This document shows positions 1 through 42,165 of a DNA stretch of 42,165 nucleotides, piece by piece (the first letter of the stretch is position 1; every line of letters begins with the position of its first letter). The position numbers were made by a program, and so were the translations under genes. The DNA is from an uncultured Candidatus Saccharibacteria bacterium (GTDB lineage Bacteria; Patescibacteriota; Saccharimonadia; Saccharimonadales; Saccharimonadaceae). The notes under the pieces are model-generated. The model ran no database searches. It had not been told where the DNA came from and saw only the letters and a list, made by a program, of their open reading frames with translations. The stretch is taken from contig CAZVUR010000001.1 of NCBI GenBank assembly GCA_964629385.1, positions 1 through 42,165 of the forward strand, in the 5' to 3' direction.

Positions 1-381
1 CAAATCATTGCAGATTTGCGTGATTTAGATAAAACCGATGGCCATGACCAACGCCTGGCACGAATTGAAAAACTCGCCGAACTTGAAACTGTAGAGAGCC
101 AACTGATTGATAAGCAGTCATACTTGGCAAACGCCAAGCTATTTCCGCGAAAGCGTGACGCACTACGCGTAGCTATTGGTTCAGTCGTAGAACTCATCGA
201 CTCCAATGGCCGCATGTTGCAGTACCAGCTAGTAGATAGCATAGAAGCCAATCCGTCTGACGGCCGAATTTCTGCCAACAGCCCACTTGGCCAAACGCTA
301 CTTGGTCGTACTATCAAAGAAACGATCCAGTGGGGTAATAAGCTTACACCCAATCAGCTGACCCTTGTGCGAATTTCTTAA
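1..381 (+). CDS. greA: Transcription elongation factor GreA/GreB family, C-terminal part (5' end lies outside the window)
   Basis: Frame 1 is open from base 1. The C-terminal motif ISANSPLGQTLLGRTIKE and the length of the FKBP-like domain match GreA. Confidence 0.7.
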   Translation, partial: QIIADLRDLDKTDGHDQRLARIEKLAELETVESQLIDKQSYLANAKLFPRKRDALRVAIGSVVELIDSNGRMLQYQLVDSIEANPSDGRISANSPLGQTLLGRTIKETIQWGNKLTPNQLTLVRIS

Positions 382-450
382 AGGCAGTTATTTTACCAAT
401 ACAAATGCCGCTCGTAGCCCACGTGAGCGGCATTTTGCTATACTATACGC

Positions 451-945
451 ATGCCAACGTTTTCTTTTGATATAACCTCAGACTACGACAAAGCCGAGAT
501 GAACAATGTATTCGCTCAGGTCGAAAAAGAAATTTCTAACCGCTACGATTTTAAGGGCACACCTGCTGGTATTGAGTGGCTAAGTGATAAATCTGGCTTA
601 AAAATTATTGGCGAGAACGAATGGCAGTGCGACGCCGTGCTTGATATCGTGCGTAAAAAATTAGCTGCCCGCGAACAAAGTTCAAAAGTACTTGATCTTT
701 CAAAAGAACCTATCGTTCAAAATTTAAAATGCACACGTGACATAACTTTTAAAAGTGGCTTAAAACAAGATGATGCCAAAATCATCGCTAAAAAACTTCG
801 TGATGAACTGCCGAAAGTAAAACCACAAATTCAAGGTGAGGAAATTCGTGTCAGTAGTAGCAGTAAGGACGACTTACAAAAAGCCATGCAACTACTTAAA
901 GCAACTGAGTTTGATTTTCCGTTGCAATTTGGCAATTTCCGTTAA
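451..945 (+). CDS. yajQ: YajQ-family nucleotide-binding protein (UPF0234/DUF520)
   Basis: 164 aa, collinear with E. coli YajQ: MPxFxFDI..., RYDFKG..., QIQGEEIRVSSSSKDDLQ..., FPLQFGNFR. Confidence 0.85.
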   Translation: MPTFSFDITSDYDKAEMNNVFAQVEKEISNRYDFKGTPAGIEWLSDKSGLKIIGENEWQCDAVLDIVRKKLAAREQSSKVLDLSKEPIVQNLKCTRDITFKSGLKQDDAKIIAKKLRDELPKVKPQIQGEEIRVSSSSKDDLQKAMQLLKATEFDFPLQFGNFR

Positions 946-1012
946 TTTCTTCAGGGGTGGATTTTAATAGAGTAATTCGCTATAATTGCTCATGCACTTT
1001 ACTTCATAGTAT

Positions 1013-1087
1013 TGGGGTGTCGCCAAGTGGTAAGGCACATGGTTTTGGTCCATGCATTCGGGGGTTCGAATCCCTCCACCCCAGCCA
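1013..1087 (+). tRNA. tRNA-Gln (anticodon UUG), CCA encoded
   Basis: Hand-folded cloverleaf: acceptor TGGGGTG/CACCCCA with U1:A72, G73-CCA, anticodon loop TTTTGGT, T-loop GGTTCGAATCC. Near-identical in outline to E. coli tRNA-Gln. Confidence 0.9.
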
Positions 1088-1108
1088 TGAGTCTTCGAAT
1101 AGACAGAT

Positions 1109-1145
1109 GCAGAGGTGAACACTTCGTTCACCTCTGTTATTTTTG
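1109..1145 (+). terminator. Intrinsic terminator after tRNA-Gln
   Basis: Hairpin GCAGAGGTGAAC-acttc-GTTCACCTCTG followed by TTATTTTT. Confidence 0.6.
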
Positions 1146-1963
1146 TGCAATCAGGGGTTCCAGAAACAATATCTGCGTAAGTTGGTGCTTTGTTAAATAT
1201 TAGCCCAAAATACTTCGCTTGTAGCACCGGATTACAGTGGTGAAGTAGTAGTTCATCCAGGTGTTCCAGAAAATATCTGACTCGTTGCATAATTTCCTCC
1301 ATATTGTTAGGTTTCTGTGGTTTTTGTACCTTTCTCTCGTCTTCGAGTTGTCTGATTTCAACTTCCAGTTTTGCAATATCCTCCTCCATATACTTGATTG
1401 CTGTTTCTGAGTTTAAGAACTTTATCTTATCGACTGATTGACGGATTTGACCGTACAGCTCAGTAAGGCGTAAATCTATGGCTACCGCAGTCGCATGTTC
1501 GGCTAGAAGTTGTTTATCAAAAGCCGTGCCGACTGCGCTCATGAGTGCATCAATGTAATCATCCGAGATGCGCAGATTCTTCACAAAGTTCTCAATCGTC
1601 GCGTCAAACTCCTTCTTTGTTTTGCGGAAATAGTGACCTCGATGATCGCAGTGATAAGCAGGATAGTAACCGCCGTGACGGCCGCGCGAGGCACTACCAT
1701 AAAGCGGTTTTTCGCACTCAGGACACATCACGATGCGCTTGTAAGGGAACTCCGAATTTTTTACGCCCTTATTAAGGAGATGTTCCGGTATCTTACGTCT
1801 GGTGATTGTAATTTCACTTCCACTCTCCGTAATTACAAACTTGTCTCGATTAGCTTTGTTCCATATCGATACAGAGATGAGGCCATCAAATTGGCAACGG
1901 ACTGGTTTGCCCTGCGTCCATTTCTCGGGATTAATGCCAGCGTACACAGGATTCTCAAAAGGC

Positions 1964-1992
1964 TTGATGTTTATACCCCTAGGGGGTATTAT
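1964..1992 (+). promoter_or_regulatory. csoR promoter with a CsoR-type operator in the spacer
   Basis: TTGATG (1964-1969), 17 nt, TATTAT (1987-1992). The spacer holds the GC palindrome ATACCCC-tag-GGGGTAT (1973-1989). The ATG at 1999 lies ~7 nt after the -10, suggesting a leaderless mRNA. Confidence 0.55.
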
Positions 1993-1998
1993 TGAAGT

Positions 1999-2268
1999 AT
2001 GAAGAAAGAGCTAAAGCCACGCGCGATTCGTCGTCTTAAGATTATCGAAGGTCAGATTCGCGGCCTGCAAAAAATGGTCGAAGAAGACAAGTACTGTATC
2101 GACATTATTACCCAGGCCTCGGCAATTAAAGAGGCACTATCCGGCGTCGAAGATTTATTGCTTGAGAATCACTTGAGTACCCATGTTATTCACCAGATTA
2201 AAAGCGGTGAGGATGCGCAGGCGACCGAAGAGATTCTAAAAGTATATAAATTGAAGCGAAAAAAATAA
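1999..2268 (+). CDS. csoR: CsoR/RcnR-family metal-sensing transcriptional repressor
   Basis: 89 aa with RRLKIIEGQIRGLQKMVEEDKYCIDIITQ...ENHLSTHV, the typical DUF156 architecture. Sits upstream of a P1B ATPase. Confidence 0.85.
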   Translation: MKKELKPRAIRRLKIIEGQIRGLQKMVEEDKYCIDIITQASAIKEALSGVEDLLLENHLSTHVIHQIKSGEDAQATEEILKVYKLKRKK

Positions 2269-2294
2269 GTATAGGGATTTAGGAGGGGTAAGAA

Positions 2295-4526
2295 ATGGCA
2301 AAGTACACATGTCCGATGCATCCAGACGTTACGAGCAATGAACCGGGTTTATGTCCGAAATGCAACATGAATCTTGTATCGGATGATGGCACAGAAGATA
2401 AAACCGACGATGATCATGGTCACAGCAACTCATCGGTCACAGCGCATAACAGCGTATACGCTTGTCCTATGCATCCAGATGTTACATCGGATAACCCAGG
2501 TATGTGTCCAAAGTGCCACATGGCACTCGAAAAGAAGAAGCAATCATCACATGCTCAGCACGACCATCATGACAAGCATGCTGGTCACAACCCAAACATG
2601 TTTAGGCAGAAGTTTTGGATTAGTTTGCTACTGACTATTCCGACATTGATATTTTCTCCGATGATACAGGGTTGGTTTGGGGTTAATCTGACATTTACTG
2701 GTAGTGAATATATCTCAGCAATCTTCGGCATCATTATATTCTTTTACGGTGGCATGGTGTTTCTAAAAAGTGCCAAAGCGGAGCTTGCGGCTCGACAGCC
2801 GGGTATGATGACACTGATTTCGATGGCGATAACAGTGGCGTTTGTCTATAGTACGCTCGTAACGCTCAAGCTCGTTAACGGCATGGACTTTTGGTGGGAA
2901 CTTGCCACACTGGTGACGATTATGTTGCTCGGACATTGGCTAGAAATGGCATCAGTGGAAAGTGCCCAGGGCGCACTCAACGAGCTTGCCAAACTGCTGC
3001 CTGATGAAGCGGAGCTGATCGAACATGGAAAAAGTCGCAAGGTCTCGGTAAGTCAGCTTAAGGTAGGTGATTCTGTATTGGTTCGCCCCGGCGCGCAGGT
3101 TCCGGTAGATGGAAAAGTCATCAAAGGTAGTTCTGAGGTTAACGAATCAATGCTAACCGGTGAATCAAAGCCGGTGAAGAAAACAGTCGGAGCTGAGGTT
3201 ATTGGTGGGACGATTAATGCAAATGGTGCTTTAACGATTGAAGTTACGAAAGTTGGCGGCGATACGACGCTGGCCGGCATTATGAAACTGGTTGAAGATG
3301 CCCAAACTAGCAAGTCAAAAACTCAAGTGCTGGCAGATAAAGCGGCCTTCTACCTGACATTTGTTGCGCTTGGTGCGGCACTCCTGACATGGATAGGCTG
3401 GTGGATGGCTGGTGCGTCGGCGGACTTTATTTTTGAACGAGTTGTCACCGTACTGGTAATTGCCTGTCCGCATGCGCTTGGTCTGGCTATTCCTCTCGTC
3501 ACGGCTATCTCTACGACACTCGCAGCGAAAAATGGGTTGCTGGTACGGGAACGTATGGCACTTGAATCGGCACGTAATATCGACGTCATACTATTTGATA
3601 AGACAGGCACGCTTACTAAGGGTGAGCAAGGCGTGGTTGGCATCCTCGCCAAAGACCAGAGCCGTACTTTGAGTATTGCTGCTGCACTTGAACGCGAATC
3701 AGAGCATCCGATTGCAAAAGCAATTTTCCAGTACGCACACGATCAAAATGTGCCGGAAACTCACACCACTGACTTTTCGGCACTTTCTGGCCGTGGTGTA
3801 CGAGCTAAAGTTGATGGCAAAACTGTGTATGTCGGCGGTCCGAGACTACTTGAAGAGTTGAAACTGAAGCTTGATAATGAATTACAAAAGGCAGCAGATG
3901 AAGCCTCAAACGACGGAAAAACAGTTGTGTATGTCGTCGAAAACGAGACCATTCTCGGTGCAATTATGCTAGCTGATGTTATCCGCGAAGAGTCCAAGGA
4001 GGCCGTTACTCGGCTGCACAGTATGGGCAAACGCGTTGCGATGCTAACAGGAGACAGTAAGGGCGTGGCGGCTTGGGTTGCCAAAGAACTCGGCATCAAA
4101 GAGTACTTCGCCGAAGTCCTGCCGGAGAATAAAGCCGAAACGGTCAAGAAGCTACAGGCTGATGGCAGTCGAGTTGCCATGGTTGGCGACGGCGTGAACG
4201 ATGCGCCTGCACTAACACAGGCAAATATAGGCATTGCGATTGGTGCTGGTACGGACGTGGCGATTGAGTCGGCAGGTATCGTGCTAGCGAGCAGCGACCC
4301 GCGCGGTGTGGCGAAGATAGTCACGCTTTCAAAAGCAACCTACCGTAAGATGCTGCAAAACCTTGCCTGGGCAACTGGTTACAATGCCCTCGCGATTCCA
4401 TTGGCCGCTGGCGTCACTTCGGCATTTGGTTTTGTCCTCTCGCCAGCATTAGGGGCAGTACTAATGTCACTTTCGACGATTATTGTTGCTATCAATGCTC
4501 AGTTCTTACGACGGATTAAATTATAA
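2295..4526 (+). CDS. copB: Heavy-metal (copper) translocating P1B-type ATPase, CPH-type with a His-rich N-terminus
   Basis: DKTGTLT, GDGVNDAP, TGES and a transmembrane CPH motif (VIACPHALGL). The N-terminus has two CPMHPDVTS..CPKC fingers and His-rich stretches. Confidence 0.9.
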   Translation: MAKYTCPMHPDVTSNEPGLCPKCNMNLVSDDGTEDKTDDDHGHSNSSVTAHNSVYACPMHPDVTSDNPGMCPKCHMALEKKKQSSHAQHDHHDKHAGHNPNMFRQKFWISLLLTIPTLIFSPMIQGWFGVNLTFTGSEYISAIFGIIIFFYGGMVFLKSAKAELAARQPGMMTLISMAITVAFVYSTLVTLKLVNGMDFWWELATLVTIMLLGHWLEMASVESAQGALNELAKLLPDEAELIEHGKSRKVSVSQLKVGDSVLVRPGAQVPVDGKVIKGSSEVNESMLTGESKPVKKTVGAEVIGGTINANGALTIEVTKVGGDTTLAGIMKLVEDAQTSKSKTQVLADKAAFYLTFVALGAALLTWIGWWMAGASADFIFERVVTVLVIACPHALGLAIPLVTAISTTLAAKNGLLVRERMALESARNIDVILFDKTGTLTKGEQGVVGILAKDQSRTLSIAAALERESEHPIAKAIFQYAHDQNVPETHTTDFSALSGRGVRAKVDGKTVYVGGPRLLEELKLKLDNELQKAADEASNDGKTVVYVVENETILGAIMLADVIREESKEAVTRLHSMGKRVAMLTGDSKGVAAWVAKELGIKEYFAEVLPENKAETVKKLQADGSRVAMVGDGVNDAPALTQANIGIAIGAGTDVAIESAGIVLASSDPRGVAKIVTLSKATYRKMLQNLAWATGYNALAIPLAAGVTSAFGFVLSPALGAVLMSLSTIIVAINAQFLRRIKL

Positions 4527-4537
4527 GGAGCTAACCC

Positions 4538-5488
4538 ATGCATAACCACGACGAACACGAACATCATCACCATCATCATAATACTGACACTGCTGATATT
4601 CCTGCCGACCGTATGGCCGTCTGTCCAGTAACAGGCGACGCAATCGATACAGCAGAAGCTGAAAAGCTTGGACATTTCAGGGACGTGGACGGCCAGCGAA
4701 TGTATTTGTGCTGCGATACATGTGTACAGCTGTTCGATAAAAATCCTGAGCAGTACGTAGATCATCATCTTGGCCACGAACATCACCGGCATATTCCGAC
4801 AACAGGCACACTTCGCTTGAAGGAAAAAGAACACCTGACAGATAATGTTTGGGCGTTTCGTTTCACTACCGACCAGCCGCTATCGTGGACACCGGGTCAA
4901 TTCATTCGTATTGAAATTCCTCATGACAACCCTGACGGTGAAGGCACTAAACGATGGTTCACTATCTCATCAACGCCACATGATGGCTTTATCCAAATCA
5001 CGACTCGTGTGACCGATACTTCGTTTAAGCGAGCATTAGCTGCTCTCGAAGTTGGCGAAAAAGTACAGCTCATCGAGCAGCCAGATGGCGATTTTGTCTG
5101 GAAAGAGAGCGATAAGCCGTTAATATTCGTCGCAGGAGGTATCGGGATTACACCATTTTACAGCATGCTGAGGGCGCAAGGTCATAGCAGGCTACCGGTA
5201 TCTGCTACGCTTATCTACAATGGACGAACAGAGGATTTACCATTTAAGACAGAGTTTGAAGAAGCAAGTAAGCGTCATCCGGAGTTTACCGTGCATTATA
5301 TTATCGGTGAGCCAGTTAGCATCGAAAAGCTGACTGAAATTGTACCAGCCATCAACACATCACAAGTTTATATTTCAGGCCCCGAATCAATGGTTGAGAC
5401 ACTCGGCAAACAGTTAGAAGACAATGGGTTGGCTAGCAATAATCTCCATCAAGATTTCTTTCCTCATTACAACGAAGCGAATTACTAG
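4538..5488 (+). CDS. His-rich/YHS metal-binding domain fused to a ferredoxin-NADP reductase-like flavoprotein
   Basis: N-terminal HEHHHHHH and a YHS-like CPVTGD...YLCCDTCVQLF. C-terminal RWFTISS (RxYS-like FAD motif) and GGIGITP (NAD(P) motif). Confidence 0.7.
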   Translation: MHNHDEHEHHHHHHNTDTADIPADRMAVCPVTGDAIDTAEAEKLGHFRDVDGQRMYLCCDTCVQLFDKNPEQYVDHHLGHEHHRHIPTTGTLRLKEKEHLTDNVWAFRFTTDQPLSWTPGQFIRIEIPHDNPDGEGTKRWFTISSTPHDGFIQITTRVTDTSFKRALAALEVGEKVQLIEQPDGDFVWKESDKPLIFVAGGIGITPFYSMLRAQGHSRLPVSATLIYNGRTEDLPFKTEFEEASKRHPEFTVHYIIGEPVSIEKLTEIVPAINTSQVYISGPESMVETLGKQLEDNGLASNNLHQDFFPHYNEANY

Positions 5489-5527
5489 AAATATGACACA
5501 TGGTGCTACTTACGGTAAAATAAAGAT

Positions 5528-5902
5528 ATGAAGAGAGTCTTCCGTGGAATTGTTTCGGTGTTCATGCTGACAGTGCTTAGCGTACTGTCGTTAGGTGTAC
5601 ACGCAGCCGCAGCACAGACGATGAACATGAAGCACTCGATGGGGGGTGCATCCCATCAGATGAGCTCATCTAGCTGTTTTACTGCATGCACGACAGCAAC
5701 ACTCCACAAGGAGGACATTCTCAAAGATAGTGAAAAGGATGAGGACGATGAGCTCCAGCCTCCGTTTTATGTCCAATTTCAAGCATCGCCCATGTTGGCT
5801 TCGGAGGAAATACATCGTCAAGAGGCAAAGTCTGCCATAGATCGAGAGCCACCTCCTGGCGGCGCACCTGCTTATATAGAGCTGGCTGTTTTTCGCGCCT
5901 GA
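5528..5902 (+). CDS. Secreted Met/His-rich hypothetical protein in the copper island
   Basis: Signal-peptide-like N-terminus (VFMLTVLSVLSLGVHAAAA) followed by QTMNMKHSMGGASHQM. No recognisable family. Confidence 0.45.
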   Translation: MKRVFRGIVSVFMLTVLSVLSLGVHAAAAQTMNMKHSMGGASHQMSSSSCFTACTTATLHKEDILKDSEKDEDDELQPPFYVQFQASPMLASEEIHRQEAKSAIDREPPPGGAPAYIELAVFRA

Positions 5903-5950
5903 GAATCACTATTTATGCATATTTGATAAATAGTTAACTTAGGAGTAACC

Positions 5951-6619
5951 ATGAACAATAAGAAATTCTTTACTATAATTGCTGCTGTGATTGTTTTGGC
6001 AGTCGGCGGTGCCGCACTGTATTACGGTCTACGTGGCGACACAACTGCGCCGAATAGTTCTGATATGTCCGGTATGAACCACTCTATGAACAATAGTGAC
6101 TCATTAGTTGACACGAGTAGTACTACTTACAAGCAGTACGCAGCTCTGACGGGAGAAGAATATGACCGGAACTTCATTGCTAATATGATTGTTCATCATG
6201 AGGGCGCTGTTAGTATGGCCGAACTTGCATTAGCCAATGCGAAACATCAGGAGTTTAAAGACATGGCAAATGACATCATCTCTGCTCAAAATGAAGAAAT
6301 TAGCCAGATGAAGTCATGGCAGCAGGCTTGGGGCTATCCATCATCAAGTGGGGATAATATGATGGATCACTCTGCAATGGGTATGATGAGTGAGATGTCC
6401 GGAATGGAAGACGCACTAAAAGGCAAAACTGGTGATGAATTCGATAAGGCGTTTATCGAGCAAATGGTTATGCACCATCAATCAGCGATAGACATGGCTG
6501 GACCTGGTGAAGAGAATGCCGAGCATGAAGAACTGGGAGATTTAACAAAAGCCATTGTCGTCGCGCAGACAAAAGAAATTAAACAAATGAAACAATGGCA
6601 GTCTGACTGGGGCTACTAA
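5951..6619 (+). CDS. DUF305 domain protein (two repeats), membrane anchored
   Basis: Two copies of FIxxMIxHHxxAxxMA (FIANMIVHHEGAVSMA, FIEQMVMHHQSAIDMA) and a ...QMKxWQxxWGY ending. Confidence 0.8.
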   Translation: MNNKKFFTIIAAVIVLAVGGAALYYGLRGDTTAPNSSDMSGMNHSMNNSDSLVDTSSTTYKQYAALTGEEYDRNFIANMIVHHEGAVSMAELALANAKHQEFKDMANDIISAQNEEISQMKSWQQAWGYPSSSGDNMMDHSAMGMMSEMSGMEDALKGKTGDEFDKAFIEQMVMHHQSAIDMAGPGEENAEHEELGDLTKAIVVAQTKEIKQMKQWQSDWGY

Positions 6620-7227
6620 TGAAACGAGCGCTAGTAGCAGGCTTTCTAGCTGTGGCTGCATTGGGTGTAGCGGGTTGGTTCTTATTCAAAGGCCAACCTG
6701 CGTCAACACCCAGAGAGGCCAACGGTAACGCTCAAAGGCAAGAACAGACCTCGAACCCGAACGAACATGACTTCTTTGATGTTGACTTTTCTCGAAAGAT
6801 GATTGTTCACCACCAGCAGGCCATAGAAATGACCGATGCGATACTGGTGACTTCAGCAAATCCAACGATTCGCGAGCTTGCTACTTCGATACGCCAGAAA
6901 CAGTCTGAAGCCGAGCAGCGGTATAAGGACTGGCTGAATGAGTGGGGTGAAACGTATACCAATTTATCGGACTTCCCACAAATGGACGGGCATGATATGT
7001 ATCCATCGTATCCGGGCTTAGTGCCCGCAGCGAGTATGAGTAAGCTTAAGTCTGCAGCGGGCACCGAAGCAGATGAGCTGTTCGTAAGCTTAATCACCGT
7101 ACACCATCAAGGCGGCATCGAGATAGGTGAAATGAGTAGGAAACTTCAGTACGGCAAGCTCATCGAATATAAGAATAAAGTCTTTAAAAGCTATCAAGAC
7201 GACCTTGATAGGCTCAAGTTGTTATAA
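6619..7227 (+). CDS. DUF305 domain protein
   Basis: FSRKMIVHHQQAIEMT and FVSLITVHHQGGIEIG motifs. Its start overlaps the previous stop codon. Confidence 0.75.
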   Translation: MKRALVAGFLAVAALGVAGWFLFKGQPASTPREANGNAQRQEQTSNPNEHDFFDVDFSRKMIVHHQQAIEMTDAILVTSANPTIRELATSIRQKQSEAEQRYKDWLNEWGETYTNLSDFPQMDGHDMYPSYPGLVPAASMSKLKSAAGTEADELFVSLITVHHQGGIEIGEMSRKLQYGKLIEYKNKVFKSYQDDLDRLKLL

Positions 7228-7237
7228 AGGAGCATGA

Positions 7238-7894
7238 ATGAAGATTAGTAGGAATAAGATATTCATAGTCATTGTGACTATACTAGCGATTGTTGCCGCA
7301 GCCATTTGGTATTTTGGTGTGTTTTCGATTAAGCCCGAGAAGGTCACTCCCGCTAACGATGCAGCAAAAACAAAGCAGACTAAGGAACAAGTTTCGGATA
7401 GTAAGTTTGCAACACTTACAGGCGATGCCTTTGATGAGGCCTTCATCGCTGATATGCTTGCTCATCACGATGGAGCAATCACTATGTCGGAGCAGGCACA
7501 AGCTATGACGGCACATGAGGAAATTAGAACTCTCGCCGGTAATATTACGCAAGCGCAATCAATGGAAATGATTCAAATGCGTGAATGGCAGCAAGCATGG
7601 GGCTTTAAGATCACGAATAGTGGCGGTCACATGAGTCATGGCGGAGGCGGAATGGAGATGGCGGGCGACATGGTTGAGATGCAAAACAAACTAAATGATT
7701 TAACTGGTGAAGCTTATGACAAGGAATTTCTTAAGCAAATGATCCTTCATCACGAGCAAGCCGTAGATATGGCTAAATATGCGGACAGTAATGCCAAGCG
7801 TCAAGAGATAAAAGACTTAGCCAGTGTCATCATTACGGCCCAAAAAGCAGAAATACAACAGATGAAACAGTGGCAAGATAGCTGGGGCTACTAG
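7238..7894 (+). CDS. DUF305 domain protein (two repeats), membrane anchored
   Basis: FIADMLAHHDGAITMS and FLKQMILHHEQAVDMA motifs. Ends QMKQWQDSWGY like the 5951 gene. Confidence 0.8.
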   Translation: MKISRNKIFIVIVTILAIVAAAIWYFGVFSIKPEKVTPANDAAKTKQTKEQVSDSKFATLTGDAFDEAFIADMLAHHDGAITMSEQAQAMTAHEEIRTLAGNITQAQSMEMIQMREWQQAWGFKITNSGGHMSHGGGGMEMAGDMVEMQNKLNDLTGEAYDKEFLKQMILHHEQAVDMAKYADSNAKRQEIKDLASVIITAQKAEIQQMKQWQDSWGY

Positions 7895-7897
7895 TAC

Positions 7898-8302
7898 ATG
7901 CATAACAAGAGTACGATCATATTTTTAGTAATTTTCTTGCTACTACTAGGGGCTATTGGTAGTGGTATTTGGACGGCGCTTAACAATCGTCAAGCTCAGC
8001 CAACTCATGACACGCAAACCTCCGATGAGGCCAAAGTGTTTACGCAAAATGAGGTTGCCGAACATGCGACAAAGGATGATTGCTGGACGATTATTTCTGG
8101 TGACGTATACGATCTGACAAAGTTCATCAACCGCCATCCTGGTGGTAATGAAATACTTCGAGCATGTGGTGTGGACGCTACTGATCTATTTAACTCTCGA
8201 ATGACTACCGCTGGCCAGCCTGTCGGCTCGGGTTCCCCGCACAGTCAAGTGGCACGCGAGCAGTTGGCGCAACTAAAAATTGGAGTATACAGTCAAGAAT
8301 AA
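7898..8302 (+). CDS. Membrane-anchored cytochrome b5-like heme-binding domain protein
   Basis: N-terminal TM helix, then EVAEHATKDDCWTIISGDVYDLTKFINRHPGG, which is the cyt b5 HPGG motif. Confidence 0.75.
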   Translation: MHNKSTIIFLVIFLLLLGAIGSGIWTALNNRQAQPTHDTQTSDEAKVFTQNEVAEHATKDDCWTIISGDVYDLTKFINRHPGGNEILRACGVDATDLFNSRMTTAGQPVGSGSPHSQVAREQLAQLKIGVYSQE

Positions 8303-8467
8303 TCAAGAAACAGTCAGCCTTAGCAGGTTTACGTCATCGTTTGCGGCAAAATAGAATAGTTTTGTGTCGTTATTGATTTTCATTACATATTTAATCTTTT
8401 TTAACAAAGTTTTAAAAATACGTAGTAGAATTTGCAATATTACCAAAAGTGTTACAAATACTCATGA

Positions 8468-8497
8468 GTTCGAAACACGTCCACTAGCCCCATACCA
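8468..8497 (+). repeat. tRNA-3'-end-like core repeat, copy 0 (diverged)
   Basis: GTTCGAAACACGTCCACTAGCCCCATACCA. Compare the tRNA-Gln 3' end GTTCGAATCCCTCCACCCCAGCCA and the other core copies. Confidence 0.6.
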
Positions 8498-8500
8498 TTA

Positions 8501-8532
8501 TTGACAAATAATACAACTTATGCTAATATAAT
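8501..8532 (+). promoter_or_regulatory. Near-consensus sigma70 promoter P1 driving GC-rich cassette 1
   Basis: TTGACA (8501-8506), 17 nt, TAATAT (8524-8529) with TG at 8521-8522. An alternative TATAAT lies at 8527-8532. Confidence 0.65.
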
Positions 8533-8595
8533 ATTGATGTCCTAGCTTTGGAATCCGAGATTTCTCCACTCGACAAGAGGAGGCGAGGAGTTAAC

Positions 8596-9039
8596 ATGAA
8601 CACGCAGACCCTGGTCGAGTTCGACCAGAGCCAGGCCCAGACCTACAACGCGCTCTACGTCGTGAAGCAGGCCGTTCTCGTTCCCGTCCCGGACGGCATC
8701 GAGACGGTCATCAACGCGGAGTGGGGCGAGGAGCAGAAGTTCGTCGGTGCCTGGTACGGCATCTACGTCGACGGCGCGATCGTCTACGGCTCCGCCAAGA
8801 AGGAGTTCGACGACAGCCACGGCAAGACCGACGAGCTCGAGAACGGGTACTTCAAGGACACGCCCATCAGCGCGTACCAGTACCACGGCCCGACCGCACG
8901 AGTCCAGACCGTCCTCGCGGACGGCACCGTCGAGACCGGGAACACCATCTCGGACGGCGACTGGCTCGTGAAGTGGCCGGCCGGCGAGGTCGGAGTCCTG
9001 AAGGACGACAACTTCCGCAAGCGCTACCAGGTCAACTGA
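8596..9039 (+). CDS. GC-rich foreign ORF 1a, hypothetical protein (147 aa)
   Basis: ATG at 8596 lies 5 nt after GAGGAG. G/C-dominated third codon positions. The C-terminal DGDWLVKWPAGEVGVL is weakly reminiscent of small phage-type PGDYG-like proteins (unverified). Confidence 0.7.
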   Translation: MNTQTLVEFDQSQAQTYNALYVVKQAVLVPVPDGIETVINAEWGEEQKFVGAWYGIYVDGAIVYGSAKKEFDDSHGKTDELENGYFKDTPISAYQYHGPTARVQTVLADGTVETGNTISDGDWLVKWPAGEVGVLKDDNFRKRYQVN

Positions 9040-9044
9040 TCCAC

Positions 9045-9185
9045 ATGAGGCGCAGGCTGAGGAGGATCAAGCACGGGATCTTCGGACACCCCCGCGAGGA
9101 CATGATCTTCGGCGACATGGTCGAAGGCAACACCTGCACGTCGTGTGGGTGGAACTTCAAGCGGGCCGACATCACCGTGGGCTGA
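9045..9185 (+). CDS. GC-rich foreign small ORF 1b (46 aa, CxxC)
   Basis: ATG lies 5 nt after the ORF 1a stop. Same G/C-rich third-position bias. Sequence MRRRLRRIKHGIFGHPREDMIFGDMVEGNTCTSCGWNFKRADITVG. Below the 60-aa track cutoff as a separate ORF. Confidence 0.5.
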   Translation: MRRRLRRIKHGIFGHPREDMIFGDMVEGNTCTSCGWNFKRADITVG

Positions 9186-9194
9186 CAACAACCC

Positions 9195-9298
9195 CAACTA
9201 CACCCTCAGGAGAGGAGAGCACCCGAGCATGGGAGCCCCTCGAATGAGGGTGCTTCCATATCTAAATGTTCCTGAAACACATCCACCAGCCCCAGCCA
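9195..9298 (+). repeat. Cassette 3' module M, copy A (GC-rich hairpin half plus AT-rich linker plus core copy 1 at 9268-9298)
   Basis: CAACTACACCCTCA...GGGAGCCCCTCGAATGAGGGTGCTTCC-ATATCTAAAT-GTTCCTGAAACACATCCACCAGCCCCAGCCA. Aligns with copies at 10073 and 10627. Confidence 0.8.
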
Positions 9299-9363
9299 AG
9301 CTTAAGTATTATAAATAGGCCTTTTGGGTCTATTTTGTTATTATCGTTTTAGTGAAAAATTTA

Positions 9364-9495
9364 ATGAACAAAAAGATCGCAAATCAATCCAAGCGTAATA
9401 TTCTTTTCCTATACATATTATTTTTTGTTGGAGTTCTGATTTTTCTTTACGCAATTTTTGTGACATTGCGATACGTTCTTACTGAATCTTGGTAG
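9364..9495 (+). CDS. Small hydrophobic peptide (43 aa), native AT-rich composition
   Basis: MNKKIANQSKRNILFLYILFFVGVLIFLYAIFVTLRYVLTESW. One TM helix. The stop lies 5 nt before core copy 2. No clear RBS was seen. Confidence 0.35.
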   Translation: MNKKIANQSKRNILFLYILFFVGVLIFLYAIFVTLRYVLTESW

Positions 9496-9500
9496 TATTC

Positions 9501-9530
9501 TTCCTGAAACACATCCACTAGCCCCAGCCA
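9501..9530 (+). repeat. tRNA-3'-end-like core repeat, copy 2
   Basis: TTCCTGAAACACATCCACTAGCCCCAGCCA. It is followed by AAGACGCTTATGGTTTAAAT, which matches the trailer after copy 5 (10923-10941). Confidence 0.8.
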
Positions 9531-9578
9531 AGACGCTTATGGTTTAAATACTTCATTCGGAAGTCTATTTGTTTATGC

Positions 9579-9608
9579 TTGCAATTCCTTATTATTAAAC
9601 GGTAATCT
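9579..9608 (+). promoter_or_regulatory. Sigma70-like promoter P2 driving GC-rich cassette 2
   Basis: TTGCAA (9579-9584), 18 nt, TAATCT (9603-9608). The composition jump at ~9617 coincides with the predicted +1. Confidence 0.5.
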
Positions 9609-9645
9609 ATATTTACACGTTCCACACCGAGCTAAGGAGAGTGCG

Positions 9646-10089
9646 ATGGACGTGAGTATCAAACCAGCAGATAAGCAGGCGCGTGAGGCAGTCATCAAGG
9701 CGCGCGAAGACAAGGAGGCTGCTCGGGTTGCGCGCAAAGAGAAGCGCAAGAAGCGGAAGGCCGAGAAGCGAGACCCGGTCGTTGCCAAACGGCTCAGGCG
9801 GCGGATCGAGAAAGAAGTTCTCGCTGATCTTCTCACCGAGAAGCGGTGCTACCTCAATGCTCAGCCTTCGACCGGCCAGTATGTGATCGACACGCGAATT
9901 CGCTACGGCTGGACGCTGAAGCGGAAGTGGCGTTACGACAAAGACACCGTCGAGCGAATCTTCCTGGAAGTGCTCGCAAGTCACAACGGTTTCGAGCACA
10001 AGGCCGACTACCGTTGTCAGGGCCCGTGGTGGTGTGTCCGAATCGATGTTCAGTACACCCTGCTGGACCACTCAAGTACACCCTCATGA
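9646..10089 (+). CDS. GC-rich foreign ORF 2, hypothetical (147 aa): Lys/Arg/Glu-rich N-terminal half, Trp/Cys-containing C-terminal domain
   Basis: ATG lies 6 nt after AAGGAGAG. G/C-rich third positions. The last codons and the TGA lie inside module M copy B. Confidence 0.7.
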   Translation: MDVSIKPADKQAREAVIKAREDKEAARVARKEKRKKRKAEKRDPVVAKRLRRRIEKEVLADLLTEKRCYLNAQPSTGQYVIDTRIRYGWTLKRKWRYDKDTVERIFLEVLASHNGFEHKADYRCQGPWWCVRIDVQYTLLDHSSTPS

Positions 10090-10172
10090 GAGGAGACGCG
10101 ACCAAGTTGGGAGCCCCTCGAATGAGGGTGCTTCCATATCTAAATGTTCCTGAAACACATCCACTATCCCCA
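10073..10172 (+). repeat. Cassette 3' module M, copy B (core copy 3 at 10146-10172, truncated before GCCA)
   Basis: Identical to copy A over GGGAGCCCCTCGAATGAGGGTGCTTCCATATCTAAATGTTCCTGAAACACATCCAC. Runs directly into promoter P3. Confidence 0.8.
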
Positions 10173-10188
10173 ATTGTGGGTTAGATGA

Positions 10189-10217
10189 TTGACATAATAT
10201 TATTTATTTGTTATAAT
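10189..10217 (+). promoter_or_regulatory. Consensus sigma70 promoter P3 driving GC-rich cassette 3
   Basis: TTGACA (10189-10194), 17 nt, TATAAT (10212-10217) with TG at 10209-10210. Confidence 0.75.
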
Positions 10218-10267
10218 ATATTTAAGACGTGACTTTCACGTCCGAACCGAGTGAGAAAGGCATTCAG

Positions 10268-10615
10268 ATGCCGAAGTACGCGTTCAACAGCAAGAAGATT
10301 GTCGACCTCGTCGACGAGGACGAGGACTTGGTCCGGATCCTGGACCAGAAGACGGTTCGGGCTGACAACGTCCAGATCAAGGGCTACCCGACCAAGATGG
10401 ACGGCCATCTCTACCCCGTCAACTTCGTGCTCACCACTTCGAGCTACTACTACGAGGTCTCCATCTACCTGGAGACCGCCGAGATCCAGAAGTGCGACAT
10501 CTCCAGCTCCAGCGTGATCGAGTCCGACGTGTTCACTGCGCTGGACGACTTCACCGAGAAGCTGATGGCAATCCTCGAGGAGGTCGAGTCCGCCGAGAAG
10601 ATCGCCGCCGTCTGA
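10268..10615 (+). CDS. GC-rich foreign ORF 3, acidic hypothetical protein (115 aa)
   Basis: ATG at 10268 lies after GAGAAAGG. 19 of the first 20 codons end in G/C (hand count). The track ORF begins at an upstream GTG (10229) that lacks an RBS. Confidence 0.7.
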   Translation: MPKYAFNSKKIVDLVDEDEDLVRILDQKTVRADNVQIKGYPTKMDGHLYPVNFVLTTSSYYYEVSIYLETAEIQKCDISSSSVIESDVFTALDDFTEKLMAILEEVESAEKIAAV

Positions 10616-10626
10616 ATCAGCTCGCT

Positions 10627-10733
10627 CAACTACACCCTCATGAAAGGACAAGCGCCTGCAACAATGGAGCTCCTCGATTGAGGGTGCTTCCATTTGTAAA
10701 TTCTTCCTGAAACACATCCACTAACCCCAGCCA
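10627..10733 (+). repeat. Cassette 3' module M, copy C (core copy 4 at 10704-10733)
   Basis: CAACTACACCCTCATGAAAGGA...GGAGCTCCTCGATTGAGGGTGCTTCC-ATTTGTAAATTC-TTCCTGAAACACATCCACTAACCCCAGCCA. The hairpin arms are preserved through C-to-T (G:U) changes. Confidence 0.8.
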
Positions 10734-10734
10734 T

Positions 10735-10768
10735 AGAAAAAGACTGAGCATCTGCTCGGTCTTTTTCT
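10735..10768. terminator. Strong bidirectional-looking hairpin terminator
   Basis: AGAAAAAGACTGAGC-atct-GCTCGGTCTTTTTCT, a ~15 bp stem flanked by an A-run and a T-run. Confidence 0.65.
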
Positions 10769-10769
10769 A

Positions 10770-10904
10770 TAACTCGGGCCGGGACTACGAGCCCCCGATG
10801 CTTTTGCAAAGCAAAAGTCGGGGAGTTCGGCGTAGCGCAGCGATGATAAGAAAGCACCGAAGGTATTTTCTTATCAAGCAAGCGGAGGAGGCCTCATGGC
10901 AGAT
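10770..10904 (+). other. GC-rich structured non-coding segment abutting the tRNA-Gln 3'-end repeat (probable element-side arm of an att junction)
   Basis: No credible ORF. Hairpins CCCCGA..GCTTTTGC-aaa-GCAAAAG..TCGGGG and GATAAGAAA-12 nt-TTTCTTATC. Confidence 0.4.
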
Positions 10905-10922
10905 ATCCCTCCACCCCAGCCA
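10905..10922 (+). repeat. Exact 18-nt direct repeat of the tRNA-Gln 3' end (core copy 5, putative attR)
   Basis: ATCCCTCCACCCCAGCCA is identical to 1070-1087. Confidence 0.85.
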
Positions 10923-10936
10923 AGATGCTTATGTTT

Positions 10937-10962
10937 AAAATGACGAGAAATCGTCATTTTTT
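10937..10962 (+). terminator. Intrinsic terminator, likely the displaced original tRNA trailer terminator
   Basis: AAAATGACGA-gaaa-TCGTCATTTT followed by TT. Confidence 0.6.
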
Positions 10963-10971
10963 ATTGCTAAA

Positions 10972-11388
10972 ATGATAAGTATGAAATCAGTCGCTAAGCT
11001 TTTAATCAAGAATGGTAATGAGTTTTTAATGATGTACAGGAGTGATCATCCAACCTTTGGTATTGACCCTGATCTACCTGGCGGAACAGTGGAAGGAAGC
11101 GAGACCGTACTTCAAACCATGCTGAGAGAAGTCTACGAGGAGATCGGTGTAGTAGTTGAATCAAGTAAAGCTAGTGAAATATTCTCAGGTAACGACTATT
11201 CGGCACATGGGACTTACTATTCTCTGTTTATTACAGAGGTCGAGGACAAACCAGAGATACGCATGAGCTGGGAGCACTCATCGTATGAGTGGCTCAAGGA
11301 GTCGGAGTTTATAGAAAAGGCGGCTAGCGCAAAAGATACCTATATGCACATGGTTAGTGAGGTTCTAGCGTCGTATTCAATGTCATAA
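10972..11388 (+). CDS. NUDIX hydrolase
   Basis: Nudix box GGTVEGSETVLQTMLREVYEEIGV. Native composition. The start may be the ATG at 10981. Confidence 0.8.
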   Translation: MISMKSVAKLLIKNGNEFLMMYRSDHPTFGIDPDLPGGTVEGSETVLQTMLREVYEEIGVVVESSKASEIFSGNDYSAHGTYYSLFITEVEDKPEIRMSWEHSSYEWLKESEFIEKAASAKDTYMHMVSEVLASYSMS

Positions 11389-11390
11389 TA

Positions 11391-11420
11391 TTCCTGAAAC
11401 ACATCCACTAGTTCCAGCCA
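11391..11420 (+). repeat. tRNA-3'-end-like core repeat, copy 6
   Basis: TTCCTGAAACACATCCACTAGTTCCAGCCA begins 2 nt after the NUDIX stop codon. Confidence 0.75.
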
Positions 11421-11435
11421 CGCTAAAGCATTACA

Positions 11436-11469
11436 AGTAAGTGCCAGAGAAATCCGGCACTTACTATTT
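11436..11469. terminator. Hairpin terminator between the convergent NUDIX and hsp20 genes
   Basis: AGTAAGTGCC-10 nt-GGCACTTACT followed by ATTT. Confidence 0.5.
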
Positions 11470-11477
11470 AGCGCAGC

Positions 11478-11807
11478 TTAGCTTTCAATAGCAATCTGCT
11501 TTGGCTTTGGTAGTTCTTTAAACTGGATAGATACTTTCAGAACACCATCTTTCATCTTAGCCTTAATAGATTCTTCATCTGCAGCTTCTGGCAAGCGAAT
11601 GCTGCGGTAAAAGCTTGAAGAGCTTTCGCGCACAATATACTTTTTGTCTTTATCCTTTTCTTTCTCATGTCGCTCGGCACGAATAACCAAGTTTCCTTTG
11701 TCAACATTAATAGTTACGTCTTTTTGATCAAAATTAGGTAAATGTGCTTCGACATGAAGTTCTTTGTCGTCTTTTGACGTATAAACATCTGTTGCTGGCA
11801 GTTGCAT
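11478..11807 (-). CDS. Hsp20/alpha-crystallin small heat-shock protein. The coding region probably extends upstream to ~11888-11900.
   Basis: Alpha-crystallin domain (VDKGNLVIRAERH...FYRSIRLP...DGVLKVSI). The in-frame upstream sequence encodes KFDPFAEIQALQKQFFSDDWF, typical of an Hsp20 N-terminus, and has no ATG. Confidence 0.8.
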   Translation of the reverse strand: MQLPATDVYTSKDDKELHVEAHLPNFDQKDVTINVDKGNLVIRAERHEKEKDKDKKYIVRESSSSFYRSIRLPEAADEESIKAKMKDGVLKVSIQFKELPKPKQIAIES

Positions 11808-11968
11808 TGTACGACCCGGCGAAAACCAATCGTCTGAAAAGAATTGTTTTTGTAAGGCTTGGATTTCCGCAAACGGATCAAATTTAATTAAGCTACTCGT
11901 CGTAACCTCCTTTCATTTGATTGTTAGTGCGAAAAGGATAAACCTTTTCTATTTCCGTTATAGCAAAA

Positions 11969-11995
11969 TTAGCACTCTCATGTCAAGAGTGCTAA
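11969..11995 (-). promoter_or_regulatory. CIRCE element (HrcA operator) upstream of hsp20
   Basis: TTAGCACTC-tcatgtcaa-GAGTGCTAA, a perfect match to the CIRCE consensus TTAGCACTC-N9-GAGTGCTAA. Confidence 0.85.
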
Positions 11996-12177
11996 TCAAA
12001 GTATGGAATTTGCCTGCTTCACCTGTGATGTACAGTTCGTTATAACGATGTGATGATTATATATTTTGTAACTGTGCTAATATTATTGCGTTTTAGTTTA
12101 ATTACCATAACTTGCTGAACCCAAAGCAACAAGCATGTATTGCGTATAGCAATTTTTAGCGCATAATTAAGCCATAC

Positions 12178-14160
12178 ATGAAAACCATGATTTTAGGTGT
12201 ATCACTCAAGCAGTTACTTACAATATTTGTCGTAAGCCCGCTACTGTTCGTGCTTACAGTGTACGCCGTAACGTCTATTGTGATTCAGAGCTGGGCTGTG
12301 GCAATAGCTGGCGTTTTGTTGATTCAACTGTTTCAAGTGGTGTGCCAAGTAATTGTGAGTAAGTTAATACGCGTGTTTGGCGTTTTTATATTGTTAATAA
12401 ACTGCTTTATTGGTTATGGGCTTGCCTTATGGATAGCGCTACTATTTCTGCCAGGTTTTGAAACAGTCACACTTGGCGAAAGTATTATGATTGCATGGCT
12501 TTATGCCCTTATTGTCACCATTATTCAATGGGCATTTGTGGCATCATCTGATGATTTTTTACTCGAGCAGTTTATTCGTACCTCAAAAAAATCCTCGCCC
12601 AAGGCATATGATAGCCCAGGGTTTATTTTTGTTCAGCTAGACGGCGTTTCTTCGCACCTACTTGATTGGCAGTTAAAAACTGGCAACATGCCAAACATTG
12701 GCCGCTTGGTGCAATCGGGTGAGTACGCATTTGAAACATACCGCACCCAAATTCCATCAACCACCCCGGCATCACAAGCTGGCTTACTCTTTGGCACGAA
12801 TGACCAGATTCCAGCATTTAGATGGTACGAACGCCAAACAGGCAAGCTTATCGTTGCTAATCAGCAATCAGGCGCCCAGCTAATCGAAAAGCGACTAAGC
12901 ACTGGTAATGGGTTATTGGCCGACGGCGGGGTAAGCCTGGGCAATCTTTTTAGCGGTGACGCAGCCGAAAGCATTATGGTTATGAGCAAGCTCCAGGGTA
13001 ATACCGGCTCAAAGGCCACCATGGGGCAATATTCTCGCTACTTATCAAGTCCGCATGGCTTTATGCGCCTGTTTATTTTATCTCTCGGCGAAGTAGTAAA
13101 AGAAATCTTCCAGGCCAGGCACCAGCGCATTAAGAATATAACGCCGCGTGTCGATAGGCACGCCAGTTACATGGTGCTGCGGGCCGCGACTAACGTATTT
13201 TTACGCGAACTACAAACAACAATCGTACTCGATAAAATGAGCCGAGGAGTCAACTCGCTATACGTCGATTACTTAGACTACGATGAAATTGCGCACCACG
13301 CAGGGATTGCACGGCCAGAATCGCTTGATGCACTTAGCGGCCTAGATAAAGTTGCGGGCATTCTTACTAAAGCCGCTACCTACGCCATGCGGGAATACCA
13401 TGTCGTATTCGTATCAGATCATGGTCAAAGCCAAGGCCAAACATTTTTGCAACTGAATAACGGCACTAGCCTGGAATCTGTTCTAGCGAATACAGTAGGT
13501 ACCAACGCAGTGCAGAGTGATACCGACGAAAGCGAAACCTACACTGCAGTCCGTAACTTAGCGTCACAGCAAAAGCAATTTAGAAAAATCGCCCCACAGG
13601 CTACCCGTAGCTCTACCACGCTTCAATCAAAAGTTGTCGTCACAGGCTCTGGCAATCTAGGCAACGTATGGCTGACTGAATTTACAAGCAGGCCAACCAA
13701 GGAACAGCTTGAACAAACGTACCCTCAGTTAATTCCAAAATTACTTGCTACACCAGGGATAGGTCTCATTCTTGTTCATTCAAAAAAGCAGGGGCCTATT
13801 GCCATAGGCAAAGAGGGCACCATACAACTGGAAACTGCTACAGTAACCGGCAAGAATCCGCTCGCTAGTTACCCCAGTGCCCTGGCGAGCGAACTTTTAC
13901 GCTTACGCGCCATGAAAAATACGCCGGATATTACCATCATATCGAGTTATGACCCTTCGACCGGTGAAGTGCACGCTTTTGAAGAATTGGTCGGCAACCA
14001 TGGTGGGATTGGCGGCTGGCAAACGGATGCCTTATTACTTCATCCGAAATCTTTACGAATTAAGAAACGCTTTTATACAGATGGAAAGCTCATTAATAGC
14101 ACGACGATACATAATATATTCATTGACTGGATGAAAGACGCCGGGCAGAGAAAGGCGTAG
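12178..14160 (+). CDS. Membrane protein with an alkaline-phosphatase-superfamily domain (nucleotide pyrophosphatase/phosphodiesterase-like)
   Basis: ~4 N-terminal TM helices, then VQLDGVS, STTPASQAGLL, DYDEIAHHAG and VSDHGQS metal-site motifs. Confidence 0.65.
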   Translation: MKTMILGVSLKQLLTIFVVSPLLFVLTVYAVTSIVIQSWAVAIAGVLLIQLFQVVCQVIVSKLIRVFGVFILLINCFIGYGLALWIALLFLPGFETVTLGESIMIAWLYALIVTIIQWAFVASSDDFLLEQFIRTSKKSSPKAYDSPGFIFVQLDGVSSHLLDWQLKTGNMPNIGRLVQSGEYAFETYRTQIPSTTPASQAGLLFGTNDQIPAFRWYERQTGKLIVANQQSGAQLIEKRLSTGNGLLADGGVSLGNLFSGDAAESIMVMSKLQGNTGSKATMGQYSRYLSSPHGFMRLFILSLGEVVKEIFQARHQRIKNITPRVDRHASYMVLRAATNVFLRELQTTIVLDKMSRGVNSLYVDYLDYDEIAHHAGIARPESLDALSGLDKVAGILTKAATYAMREYHVVFVSDHGQSQGQTFLQLNNGTSLESVLANTVGTNAVQSDTDESETYTAVRNLASQQKQFRKIAPQATRSSTTLQSKVVVTGSGNLGNVWLTEFTSRPTKEQLEQTYPQLIPKLLATPGIGLILVHSKKQGPIAIGKEGTIQLETATVTGKNPLASYPSALASELLRLRAMKNTPDITIISSYDPSTGEVHAFEELVGNHGGIGGWQTDALLLHPKSLRIKKRFYTDGKLINSTTIHNIFIDWMKDAGQRKA

Positions 14161-14179
14161 TTTTGCTACAATTAATCAC

Positions 14180-14767
14180 GTGAATCCGAGCTCGCAAACA
14201 TTCATGAAGTTACCGCTCTGGGTATATATCATAGGCTGGATAGCGTTTTGCTATTTATTCATAACGATGATTGGATTTACGCCAGCAGCAATTAATAACC
14301 CAGTAGTCGCCGGTATGTACTTAATTGATTTTGGCGTGCATGAGGTTTCACATATACTTGCCTCTGCATTCCCGCCGATTATTACTGCTGCTGCTGGCTC
14401 ACTAGGCGAGGTATCGTTTACGATTCTGTTATTCATAGCAGTACTCCGGTCAAAATCTTATTTTGCCGTCGTTTTTGCTGGGTTGTGGGTTATGCTAGGG
14501 TTCTTAAGCTTTGGCACATACGTTGCCGATGCACAGGCCCAAGCACTGCCACTTATAAGCATGTCCGAAACGGCCAAGCACGACTGGAACTTTGTATTGT
14601 CTCAATTAGGCTGGCTTGAGTACTGCACCATACTAGGCAACATAATCAATGGCATTAGCATCATGATTGGTGTAGCCAGTCTACTTTTTGGCTTATTCTT
14701 GCTTTATAAAAAGATTCAGCGCTTAATACAAGCTCGTTCTTTGCAATCAAAAACTCGCCTCCAGTAG
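14180..14767 (+). CDS. Polytopic membrane protein, hypothetical
   Basis: Hydrophobic ORF of 195 aa. The track start is a GTG, and an ATG at 14204 is an alternative start. Confidence 0.5.
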   Translation: MNPSSQTFMKLPLWVYIIGWIAFCYLFITMIGFTPAAINNPVVAGMYLIDFGVHEVSHILASAFPPIITAAAGSLGEVSFTILLFIAVLRSKSYFAVVFAGLWVMLGFLSFGTYVADAQAQALPLISMSETAKHDWNFVLSQLGWLEYCTILGNIINGISIMIGVASLLFGLFLLYKKIQRLIQARSLQSKTRLQ

Positions 14768-14797
14768 AAGCGAGTCATTGATTATGCAGGAAAAAGG

Positions 14798-15118
14798 TTA
14801 CTTGTCGTCTTCTAGCCCAACCACTACGCCGCCAGATGCACCAAGAACTACGTTGTAGAACCAACCCTGCACAAGACCAAGTACCCAACCAATCGCGAAG
14901 TACATAAGTGGTAACACGATTAAGCTAAATAGTCCTACGGACATGCCGAACATCAACCCTGCAAGCAGGCTGTTTGTTTCGTCAGCCAATCCTAATGTTG
15001 CACGAACGCTATAAAAGATTGCCACGCCTAGGCCGAGCACGGCTGCGAATGCACCCTGGAACATTGCAACGCTTGTTGGCTTAAGGCTTACAACTCGTTT
15101 TGATTCTAACTTTGCCAT
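14798..15118 (-). CDS. Small membrane protein, hypothetical
   Basis: 106 aa with 3 predicted TM helices. Confidence 0.5.
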   Translation of the reverse strand: MAKLESKRVVSLKPTSVAMFQGAFAAVLGLGVAIFYSVRATLGLADETNSLLAGLMFGMSVGLFSLIVLPLMYFAIGWVLGLVQGWFYNVVLGASGGVVVGLEDDK

Positions 15119-15138
15119 GATATTGTCTCCTTATATCC

Positions 15139-15786
15139 TTATTTTTCAGTGTATTCAAATGTACTTGAAACGTATTGATCAAATAGTGAGCGTGCTTGCA
15201 CTTGTAGGGCTAGTAGCGAGGCGCCTACCCACACCAGCAGCCATAGGAATGACTGATGAACAACAGAAACAACCGATCCACCAACGCCGTTTTGGTTCAA
15301 ATCATCAAGCGTGATTCCTCCGACAAGCAGGAATGTACCCGCCAGAACATAGGCAATACCGCTAAATGACGTAAATGCCATAACGATAGCCAAACTAAGC
15401 CGCCCATATACCGCAGCTGCGCCAGCAAGAATTGCCCCCGCTAGTGCGAGTAAGAATACCAAGAATCCGTCTTGGTTCAACCCAACTGCTTCACCCATGA
15501 ATGCGAACGCTGCCGCGCCAAGCATAGCGATACACACAATTACTGCTACTTCAAAGAACGCGTACGAAAGAATTGCTAGCAGCAGTCCTAAAAGTATAGC
15601 CACCAGCACGGCGATTGACGTTGCCACCACGCCCGTGCCGAAGACGGCTTGCGTCCCGATAAAACCAGCCATCGCACCAGTGACAAGCCCGATGATCGGC
15701 AACAGTAGCCTAAAGAGCTTGACGCCCATGAACGCCACAAGTAAGCCAAAGGCTATTAATAATATGCTCAGTATAAACATACACAC
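15139..15786 (-). CDS. Polytopic membrane protein, hypothetical (Gly/Ala-rich TM helices)
   Basis: 215 aa, ~7 hydrophobic segments. In tandem with the 14798 gene. Confidence 0.5.
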   Translation of the reverse strand: MCMFILSILLIAFGLLVAFMGVKLFRLLLPIIGLVTGAMAGFIGTQAVFGTGVVATSIAVLVAILLGLLLAILSYAFFEVAVIVCIAMLGAAAFAFMGEAVGLNQDGFLVFLLALAGAILAGAAAVYGRLSLAIVMAFTSFSGIAYVLAGTFLLVGGITLDDLNQNGVGGSVVSVVHQSFLWLLVWVGASLLALQVQARSLFDQYVSSTFEYTEK

Positions 15787-15826
15787 CTCCTAAACGTTGT
15801 ATAAATATAGTTATACAACCACTTAG

Positions 15827-16081
15827 TTATATGTACAACTGTTTTTTAAGGTTTATGCCAATTGGTGAAAAAATCTTCACTTTGAAGCATATAGCATAAG
15901 CGCGTATACTTGTAGTAGCTATGTACGTACTGGCGTGCTTATATGAGCCCGACTTTTTACTTACAAGCTCATTAACATCTGCGTCAATTCTCACCGGGAA
16001 GCGACGTTTCATATTCTTACAGTGAAGGTAGTAAACAGATTCACCCTGAGCGGTCGGTGACTCCTTTCTATTTTCGCTCAC
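15827..16081 (-). CDS. Hypothetical protein
   Basis: An 84-aa ORF only. No motifs recognised. Confidence 0.3.
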   Translation of the reverse strand: MSENRKESPTAQGESVYYLHCKNMKRRFPVRIDADVNELVSKKSGSYKHASTYIATTSIRAYAICFKVKIFSPIGINLKKQLYI

Positions 16082-16144
16082 ACAACTCCAAAATCCGTTC
16101 GCTAATTAATAACATTAGCTCTTGCCAACTCGGTAAGACTGGGA

Positions 16145-16405
16145 GTGAATATGAAAAACATTACTATCAACAAACCGGTACACGTCACAGCACTTGGTTT
16201 CAAAAAGAATCTAAGTACGTACCCTCGCCAAATCGAGTTTAACGGCCACATTTACGACTTTGTAGATGCCGGCCTAAGCTGTTTGGTGAAAAAGGGCAGT
16301 CTGGCAAGTCAAATTTTGACATTAACAGACGGCCGTTCGCAGTTTCGACTGCGAAGTGACAATCATGGTGGACTCTGGACATTGCTCAGTATGAGTGCAG
16401 CCTAG
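16145..16405 (+). CDS. Hypothetical protein
   Basis: 86-aa ORF with GGGAGTGAAT immediately upstream of the ATG. Confidence 0.4.
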   Translation: MNMKNITINKPVHVTALGFKKNLSTYPRQIEFNGHIYDFVDAGLSCLVKKGSLASQILTLTDGRSQFRLRSDNHGGLWTLLSMSAA

Positions 16406-16427
16406 AATCTATCAGCAAAATACCCCT

Positions 16428-16949
16428 CTACAAAGGGGTATTTTTGTTTGGTACATATATACGTTTTTCAGTTACTACCACGTTCAAGTATTCGTCATGA
16501 GGTTCAGCCGGTATATAATCGACACGTTGCAACTCATACGCCAAGCCAATTTTTTGTGCATGTGGCTGCATACTCAAAAATCTGTCGTACCATCCACCAC
16601 CAAAGCCAATTCTATGGCCACTAGTATCAAACGCTACAAGTGGCACTAATATTACGTCATAGCTACCAGTAGGAATCAACGCATGCTTGGATGGAGTGCC
16701 TTTGGTAATAGTAATCGCAGGAAATTCTTCAGCAAGAAAAGTACAAATACCACCCGTGTCGACTTCATTCATTCCAACCTGAGACGTATATACGTGCACC
16801 AGATGTACCTGGCTCCAATTAACGCTCGTTCGCGTACGGGCGGTAATACGAGTATTATACTCAGCAACCTCCTGGGACTGCAGTTGGTTACGACGCCGGA
16901 GAATAGTGTGGCGAATGTCTATTTTATCCATGCATGTAAGTATACTCAC
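16428..16949 (-). CDS. 5-formyltetrahydrofolate cyclo-ligase
   Basis: LVPLVAFDTSGHRIGFGGGWYDRFL motif and size (173 aa). Confidence 0.8.
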   Translation of the reverse strand: MSILTCMDKIDIRHTILRRRNQLQSQEVAEYNTRITARTRTSVNWSQVHLVHVYTSQVGMNEVDTGGICTFLAEEFPAITITKGTPSKHALIPTGSYDVILVPLVAFDTSGHRIGFGGGWYDRFLSMQPHAQKIGLAYELQRVDYIPAEPHDEYLNVVVTEKRIYVPNKNTPL

Positions 16950-17083
16950 TCTACGCTACTAGACAAAATATTTTACTTATGCTATAATGAAAAGATAAAG
17001 GTGCAAGAAGCACCTGGATGAATACCGAAATTATTGTAAAATCTCTTCTTTACTCCTGATTCCGACCGTTCATCAATAGATAC

Positions 17084-18346
17084 ATGAACGAAAGGATATT
17101 CATGACTCAAACCAGCAGCCGCCCATTTCGCGCGCGCAAAAACTTTAAATCCGGCCACAATGCACGGCCAGCTCGTTTTGGCGGTAAGCCAAACGGTAAT
17201 AAATTTGGTGCCAAGAAAAATGGTGCTCGTAAAGCATACATTCATCCATCAAAGTTCATTAACCGCACACCAACCGAAGCGCGTGCTGTAGAATACGAAC
17301 CAACACACACGTTTGACGATTTTGCATTAGCACCAGCCATTAAAAAGAGCTTGGCTCATATTGGCTTCACAAAGCCAAGCGCTATTCAAGACCAAGCAAT
17401 CCCACATGTACTAGAAGGCCGTGATGTAATTGGGCTCGCTAACACAGGTACTGGCAAGACCGCGGCGTTTCTACTCCCAATCTTGAGCCATTTAGCCACC
17501 AAGCCAGACCTTATGAGCGTGCTGATTATGGCGCCGACTCGTGAACTTGCTCAGCAAATTAATGATGAAGTTCGTAAGTTCTCATATGGCATGCGCCTGT
17601 ACTCAACGGTTGTGGTTGGTGGTGCCAATATTGACCGCCAAATCCGCGATATTAAACGTCGACCGCACATTATTATCGGTACACCAGGCCGTTTAAAAGA
17701 CTTGATTGACCGCGGTGCTTTGCGCCTAGACATGATTAATCATTTCGTGCTTGATGAAGCCGACCGTATGCTCGACATGGGATTCGTAGCCGACATACGC
17801 CGCGTTGCCAGTTTATTACCTGATGAACGCCAAACCCTTTGTTTTTCAGCGACTATTACACCTGCCATTCAAACACTGATTCATGAGTTCTTGAAGAACC
17901 CGGAAACTGTTTCTGTACGAACTGGTGAAACTAGTGACCATGTACTCCAGGACATCGTGGAAGCAACCGATAAAGCCCACAAGCATACCCTACTTACAGA
18001 AATGCTCCTAAAAGATGAGTTTGAAAAAGTTCTCGTGTTCGGTGAAACCAAGTTTGGTGTACAACGCCTGAGCGACAGCCTAACGAACGCCGGCATTAAG
18101 TCAGAGGCTATCCATGGCAACAAGTCACAGTCACAGCGCCAGCGTGCGCTTAACGCCTTCAAAGCGAATAATGTACGCGTACTGGTTGCAACCGATGTTG
18201 CCGCCCGCGGTCTAGATATTCCGAATGTCAGTCATGTTATTAACTTCGACACTCCGGCAACGTACGAAGATTACGTTCACCGGATTGGCCGAACTGGCCG
18301 CGGTGGTGCACACGGTACAGCTTACACATTCGTTGATAAACGTTAA
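17084..18346 (+). CDS. DEAD-box ATP-dependent RNA helicase
   Basis: Q-motif region, ANTGTGKT, DEAD, SAT and HRIGRTGRGG. Confidence 0.9.
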   Translation: MNERIFMTQTSSRPFRARKNFKSGHNARPARFGGKPNGNKFGAKKNGARKAYIHPSKFINRTPTEARAVEYEPTHTFDDFALAPAIKKSLAHIGFTKPSAIQDQAIPHVLEGRDVIGLANTGTGKTAAFLLPILSHLATKPDLMSVLIMAPTRELAQQINDEVRKFSYGMRLYSTVVVGGANIDRQIRDIKRRPHIIIGTPGRLKDLIDRGALRLDMINHFVLDEADRMLDMGFVADIRRVASLLPDERQTLCFSATITPAIQTLIHEFLKNPETVSVRTGETSDHVLQDIVEATDKAHKHTLLTEMLLKDEFEKVLVFGETKFGVQRLSDSLTNAGIKSEAIHGNKSQSQRQRALNAFKANNVRVLVATDVAARGLDIPNVSHVINFDTPATYEDYVHRIGRTGRGGAHGTAYTFVDKR

Positions 18347-18355
18347 AATAGTTAC

Positions 18356-19642
18356 ATGTCGAAATTTCCGATTGTTGAAACGAAACTCCATACCATTGTT
18401 GGTGGTGGCCAAGCCTTAGGAGAATTCACCGATGGACGCAAGCTGTTTGTGTGGGGTGGACTTCCTGGTGAAACAGTTAAAGTACAGCTAACAAAAAAAC
18501 GTTCTAAACTTGTGGAGGGCAAAGTTGTTGATGTTATTGAAGCGAGCCAAGAACGAGTAGAACCAGCAGACAAAACCAGTTATCTGTCTACCAGCCCGTG
18601 GCAAATCATGAAACCCGACGCAGAAACGCATTATAAAGCGGCCCTCATCGAGGAAGCGTTCGAACTTCATGATATTGTGTTGCCGAATGCCATTGAAGTA
18701 AAAACCGACGGCGTGCGCTACGGCTACCGCAATAAGGTTGAGTTCAGTTTTTACTGGGACACCGAAAAGAATTTGCTTGACTTAGCGTTTTTTGTGCGCG
18801 GCAGTAAAGGCAAGATACCAGTTGAAGGTACGTCACTCGCCCGCGATGAAATTAATATTTTAGCCCGCGAGATTCGTGATATCTTGCGCACCAAAAACAT
18901 CGAAGCCCGTTCGTTAAAAACGCTCCTAATCCGCTGCGATCAAAACGGTAATTGCGTGTGGCAACTGTACGTAAAAGATGAATTACCAAATATCATCACA
19001 GACACTGAAGCCAAGAAACTTAATGCACAGGGCGGGGAAATCATTTACTCAGATCCAAAAAGCCCAGCCAGCCGTATTACAAAGCGCCTGGCTTCATTCG
19101 GTAATATCGTGCTACATGATGCAATTCGCGGGGTAGATTTTTCGTATGCAACCGAAGGATTTTTTCAGGTGAATATTCCTATGTACGAAACTGCTCTTTC
19201 TGATATGAAATCATGGTTACAAGAGGGCAACGTAGTGGATATGTACAGCGGCGTTGGCACGATCGGATTAACGATTGGCGGCCCAAAAACGACATTGATT
19301 GAAATCGACGAACACGCCGTTCGCGAAATGAATGCTAATATTACATCACTCCAGTCTTCGGCTGTTGCGGTGCATGCCGCCAGCGAGTCGGCCGTGGAGT
19401 ACATTACTAACGATGCATGTATTATTCTAGACCCGCCCCGTGCCGGGCTTCATCAAGATGTTATTGCAAGATTACTCGAAACAAAGCCAAATCGCATAAT
19501 TTATTTAAGCTGTAATCCGGTTACACAAGCCCGTGACGTTGCGTTACTTGCCGATGTATATGGCATTAAAGCCCATACCGGCTATAATTTCTTCCCAGCT
19601 ACCCCGCATATCGAGCATTTGGTTGTGCTTGATAGAAAATAG
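18356..19642 (+). CDS. RumA/TrmA-family RNA (uracil-5-)-methyltransferase with an N-terminal TRAM-like domain
   Basis: FFQVN, DMYSGVGTIGL, DPPRAG and YLSCNP motifs. Confidence 0.8.
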   Translation: MSKFPIVETKLHTIVGGGQALGEFTDGRKLFVWGGLPGETVKVQLTKKRSKLVEGKVVDVIEASQERVEPADKTSYLSTSPWQIMKPDAETHYKAALIEEAFELHDIVLPNAIEVKTDGVRYGYRNKVEFSFYWDTEKNLLDLAFFVRGSKGKIPVEGTSLARDEINILAREIRDILRTKNIEARSLKTLLIRCDQNGNCVWQLYVKDELPNIITDTEAKKLNAQGGEIIYSDPKSPASRITKRLASFGNIVLHDAIRGVDFSYATEGFFQVNIPMYETALSDMKSWLQEGNVVDMYSGVGTIGLTIGGPKTTLIEIDEHAVREMNANITSLQSSAVAVHAASESAVEYITNDACIILDPPRAGLHQDVIARLLETKPNRIIYLSCNPVTQARDVALLADVYGIKAHTGYNFFPATPHIEHLVVLDRK

Positions 19643-19811
19643 CTGCGTCTAACGTGCCAATGTAAAGAATCCGCGGGTTATACAAGCCTCAAGGTCATTT
19701 TCTTTAGAGATTACCATAAAGCGACTGCAACCAAGAAATGTCCCTGCTAAGCCAGAGACATTTTTTTGCGTGTAAGAGGGTAATTGAAAAAGAGGATGGC
19801 CTTGAGGTGCT

Positions 19812-20300
19812 TTATAAAGCTTTAATACGCCGATAAGCAAACTTTGTTGCAACCCGCCAGTTCGTTTTGGCATCTGTATCAAATTGTTTGACCTCACCAT
19901 TTTTTACTTCGGATATTTGCACCAACGCTGGGTTATACGGCGCTAACGTTCGATAATAAATCAAATCGCTGTCGGCTGGATTAGACCTGCCAGGAAACAC
20001 CTTTTTGAATTTATCGCGACCAATATCGTCAAAGTACGCCGGTTGGCCTTTTGGTGGTAAATAAAGCTCGGCAACCAGCCCCATACGGCTGACGATTTTT
20101 TGAATATCACCAAGTAAGAGTTTCGATGTACCATGCACATACAAATAGAGCTGCTTCTTGGTTGTTAGGAATAACGTTGCTTCGGCCACACGACTTACCG
20201 GCACATTCCGGACCACCACGAAGTCAATATCAACAGGCATGGCGAATTTAGTTTTCGCAATCTGTTCGAGCGCCATATCATCGTATACGCTACTGTTCAT
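19812..20300 (-). CDS. Hypothetical protein
   Basis: 162-aa ORF with native composition. No family recognised. Confidence 0.45.
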   Translation of the reverse strand: MNSSVYDDMALEQIAKTKFAMPVDIDFVVVRNVPVSRVAEATLFLTTKKQLYLYVHGTSKLLLGDIQKIVSRMGLVAELYLPPKGQPAYFDDIGRDKFKKVFPGRSNPADSDLIYYRTLAPYNPALVQISEVKNGEVKQFDTDAKTNWRVATKFAYRRIKAL

Positions 20301-20355
20301 ACAGCCATTGTACCACTAGGACTACAGATGTGCATTTACTGATACAATATTAGTA

Positions 20356-23300
20356 ATGGACTTTGAGACTCGCTATAAAAAATTGAACGCACGTCAAAAG
20401 CAGGCGGTTGACACGATCGACGGGCCGTTAATGGTGGTCGCAGGTCCTGGCACAGGCAAAACAGAGCTTCTTAGCATGCGCGCTGCCAATATTCTCAAAA
20501 GTACCGATACCGCACCCGAAAACATATTATGCTTAACATTTACCGAAAGTGGTGCCACAGCTATGCGCCAGCGACTAAGCGAGATTATTGGCGCCGATGC
20601 TTATAAAGTCGCTATCCATACCTTTCACAGTTTTGGTAGTGAAATCATCAATCAAAACGGTGAATATTTTTACCAAGGGGCAAATTTTCGGCCAGCTTCC
20701 GACTTACATGCTTACGAATTGCTCCGGTCGATTTTTGACACCCTTGATTTTTCGAACCCGCTGGCCGGCAGGATGAACGACGAATATACCCACCTAAGCG
20801 ATACGCTGACTGTCATATCAGAGCTTAAAAAAAGCGGTTTGACGAACGAAGAATTATTACAAGTACTTGATTCCAACGAAAGTGTGCTTGATATGGTGGA
20901 ACGTGATATCGCCGGTGTATTTTCGTCTCGGGTGTCATCCAAAACCGCCGCCCAGCTGTCGCCAATCGCCACACGACTCGCTAGCATGCCTACCCATGCC
21001 ATGCCGCCGGGAATCGCGCCACTGGCGAACGTGTTGGCACTCAGTATTGCCCATGCGGTTGACGACGCTGCCGACAGCGACTCCACCAAGCCTATTACTA
21101 CCTGGAAAAATCGTTATCTCGAAAAAAACGAAAAAGGCGAGCTGGTGTTCAAAGATCGACGACGAACAGCCAAACTGCGTGCCTTGAGCTTTATTTACTA
21201 CCAATACTTGGTTGGCATGCAGGAATCTGAGCTGTACGACTTTGACGACATGGTGCTTCGTGTCGTTCACGCCATGGAGGTATTTCCGGACTTACGTTTC
21301 AACCTGCAAGAAAAATATTTGTATATCATGGTTGACGAGTTCCAAGATACAAACCTAGCTCAGGCCCGCATACTGCATAATCTTACGGCTACGCCAACTG
21401 GTGATACGCCAAATATCATGGTAGTGGGCGACGACGACCAAGCAATCTATAGTTTCCAGGGCGCCGAAATTGGCAATATATTGAATTTTCGCGATCGGTA
21501 CGAGGATTCTACGATTATCACACTTACCGACAACTATCGTTCAGCAGAGGCAATACTTACGAAGGCCAGCTCGGTGATTCGACAGGGAAATGAGCGACTC
21601 GAGCGCTACTTAGAAGAAGTTGATAAAACGCTTACCGCTCATCATAGCAGTAAACGTGCAGATGTGCGATTAACCGAATATCAGCACGTAGAGGATGAAA
21701 GGTACGGTATAGCAGCGGCCATCAAAGCACAGCTTGAAGCCGGTGTTGATCCAAGCTCAATCGCAGTATTGGCCCGGCGCCACCATGAGCTCGTATCGCT
21801 TCTTCCGTATTTTGCCGAACAAGGCATTACCGTCAATTACGAGCGCCGTGATAACGTACTTGATTCCCATGCTGTCGAGCAACTGCTGCTGCTTTCAAGA
21901 ATCGTATGTTACTTACATGGTGGTGATATAAGCCAAGCTGACGCCTTACTACCACAATTACTTAGCCACCCCGCCTGGGGCTACGATACACCAACCCTAT
22001 GGAAACTGAGCCTGGCAGCATACAAAAATCGGGGTAGCTGGCTTGAACAAATGGCGACCGTACCTGAGTTCATTCCACTGCATACCTGGCTGCTCGAAAC
22101 ATCTCGATTAGTAGCAACCGATCCAGCGGAGCACCTGATTGATGTGTTAACTGGCGTACCAGACGAGACATCTAACGCAGCCTACACCTCACCGTTGTAT
22201 GACTATTTCTTCGGCGGCGACAATCATAAGAATAAGCTCGATGATTACATCGTACATCTTGAAGCGCTACGGAGCATCCGGGCTGCGCTGCGTGAATATC
22301 GCCCAGGCGAACGGTTACTATTAAGCGATTTCATAGGGTTCATTGACCTCCATACGCATGTTGGCCAAGCAATTACCAGTCTGCGGGTACGTTCCGACAC
22401 CATGCCTGCCGCCATTAATTTACTTACGGCGCATAAGTCAAAAGGGCTCGAATACGACCACGTGTACGTAGTAGGAGCGATTGATTCATCGTGGGGCGAG
22501 CAGGTTCGTAGCCGTTCGCGCCTGATTGGGTATCCGGATAACCTTCCTATTCGCCCAAGCGGCGACTCGCTCGATGAGCGGTTACGGTTGTTCTTCGTGG
22601 CCATGACCAGAGCTCGCACCACGCTCTCAATCAGCTATTCGCTTACCGATGCAAATGGCAAAAACACGCTGCCCGCAAGTTTTTTGGTGAACGAGCAGTG
22701 GCAACCAATAAAGGCTATTACGCCAAACGGCGTACCGCATCTAGCTAAGCAGCTACAGCAAGAATGGTATAGCCCATATGTGGCGCTAGAGCAACCACAT
22801 ATGAAAGATTTGTTAGCCCATACGCTAGAATCATATAAGCTCAGTGTGACACACCTCACGTCGTTTTTGGATGTCACACGCGGCGGCCCGCAATATTTCC
22901 TGCTGAATAACTTGTTACGTTTTCCTAAAAGCAAACACCCGAGTGCCCAGTACGGTTCAGCCATTCACGAGGCCTTGCAACGGGCACACCTGCATGTTGC
23001 CGCCACCGGAATGAAAAAGCCACTCGAAGACATTTTGCAGGATTTTGAGCAAATCCTTGGTAAATACGTCATGAATGAACACGACTACAAAATATATTTA
23101 CAGCGCGGTACTACCAGTCTCAGCACATTTTTAGCCGCCCAGTACGAATCTTTTAGCGAGCATCAAAAAGTTGAGCTTAACTTTGCTAACCAACAAAGCA
23201 GGGTGGGCGACGCCGTATTGACCGGGTCGTTAGACCTTGTAGACATGGACGATAAGGCAAAAACAATGATTGTCACCGATTATAAAACCGGCGCGCCATC

Positions 23301-23649
23301 AAGCAAGTGGCAGGGCAAGACTGATAGCGAAAAACTAAAACTGCACAAGTACCGCCAACAACTATTATTCTATAAACTTATGTGCGAGAACTCCCGTGAT
23401 TATTCAAGCTACACTGTAACAAGTGGGGTTCTGCAATTTGTTGAGCCGAGTCCTAGTGGCGACATCCACGCACTTAGCCTGGATCTCGACTCAAGCGAGC
23501 TTGATCGTATGAGTAAACTCATCAATGCGGTTTGGCAAAAAATTATGAATTGCGATTTTCCTGACACGAGCGAATACGATGCCAGCTATAAGGGCGTTTT
23601 GGCATTCGAAGAAGACTTACTAAACGACTACGACGGCAAGTCTGACTAG
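20356..23649 (+). CDS. UvrD/PcrA/AddA-type helicase with a C-terminal PD-(D/E)xK nuclease domain
   Basis: GPGTGKT, DEFQDTN, VGDDDQAIYSFQGA, NYRS, and a C-terminal LDLVD...VTDYKTG nuclease motif. Confidence 0.85.
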   Translation: MDFETRYKKLNARQKQAVDTIDGPLMVVAGPGTGKTELLSMRAANILKSTDTAPENILCLTFTESGATAMRQRLSEIIGADAYKVAIHTFHSFGSEIINQNGEYFYQGANFRPASDLHAYELLRSIFDTLDFSNPLAGRMNDEYTHLSDTLTVISELKKSGLTNEELLQVLDSNESVLDMVERDIAGVFSSRVSSKTAAQLSPIATRLASMPTHAMPPGIAPLANVLALSIAHAVDDAADSDSTKPITTWKNRYLEKNEKGELVFKDRRRTAKLRALSFIYYQYLVGMQESELYDFDDMVLRVVHAMEVFPDLRFNLQEKYLYIMVDEFQDTNLAQARILHNLTATPTGDTPNIMVVGDDDQAIYSFQGAEIGNILNFRDRYEDSTIITLTDNYRSAEAILTKASSVIRQGNERLERYLEEVDKTLTAHHSSKRADVRLTEYQHVEDERYGIAAAIKAQLEAGVDPSSIAVLARRHHELVSLLPYFAEQGITVNYERRDNVLDSHAVEQLLLLSRIVCYLHGGDISQADALLPQLLSHPAWGYDTPTLWKLSLAAYKNRGSWLEQMATVPEFIPLHTWLLETSRLVATDPAEHLIDVLTGVPDETSNAAYTSPLYDYFFGGDNHKNKLDDYIVHLEALRSIRAALREYRPGERLLLSDFIGFIDLHTHVGQAITSLRVRSDTMPAAINLLTAHKSKGLEYDHVYVVGAIDSSWGEQVRSRSRLIGYPDNLPIRPSGDSLDERLRLFFVAMTRARTTLSISYSLTDANGKNTLPASFLVNEQWQPIKAITPNGVPHLAKQLQQEWYSPYVALEQPHMKDLLAHTLESYKLSVTHLTSFLDVTRGGPQYFLLNNLLRFPKSKHPSAQYGSAIHEALQRAHLHVAATGMKKPLEDILQDFEQILGKYVMNEHDYKIYLQRGTTSLSTFLAAQYESFSEHQKVELNFANQQSRVGDAVLTGSLDLVDMDDKAKTMIVTDYKTGAPSSKWQGKTDSEKLKLHKYRQQLLFYKLMCENSRDYSSYTVTSGVLQFVEPSPSGDIHALSLDLDSSELDRMSKLINAVWQKIMNCDFPDTSEYDASYKGVLAFEEDLLNDYDGKSD

Positions 23650-23652
23650 CTA

Positions 23653-23681
23653 TTGACACATTGTTTATTTAGCGGTAAAAT
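23653..23681 (+). promoter_or_regulatory. Sigma70 promoter P4 driving GC-rich unit 4
   Basis: TTGACA (23653-23658), 17 nt, TAAAAT (23676-23681). It starts 4 nt after the helicase stop codon. Confidence 0.7.
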
Positions 23682-23772
23682 ACTAGTGATTTTGAGAGTT
23701 GAGGCTCGTATTCTGTGCTGTACAATTTGAGGTAAAGCGTAGTATACGCGCCTCCTGTCAAAATCGAACTTT

Positions 23773-24316
23773 GACAGGATGGTGCCTTAGTGCGAACGGG
23801 CAGGGATCCGAGGACTCGTAACATTGTTCTCGCAGAAGATTCATTCTCTGTCCGTTCGACCAAACCTCCGGGCGTGGTGGGGCCCGAGACCCATTGCGCC
23901 CGGAGCCAAGTGCCCAGGCGGGCACGGTGCAAAACGAGGAGGGAGCAGCCGTCACACGCTGACAATTCTCGATGGAGGAACACCGTGTCCGCCTGTGGCC
24001 CATGCGAATGGCTACATGGCAGTGCTCCTTGTATCCGGGACTTCCGGAGCAAGCGTTCAATATACGACACCTTGAGAGGAGGTGATCGCATGGCAACCAC
24101 CGAGGAGACCAGGCAGGCCATCATGGCCGTCTCCAACGGCCAGGCCAGCAGGGAGCAGCAGGAGATCGCAAGGCGCGCGGCTCAGCAGGCTGGCTCCATG
24201 GGCAACAGTGCCCGGGAGGCCTTCAAGGGCAAGAAGTGAGCCAGCGAGGGCGATCATCTTCGCAGTGGGGGCGGGCTTACCCAGCCGCCCCCACCCGAGA
24301 CTGGTACCATCCTGTC
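23773..24316 (+). other. GC-rich cargo of unit 4, enclosed by a 14-bp long-range helix
   Basis: GACAGGATGGTGCC (23773-23786) is complementary to GGTACCATCCTGTC (24303-24316) with one G:U. It contains a ~300-nt structured leader plus a small ORF. Confidence 0.6.
24090..24239 (+). CDS. GC-rich foreign small ORF 4 (49 aa)
   Basis: ATG lies 5-6 nt after GAGAGGAGGTG. Sequence MATTEETRQAIMAVSNGQASREQQEIARRAAQQAGSMGNSAREAFKGKK with G/C-rich third positions. The in-frame upstream stretch from 23790 looks non-coding. Confidence 0.55.
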   Translation: MATTEETRQAIMAVSNGQASREQQEIARRAAQQAGSMGNSAREAFKGKK

Positions 24317-24365
24317 CGTCTCACATTACACATGAATTATTCGTGTGCAGCGTGAGACGTTTTTA
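24317..24365 (+). terminator. Intrinsic terminator of unit 4
   Basis: CGTCTCAC...GTGAGACG followed by TTTTT. The left arm GTCTCACATT is shared with the unit 5 terminator. Confidence 0.7.
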
Positions 24366-24394
24366 TTGACGATTCAAACTAAAAGTGATAAAAT
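24366..24394 (+). promoter_or_regulatory. Sigma70 promoter P5 driving GC-rich unit 5
   Basis: TTGACG (24366-24371), 17 nt, TAAAAT (24389-24394) with TG at 24386-24387. Confidence 0.7.
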
Positions 24395-24650
24395 CTATTT
24401 TACTTGGTCGAGTAGGCAACGAACATATCGAGTGATATGTTTTGAACGCGGTTTGTTCGTTGTCTATTCCTAAGTGTTTTTTAACAGGAATAGCGTACAA
24501 GAATTCACCGGGGTATCCCCGTTGCCTTGGTGAATGGGGTATCATTCTTCGCAGCGGCTTACGCAGTCTGCTCCGATAGTGGTCTGCAATGGCTTCTAGA
24601 GTGGAGAACGATACAGGGTGCTGAGTCCGGCTCGGCAAAGCACCCACCCG

Positions 24651-24723
24651 GGGGCGTTGGCGCAGATGGTAGCGCGCTCACCTAATACGTGAGAGGTCGC
24701 AGGTTCGAGCCCTGTGCGTCCCA
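24651..24723 (+). tRNA. GC-rich tRNA with anticodon AAU (formally Ile), CC but not CCA encoded
   Basis: Hand-folded canonical cloverleaf: GGGGCGT/GCGTCCC acceptor (two G:U), U8, GCGC/GCGC D-stem with G18G19, CTCAC/GTGAG anticodon stem, loop CTAATAC, T-loop TTCGAGC, discriminator A. Confidence 0.7.
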
Positions 24724-24795
24724 CCGGAACAAGCAGGCCGCAAAAGGAGTCGGCCGTCGTGCTTTCCTCGCTCGGTATGCACACTTGTTCCATCC

Positions 24796-24834
24796 GGGAC
24801 CGGAGGCTTCGCACATACCGTTGCCTCCGGTCCC
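24796..24834 (+). other. 12-bp perfect GC hairpin downstream of the GC-rich tRNA (high-GC-style terminator or processing hairpin)
   Basis: GGGACCGGAGGC-15 nt-GCCTCCGGTCCC with no T-run. Confidence 0.5.
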
Positions 24835-24985
24835 GCCCCACCCAAAGCTTCTCATTTATCGGCGCCAACCACCTGTTTAGTGGCGCGACGATAACTAGGA
24901 GGGGAGACCCCGGGCCCTTCTCTGTTTGCCGCTGCGCGGGAACGGTCCGGGGAACTTCCCTTGCTCTAAGACGCTATTCCTGTGT

Positions 24986-25036
24986 CTCACATTGTTTAAG
25001 AGTATCTCGTAGACAATGTGAGGCGTTTTATTTTTG
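24986..25036 (+). terminator. Intrinsic terminator of unit 5
   Basis: CTCACATTGT-17 nt-ACAATGTGAG followed by GCGTTTTATTTTT. Confidence 0.7.
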
Positions 25037-25094
25037 TTCAAAATATGGTATTATGAAGTCTCGATACATCATAAAAAATCAAAAGGAGACTTAC

Positions 25095-25295
25095 ATGGAG
25101 ATAGTTAACCTTCCACGTGCTATTGACCCTGAAACAGGACTGCCAGAAGTTGTAGGTAATGGCCGTGTTGCCGTTATCAAGCCGGGTGAAATGGTAGTAT
25201 CGCGTGTTGTTGAACTACCTGAGCCATACACAGACGACGGTAAACCCGATATGTTAAGCAAGCTTGTTGCCACCGGCAGACTCCATAATAATTAG
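25095..25295 (+). CDS. Small hypothetical protein (66 aa), native composition
   Basis: ATG lies 6 nt after AAAGGAG. The long track ORF 24714-25295 is an artefactual upstream extension through GC-rich RNA-like sequence. Confidence 0.5.
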
Positions 25296-25302
25296 AAGCC
25301 CT

Positions 25303-26244
25303 ATGTCATTCTGGCACGACTTACCACGACCTTTCTTTATATTGGCCCCAATGGAGGCCGTGACTGACGTCGTCTTCCGACATGTGGTAGAGAAAGCAGC
25401 CGCACCTGATCTATATTTTAGCGAATTCACCAATGCCACTGGGTGGGCCCATGCCGGTGATAAAGCTATTGGCATGCGCTTAGTAAAAACTGATGACGAA
25501 CAGCCTATCGTAGCCCAATTATGGGGCGCAGTTCCAGAAGATATGGCCAAATTAGCTGCTCGTAGTAAAGAGCTTGGTTTTGACGGCATTGATATTAATA
25601 TGGGTTGCCCAGATGCATCGGCCGTAAAAGCAGGCGGGGGAGCGGGCATGATTCTGACGCCAGAAAACGCAGCTAACATGATTGCCGCCGCAAAAAGGTC
25701 TGGATTACCAGTTAGCGTAAAAACACGGCTTGGTTATAGCCGGGTTGATGAATGGAAAGATTGGTTAACCCATATTCTAAAGCAAGATATTGAAAACCTG
25801 ACGATTCACTTGCGTACCAAAAAAGAAATGAGCAAAGTTGAAGCTCATTTTGAACTAATTGACGATATAAAGCAATTACGAGACGAAATCGCTCCCGAGA
25901 CACTACTGACGATTAACGGCGATATCCGCGATAGAGCTCATGGGCTAGAATTAGCAGAAAAGCACGGCGTTGACGGTGTCATGATTGGTCGCGGCATTTT
26001 TGCTAATCCATTTGCGTTCGAACATGAACAGCGTATACACAGCAGGGAAGAATTGCTTGGCTTGTTACGCCTTCAGCTTGATTTGCATGATACATGGAAT
26101 ACAGCAGAACGGCCACGTAAATACGACCCCCTAAAGCGTTTTTTCAAAATTTACGTACGTGACTTTGAAGGCGCGGCAGAACTGCGTGACAAATTAATGC
26201 ACACTAAGAACACCAACGAGGTCCGACAGCTCATTGATTTATAG
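25303..26244 (+). CDS. dus: tRNA-dihydrouridine synthase
   Basis: [20 protein letters not shown] and GDI...GVMIGRG motifs. The start is chosen at MSFWHDL (the track ORF begins at 25264). Confidence 0.85.
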
Positions 26245-26270
26245 TTAGTTTTATAGTATAATATAAATTA

Positions 26271-27158
26271 ATGGCTACACACGATAATTTTGTTGAATCA
26301 CCAAAGCTTATATACGGATCAATCGAAGGCGTAAGTCTTACCAAGCAGATTGATTCGCTTGATGTCGGGGAGACACTCTTGTTTCGAAGTTCACCAAACG
26401 CCCCAGAACCTCCTGAAATGGAAGTAACCTATCAAGAAAATCCTGACTATCAAAAGGGGAGGGGAAATTCTGTAATGGGCGTAGCGTTTGCTGACATGCA
26501 ACTAGGTGAGTTCAGCCAGCCTGTCGCACTTAAAAAACTTGGACCAGCCTGGAAAATAAGCGAAGAAATTAGATTAGCTACCAAGCTTAACTCAATAGGT
26601 GCAGATGGTTACAATGTTTCTAGTAATCCTGTAACCTTCGTGCCGATCGGAGCCTATCGGAGTACCGATGGTAAGTTGGGTGTACTGACTCGTTTTGAGC
26701 AGGCAGTCGTAAGTTTTGATAATACATTTTGGAATCAACAAGAACCGCCGACTGAACAGCGGATTGAATATGGCATGGCAAGCGCCGCTGCCGTAGCGAT
26801 TTTCCTTCATTCAGAAGGATACGCACACGGCGACCTGCAGGTAAAAAATACTGCCGCCGATACCATTGGGTCGCGTGTTATAGATATTAGCTCAATGAAA
26901 GCACGGAATAAATCACATCCCGAATACGTACCTAGCTATGTCGAAGATATTGCTGATTACATACGATCGCTAAAGGTGGATCAGCCAGAGCCAGACAATG
27001 GCGTGACAGCAGAGCATGTGCGTGAATTCTTTCTTGAGCCATACACTGACTGTATTGAAGATATATTTCCTTATGAAATTGCGCATATCATAGGGAATTA
27101 CATCAAATCACTTGATATCGAATCCCTTCTTAGAAGTAGACTCTTTACCAAACGATAA
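26271..27158 (+). CDS. Hypothetical protein with a protein-kinase-like catalytic loop
   Basis: HGDLQVKN followed by VIDIS resembles the HxDxxxxN/DxG core of Kdo/RIO/APH-type kinases. No Gly-rich loop was recognised. Confidence 0.4.
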   Translation: MATHDNFVESPKLIYGSIEGVSLTKQIDSLDVGETLLFRSSPNAPEPPEMEVTYQENPDYQKGRGNSVMGVAFADMQLGEFSQPVALKKLGPAWKISEEIRLATKLNSIGADGYNVSSNPVTFVPIGAYRSTDGKLGVLTRFEQAVVSFDNTFWNQQEPPTEQRIEYGMASAAAVAIFLHSEGYAHGDLQVKNTAADTIGSRVIDISSMKARNKSHPEYVPSYVEDIADYIRSLKVDQPEPDNGVTAEHVREFFLEPYTDCIEDIFPYEIAHIIGNYIKSLDIESLLRSRLFTKR

Positions 27159-27166
27159 CATCATCT

Positions 27167-27589
27167 TTAGCGGCGCTGACGACGGCGAAGACCAGCTACG
27201 TTAAGTCGAACCTGGTGGCGGTCAACCAACTGCGTAGCTTTTTCAAGCTCAATCGCGCTTTTAGCGTTCTTTTGCATGTCAAGCGCCTTGGCAAGGGCAG
27301 CTTTACTCTCGGCTTCTACAATGTCGTCGCCATGATCGGCTTCGTCCACAAGCACGCGCACGCGTGAACCTGTAATTTCGATTACACCACCAGATATCGC
27401 AAAGTATTCAATGTGGTTATCACTATCGCCTTTTTTATGCCGAACACCAATTGCGCCAGGTATAGCAACACTAACCAATGGCTCATGCCCTGGGAATACG
27501 GCAATCGGCCCAGCTGCGGTTGGCAGCATTACTTCGTAGACGTCTTGATCTACTTTAATGCCGGCGAGTGTTACGAGTTCAAGCTTCAC
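27167..27589 (-). CDS. atpC: F1 ATP synthase epsilon subunit
   Basis: Position after atpD and typical epsilon N-terminal beta-sandwich sequence. Confidence 0.85.
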   Translation of the reverse strand: MKLELVTLAGIKVDQDVYEVMLPTAAGPIAVFPGHEPLVSVAIPGAIGVRHKKGDSDNHIEYFAISGGVIEITGSRVRVLVDEADHGDDIVEAESKAALAKALDMQKNAKSAIELEKATQLVDRHQVRLNVAGLRRRQRR

Positions 27590-27596
27590 GGATATA

Positions 27597-29187
<1,591 letters not shown>

Positions 29188-29191
<4 letters not shown>

Positions 29192-30054
29192 TTCATTGCC
29201 TCCGCGCCGCCACTAATTTCGGCTAGTTCCTGCGTAATTGCCGACTGACGTGCCTTATTCATGGCAAGCGTTAGGTCATCAATCAAATCACTGGCGTTAT
29301 CGGTAGCATTCTTCATGGCAATCATTCGCATGCTATGCTCTGAAGCCCTCGCATCTAGGAATGCCTGGAATAGCTGCGCATTCACCAAACGGTACACTAC
29401 GCTTGTAAGCACGGTTTCGGCATCTGGCTCGAATAATGCTTCGTGTAGCTCATCATTTTCTGGTGTCTCTACACTACCAGCCGGCAGGAGCCGCTCCGTT
29501 TTAGCAACCTGCGAAATACTACTCACGAAGTCGGTGTACACCATGTCTACGGCATCTACTTCGCCTTCGGTAAACAGCTTATAAGCACTATCCAGAGCTG
29601 CTCGCAGTTCATGGCCCTCTAATTGGTCTGGTAAGTCGTCATACGCGCCGACTAATTCAGCATCTTTAAGGCGAGTGGCGAATGCAGTTACTTTACGGCC
29701 TATAGCTATCGTCTTGGTTTTAATACCAGCCTTGTCGTCTGCCATAAGTTCGCGAATGTACTGCTTGGAAACATTGGTGTTATACGCACCGGCTAAGCCT
29801 TTGTCGCTTGCTACTACAATCAGTAGGCGATTCTTGACTGTGCGTTCTTCGAACAGTGGGTGATCTTTGGTCTCACCTTGCTTGGCAAGATTAGCTAGGA
29901 TTTCACGAGCAGTTTGCGTATAGGGAGTAGTTAGCTTGGTAGCCTCCTGTGCACGACGCATCTTGCTAGCCGCCACCATTTGCATAGCCTTAGTAATCTG
30001 CTTGGTATTTTTTACCGAGCGAATACGAGATTTTAATTGTCGCTGACTGGGCAT
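29188..30054 (-). CDS. atpG: F1 ATP synthase gamma subunit
   Basis: N-terminus LKSRIRSVKNTKQITKAMQMVAASKMRRAQ and C-terminus ITQELAEISGGAEA. Confidence 0.95.
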
Positions 30055-31589
30055 TACCCCTCAAAACCTTTCGCGGCAGACTTTGCAGTCTTTTCAATTA
30101 ATTTGGCAACAGGTGAATCTTTTTCAACTTTATCGCCACCCTTGTTGAGTTCCTGCATTTCCTTTTTGTGGTCAGTCCAGAGTTTGGTGAGTAGTGCCAT
30201 CTGGGCGTCCTTAATTTTGTTCACAGGAACAGCATCAAATGCACCCGCATCAACCGCGTAGATTGACGCGCATTGTTCCCAAATACTCATTGGCTGGTAT
30301 TGTGGCTGCTTCAGTAGCTCAGTAAGGCGCTGACCGCGGTCGATTTGGCTCTTTGTAGCCTCGTCAAGGTCGCTGCCAAACTGAGCGAAGCTAGCAAGTT
30401 CACGGAACTGTGAAAGGCCAAGCTTTAGGTGGCCAGAAACAGATTTAACGGCTTTAGTCTGAGCGTCACCACCCACACGACTCACCGATAGACCGGCAGA
30501 AATTGCTGGACGAATACCCTGGTTAAATAAGTCGGTTTCCATGAAAATCTGACCGTCGGTGATTGAAATCACGTTGGTTGGAATGTACGCACTAATGTCA
30601 CCAGCTTGAGTTTCAATAATCGGCAGGGCAGTCAGTGAACCAGCGCCTAAATCATCAGATAGTTTAGCCGAACGCTCGAGTAGGCGAGAGTGTAGGTAGA
30701 ACACGTCACCTGGGAAAGCTTCACGTCCTGGTGGGCGACGAAGGAGTAGTGACATTTGACGGTAGGCAACGGCGTGCTTGGTCAGGTCGTCGTAAATCAT
30801 TAGCGCGTGGCCGCCCTTGTCGCGGAAGTATTCACCCATAGCAGTACCGGCATATGGCGCAAGGTAAAGCATAGATGCAGGGTCAGACGGGCCAGTTGCA
30901 ACCACAATAGTTTGCTCCATCACGCCTTCTTGCTTCAATCGCTCAACAAGTGCTGCAATCTTAGAAAGCTTTTGGCCGACGGCAACGTAAATGTTAATGA
31001 TGTCAGACTTGTTACGAGCCTGGTTAATCATAGTGTCGATAGCTACGGCTGTTTTACCAGTTTGGCGGTCGCCAATAATCAGCTCACGCTGGCCACGACC
31101 AATAGGGAACATAGCATCGATTGCCATAATACCGGTCATCATAGGTTCGTGAACGTGCTTACGGCCCATCACGCCGATTGCTTCGCGTTCTACCGGGTTA
31201 GTCGCCTTAGCTTTGATAGCTGGGCCACCATCTAACGGCCGTCCAAGTGGGTCAACCACTCGGCCTAATAATTCTTCGCCCACAGGAACGGTCAGGATTT
31301 CGCCCTTCAAACGCACTGTGTCGCCAGCGGCAACCTTGCTGTCATCACCAAGGATAACCGCACCAATTTCATCTTCCATTAAGTTCAAAGCAAATGCTTC
31401 AACCACACCGTTTTTGGTGTCGATTTGAAGTACTTCGCTATAACCAGCATCAGCTAGGCCGTGCACCCATGCCACGCCGTCACCAACGCGAATAACTACA
31501 CCAGCTGATTGTAGCCCTTCATTCTGTTCCAGCCCGGCAATAGCAGCCTGGAGGTCTTTTGATAATTCTGCAACTTGTAAATCTGCCAT
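30054..31589 (-). CDS. atpA: F1 ATP synthase alpha subunit
   Basis: GDRQTGKT Walker A and overall alpha-subunit collinearity. Confidence 0.95.
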
Positions 31590-31601
31590 ATCTCGGGTCT
31601 C

Positions 31602-31991
31602 CTATACCGTTAATTGTTCTAATTTAGCTTTCACACTCGCGTCTAATTGGTGGCCAGGGAGTTCTAAACGTATGCCGCCAATTAGAGTTTCGTCAACTTG
31701 CTCGCGCAGCACTACATTCTTTACATGCGCATTCTGCTGCTTAACAAATGATTCAATTGCTTCAAGCGCCGATGAGCTGAGCGGGCGCGCTGAAATAACC
31801 GTACCGATTGCCGTGCCAGCATCTACTAGCATAGCTTCAATATCACGTACTATCAGGCTAGCTTCTTTTTTGCGATTCGTATCAATTAAGTAAGCCGCAA
31901 GCTCTTGAAGCACCGTTTTCTTGCTCTCACCGCTGCTCAAGCGAGCAGCTGCATTACCAGCTAGTTTACGACGTGAAAGCTTAGTAGCCAT
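31602..31991 (-). CDS. atpH: F1 ATP synthase delta subunit (short, 129 aa)
   Basis: Operon position between atpF and atpA. C-terminus LIGGIRLELPGHQLDASVKAKL. Confidence 0.75.
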   Translation of the reverse strand: MATKLSRRKLAGNAAARLSSGESKKTVLQELAAYLIDTNRKKEASLIVRDIEAMLVDAGTAIGTVISARPLSSSALEAIESFVKQQNAHVKNVVLREQVDETLIGGIRLELPGHQLDASVKAKLEQLTV

Positions 31992-31993
31992 AG

Positions 31994-32533
31994 TTACTGC
32001 TTAGCTCCTTCAACAGACTTTTTAACCAAAGCTGTATCAAGCTTTTCATCGGCTACACCAGCTACGGCTAGGCCAGCAGCTTTTTTAACTAAGTTAATAG
32101 TGTCTTTTTCGAGCGCCTTACGGGCAGCCAATACATCTTTTTGAATATCCTCTTGAGCCTCGGCAACAATGCGTTCTGAACGAGTCTTCGCCTGAGCTTC
32201 GGCCTTTTCTACCATTTGGGTAGCTTCGGTTTTAGCAGTTGCTACAATATCAGTCGCTTCCTTACGAGCTTTTTTGAGCGTATCCTCAATCTTCGCTTCA
32301 GCCGCCTCAGCTTTCTTTTCGGCATCTTCGGCAGCCTTACCGGCTTCTTCGATTTTGGCTTGGCGTTCATCAACAGACTTCATAAGAATAGGGAAGACGT
32401 ATTTACCCATGATAAATACCAGTATCAAAAAGGCTATCGCTTGAAAAATCAGCATTTTAAGGTCAATACCAAGCGAACCAAATATATCACCTGATTCAGC
32501 TGTTTCAGCAAAATTGTAGAGATTGTAAAACAT
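31994..32533 (-). CDS. atpF: Fo ATP synthase subunit b
   Basis: A single N-terminal TM helix followed by a long charged helix. Operon position. Confidence 0.85.
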   Translation of the reverse strand: MFYNLYNFAETAESGDIFGSLGIDLKMLIFQAIAFLILVFIMGKYVFPILMKSVDERQAKIEEAGKAAEDAEKKAEAAEAKIEDTLKKARKEATDIVATAKTEATQMVEKAEAQAKTRSERIVAEAQEDIQKDVLAARKALEKDTINLVKKAAGLAVAGVADEKLDTALVKKSVEGAKQ

Positions 32534-32548
32534 AATCCCCTATATAAC

Positions 32549-32764
32549 CTAGCTTACTGATTTAGCAATGAAGGCAACCACGATACCGATAATTGCCAAT
32601 GAGTCGGCAAACACAATCGCGGTAATCATCAATGTACGGATTTGACCAAGCTGCTCTGGGTTACGACCAAACGCACCAAGTGCGCCACCACCAATTACTC
32701 CAATACCAACTGCTGCACCAAGTGCTGGCAGGGCATACGCAAGTACAAATGCTAGTTGTTCCAT
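32549..32764 (-). CDS. atpE: Fo ATP synthase subunit c
   Basis: 71-aa two-helix proteolipid with a GRNPE loop and a conserved carboxylate-containing helix 2. Confidence 0.9.
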   Translation of the reverse strand: MEQLAFVLAYALPALGAAVGIGVIGGGALGAFGRNPEQLGQIRTLMITAIVFADSLAIIGIVVAFIAKSVS

Positions 32765-32808
32765 TTAATTATTACTCCTTAAATTATTACCTATATTATA
32801 CCATCCGG

Positions 32809-33621
32809 CTATTCGTGCTGGGTAACCAGTTTAGATGTAGCAGGAGAGTGGTCGGGGGAATCGTGATTGCCATGGCTTTCAATTGCCAGGCTGGTGAAAA
32901 TAACGGTGAGGATAAAGAATACGTACGCCTGAACAAAACCAATGAATAACTCGAAGGCCATAAAGAATGGCAGAGCCAAAACTGAGATATAGCTGGTAAG
33001 TACAGTAATAATAATGAGCAGGATTTCACCGGCAAAACAGTTACCGAACATTCGGACACTCAGCGCGGCGTAGCGTGAAAACTCACCAATGAACTCCAAA
33101 ATACCTTCAAATGATCCAATCGGGTCTTTAATTGGGTTACGCAAGTAGCGCTTTGCATTGCCGATTACGCCATGAGCTTTTAATGCATATATTTGTACCG
33201 TGATGAATACGATAATCGACACCGCAAACGTAAAGTTTAAATCGGCCGCAATCGAACGAAGAACCGGCACGTCGTTATACTTTACCGAATCAAGTCCAGG
33301 CAATACACTCATCCAGTAGCTAAACATCATGTAAAAGAAAATGGTGAGCGCCAGCGGAGCAATTTTACGAGCTATCTTTTTATCAGGAATAATGCCATCT
33401 ATTTGGCCAAGCATGCCTTCGAACGCCCACTGAATCAACCCAACAAACCGGTTATAGCGGCATTTTTTTACCATACTCGTTACATACCAAAAGATTCCAA
33501 GCATGATGGCCAGGCTAAGAGCACCGGTAAGAAGCGCATTGGTAATAGGGAAACCAAGCAAGTCAAACAGCTGTTGTGAGCCGACACTGATTTCGATTCC
33601 GCTGGCAAAATTAGTTAGCAT
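32809..33621 (-). CDS. atpB: Fo ATP synthase subunit a
   Basis: Polytopic protein with LSVRMFGN (conserved Arg). Operon position. Confidence 0.9.
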   Translation of the reverse strand: MLTNFASGIEISVGSQQLFDLLGFPITNALLTGALSLAIMLGIFWYVTSMVKKCRYNRFVGLIQWAFEGMLGQIDGIIPDKKIARKIAPLALTIFFYMMFSYWMSVLPGLDSVKYNDVPVLRSIAADLNFTFAVSIIVFITVQIYALKAHGVIGNAKRYLRNPIKDPIGSFEGILEFIGEFSRYAALSVRMFGNCFAGEILLIIITVLTSYISVLALPFFMAFELFIGFVQAYVFFILTVIFTSLAIESHGNHDSPDHSPATSKLVTQHE

Positions 33622-33924
33622 TTACGATTCTTCTTTCAATTTCTGAAATTGTTGTTTCATTAGTACAACCGTGATAGCTATGCCTATCGTTAACCCGCCT
33701 ATGCCAAACCATGGTGCTGTATCGGTCATATGATCGATCCATAACCCCAGGCTGACCCCTCCAAGCGTTGGAACGAACATGCGCCATGTCGTGTCGGCAA
33801 TAGTGCCGAGCAATAAAACGACCGGCGAGCGATCCGGCGGTGGGACGGGAGTATCGTGCTTATCAGACGATGTACTCATCTGACTTAAATTATACCATCT
33901 TTGGTTATTGCTTGAAAAGCGCAA
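33622..33924 (-). CDS. AtpZ/AtpI-like small membrane protein of the ATP synthase operon
   Basis: Two TM helices with GTIADTTWRMF...GLWID, immediately upstream of atpB. The real start may be the internal MSTSS. Confidence 0.6.
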   Translation of the reverse strand: MRFSSNNQRWYNLSQMSTSSDKHDTPVPPPDRSPVVLLLGTIADTTWRMFVPTLGGVSLGLWIDHMTDTAPWFGIGGLTIGIAITVVLMKQQFQKLKEES

Positions 33925-33936
33925 TATTTTGGCTGG

Positions 33937-36837
33937 CTAATAAATTAGGAAGCCGGAACCAGTGCCACTCGTTGTTGCGGGTACCTGCAAAATAGGCCAA
34001 GGTGTGGGGTAAGTGGGGTTACCTTCGCCTGAAATCTGATAATAATCATTTTTACCCCAACAGTAGCCCCTGTTATCGGAGGCAATAGCACATGTGGTGT
34101 ACCTGCTTGCAGAAATACTCTTATACGTACCGCCTGCAGGCACGGCACCTTGGTTAACAAGTACGGCAGTACGACGCGTTGTTACCGTATTATCTCCAAG
34201 TTGGTTTACGTCATTTAAACCCCAACAATAGGCCTTATCTTCAGAACTGATTGTGCAGGTGTAGCTTATACCTAAAGTAATGCTTTTATAGGTGGCACCA
34301 ACAGGCATAGCACCACGCACAACGGCTACAGGTATGGTGCGTGTTGTGGTCGTGTTATCACCTAGCTGGCCGCTACCATTATTACCCCAACAATACGCTT
34401 TATCATTGGAACCAATAGCGCAGGTATGATTATTGCCAGTTGCGATGCTCTTGAAGGTCACGCCGGCGGGTATAGCGCCTTGCACAACTGCCACTGGGGC
34501 AGGATTAGTGTTTAAATAGGTAGTGTTGCCACCTTCGCCAAAGGTATTGTCGCCCCAGCAGTAGGCTTTGTTGTCGGAGCCAATTGCGCAGGTATTAATA
34601 CCGCCTGCAGAAATACTTTTGAAGGTTACACCGGCTGGCATGTCACCTTGGGCAACGGCTACAGGTGTCAGTTCTGGTGGCGCAAATATACTGCCATTAT
34701 TTCCTAGTTGTCCATTACTGTTATTACCCCAACAATAGGCTTTGTCGTTTGAGCCAATAGCGCAGGTATGACTACCCCCTGCAGAAATACTTTTGAATGT
34801 TACACCGGCTGGCATGGCACCTTGCGCAACGGCGGTAGGCGTAGGCTGGCTAGTGGTTGTGTTATCTCCCAGGACCCCGTAGCTGTTATATCCCCAGCAA
34901 TACGCTTTGTCGTTAGAGCCAATGCCGCAGGTATGATTACCGGTAGCAGACGTGCTAACTGACTTAAACGTCACGCCGGCCGGCATGGCGCCTTGCACAA
35001 CCGGGAATGGAGTGGCTGACGGACCTGAAACACCAGAGGTAGATATGCCGTTTCCAAGATAGCCGCCTTGATTACTACCCCAACAATAGGCTTTATTATC
35101 CGAAACTGTGGCACATGATTGAGTACTGCCCGCAGAAATACTAGTGAGCGTTACACTAGTTGGAATAACACCAGTAGGAACCGTAACTGGAACTGATCGA
35201 CTAGGCGTCATAGCACCATCGCCGAGCTGCGCGCTATCGTCTGCACCCCAGCAATAAATGTTAGAATCACTACCAAGAACGCAAGTATGGCTATAGCCAG
35301 CCTTAATGCTATCAAATGTTACTCCCGCGGGTATGCTTCCTTGGCTAGTAGCTACTGGAGTTAGGCGCTGCGTTTGAGTGCTGTCGCCTAGCTGCCCGTA
35401 AGTATTATCGCCCCAGCAATATAGCATGTTATTGGAGCCAATGCCGCAACTATGTAACTGGCCAGCCGCGATACCCTTAAAGGTAGAACCGGCTGGCATG
35501 GCACCTTGAGCAACTGCAACAGGAGTGAGGCGTTGGGTAGTCGTATTATCGCCCAGCTGCCCAGAAGAATTACTACCCCAGCAATAGGCTTTGTCGTTAG
35601 ATCCAATACCGCAGGTATGATACGAATTTGTGGTAATACTTTTGAAGGTAGTGCCGGCTGGCATGGCTCCTTGAGCGACCGCAACGGGGGTATAGGCCGT
35701 TCCAGTGCTATTATTTCCGAGCTGCCCATTACTGTTAAAACCCCAGCAGTAGGCTTTGTCGTTAGAGCCAATACCGCAGACATAGCCGTTTTCTGCAGCA
35801 GCTATACTTTTGAACGTAGAACCAATTGGCATGGCTCCCCTAGAAACAGCTACGGGTGTATAGCTGGCAGTTGTTGTATTATTACCAAACTGCGCATAGG
35901 TATTATCGCCCCAGCAATAGGCTTTGTCGTTTGAGCCAAGTGCGCAGGTAAAGCTGCTACCAACCGAGATACTTTTGAACGTTACACCGGCTGGGATGGC
36001 ACCTTGGGCGACAGCCACTGGCGTACTGCTGGTAGTAGTAGTGCCATCACCCAGCTGCCCAGAAGAATTACTACCCCAGCAATAGGCTTTGTTGTCGGAG
36101 CCAATAAGACAAGCATGTGAACCACCTATTGAAATGCTGCTAGCCGTTACGTCAGCTGGCATTGCGCCCCTAGAAACAGCAACAGGGATAAGCGATTTAG
36201 CTATGGTGTTGTCAAATTTAGCCGCACCCCAACAATAAACGTTATTTGTTAAATCGAGTGCACAAGTACCATAGTAACCTGCGCTTAATGACCCGGCTTT
36301 GAATGTCATCCAAGCCGAACTCGAACCCGAAATACTTATGCTAACTTTAACAGACGAATTCGTTTGCATTACCACGTCACCGCTCGTCGTTCGCACCTGC
36401 CGTACGATGCCTTGTGAATTAAAATCTGTCGGCGTGCCGCCGCTATCACTGACTATTCCAACACTAAACGCTGTTCTATAATTTCCACTCTTTAATACAT
36501 AGCATGCTACATCAGTGCTTGATGAAGGACAGCTGATGTTTTCAGTCCCCGTACAATCGGTGTTAGGTTTGAGGGGTTTTGCATCCGTCCATGTAATGCT
36601 TCCACCGTTCTTTTTCATACACGCATTAGCCATAGCAATTCCAGACTTAGCAGCGGAGCGGCCGATTTGGTCAACGTATTGGTTGCGAATACCAGCAGAG
36701 ATGGAGCTAACGCCAGTCAGGGCAGCGAGCAGTACGACCATCATGACGACGGAGGCAACAAGAACAGTGGGTAAAGCAAAGCCTTCTGACTTTGTTTTAC
36801 CCTTATAACGATGTGCTACTTGTCTTGTCCAACCCAT
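33937..36837 (-). CDS. Pilin-like (prepilin-type N-terminus) surface protein with ~14 RCC1-like beta-propeller repeats (966 aa)
   Basis: N-terminal KSEGFALPTVLVASVVMMVVLLAAL resembles a class III signal/minor pilin lacking E5. There are 14 YCWG motifs spaced ~52-56 aa apart (GSNDKAYCWGxNxxGQLG...TPVAV). Confidence 0.75.
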   Translation of the reverse strand: MGWTRQVAHRYKGKTKSEGFALPTVLVASVVMMVVLLAALTGVSSISAGIRNQYVDQIGRSAAKSGIAMANACMKKNGGSITWTDAKPLKPNTDCTGTENISCPSSSTDVACYVLKSGNYRTAFSVGIVSDSGGTPTDFNSQGIVRQVRTTSGDVVMQTNSSVKVSISISGSSSAWMTFKAGSLSAGYYGTCALDLTNNVYCWGAAKFDNTIAKSLIPVAVSRGAMPADVTASSISIGGSHACLIGSDNKAYCWGSNSSGQLGDGTTTTSSTPVAVAQGAIPAGVTFKSISVGSSFTCALGSNDKAYCWGDNTYAQFGNNTTTASYTPVAVSRGAMPIGSTFKSIAAAENGYVCGIGSNDKAYCWGFNSNGQLGNNSTGTAYTPVAVAQGAMPAGTTFKSITTNSYHTCGIGSNDKAYCWGSNSSGQLGDNTTTQRLTPVAVAQGAMPAGSTFKGIAAGQLHSCGIGSNNMLYCWGDNTYGQLGDSTQTQRLTPVATSQGSIPAGVTFDSIKAGYSHTCVLGSDSNIYCWGADDSAQLGDGAMTPSRSVPVTVPTGVIPTSVTLTSISAGSTQSCATVSDNKAYCWGSNQGGYLGNGISTSGVSGPSATPFPVVQGAMPAGVTFKSVSTSATGNHTCGIGSNDKAYCWGYNSYGVLGDNTTTSQPTPTAVAQGAMPAGVTFKSISAGGSHTCAIGSNDKAYCWGNNSNGQLGNNGSIFAPPELTPVAVAQGDMPAGVTFKSISAGGINTCAIGSDNKAYCWGDNTFGEGGNTTYLNTNPAPVAVVQGAIPAGVTFKSIATGNNHTCAIGSNDKAYCWGNNGSGQLGDNTTTTRTIPVAVVRGAMPVGATYKSITLGISYTCTISSEDKAYCWGLNDVNQLGDNTVTTRRTAVLVNQGAVPAGGTYKSISASRYTTCAIASDNRGYCWGKNDYYQISGEGNPTYPTPWPILQVPATTSGTGSGFLIY

Positions 36838-36960
36838 ACATGCTTTCGAACGACATTTTTATTACTTATGGTAATAATAGCACCGCACATGGTATATGCC
36901 TAGTAGAAAATTTAGTGTATAATGTATAGTAACGAACTAAATCAAAGGGGAATAAAAGCA

Positions 36961-37233
36961 ATGAGCGACTCATCATCACCTGTCACTATCTACACCACAA
37001 CGTTTTGTGCATTTTGCGCCACCGAAAAGCAGTGGATGGACAAGCTTGGCGTTAAATACGTTGCCAAGAACATTGAAGAAGACGAGGCTGCCCGCGATGA
37101 GCTACTAGAAAAAGTTGGTGGCAACTTCCAGGGCGTTCCAGTTACCGATATCGCTGGTGAAATGATTCTGGGCTTCAACCGCCCCGCACTGCAAGACGCG
37201 CTCGAAAAGAACAAACTCGTTCCAGCAAGCTAA
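36961..37233 (+). CDS. Glutaredoxin/NrdH-like redoxin
   Basis: VTIYTTTFCAFCATEKQWM (CxxC) and a ...GVPVT... thioredoxin fold. The start is chosen at MSDSS after AAAGGGGA. Confidence 0.75.
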   Translation: MSDSSSPVTIYTTTFCAFCATEKQWMDKLGVKYVAKNIEEDEAARDELLEKVGGNFQGVPVTDIAGEMILGFNRPALQDALEKNKLVPAS

Positions 37234-37254
37234 TCATTCTATAAACGAGCTCTG

Positions 37255-37288
37255 ATACTCACGCAATTAATTGTGTGAGTATTTTTTG
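37255..37288 (+). terminator. Intrinsic terminator after the glutaredoxin-like gene
   Basis: ATACTCACGC-aattaatt-GTGTGAGTAT followed by TTTTT. Confidence 0.7.
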
Positions 37289-37342
37289 CTACTTAAAAGC
37301 CTTACGCTTGATTTTAGAATCCAGCGTGGGCATACTCTGTGT

Positions 37343-38890
37343 ATGACAGAGCAGCTTCCTACTCATAACGATTACGGTACTAATTTTTATGGCAAGCATA
37401 TCGATATCCAGTTGCTCGATGATAAAACGCTAACCGAACAACTTGAAACGCGCGATAGAATTCGCACGTACATCGACGTCGAGGATGAAGATATTCTGCC
37501 TTACCCAGCACGGCAGGTAAAGCTCGAGTCATATCATGATATAGGGCTTGATACATTACGAATTCAAGGCGAAGTAAGCTTTCGCCCAACCGACCTCCAG
37601 AATATGCCAGACACTTGGCCAGGCATGTTTCTTCAAGAACTTCAAAACAGCTTTCAAAATTATGGTTACGAGATTGCTTATCAAGAACATGATATGGCTG
37701 CACTCTACATTTCACTCGACGTAACCCATTCAATTCGTATTGCACTTTCTTCTACGGCCGTAGAATGTGCGATTGACGTGGAGCTACTCACTACTACTGA
37801 AATTGAAAATGCTACACACAATCCATTACCAGAACCATATGCTGATAGGGATTTAACCTATTTAGAAAAGTTTCGACATATTCTTACTGCATTAGGTGTT
37901 ACACTTGATAGCTTGCGTGAATATTATGGAGCTCCGCCTATGTATCACGGAAGGTATACCCTTAAGCAGTATCAGGCATCTAAAGAACTGGTTTTGCCAT
38001 CGCCTACAGTGCAAGTTAGCGGTCAGCCACATGCAAGCGAAATGACAGCAGAAACCCAAGCCGTAAATTATGGTCTCGAATCATTCGGAGGCGCAAAACA
38101 TGCAAAAAATCGTTTATACGAATTTGCGGCAATAATGAACAATCCAGATGAAGCAAGTGAATTCGATATTCAACGCAGCCACTTTTTACTATATGGGCCG
38201 CCCGGAACCGGTAAGACAACGCTTATAACCGCCTTTGCTAACGAAATAGGTGCAACGCTTTGGGCCGTTAGCTCCACTGATTTAGTTGATATGTGGGTGG
38301 GCAATTCAGGTAAAAATGTCGTTAAGACTTTCGAGAAAGCCAAGAAGGTAGCTGGTAAGGTAGTCGTATTTTTTGACGAGTTCGACGCCCTTGCTCAAAA
38401 AGGTGGTAGAGGTGGCGGGGAGCGATCAGATGTAAGAAAAATTCTTAATACACAACTCGAGGATATTGCAAAAAATTACCCTAACATCATTGTAGCGGCG
38501 GCTACCAATGCGGATCTTGATGATCTTGAGCCTTCGCTCATTCGTTCAGGCCGCATAGAGCCGATTGGTATGCCGGTACCAACCGAAGAAGAGCGTTACG
38601 ACGTACTTGGCACTGTGCTGTTCAAATCAATTCAACGTACTATGCAAGATAAAGAATTGGTATATGACGAAAAAAGTATGTTTCAGCCTTCTGAGACATT
38701 TGTGCTATACGACCAGTCTATTGATATAGATGAGCTTGTGCGCCATACGGACGGGATGACAGGAGCCGACTTCGAAGTTATTTTAGAGCGGGCTCGCAAA
38801 AAACATTTTATGCGCTTCAAGGAAACTGGGGAGAAAAATCCTGTAACCCAACAAGATTTACTCCGCGAAATCAGAGAATTTGGCCGCTAG
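37343..38890 (+). CDS. AAA+ ATPase (classic clade, FtsH/CDC48-like module) with an unrecognised ~270-aa N-terminal domain
   Basis: LLYGPPGTGKTTL, VVFFDEFDAL and ATNADLDDLEPSLIRSGRIE. The start is chosen at MTEQL because the track start at 37271 lies inside the upstream terminator. Confidence 0.75.
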   Translation: MTEQLPTHNDYGTNFYGKHIDIQLLDDKTLTEQLETRDRIRTYIDVEDEDILPYPARQVKLESYHDIGLDTLRIQGEVSFRPTDLQNMPDTWPGMFLQELQNSFQNYGYEIAYQEHDMAALYISLDVTHSIRIALSSTAVECAIDVELLTTTEIENATHNPLPEPYADRDLTYLEKFRHILTALGVTLDSLREYYGAPPMYHGRYTLKQYQASKELVLPSPTVQVSGQPHASEMTAETQAVNYGLESFGGAKHAKNRLYEFAAIMNNPDEASEFDIQRSHFLLYGPPGTGKTTLITAFANEIGATLWAVSSTDLVDMWVGNSGKNVVKTFEKAKKVAGKVVVFFDEFDALAQKGGRGGGERSDVRKILNTQLEDIAKNYPNIIVAAATNADLDDLEPSLIRSGRIEPIGMPVPTEEERYDVLGTVLFKSIQRTMQDKELVYDEKSMFQPSETFVLYDQSIDIDELVRHTDGMTGADFEVILERARKKHFMRFKETGEKNPVTQQDLLREIREFGR

Positions 38891-40608
38891 GCGCCAATTT
38901 TAATTACTTCGCCTTCTATAGCTTTTCGAAAATAGTCATCATGGCTTACATACAGTATCGCGCCGCTGTACTTTTTTAGTGCCGTTTCAAGTTCTTCGAT
39001 GCTTGGTAAATCCAGGTGATTGGTTGGCTCGTCCAAAATAAGCAGTTGCGGATCGTTGGCAAGCATGGCGATTACCTGCAACCGTGCTTTTTGGCCGCCT
39101 GAAAGCTTTTCTACAGGTATATGGCCGTCGGTTTCGGTAAATAGATAGTCGTGCATCAGCCCACGGATTTTTGTTTCGTTAATTTGCAAATTGCGATCTA
39201 AATAGGTTCGCTCGATAGCATCCTTCAGCGGCAAGTCAAAATAATCTGGGGATACCTCTTGCTCGTATACACCTATACGGACCTTTGAATCGAGCGACAG
39301 TTCGCCGTGGAATACGGTAATCGCTGATGAAGCAGTCGCATCGTCTTGTGAGTTCGCTGGCCCCGTTGGAGCGCTGCGAACAACACGCGAACGAATAAGA
39401 TGATGCGACTTCTGATTCTCTAGCAACTTCTTTATAAACGTACTTTTACCAGCACCGTTACGGCCCCGTAGCTCTACTGCTTCGCCTTCACGCAAATCAA
39501 TATTTATGCCGCTAAACAGGGGAGTATCGTAACCCAAGCTCACATTGGCCGCCTTTACCAGCACATGACTTGAACGTGACGATTCATCTTTGATGTTCAT
39601 TTTGATATTACGCGCTTTGAATTTAGCATATTGGCCAGCTACTTTGTAATTCAAATTTTCAGCCGATTCGCGGTCAATCCAAAAAGTTGGCTTTTCTTTG
39701 GCCTGAAGCTCAGCCAATTCTTTACGCGATTCTTGCTCTAACCGCTTGAACTTCTGGATCGTTTGCGGATTACGCGATTTTTCTTTAAGGCGCTGGTAAT
39801 CAATTACTTTTTGCTTCAAGTTCACGATTCGCTTTTCGATCAGCTCGAATTCGTTCATGGCCGTACCGGTTGAGTGGGCATTTTGCTTTAAATAGGCATC
39901 GTAATTACCTTTAAAGCTCTGCGAACCGCCGTCTTTTAATTCTACGATCCTATCGACTTGCTGCAGCACATCACGGTCGTGCGTAATAATCAGCATGGCT
40001 TCGGGTGCTTGTTTCATCCAATCGATGAACTGCTTTTTGGCTACGTAATCCATGTGGTTTGTCGGCTCGTCGATCAGTGCCAAATGGGCCTGCGCATGCA
40101 TGACTTTTACCACTTCGACGAGTCGCTTTTGACCACCAGATAAAGAGGCGAGGGGACGATGAGCGATGTCGGGCAGTTGGAATGTTTCCAGCTCGCGCTC
40201 GATATCGCTTTCTATTTGGTAAAACCCTTTATCGTCAAACCGTTGCAGTGCCTCGGTGTATTCAGAAATTTTCTTCATGTCGTCGCCCATGGTCATGGGG
40301 TATGTTTCTACGATATGGCTTAGCTGGCTGTATTCAGGCAAGCCGGCTAACACATATTGCAGCACGGTCTGCTCGTTGGTGCCATGATGCTCCTGCGCTG
40401 TCGCTACAACGGTCGTGCCGCGTTTAAAAATAACCTCGCCGGTATAATCCGTATCAATTCCCGCCAGCATGCCAAATAGGGTACTTTTACCCACACCGTT
40501 GCGGCCAATCACCCCAACCTTCTCGCCGTCATCCACCGAGAATTTGACATTCGTCATCAGGACCTTAGGCCCAAACGACTTTTCGGTAATAGAAATATCG
40601 GCAATCAT
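38887..40608 (-). CDS. ABC-F family ATPase (two ABC domains, no TM domain)
   Basis: Two Walker A motifs (GRNGVGKST, GRNGAGKST), two LSGGQK signatures and an inter-domain charged linker. Confidence 0.9.
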   Translation of the reverse strand: MIADISITEKSFGPKVLMTNVKFSVDDGEKVGVIGRNGVGKSTLFGMLAGIDTDYTGEVIFKRGTTVVATAQEHHGTNEQTVLQYVLAGLPEYSQLSHIVETYPMTMGDDMKKISEYTEALQRFDDKGFYQIESDIERELETFQLPDIAHRPLASLSGGQKRLVEVVKVMHAQAHLALIDEPTNHMDYVAKKQFIDWMKQAPEAMLIITHDRDVLQQVDRIVELKDGGSQSFKGNYDAYLKQNAHSTGTAMNEFELIEKRIVNLKQKVIDYQRLKEKSRNPQTIQKFKRLEQESRKELAELQAKEKPTFWIDRESAENLNYKVAGQYAKFKARNIKMNIKDESSRSSHVLVKAANVSLGYDTPLFSGINIDLREGEAVELRGRNGAGKSTFIKKLLENQKSHHLIRSRVVRSAPTGPANSQDDATASSAITVFHGELSLDSKVRIGVYEQEVSPDYFDLPLKDAIERTYLDRNLQINETKIRGLMHDYLFTETDGHIPVEKLSGGQKARLQVIAMLANDPQLLILDEPTNHLDLPSIEELETALKKYSGAILYVSHDDYFRKAIEGEVIKIGA

Positions 40609-40646
40609 AAGATGCTATTGTAACAGAGGTGGCCCAGGATTGATAG

Positions 40647-40675
40647 TTGACATTTTTAATTAAATTTGCTATAAT
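40647..40675 (+). promoter_or_regulatory. Consensus sigma70 promoter P6 driving GC-rich unit 6
   Basis: TTGACA (40647-40652), 17 nt, TATAAT (40670-40675) with TG at 40667-40668. Confidence 0.75.
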
Positions 40676-40749
40676 ATAATTATACCTGTCATCGCACCCG
40701 CATGCAGGCCGATCAATCTGTCTTCGCTGAAGACAGAAGGGAGCACCAA

Positions 40750-41001
40750 ATGAACCGCATCGTCAACGTCGCGACCGTCGTGGTCGGAGGCATCGTCGCC
40801 ATCAAGATCGCGAAGGAGGTCAAGGACTTCATCGTGTTCGACGCCGGCTCGACCGAGAACCGCCGCTACCGGAAGTTCTACAAGGAGATCTCCCGGGCGG
40901 CCAACAAGATGAAGAACGTGTCGGTGGAAGAGCTGATGGAGCTGCTGCGTGGTGAGGAGCTCACGCCCCAGGTGGCCGGCTCCGACCGCAACGCCATGTA
41001 G
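40750..41001 (+). CDS. GC-rich foreign ORF 6 (83 aa), N-terminal TM helix
   Basis: ATG lies 6 nt after AAGGGAG. Sequence MNRIVNVATVVVGGIVAIKIAKEV... with G/C-rich third positions. The upstream ATG at 40702 lies in a leader hairpin without an RBS. Confidence 0.65.
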   Translation: MNRIVNVATVVVGGIVAIKIAKEVKDFIVFDAGSTENRRYRKFYKEISRAANKMKNVSVEELMELLRGEELTPQVAGSDRNAM

Positions 41002-41042
41002 TCCGCACCTGTCCGACCTGATGATTGCCCGCGACCCATCAT

Positions 41043-41114
41043 GCCGCCGAAGACAGCCACCGAAGTCAAGCCAACAAGCTCCTTCAGGTCCGCTTCGGCG
41101 GCTGTTTTCGTTTT
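41043..41114 (+). terminator. Terminator of unit 6
   Basis: GCCGCCGAAG (41043-41052) pairs with CTTCGGCGGC (41093-41102). An inner CCGC-ttcg-GCGG hairpin is present, followed by TGTTTTCGTTTT. Confidence 0.65.
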
Positions 41115-41127
41115 ATATAAAATATTG

Positions 41128-41156
41128 TTGACAGCATACATAGGACGCAGTATCAT
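41128..41156 (+). promoter_or_regulatory. Sigma70 promoter P7 driving unit 7
   Basis: TTGACA (41128-41133), 17 nt, TATCAT (41151-41156). Confidence 0.65.
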
Positions 41157-41162
41157 TACTCT

Positions 41163-41436
41163 TAATCTGTAACGGACTCTGGGAGCGCTCGGGTGCTTCA
41201 TATACCCCGGTATGGATGCCGAGAAATCGGTTCAAATACGACATTTTCTGACCACATACGACCCGGCGTCGTATCTCCGTCTCAGAATAGACAGAGCAGA
41301 ATCGTCGTTTAGGCAGGCTAGAGAGAGGAAGGCCGCGCGGTTTTCCTGCAAATACCATACGATGCCTGCCTAAGCCCCCGCGTTCCAGCCAGACCCCTCC
41401 AAAAGGTCCGGCTGGTGCGGGGGCTCGTCAATTTCT
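41163..41436 (+). ncRNA. Candidate structured non-coding RNA (unit 7), class unknown
   Basis: No ORF with an RBS. Stems include TTAGGCAGGC...GCCTGCCTAA and ACGAC-ccggc-GTCGT, with a terminal GCCCCCGC...GCGGGGGC hairpin. The 5' part resembles module M (GGGAGC..GGGTGCTTCATATA). Confidence 0.35.
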
Positions 41437-41452
41437 TGCTATACTTTATCTA

Positions 41453-42165
41453 ATGACGAAAACACTCAACAATGTTCGCTTCTGGACATACCACGACTCA
41501 ACTAAGCCAGTTTGTATTTTTATTCATGGCTTCACTGGTAGCCACGAAGGTTTTCAGTACATCATTCCGCATTTAAAGGATTTTCATATCATCGTGCCGG
41601 ATTTGCCAGGGTTTGGCGAAAGCCCACTTACACTAAAGAAATATACGATTGATGAACTCGCAAAAGCTACTAATGAATTTGTAACCAGGCTTAATCTAAA
41701 AACACCACCTTTTTTAGTATCACACTCCATGGGTGGATTGGTTGCCGCGAGCATGCTGGCGCAAAACCCTGAACTCTATAATGGGAAAACGGTATTCATC
41801 AGCCCGGTGGCAATCAAAGTAAATTACCTGGATTCACGCAAGCTTGGCGAGCTGCTCGGCCGGTTGCAATACTTTTTAGGCAAAACCATACCAGGTGCAG
41901 GCCCGCGTATGGTGAAAAGTCGGCTGCTATCGCGCATGGCAACTAAATTAATCCTCACAACAGATGACAGAGCATTAGAAAAAGCCATTCATGGGCACCA
42001 TTTCAAAAATTTAGATTATATTTCAAGTATCAATTTTTATCACAAGCTCCATAAAGATATAAATAAAAAAGGTGCGATTGATTACGCACCTCAACTAACC
42101 AAAAAGTTCACGCCGCTGATTATTACCGGTAGCAGCGATAATGTGACCCCATTAAAAGGTGAGAA
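41453..42165 (+). CDS. Alpha/beta hydrolase (3' end outside the window)
   Basis: VCIFIHGFTGSHEGF, PDLPGFGES and SHSMGG nucleophile elbow. Open to the end of the window. An extended -10 (TGcTATACT, 41437-45) lies 7 nt before the ATG. Confidence 0.75.
   Translation, partial: MTKTLNNVRFWTYHDSTKPVCIFIHGFTGSHEGFQYIIPHLKDFHIIVPDLPGFGESPLTLKKYTIDELAKATNEFVTRLNLKTPPFLVSHSMGGLVAASMLAQNPELYNGKTVFISPVAIKVNYLDSRKLGELLGRLQYFLGKTIPGAGPRMVKSRLLSRMATKLILTTDDRALEKAIHGHHFKNLDYISSINFYHKLHKDINKKGAIDYAPQLTKKFTPLIITGSSDNVTPLKGE

Follow-up and report, generated by a model that had tools for sequence, protein, structure and literature searches.

A tRNA-shaped sequence with an AAU anticodon in a Saccharibacterium is probably a module of a lineage-specific structured RNA unit

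In bacteria, AUU codons are normally read by a GAU anticodon. The window analysed in this study, a stretch of 42,165 nucleotides from an uncultured Candidatus Saccharibacteria bacterium, contains a tRNA-shaped sequence with the anticodon AAU, which raises the question of whether this sequence is a decoding tRNA-Ile, a tRNA of foreign origin or something else. The first-pass annotation had described an Ile-type anticodon with A34 as unusual for a bacterium, and this is supported. Bacterial A34 tRNAs include tRNA-Arg(ACG) and the tRNA-Leu(AAG) of Lactobacillales (PMC13249217, PMC8266599), and unmodified A34 tRNAs exist (PMC11066159). Our analysis indicates that the 73-nt gene is probably the tRNA-like part of a structured RNA unit specific to Saccharibacteria, neither a decoding tRNA-Ile nor foreign DNA, and that, judging from its homologues, AAU is most likely just one of the states open to a free loop and not a decoding adaptation.

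The canonical cloverleaf reported in the first-pass annotation was confirmed. ARAGORN called a tRNA-Ile(aat) at 24651-24725, the full-length Rfam model RF00005 matched 24651-24723 with 55.7 bits (E=1.8e-9; gathering threshold, 29), the local search gave E=6.3e-11, and the MFE fold of the 73-mer is the cloverleaf itself. The 7-bp acceptor stem and the D, anticodon and T arms are all present, and the tertiary nucleotides U8, A14, G18G19, U33, A37, G53-U54-U55-C56 and A58 can be read from the sequence. The anticodon arm is wholly canonical, with a 5-bp stem, U33, A37 and a 7-nt loop (C32-U33-A34-A35-U36-A37-C38); the discriminator is A73, and the acceptor stem contains a G4.U69 pair. The score is comparable to that of the genuine tRNA-Gln at position 1013 (GC contents, 64% and 58%, respectively). 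The sequence is 73-78% identical to ordinary tRNA-Pro or tRNA-Val genes, and identity alone does not set it apart from these. It is directly followed by CCG, and CCA is thus not encoded; an absent genomic CCA is no bar to tRNA maturation where a CCA-adding enzyme is present. No tmRNA was called by ARAGORN, and tRNA was the only Rfam family to match 23600-25100 at E<=5, with no match to YrlA/Y RNA, GOLLD or ROOL.

The locus lies on the chromosome of a Saccharibacterium (TM7), as indicated by a Dus protein 78% identical to those of Saccharibacteria MAGs and by housekeeping neighbours; a phage window was rejected on these grounds. The module is embedded in a GC-rich unit, here termed U5, for which independent transcription is supported by a predicted promoter and a predicted terminator on either side of the tRNA (Table 1). 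The promoter, with 10/12 matches and an extended -10, lies directly 3' of the T-run of the terminator of the preceding unit, U4. The tRNA had been placed ~250 nt from both ends of its transcript; in the predicted transcript of ~630 nt, it lies ~250 nt from the 5' end and ~310 nt from the 3' end. The fold of this transcript is exceptionally structured (z=-13.7). A hairpin downstream of the module, first described as a 12-bp all-GC stem (24796-24834) without a U tract, does lack a U tract, but its stem has 13 bp, comprising 11 G-C and 2 A-U pairs.

Table 1 Features of U5 and of its tandem sibling U4 in the window
Feature	Position	Strand	Description
U4, tandem sibling of U5	23653-24365	+	No tRNA-like module
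U4 predicted promoter	23653-23681	+	Sequence
U4 clamp helix	23773-23786 with 24303-24316	+	Complementary strands
U4 49-aa ORF	24090-24239	+	Small-protein family
U4 predicted terminator	24318-24364	+	Sequence
U5 unit	24366-25036	+	After helicase gene (20356-23649) and U4; before orf66/dus (25095 onwards)
U5 predicted promoter	24366-24394	+	-35 TTGACG, 17-nt spacer with TG, -10 TAAAAT
5' leader hairpin of U5 transcript	24401-24476	+	MFE fold of 24401-25035; equivalent hairpins in sibling units
Local hairpin CTATTCCT/AGGAATAG	24464-24493	+	Competes for the 5' strand of the clamp helix; read from sequence
Clamp helix, 5' strand (ACAGGAATAGCGT)	24484-24496	+	Perfect 13-bp complement of 24971-24983
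Conserved leader block (GCAGCGGCTTACGCAG...CTGCAA)	24550-24592	+	Common to L244 and L237 units; alignment
GC-rich hairpin GGGTGC...GCACCC	24616-24645	+	Directly 5' of tRNA-like module; fold
tRNA-like module	24651-24723	+	Cloverleaf, 73 nt, loop CUAAUAC (AAU), A73, then CCG
Hairpin domain closed by GGAACAAG/CTTGTTCC	24726-24791	+	Fold and sequence
GC-rich hairpin (CGGGACCGGAGGC/GCCTCCGGTCCCG)	24795-24835	+	13-bp stem, 15-nt loop, no U tract
AGGAGG	24897-24902	+	Perhaps left over from the RBS block conserved in sibling units
Clamp helix, 3' strand (ACGCTATTCCTGT)	24971-24983	+	Pairs with 24484-24496
Predicted intrinsic terminator GTCTCACATTGT...ACAATGTGAGGC and U-rich tail	24984-25036	+	GTCTCACA motif at 24984

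U5 belongs to a family of units that occupy a fixed slot, flanked by an AddA-like helicase gene and by dus and sharing the strand of the latter, and that are syntenic in at least 17 other Saccharibacteria genomes (related units are designated below by L numbers). The architecture is shared by 17 units, each with a perfect clamp helix: a predicted sigma-70 promoter and a leader hairpin are combined with a long-range helix of 12-15 bp starting with (G)ACAGG, which encloses a highly structured cargo of 350-850 nt that in most units is GC-rich. A GTCTC-type terminator usually comes directly after this helix. Across 12 units, 97.6% of the clamp positions are paired and double changes occur at 10/14 pairs (0/500 shuffles), a covariation signal that collapses on sliding. 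Between genomes the inner 8 bp vary in sequence yet remain complementary throughout, and the transcribed strand has G.U pairs, which argue for pairing at the RNA level. Most sibling units encode a three-helix protein of ~48 aa, the ATG or TTG ORF following a conserved RBS block (CCTTYGAGAGGAGGTGA), and many carry a tRNA-like module. Every recovered member of this small-protein family sits between the helicase gene and dus; searches for its function in Pfam, PHROGs, NCBIfam, PDB sequences and Foldseek gave no match, although its structural model is confident.

U5 shares the slot, the clamp and the terminator of this family and lacks its RBS block and ~48-aa ORF, neither a start codon nor an ORF following its AGGAGG; it is a tandem paralogue of U4 that has no ORF. 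In clamp and terminator it comes very close to L244, with near identity (terminators, 77% identical), and the GTCTCACA motif of its terminator is common to most sibling units. In local alignments, the U5 leader matches those of L244 (z=6.7, 0/200 shuffles) and L237 (z=3.3). A CCTGTC...GACAGG hairpin analogous to the local hairpin of U5 was found in U4, L244, L237 and L229, and its competition with the clamp helix may point to a switch role. L020 also has an equivalent of the GC-rich hairpin ahead of its tRNA-like module. The contigs with U5 are 100% identical to one another, which makes a within-species test of constraint impossible.

The window also contains other repeat-bounded cassettes. 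U1-U3 and U6 have no clamp helix and are thus a different kind of cassette; the 3' repeat of U1-U3 was not supported as an RNA structure or a tRNA-like element, and weak Rfam hits within the units were not credible.

A tRNA-like module is present in U5, L019, L020, L024, L025, L235, L236-239, L241-243 and L244. In the module alignment, the acceptor, D and T stems are 96.9% paired, 10/16 pairs are compensatory, and G18G19, G53-T54-T55-C56 and A58 are invariant; this compensatory evolution of the tRNA body spans species whose Dus proteins diverge by 22-40%. The anticodon region is unalignable, and no homologous module keeps the AAU anticodon. The module nearest to that of U5, L241, has exactly the same anticodon stem but an 8-nt loop, GCACUAGA. 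The loops of L025 and L019 are AAUGUAC and UAUGGGA, the arm of L235 is degenerate, those of L244, L237 and L020 are rods of 37-47 nt capped by GGCUAGCC, and some loops lack U33. Conservation of AAU is not supported, the homologues in this slot having different anticodons or none. These alignments place the selective constraint on the tRNA body, in its acceptor, D and T stems and its elbow nucleotides, with the anticodon arm exempt; AAU would then be a single state of a loop under no constraint. Moreover, CCA is encoded by none of the eight modules called by ARAGORN, compared with 27/27 ordinary Saccharibacteria tRNA genes sampled. Most modules have C1-G72 and A73 ends and L019 has the anticodon UGG, which suggests that the modules are probably derived from tRNA-Pro; U5 differs in having G1-C72, and given this pair its module possibly arose by replacement and not by direct descent. 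A search of metagenomes with a pattern for this tRNA family gave 126 matches, 120 of which were unrelated gut-bacterial tRNA-Pro(GGG) sequences, and its sole 85%-identical viral match, L220, belongs to an unrelated high-GC phage.

A working elongator tRNA-Ile(AAU) is the first alternative to be weighed: the module would have regained a canonical loop, be excised, acquire CCA, be charged by IleRS and read AUU, or AUU, AUC and AUA if A34 were deaminated. The canonical anticodon arm, present in U5 alone among the modules examined, could reflect such a regained decoding role, and the intact tertiary nucleotides and the tRNA-Gln-like score agree with it. Among the Ile codons of the backbone, AUU is used most (406/723, 56%), so that a decoder would not be useless, and U5, with its own strong predicted promoter and no ORF, has RNA as its only product. 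The identity set of bacterial IleRS comprises A35, U36, A37, A73 and C29-G41, together with G34 or lysidine-34, A38, C4-G69 and U12-A23. The former five are matched in U5 as read from the sequence, but A34, C38, G4.U69 and G12-C23 depart from the latter. The first-pass suspicion that identity elements might not match the anticodon is borne out, the body being most like tRNA-Pro-type modules. In addition, the anticodon is unconserved among the homologous modules, including L241 with its identical stem, and CCA is not encoded as it is in the ordinary tRNA genes of the lineage. The motif preferred by bacterial TadA is UACG, whereas the loop context in U5 is UAAU, and no deaminase gene is present in the window; in bacteria, moreover, a GAU anticodon is the normal reader of AUU. 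A decoding role is thus regarded as unlikely. A more specific version, in which a non-decoding mimic derived from tRNA-Pro was re-functionalised into a working A34 tRNA-Ile(AAU) made from its own clamped ~630-nt precursor, is considered quite improbable. If true, it would represent tRNA rebirth by anticodon-arm remoulding, which is rare in nature, and a bacterial Ile decoder with a wobble A or I.

The conserved elbow and acceptor, combined with a free anticodon arm, would also suit a tRNA mimic or decoy whose L-shaped body titrates or regulates a tRNA-binding protein without being processed, the candidates being the adjacent Dus, another modification enzyme, EF-Tu or a tRNA-targeting toxin of host or phage. 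The dus gene is strictly adjacent in all genomes examined, a CUA(R) motif occurs in the apical loop of 7/9 modules, the palindromic GGCUAGCC among them, and Saccharibacteria live attached to Actinobacteria (PMC10746230). However, the adjacency may reflect synteny and in part ascertainment, many loci having been retrieved through Dus, the loop motif may stem from shared ancestry, and nothing in the window indicates a partner protein, which leaves a decoy role doubtful.

A decaying relic would explain the loss of the ORF, of which only the AGGAGG remnant is left, as well as the lack of an encoded CCA and the variation of the anticodon across the family: U5 would be a degenerating duplicate of the U4 type with a functionless pseudogene tRNA part, and AAU would be mutational noise. 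Decay is hard to reconcile with an intact promoter, leader hairpin, perfect 13-bp clamp, terminator and full set of tRNA tertiary nucleotides, with a fold z of -13.7, or with compensatory changes in the tRNA body across species with 22-40% Dus divergence, and this explanation is very unlikely.

A foreign tRNA, captured from an actinophage or a high-GC actinobacterial host as the first-pass annotation had allowed, is largely refuted. Such an origin would agree with the GC content of 64%, against 47% for the genome, with the best phage matches, which are tRNAs of Mycobacterium and Gordonia phages, and with the actinobacterial hosts of Saccharibacteria (PMC10746230). However, no match to 23600-25100 or 24480-24960 was found in 50,697 phage records; the tRNA alone gave only ~72-82% identity, to mixed isotypes and over the tRNA span only, a generic tRNA similarity of ~80%, the flanks gave no match, and the IMG/VR pattern scan gave 0 matches. 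No phage or plasmid relative was found in the phage and mobile-element collections searched, and no integrase was found beside U5. The unit, with its clamp, leader block and terminator, is common to other Saccharibacteria in the same slot and is native to them, and the other GC-rich cassette families, such as those of the U1 and U4 ORFs, are confined to Saccharibacteria and GC-rich even in distant relatives, so that a recent import from Actinobacteria or actinophages was rejected for these ORF families as for U5. The idea that U5 and other cassettes of extreme GC3 are made for use in a high-GC actinobacterial host found no support. An engineered or synthetic construct, suggested by consensus promoters and high-GC inserts, was rejected on account of the identical sequence in many independent metagenome assemblies and of diverged homologues.

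A mobile cassette of MITE or integron type, with the inverted repeats as its ends at the DNA level and the tRNA as its cargo, is hardly credible: repeats of 12-15 bp do surround segments of 350-850 bp with varying content, and other repeat-bounded cassettes occur in the window, but the units keep one fixed syntenic slot in every genome, no target-site duplications, direct repeats beside the arms or transposase or integrase were found, the inner 8 bp vary with complementarity kept, G.U pairs lie on the transcribed strand, a terminator directly adjoins the 3' arm, and a local hairpin competes for the 5' arm.

The interpretation of U5 as a structured RNA unit with a tRNA-like module can be compared with known systems. 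The module shares with canonical bacterial elongator tRNAs (RF00005) the cloverleaf, all tertiary nucleotides, the length of 73 nt and A73, but lies ~250 nt inside a clamped predicted transcript of ~630 nt, has no encoded CCA and has homologues with unconserved anticodons. With eukaryotic tRNA-Ile (AAU, modified to IAU) it has the wobble A and the AAU anticodon in common; its loop context, UAAU, differs from the UACG preferred by TadA, and it belongs to a family with an unconstrained loop. Bacterial tRNA-mRNA co-transcripts exist, as in the E. coli tufB operon, and the sibling units, in which the module adjoins an mRNA, resemble these. tRNA-like modules processed by RNase P and RNase Z from long transcripts are found in MALAT1 mascRNA (PMC8457004) and Arabidopsis GUT15 (PMC6152437). 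Like these, U5 combines a tRNA-like fold within a longer predicted transcript with an anticodon arm that appears dispensable, being degenerate or irrelevant in relatives. Unlike them, its family is bacterial (CPR) and has a clamp helix that joins the two ends, together with a small conserved ORF, and processing is only predicted. The bacterial Y-RNA-like YrlA has a tRNA-like domain and a terminal stem and binds Rsr/Ro60. U5 likewise has a terminal stem formed by its 5' and 3' ends and an internal tRNA-like domain, but its acceptor stem is closed, its cloverleaf complete and the units much larger, most of them protein-encoding; the window genes scanned against Pfam gave no Ro60/TROVE match. GOLLD and ROOL are highly structured, lineage-restricted RNAs of several hundred nucleotides, often beside or containing tRNAs. 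The pre-dus units are similarly large, structured, lineage-restricted and tRNA-associated, but occupy a fixed chromosomal locus instead of prophages, differ in cargo between species and have no Rfam match.

From L019, L020, L235, L237 and L244, we infer that the ancestral cargo would have comprised a tRNA-derived module, a conserved RBS and a three-helix protein of ~48 aa. In the organism of the window this unit is present as a tandem duplicate, U4 retaining the protein without the module and U5 the leader block, module, clamp and terminator without the ORF; the U5 product would be RNA only. The clamp and terminator may shield the transcript ends, and the L-shaped body may be recognised by RNase P, RNase Z, the CCA-adding enzyme or another elbow-binding protein. 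Once bound, such factors would cleave or mark the precursor, and the RNA on either side would be stabilised or delivered. The tRNA body would act as a handle through which the RNA is processed, stabilised or bound by protein.

In summary, automated pipelines will label U5 as tRNA-Ile(AAT) and its relatives as tRNA-Pro, Thr, Val, Ala, Cys or "undetermined", a likely annotation error that would distort tRNA inventories and inferences of codon capacity in Saccharibacteria and other CPR bacteria with reduced genomes. The analysis also exposes a compositional class of small genes and RNAs kept at GC3 0.7-0.95 within genomes of ~47% GC; expression-linked codon bias was rejected as its cause, the ATP synthase and HSP20 genes having GC3 of 0.32-0.49. 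The combination of clamp helix, tRNA-derived domain and 48-aa three-helix protein constitutes a previously undescribed, strongly covarying, lineage-specific unit at a fixed locus in a phylum of episymbionts about whose RNA biology very little is known. Saccharibacteria are genetically manipulable (PMC10187176), which makes this unit a concrete experimental target.

The first-pass annotation had placed a tRNA with an AAU anticodon inside U5, the predicted transcription unit between the helicase gene and dus, and ARAGORN, Rfam and folding all confirmed it. Two tRNAs were called in the window by ARAGORN, tRNA-Gln(ttg) at 1013-1087 and tRNA-Ile(aat) at 24651-24725. The Rfam tRNA model aligns over its full length to 24651-24723 with 55.7 bits (E=1.8e-9; threshold 29), near the 61.4 bits of tRNA-Gln, and the cloverleaf is the minimum-free-energy (MFE) fold of the 73-mer. 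No curated RNA family other than tRNA fitted U5 in the Rfam search. As also claimed, the tRNA lies deep inside its predicted transcript, bracketed by promoter and terminator at about 250 and 310 nt. The downstream hairpin (24795-24835) indeed has no U tract, but its stem, described as 12 all-GC base pairs, has 13 bp (11 G-C and 2 A-U) around a 15-nt loop.

Features of U5, related units and other parts of the window (arms of the U5 tRNA fold were read from the sequence; L-handles denote retrieved loci)
Feature	Position	Description
U5 promoter	24366-24394	near-consensus; TTGACG, 17 nt with TG, TAAAAT
U5 acceptor stem		GGGGCGU/GCGUCCC, with G4.U69; U8 next
U5 D arm		GCGC-AGAUGGUA-GCGC; A14, G18G19 present
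U5 anticodon arm		CUCAC-CUAAUAC-GUGAG; U33, A34-A35-U36, A37
U5 variable loop		AGGUC
U5 T arm		GCAGG-UUCGAGC-CCUGU
U5 3' end		discriminator A73, then CCG
U5 terminator	24984-25036	predicted
Unit part 1		promoter and AT-rich leader hairpin
Unit part 2		5' strand of 12-15-bp helix, usually starting GACAGG
Unit part 3		cargo of 350-850 nt, GC-rich in most units
Unit part 4		3' strand of helix; terminator starting (C)GTCTC usually abuts
L019 module	896-971	76 nt; loop UAUGGGA, giving a UGG anticodon, but A33
L235 module	2880-2960	39.3 Rfam bits; anticodon arm replaced
Rod modules	L020 178-286; L244 2463-2565; L236 4457-4564 (same in L237)	L020, L244 and L236-L239
L241-L243 module	3037-3109	downstream of small ORF; 8-nt loop GCACUAGA
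L024 module	9838-9908	3' of a different small ORF
L025 array	9265-9925	at least 5 tRNA-like genes; slot before dus in a different Saccharibacteria MAG
TTCCTGAAACACATCCACTAGCCCCAGCCA copies	8472, 9274, 9506, 10152, 10709, 11396	about seven copies of ~30 nt in 8472-11420
Exact copy of tRNA-Gln 3' end	10905-10922	
327-aa ORF	964-1947(-)	antisense over tRNA-Gln 1013-1087(+)
66-aa ORF	25095-25295(+)	uncharacterised; between U5 and dus
73-aa ORF	28970-29191(-)	uncharacterised; between atpG and atpD
966-aa protein	33937-36837(-)	RCC1-type repeats, 165-nt tandem units; directly upstream of ATP synthase operon
High-GC3 small ORFs (0.70-0.95)	8596-9185, 9646-10089, 10268-10615, 24090-24239, 40750-41001	a compositional class apart from the other genes (GC3 0.32-0.51)
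GC-rich non-coding stretch	41116-41450	structured-looking; promoter-like TTGACA at about 41130, by eye

Related units were located via a common terminator motif (GTCTCACA) and afterwards via long-range complementarity. One architecture was found in 17 units of different Saccharibacteria genomes, all between the helicase gene and dus. The start and end of the unit body pair in a long-range helix, the clamp, which is perfect in every unit despite differing sequence (e.g. GACAGGATGGTGCC, GACAGGCACAGTGA, GACGGGAATGATGC, GGCAGAAACTATACT and GACAGAGATAGTGC). When 12 distinct units are aligned without gaps, 97.6% of clamp cells are paired, and in 10 of 14 pairs both partners have changed; 0 of 500 shuffles reached this, and sliding the register lowered pairing to 28-46%. 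Since the clamp contains G.U pairs, the locus is fixed and no target-site duplications were found at the units, the clamp is read as an RNA helix and not as transposon ends. Folding predicts much more structure for the whole U5 transcript than for shuffled controls (z=-13.7), with the clamp included in the MFE fold. A local hairpin competes for the 5' strand of the clamp (24464-24471 with 24486-24493 in U5; CCTGTC...GACAGG elsewhere), suggesting that it may act as a co-transcriptional alternative.

In most units the 3' part holds an ORF of 47-54 aa preceded by a conserved ribosome-binding block (CCTTYGAGAGGAGGTGA). This small-protein family has ~25 members, all from Saccharibacteria, and every member with context retrieved lies in the helicase-dus slot. 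Differences between members are skewed to third codon positions, and the protein is confidently predicted to form a three-helix bundle (pLDDT 92), for which sequence and fold searches returned no relative. Small ORFs of 51-104 aa, with no sequence similarity implied, also lie between unit and dus in L232, L234, L235, L237 and L240.

The ORF of U4, the tandem sibling unit preceding U5, shares about 78% nucleotide identity with those of the single units L244 and L237. The U5 clamp (ACAGGAATAGCGT) is nearly identical to that of L244 (GACAGGAATAGCG), the two terminators share 77% identity, a leader block of ~40 nt is common to both (z=6.7, 0/200 shuffles) and more weakly to L237 (z=3.3), and the tRNA-like module occupies the same position in all three. 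The single unit of L244 and L237 therefore corresponds to the front half of U5 plus the ORF of U4. The window organism carries the unit in two tandem copies, U4 having kept the protein and U5 the module. Where the ORF of U5 would be expected to start, only an AGGAGG remnant is present (24897-24902).

A tRNA-like module is found in many of the units as well. In the rod modules the anticodon arm is lengthened to a 37-47-nt rod with covarying stems, capped by GGCUAACC or GGCUAGCC; as GGCUAGCC is palindromic, loop-loop dimerisation is conceivable. Loops of the L025 array are non-canonical (e.g. AAUGUAC and CCAACGG, no U33), one of its genes has a ~70-nt insertion, another is a 'tRNA-Val(AAC)', and none encodes CCA. 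The U5 module is unlike most in its G1-C72 pair and fully canonical 7-nt loop. Its anticodon stem is identical to that of L241-L243 (CUCAC/GUGAG), and short-arm features and sequence motifs are common to U5, L241 and L025-9508 (CCUAAU). No module was detectable in U4, L021/L226, L229, L232/L044 or L234. An unrelated high-GC phage contig (L220, IMG/VR_UViG_3300004463_000103) also has a tRNA-like gene (1016-1104) in which the anticodon arm is extended and CCA is encoded; an HNH endonuclease gene and the terminase region follow immediately downstream.

Aligning eight modules showed that the tRNA body covaries while the anticodon arm is free. G10, C11, A14, G18/G19, U20, G52, G53, U54, U55, C56, A58, C61 and C62 are invariant, and pairing in the acceptor, D and T stems reaches 96.9%; 10 of the 16 pairs, among them all seven of the acceptor, changed in a compensatory way. 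The anticodon region could not be aligned. The apical loops of 7/9 modules share a CUA(R) motif; because the modules are homologous, this sharing gives no independent support for a function. C1-G72 with A73 is found in most modules, and L019 has retained UGG, all hallmarks of bacterial tRNA-Pro; the closest ordinary tRNAs by identity are likewise tRNA-Pro genes, in a comparison set biased by the search pattern. The two groups separate cleanly at the 3' end, where CCA is encoded by all 27 ordinary ARAGORN tRNA genes in the Saccharibacteria loci versus 0 of 8 called modules.

We propose that what keeps the module in place is its L-shaped body, which would be recognised by RNase P, RNase Z, the CCA-adding enzyme and elbow-binding proteins, and that the module may serve as a handle for processing, stability or binding inside the clamped precursor, the product of U5 presumably being RNA only. 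The identity assigned to U5 and its module is quite probable, the mechanism is a tentative proposal, and the two combined are somewhat favoured. By this reading the loop is under no constraint, and its AAU anticodon is most probably incidental. It is unlikely that the restored canonical loop makes U5 a working AUU decoder: AUU does account for 56% of Ile codons in the backbone (versus ATC for 32/34 in the GC-rich cassettes), but no tadA-like gene lies within the window. An ordinary decoding tRNA of the lineage is contradicted by two findings, the lack of anticodon and loop conservation among modules and the lack of an encoded CCA in U5.

The suggested phage or host origin of the tRNA does not hold, as the phage collection gave no match to any part of the U5 region and the units are native, syntenic and lineage-specific, with no foreign relatives in the phage collections searched. 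The large ORFs of the window encode the AddA-like UvrD/PD-(D/E)XK helicase, a DEAD-box helicase, a TrmA-like methyltransferase, Dus, a complete F-type ATP synthase operon, an ABC-F protein, a copper ATPase and others, and the best relatives of Dus are from Saccharibacteria/Patescibacteria MAGs (identity up to 78%). By gene content and the relatives of Dus, the surroundings of U5 are those of a Saccharibacteria chromosome, not a phage. The sequence is natural, since many metagenome assemblies, independent of one another, contain identical copies.

Six GC-rich islands (60-66% GC) lie within the ~47% GC backbone, and their ORFs have GC3 of 0.70-0.95 versus 0.32-0.51 in every backbone gene, ATP synthase and HSP20 genes included. 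GC3 of the U1 family is 0.70-0.84 even in 47% GC relatives with only 50-79% protein identity. Recent capture from high-GC actinobacterial hosts or phages fails as an explanation, since the U1 ORF and U4 small-protein families are found only in Saccharibacteria.

Elsewhere in the window, copies of TTCCTGAAACACATCCACTAGCCCCAGCCA, which resembles the tRNA-Gln 3' end (1070-1087) and showed no RNA structure, delimit three GC-rich cassettes, U1-U3, each of which has a consensus promoter of its own. U1-U3 have the look of a cassette array at an att site derived from a tRNA; no integrase was recognised. The 327-aa ORF, without a Pfam match, borders a copper/DUF305 gene island whose other end is near the tRNA-Gln 3'-end copy; the arrangement could reflect insertion of a genomic island at tRNA-Gln. 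The GC-rich stretch at 41116-41450 had no Rfam match at gathering threshold and could represent one more uncharacterised RNA.

In its proposed working U5 comes closest to tRNA-like modules inside longer transcripts, such as MALAT1 mascRNA (PMC8457004) and GUT15 (PMC6152437), and to bacterial tRNA-mRNA co-transcripts. YrlA/Y RNAs share with it the combination of a terminal stem and a tRNA-like domain. Full-text searches of the literature yielded no description of such units or GC-rich cassettes in Saccharibacteria. The AAU tRNA holds up and is of more interest than a stray tRNA would be, for a reason other than the one first given: it marks a structured RNA and small-protein locus of Saccharibacteria that is undescribed and covaries strongly, and whose tRNA-derived domain will be mis-called as assorted tRNAs by annotation pipelines.

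Follow-up and report, generated by a model that had tools for sequence, protein, structure and literature searches.

A candidate two-unit accessory islet of GC-rich, self-contained transcription units in an environmental Candidatus Saccharibacteria chromosome

The window (the whole stretch of 42,165 nt that was analyzed) belongs to a Candidatus Saccharibacteria chromosome and has a GC content of approximately 46%. Two compact units, numbered 6 and 7, lie in the spacer between a gene for an ABC-F ATPase and a gene for an alpha/beta-hydrolase. Besides these two proteins, the genes around the locus encode an AAA ATPase, a glutaredoxin and glycosyltransferases, and no phage or mobile-element genes were seen flanking units 6 and 7. 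The following features were annotated in the spacer:

40647..40675, plus strand: promoter P6, consisting of TTGACA, a 17-nt AT-rich spacer and an extended -10 element TGcTATAAT (12/12 consensus positions)
40685..40708, plus strand: leader hairpin 1 of unit 6 (CCTG.CAT.GC...GC.ATG.CAGG), predicted by folding, starting approximately 3 nt downstream of the putative transcription start
40717..40737, plus strand: leader hairpin 2 of unit 6, TCTGTCTTC-gct-GAAGACAGA, predicted by folding, ending 1 nt short of the Shine-Dalgarno sequence
40738..40743, plus strand: Shine-Dalgarno sequence AGGGAG, 6 nt 5' of the ATG
40750..41001, plus strand: ORF6, 83 aa with ATG start and a predicted N-terminal membrane helix, GC3 0.95, GC2 0.33
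41048..41117, plus strand: intrinsic terminator of unit 6, predicted by folding as a long interrupted stem (41048-41110) with a T-run
41114..41431, plus strand: insertion of unit 7 (promoter, RNA and terminator; ~318 bp), corresponding to a gap of ~320 nt in relatives
41128..41156, plus strand: promoter P7, TTGACA-17-TATCAT (11/12 consensus positions)
41163..41431, plus strand: unit 7 RNA, ~270 nt, structured according to its fold and non-coding according to the lack of periodicity
41182-41199, plus strand: hairpin GGAGCGC-ucgg-GUGCUUC of the unit 7 RNA, predicted by folding
41373-41425, plus strand: terminator hairpin of unit 7, predicted by folding as a long GC stem with a T-rich tail to 41436

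P6 and P7 were both present as the TTGACA-17-TATnAT promoters proposed in a preliminary description of this DNA; the promoters and terminators of the two units are predictions based on consensus matches, from which we infer transcription. Perfect TTGACA-N16-18-TATNAT sites occurred three times in the window compared to 0.06 expected, and strong promoters were rare in general, with 18 in ~700 kb of related loci, 12 of which were followed by GC-enriched DNA. P6 and the ABC-F promoter are adjacent and divergently oriented, and P6 is kept in the related loci L075, L079 and L080. The shift in GC content coincided with the transcription unit: the GC fraction was 0.13–0.33 in promoters, 0.57–0.62 in transcribed bodies and 0.23–0.30 in downstream flanks. 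In unit 6, the promoter region had 13–21% GC as opposed to 60–61% in the body, and the bodies of units 6 and 7 together ranged from 0.57 to 0.61 with flanks of 0.21–0.33. A near-consensus promoter, a body with 57–62% GC and AT-rich flanks are common to the GC-rich units of the window, which supports the assignment of units 6 and 7 to the same class. Two autonomous promoter-to-terminator units, a GC-rich cassette for a membrane peptide and a structured RNA without an ORF, were thus found as initially described. In the literature searched, we found no account of Saccharibacteria cassettes that are GC-rich and promoter-driven.

The 5'UTR of unit 6 has a length of 68 nt and contains two conserved and covarying hairpins. 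Across four homologues, hairpin 1 was 86% paired with changes on both sides of two pairs, and hairpin 2 was 91% paired with changes from UA to CG (CTGCC/GGCAG in L080). Hairpin 2 abuts the strong Shine-Dalgarno sequence without covering it, and GGAG of this sequence was invariant in 4/4 homologues. The terminator helix (helix 3) was 94% paired, with both sides changed in three pairs. Taken together, the leader hairpins and the terminator were 91.5% paired with seven double-sided changes, a result that was equaled in 0–1 of 500 shuffles, with little data behind the covariation because only four alleles were available. The leader hairpin with its gct loop, the Shine-Dalgarno sequence and the 83-aa ORF with one hydrophobic helix had all been predicted before and were confirmed. 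Stem-loops at the 5' end stabilize mRNAs in other bacteria, e.g. in the ompA 5'UTR of E. coli and in the aprE and ermC leaders of Bacillus. Unit 6 resembles these stabilizers in having one hairpin only a few nucleotides from its predicted 5' end, another directly 5' of a strong Shine-Dalgarno sequence and a strong 3' terminator hairpin. By analogy, the hairpins may have a stabilizing role, and an mRNA with one hairpin at the 5' end, another at the Shine-Dalgarno sequence and a long terminator stem at the 3' end would be expected to be stable and highly expressed. Such cassettes also offer ready-to-use strong promoter, leader and terminator parts for the new genetics of Patescibacteria.

ORF6 encodes one hydrophobic helix at the N-terminus (Kyte-Doolittle 19-residue mean of 1.56–1.99 in all four homologues), by which the protein would be anchored in the membrane; its membrane location is thus a prediction from the amino acid sequence. 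The family ranges from 73 to 91 aa in length and comprised only four clusters in 1.8 billion representatives and likewise in 5.8 billion proteins (exhaustive phmmer and profile search). A word-index search gave no match beyond ORF6 itself and a metagenome scan detected the same strain only. The homologues P0003, P0004 and P0005 occupy the same chromosomal slot. The ORF6 alleles were 44–51% identical to each other, compared to 88–99% for the ABC-F protein and 84–87% for the hydrolase, corresponding to an approximately five times faster divergence than in the neighbours. The dN/dS ratio of ~0.8–1.5 is distorted by synonymous constraint and also fits weak protein-level constraint. The AlphaFold2 model was poor (pLDDT 47.5), searches with ORF6 against Pfam, PHROGs, PADLOC, NCBIfam and PDB sequences returned no matches, and the PADLOC defence models recognized no family among ORF6 and five other cargo ORFs. 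In analogy to small membrane proteins of morons, the ORF6 product probably acts in the envelope, where the cell meets its host or phages, and is under diversifying selection there. An origin from actinophage holins or superinfection-exclusion proteins, as had been suggested, was not borne out by PHROGs, by tblastn against phages or by IMG/VR, each of which gave zero matches, but ORF6 may still be a functional analogue of such proteins. Two ORFs on the minus strand (40878-41201 and 41113-41358) cross promoter and terminator boundaries and were dismissed as spurious.

Unit 7 was found in L001-3 and L158, which are contigs of the same strain, and in L078, a noisy contig from long reads. In L075 and L079, which are devoid of unit 7, the unit 6 terminator runs straight to the hydrolase promoter. 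Beyond the hairpins listed above, the predicted RNA contains a 5'-terminal stem and a GGCAGGC...GCCUGCC domain, and its fold (-112.1 kcal/mol, z = -5.26) was more stable than that of any of 200 shuffles. Codon periodicity was seen in no frame, so that the initial view of unit 7 as rich in stems and free of a credible ORF holds. A 39-aa ORF with GTG start and the SD-like sequence GGGAG (41193-41312) was rejected because its frame had a third-position G/C of 0.55 compared to 0.70–0.95 in the cargo ORFs and because the start is buried in a hairpin; a codon count of the ORF itself gave a third-position G/C of ~0.44. The support for the unit 7 structure is thermodynamic: comparison with the copy in L078, a contig riddled with indels, yielded 18 broken and no compensatory pairs. 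When the window was scanned with Rfam 15 at gathering scores, only two tRNAs were detected, a permissive scan of 40600-41500 gave a best match of 23 bits versus a cut-off of 46, and ARAGORN detected no tmRNA. The Infernal/Rfam comparison therefore left unit 7, for which a housekeeping RNA had been considered as competing identity, without a match to 6S, SRP, tmRNA, RNase P, riboswitch or sRNA families. A function as leader or riboswitch of the hydrolase gene was rejected because this gene keeps its own TGcTATACT promoter, located 7 nt from the ATG, as in the relatives without unit 7. An antisense function toward ORF6, the hydrolase or the ABC-F transcript was unsupported by duplex energies. 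The RNA is probably trans-acting or protein-binding.

In other related loci (L004/55, L005/6, L007, L008, L015, L017 and L061), the same slot contains unrelated cargo, and hhalign detected no homology. In L007, the equivalent position is taken by a separate near-consensus promoter and the unit 6 terminator has been kept (84% identity), but the ORF is unrelated. In L008, a non-homologous structured unit of 547 nt without an ORF takes the position of unit 7, and an Rfam scan of 10 related loci, including this unit, gave no hits. Comparison of these loci points to modular swapping at this slot. The locus represents a recurrent chromosomal hot spot for the swapping, insertion and rapid diversification of autonomous units with probably high expression, and the cassettes are candidates for strain-specific determinants of host range or immunity.

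Similar arrangements have been described in phage genomes. Morons possess their own promoter and terminator and a deviant GC content, and gp15 of HK97 is a small membrane protein (PMC3594210; Juhala et al. 2000). Like the HK97 gene 15 element, units 6 and 7 appear as independent transcription units with their own promoters and terminators and differ in GC content from their neighbours. The unit 7 insertion and the variable content of the slot represent additional DNA separating genes that are neighbours in related genomes, and ORF6 resembles the small membrane proteins often encoded by morons. In contrast to morons, units 6 and 7 reside in a cellular chromosome, are not accompanied by phage genes and had no relatives in phage genomes or IMG/VR, and unit 7 encodes an RNA instead of a protein. 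Since genes of phages or mobile elements were not seen at the flanks, the term moron is used here as an analogy. A further difference concerns the deviant composition of the units: it is limited to synonymous positions and has persisted in alleles that have diverged, which speaks for maintenance rather than for a recent transfer. Hyperplastic regions of T4-like phages are reported to contain small variable ORFs, each bounded by conserved promoter and stem-loop/terminator (PeSL) motifs at which recombination can bring about modular swapping (PMC4122927). The different ORF between its own promoter and a unit 6-type terminator in L007 is reminiscent of this organization, but here the genome is cellular and no composite motif is common to all cassettes. 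Features of integron cassettes were not detected, as no repeated imperfect palindrome (attC site) flanks units 6 and 7 and no integrase was among the ORFs checked. With somewhat better than even confidence in the explanation as a whole, we propose that the two units form an accessory islet in the chromosome of an environmental Candidatus Saccharibacteria bacterium, in which each unit is self-contained and moron-like, with a predicted near-consensus sigma-70 promoter, a GC-rich composition limited to the body and its own intrinsic terminator, and in which unit 7 is a strain-specific insertion encoding a structured ncRNA of no described family.

The GC-rich composition of the cassettes could have been acquired or could be maintained. 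The GC3 of ORF6 was 0.89–0.95 in all alleles, whereas it was 0.32–0.51 in native genes including those for ATP synthase, so that synonymous sites are held at ~90–95% G/C in a genome with 46% GC. The preliminary description regarded conservation of ORF6 with native codon usage in relatives as evidence against its interpretation; ORF6 is conserved at the same locus, but its codon usage is non-native there too. Recent horizontal import from a high-GC actinobacterial host or phage, with capture behind resident promoters and incomplete amelioration, is an unlikely explanation but has several observations in its favour. Saccharibacteria (TM7) are obligate epibionts with tiny genomes and their known hosts are Actinobacteria. 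High-GC Actinobacteria use the codons GTC, ACC, GGC, CTC/CTG, ATC, AAG and GAG, which is also the codon choice of the cargo. Unit 5 contains a GC-rich tRNA, and the C1a cassette family had weak matches to PHROGs (E = 3e-5) and displayed a GC3 gradient of 0.96, 0.85 and 0.70. This gradient looks like amelioration after import, and the class as a whole may be of foreign origin. Against recent import, homologues of ORF6 and C1a were detected in Saccharibacteria contexts only and the cargo had no match in 50,697 phage genomes, IMG/VR or plasmids. Phage tblastn with 15 concatenated slot and cargo proteins, blastn with units 6-7 and 4-5 and plasmid blastn returned generic tRNA similarity and one chance match of 58 nt. 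The FYMINK and GARP fractions of the cargo proteins were native-like despite the radically different codon choice, and their GC2 of 0.29–0.36 was likewise native-like and not typical for high-GC organisms. The four ORF6 alleles, which share promoter, leader, terminator and slot, have held their GC3 near 0.9 while 60–65% of the fourfold-degenerate sites in the neighbouring genes were substituted. Differences at fourfold sites of ORF6 were exchanges between C and G in 14/23 cases compared to 19/174 in the neighbours (Fisher p = 3e-7; the pairs are not independent). The occurrence of the bias in all alleles and the mainly C-to-G and G-to-C synonymous turnover make it most likely that selection on the transcript or its translation has preserved the composition within Saccharibacteria, rather than that it was left behind by a recent import. 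The cassettes of units 6 and 7 thus do not appear to be fresh actinophage imports. If the bias is selected, the locus would be an exceptionally clear example from nature of a transcript class whose composition is under selection.

An improbable alternative is that unit 6 is a riboregulated cassette, in which the 5' arm of leader hairpin 2 would pair with a second CGAAGACAG in the terminator and thereby regulate either termination or the closing of the mRNA end to end. This pairing was part of the preliminary description, and the complementarity is real, with 9/9 matches between 40718-26 and 41048-56. However, the second site is not a separate element but belongs to the terminator stem, as part of its 5' strand. 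The pairing potential was retained in 87.5% of cells across the four homologues, including one double change from UA to CG, compared to 34–53% in slid controls, but column shuffles were as good in 130/500 cases. Each of the two partners already takes part in a local helix that constrains it independently, and a perfect inverted repeat of 9 nt is expected by chance about once within 800 nt ((800^2/2)/4^9). Additionally, the leader hairpin forms ~320 nt ahead of the transcription of its supposed competitor. In units 4 and 5, highly significant helices of 14 and 13 nt connect the 3' side of the leader hairpin with a trailer just upstream of the terminator. Bracketing of cargo by leader-trailer helices of 13–14 bp in these units resembles processing stalks such as the stems cleaved by RNase III in rRNA and tRNA operons and in T7 early RNAs. 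In contrast, unit 6 has only a 9-bp candidate overlapping the terminator, and unit 7 has none. As the partner in unit 6 comprises 9 nt and pairs the leader 5' arm with the terminator's own 5' arm, its topology is unlike that of units 4 and 5, and the postulated bracket-with-competitor logic common to the three units was not supported. A similar outcome was obtained for the suggested echo of module M, an element of the first locus, in the 5' part of unit 7. The quoted strings are present, but the similarity is marginal: local alignments with the three M copies were equaled or exceeded by 20–140 of 1000 shuffles (p ~0.02–0.14), and the motif was not aligned when MAFFT was applied to unit 7 and the M copies. 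The two-block M motif had 77 chance matches in IMG/VR, none with M context, and all six copies of M part B, which resembles a tRNA 3' end (GAAACACATCCACnnnCCCCA), are located at 8472-11416 and none in 40600-41500.

Less probable still is that the GC-rich cassettes are tuned for the actinobacterial host, such that transcripts or DNA would be delivered, the cargo translated there and host targets hit by the structured RNAs, as a bacterial-to-bacterial analogue of T-DNA or effector RNA. Should the bias reflect adaptation to a high-GC host, it would suggest that genetic material or RNA passes between epibiont and host. In a weaker version of this idea, accessory Saccharibacteria transcripts would be under G/C selection at the RNA level, for example against A/U-specific RNases in the conflict between epibiont and host.

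A pair similar to type I toxin-antitoxin systems, with a small membrane toxin encoded by ORF6 and an antitoxin or regulator in the form of unit 7 RNA, is very unlikely. A small protein with a hydrophobic N-terminus is indeed encoded next to a structured RNA, and the ORF6 codons at 40839-51 are complementary to positions 41259-71 of unit 7 at 12 of 13 nucleotides. However, both 13-mers are near-palindromes centred on GCCGGC, and the duplexes predicted between unit 7 and the ORF6 leader were energetically no better than shuffles (22/40). No antisense promoter was found on the minus strand, and with 83 aa and a long polar tail, ORF6 exceeds the size generally known for type I toxins. L075 and L079 keep ORF6 without unit 7, and the existence of strains with ORF6 only argues against toxicity. 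An assembly or binning artefact, in which GC-rich reads would have been joined chimerically to a Saccharibacteria contig, might be suggested by the sharp composition boundaries but is effectively refuted by identical junctions in four independent short-read assemblies and an error-containing long-read assembly, and by homologous units at the same slot in several MAGs.

Units 6 and 7, which together occupy the slot between the ABC-F ATPase and alpha/beta-hydrolase genes, are a real feature, and we lean slightly towards reading them as accessory, moron-like transcription units that lie in a hot spot of recombination and whose G/C-rich transcript composition is maintained within Saccharibacteria. 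Phage morons are independent units that carry a promoter and a terminator of their own, deviate in GC content and sit between genes that are neighbours in related genomes; their product is often a small membrane protein, for example gp15 of HK97, which acts in superinfection exclusion (PMC3594210). They are the closest known concept: judged by consensus and sequence, units 6 and 7 show four of the five defining features and differ in that they do not reside in a phage genome. The PeSL-bounded variable ORFs of T4-like phages (PMC4122927) are a second analogue, here for the exchange of modules between promoter and terminator motifs that are conserved. Integron cassettes and type I toxin-antitoxin systems gave no match for units 6 or 7, and we found no description of such cassettes in the Saccharibacteria literature. 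As to biological function, we infer that unit 6 would encode a rapidly diversifying membrane-anchored protein and unit 7 a strain-specific structured RNA. Cassettes directed at the host would be of very high interest if real, but are improbable.

All elements of unit 6 named in the preliminary description were found where it had placed them, and perfect TTGACA-N16-18-TATNAT sites occur three times in the window against 0.06 expected. The slot and its flank contain:

38887-40608, minus strand: ABC-F ATPase gene, adjoining units 6 and 7
40647-40675: promoter P6, a perfect TTGACA-17-TATAAT with upstream TG (consensus match)
40685-40708: unit 6 leader hairpin 1 (by folding)
40717-40737: unit 6 leader hairpin 2 (by folding)
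40738-43: unit 6 SD AGGGAG, 6 nt 5' of the ATG at 40750
40750-41001: ORF6, 83 aa, with one N-terminal hydrophobic helix
41048-41110: unit 6 terminator stem (by folding), its 5' strand being the second CGAAGACAG (41048-56), paired with CTGTTTTCG at 41103-41111
41128-41156: promoter P7, TTGACA-17-TATCAT (consensus match)

The ATG at 40702 was rejected as start of ORF6, as it lies within hairpin 1, has no SD and is missing in relatives. P6, leader, SD and terminator are homologous among the unit 6 copies of relatives in a multiple alignment, in which pairing reaches 91.5% over both leader hairpins and the terminator, and 7 pairs have both partners changed. This was equalled by 0-1 of 500 column shuffles, and slid controls paired to 39-44%.

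The closest relatives of the ABC-F ATPase come only from Candidatus Saccharibacteria MAGs (92-56% identity), and the gene order glutaredoxin, AAA ATPase, ABC-F, slot, alpha/beta-hydrolase, glycosyltransferases recurs in those genomes; units 6 and 7 are therefore chromosomal, belonging to an environmental TM7-lineage bacterium and not to a phage. The GC content of the window is ~46%. Both flanking genes have a -10 box only 7-8 nt 5' of the ATG and no SD (hydrolase, TATACT, 41440-41455; ABC-F, TACAAT, 40606-40625, minus strand), and their mRNAs appear to be leaderless, whereas the cassettes have long, structured leaders with an SD. At 33937-36837 (minus strand), the window encodes a 966-aa RCC1/WD40-like repeat protein with 9-12 copies of a ~165-nt tandem repeat that are 60-77% identical.

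Comparison with relatives shows the slot to be a hot spot. Other small ORFs, mostly with a near-consensus promoter 5' and a terminator, occupy it in L004/L055, L005/L006, L007, L061, L015 and L017. By hhalign, ORF6 has no homology to the L007 or L005 proteins, and L007 has kept a copy of the unit-6 terminator (84% identical) despite its unrelated ORF. In L008, whose ABC-F is 80% identical to that of the window, an ORF unit precedes a structured and GC-rich unit of 547 nt that has no ORF, takes the position of unit 7, is not homologous to it and matches no Rfam family (3380-3926, minus strand of the locus, GC 0.57, z about -3.8, promoter TTGACT-17-TTTAAT). Compared with window positions 37271-42165, L079 is a mosaic, with 100% identity in the AAA ATPase, 98.9% in ABC-F (differences visible within the inspected N-terminal part), 44% in ORF6, ~96% in the unit-6 3'UTR and 87% in the hydrolase, pointing to recombination breakpoints in and around the slot.

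Only four further ORF6-like proteins emerged when 1.84 billion representatives were searched exhaustively with HMMER. One of these, P0002, is a read-through product of a frameshift in a copy of the window strain assembled from noisy long reads. Profile searching of 5.8 billion proteins recovered the identical set. The copies with sequence context (L075, L076, L079) all lie in the slot between ABC-F and hydrolase, while in L080 the hydrolase is missing and unit 6 adjoins the neighbouring glycosyltransferase. The ORF6 protein evolves fast, with 44-51% identity between relatives against 88-99% for ABC-F and 84-87% for the hydrolase. Its helix is kept in all homologues (Kyte-Doolittle 19-residue mean of 1.56-1.99). 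The proposed search for actinophage holin-type relatives found no phage holin, and phage-protein family, defence-model and IMG/VR searches matched ORF6 to neither phage holins nor defence systems; ORF6 does not look like an import with phage relatives.

Unit 7 (~41163-41431) has, as described before, no credible ORF but strong structure, with a minimum free energy of -112.1 kcal/mol (z = -5.26) that none of 200 dinucleotide shuffles reached. It is an insertion: the window has ~320 extra bases (41114-41431) relative to L075 and L079, where the unit-6 terminator leads straight into the hydrolase promoter TGcTATACT, and unit 7 occurs only in same-strain contigs and L078. The Rfam scans suggested earlier, at gathering and permissive thresholds, matched no family and thus identified no standard RNA. 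A coding function was rejected because codon periodicity is present in no frame, tmRNA because the tmRNA search was negative, and a hydrolase leader because the hydrolase is served by a promoter of its own, 7 nt from a probably leaderless start. No antisense match of unit 7 to the 5' regions of ORF6, hydrolase or ABC-F was detected. The codons of the conserved DAGS motif of ORF6 (40839-51) are complementary to a unit 7 hairpin (41259-71) at 12 of 13 positions; this is probably chance, because both sequences are GCCGGC-centred near-palindromes. In relatives, ORF6 is present without unit 7.

The composition and population behaviour of the feature seem to us more interesting than the regulatory scheme proposed earlier. 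GC3 in the window is bimodal, 0.32-0.51 in native genes, including six ATP-synthase genes, and 0.88-0.95 (once 0.70) in the cargo ORFs of the cassettes. Codon choice of the cargo is inverted relative to native genes (Ile ATC:ATT:ATA 32:2:0 versus 160:346:106; Lys AAG:AAA 42:5 versus 245:336; Phe TTC:TTT 18:0 versus 143:218). Since GC2 is low (0.29-0.36 in larger cargo ORFs) and the cargo FYMINK (0.22-0.34) and GARP (0.13-0.39) fractions bracket the native means of 0.27 and 0.24, the amino-acid composition is native-like and not that of proteins from a high-GC organism. The GC-rich stretch coincides with the predicted transcription unit: promoters have 13-33% GC, transcribed bodies 57-62% and the 40 nt past the terminator 23-30%. 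GC3 is 0.89-0.95 in all four ORF6 alleles. Between window and L075, 60-65% of fourfold sites in ABC-F and hydrolase are substituted, with changes of all kinds, whereas ~30% differ within the ORF6 family, where C<->G changes make up 14 of 23 differences compared with 19 of 174 in the neighbours (four alleles only, pairs not independent). As the ORF6 differences are mainly C<->G, third positions appear to have turned over with A and T kept out. This turnover, the persistent GC3 and the AT-rich promoter that the alleles share at a single site of the chromosome favour maintenance of the bias inside Saccharibacteria rather than recent import. Ameliorating imported DNA could nevertheless be reflected in the C1a cassette family (window 8596-9039; L159 and L160, each 5001-5459), whose GC3 of 0.96, 0.85 and 0.70 in three genomes resembles amelioration, but variable selection could produce the same gradient. 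C1a has ~30 homologues, of which the named ones are all from Saccharibacteria, and weak PHROG matches; in L159 the cassette lies directly 3' of a tRNA gene. Promoters near TTGACA-17-TATAAT are rare, with 18 sites in ~700 kb of related loci (L004-L062, L159) and the window, 12 of them followed by DNA with GC 7-15 percentage points above the genome. The GC3-rich cassettes may be clade-restricted, because oral Nanosynbacter-type loci (L018-L046) contained no ORFs with GC3 >= 0.8.

The preliminary description had assigned unit 6 the same bracket-with-competitor logic as units 4 and 5. The brackets of the latter are real: leader-trailer helices of 14 nt (23773-86 with 24303-16) and 13 nt (24484-96 with 24971-83) with local competitors, for which we estimate a chance expectation of ~0.015. 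These inverted repeats (93% and 100%, respectively) lie just 5' of related terminators (GTCTCACATT...) and may act as stalks for RNase III-type processing or for protection of the ends. The unit 6 match also exists, but it spans 9 nt, of which ~1 is expected by chance in 800 nt, and differs in topology, since the second CGAAGACAG is not a neighbour of the terminator but its own 5' arm, and pairs with the 5' and not the 3' arm of the leader hairpin. In relatives, 87.5% of cells could pair versus 34-53% in slid controls; 130 of 500 shuffles match this, both strands being already constrained by local helices. The long-range pairing in unit 6 may occur but is unproven, and its logic differs from that of units 4 and 5.

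The suggested link between unit 7 and module M of locus 1 was not borne out, as 2-14% of shuffles matched or beat its local alignments to three M copies, MAFFT left the motif unaligned, and all 77 occurrences of TGGGAGC-N4-11-GGGTGCTTC in IMG/VR are in unrelated contexts. Module M is composite: part A is a hairpin (GGGAGCCCCTC-gaat-GAGGGTGCTTCC) in the 3'UTR of the C1a-C1b cassette and is kept in L159, and part B is a decayed tRNA-3'-end-like repeat with 6 copies, in locus 1 only. What unit 7 has in common with part A is at most a small hairpin of similar kind (GGAGCGC-ucgg-GUGCUUC). The loci are linked by architecture and not by module M. In locus 1 (8466-11419), three GC-rich cassettes are parted by six copies of a 21-32-nt repeat (GAAACACATCCACtAgCCCCAGCCAAG) resembling the T-arm, acceptor and CCA end of tRNA-Gln at 1013-1087, and the arrangement suggests repeated site-specific integration at an att site of tRNA type. 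It is this repeat that, together with a cassette 3'UTR hairpin, makes up module M. The tRNA-Gln 3' end and downstream bases (1070-1095) are duplicated 9.8 kb away at 10905-10930 (88% identity); the two ends flank the cassette array and a copper-resistance island (P-type ATPase with HMBD, three DUF305 proteins, YHS/FAD-NAD oxidoreductase, cytochrome b5), and no integrase was seen. A tRNA at 24651-24725, within the ORF-less cargo of unit 5, is GC-rich and has the unusual anticodon AAT (Ile); its only similarity, ~80% to mycobacteriophage and Gordonia phage tRNAs, is generic.
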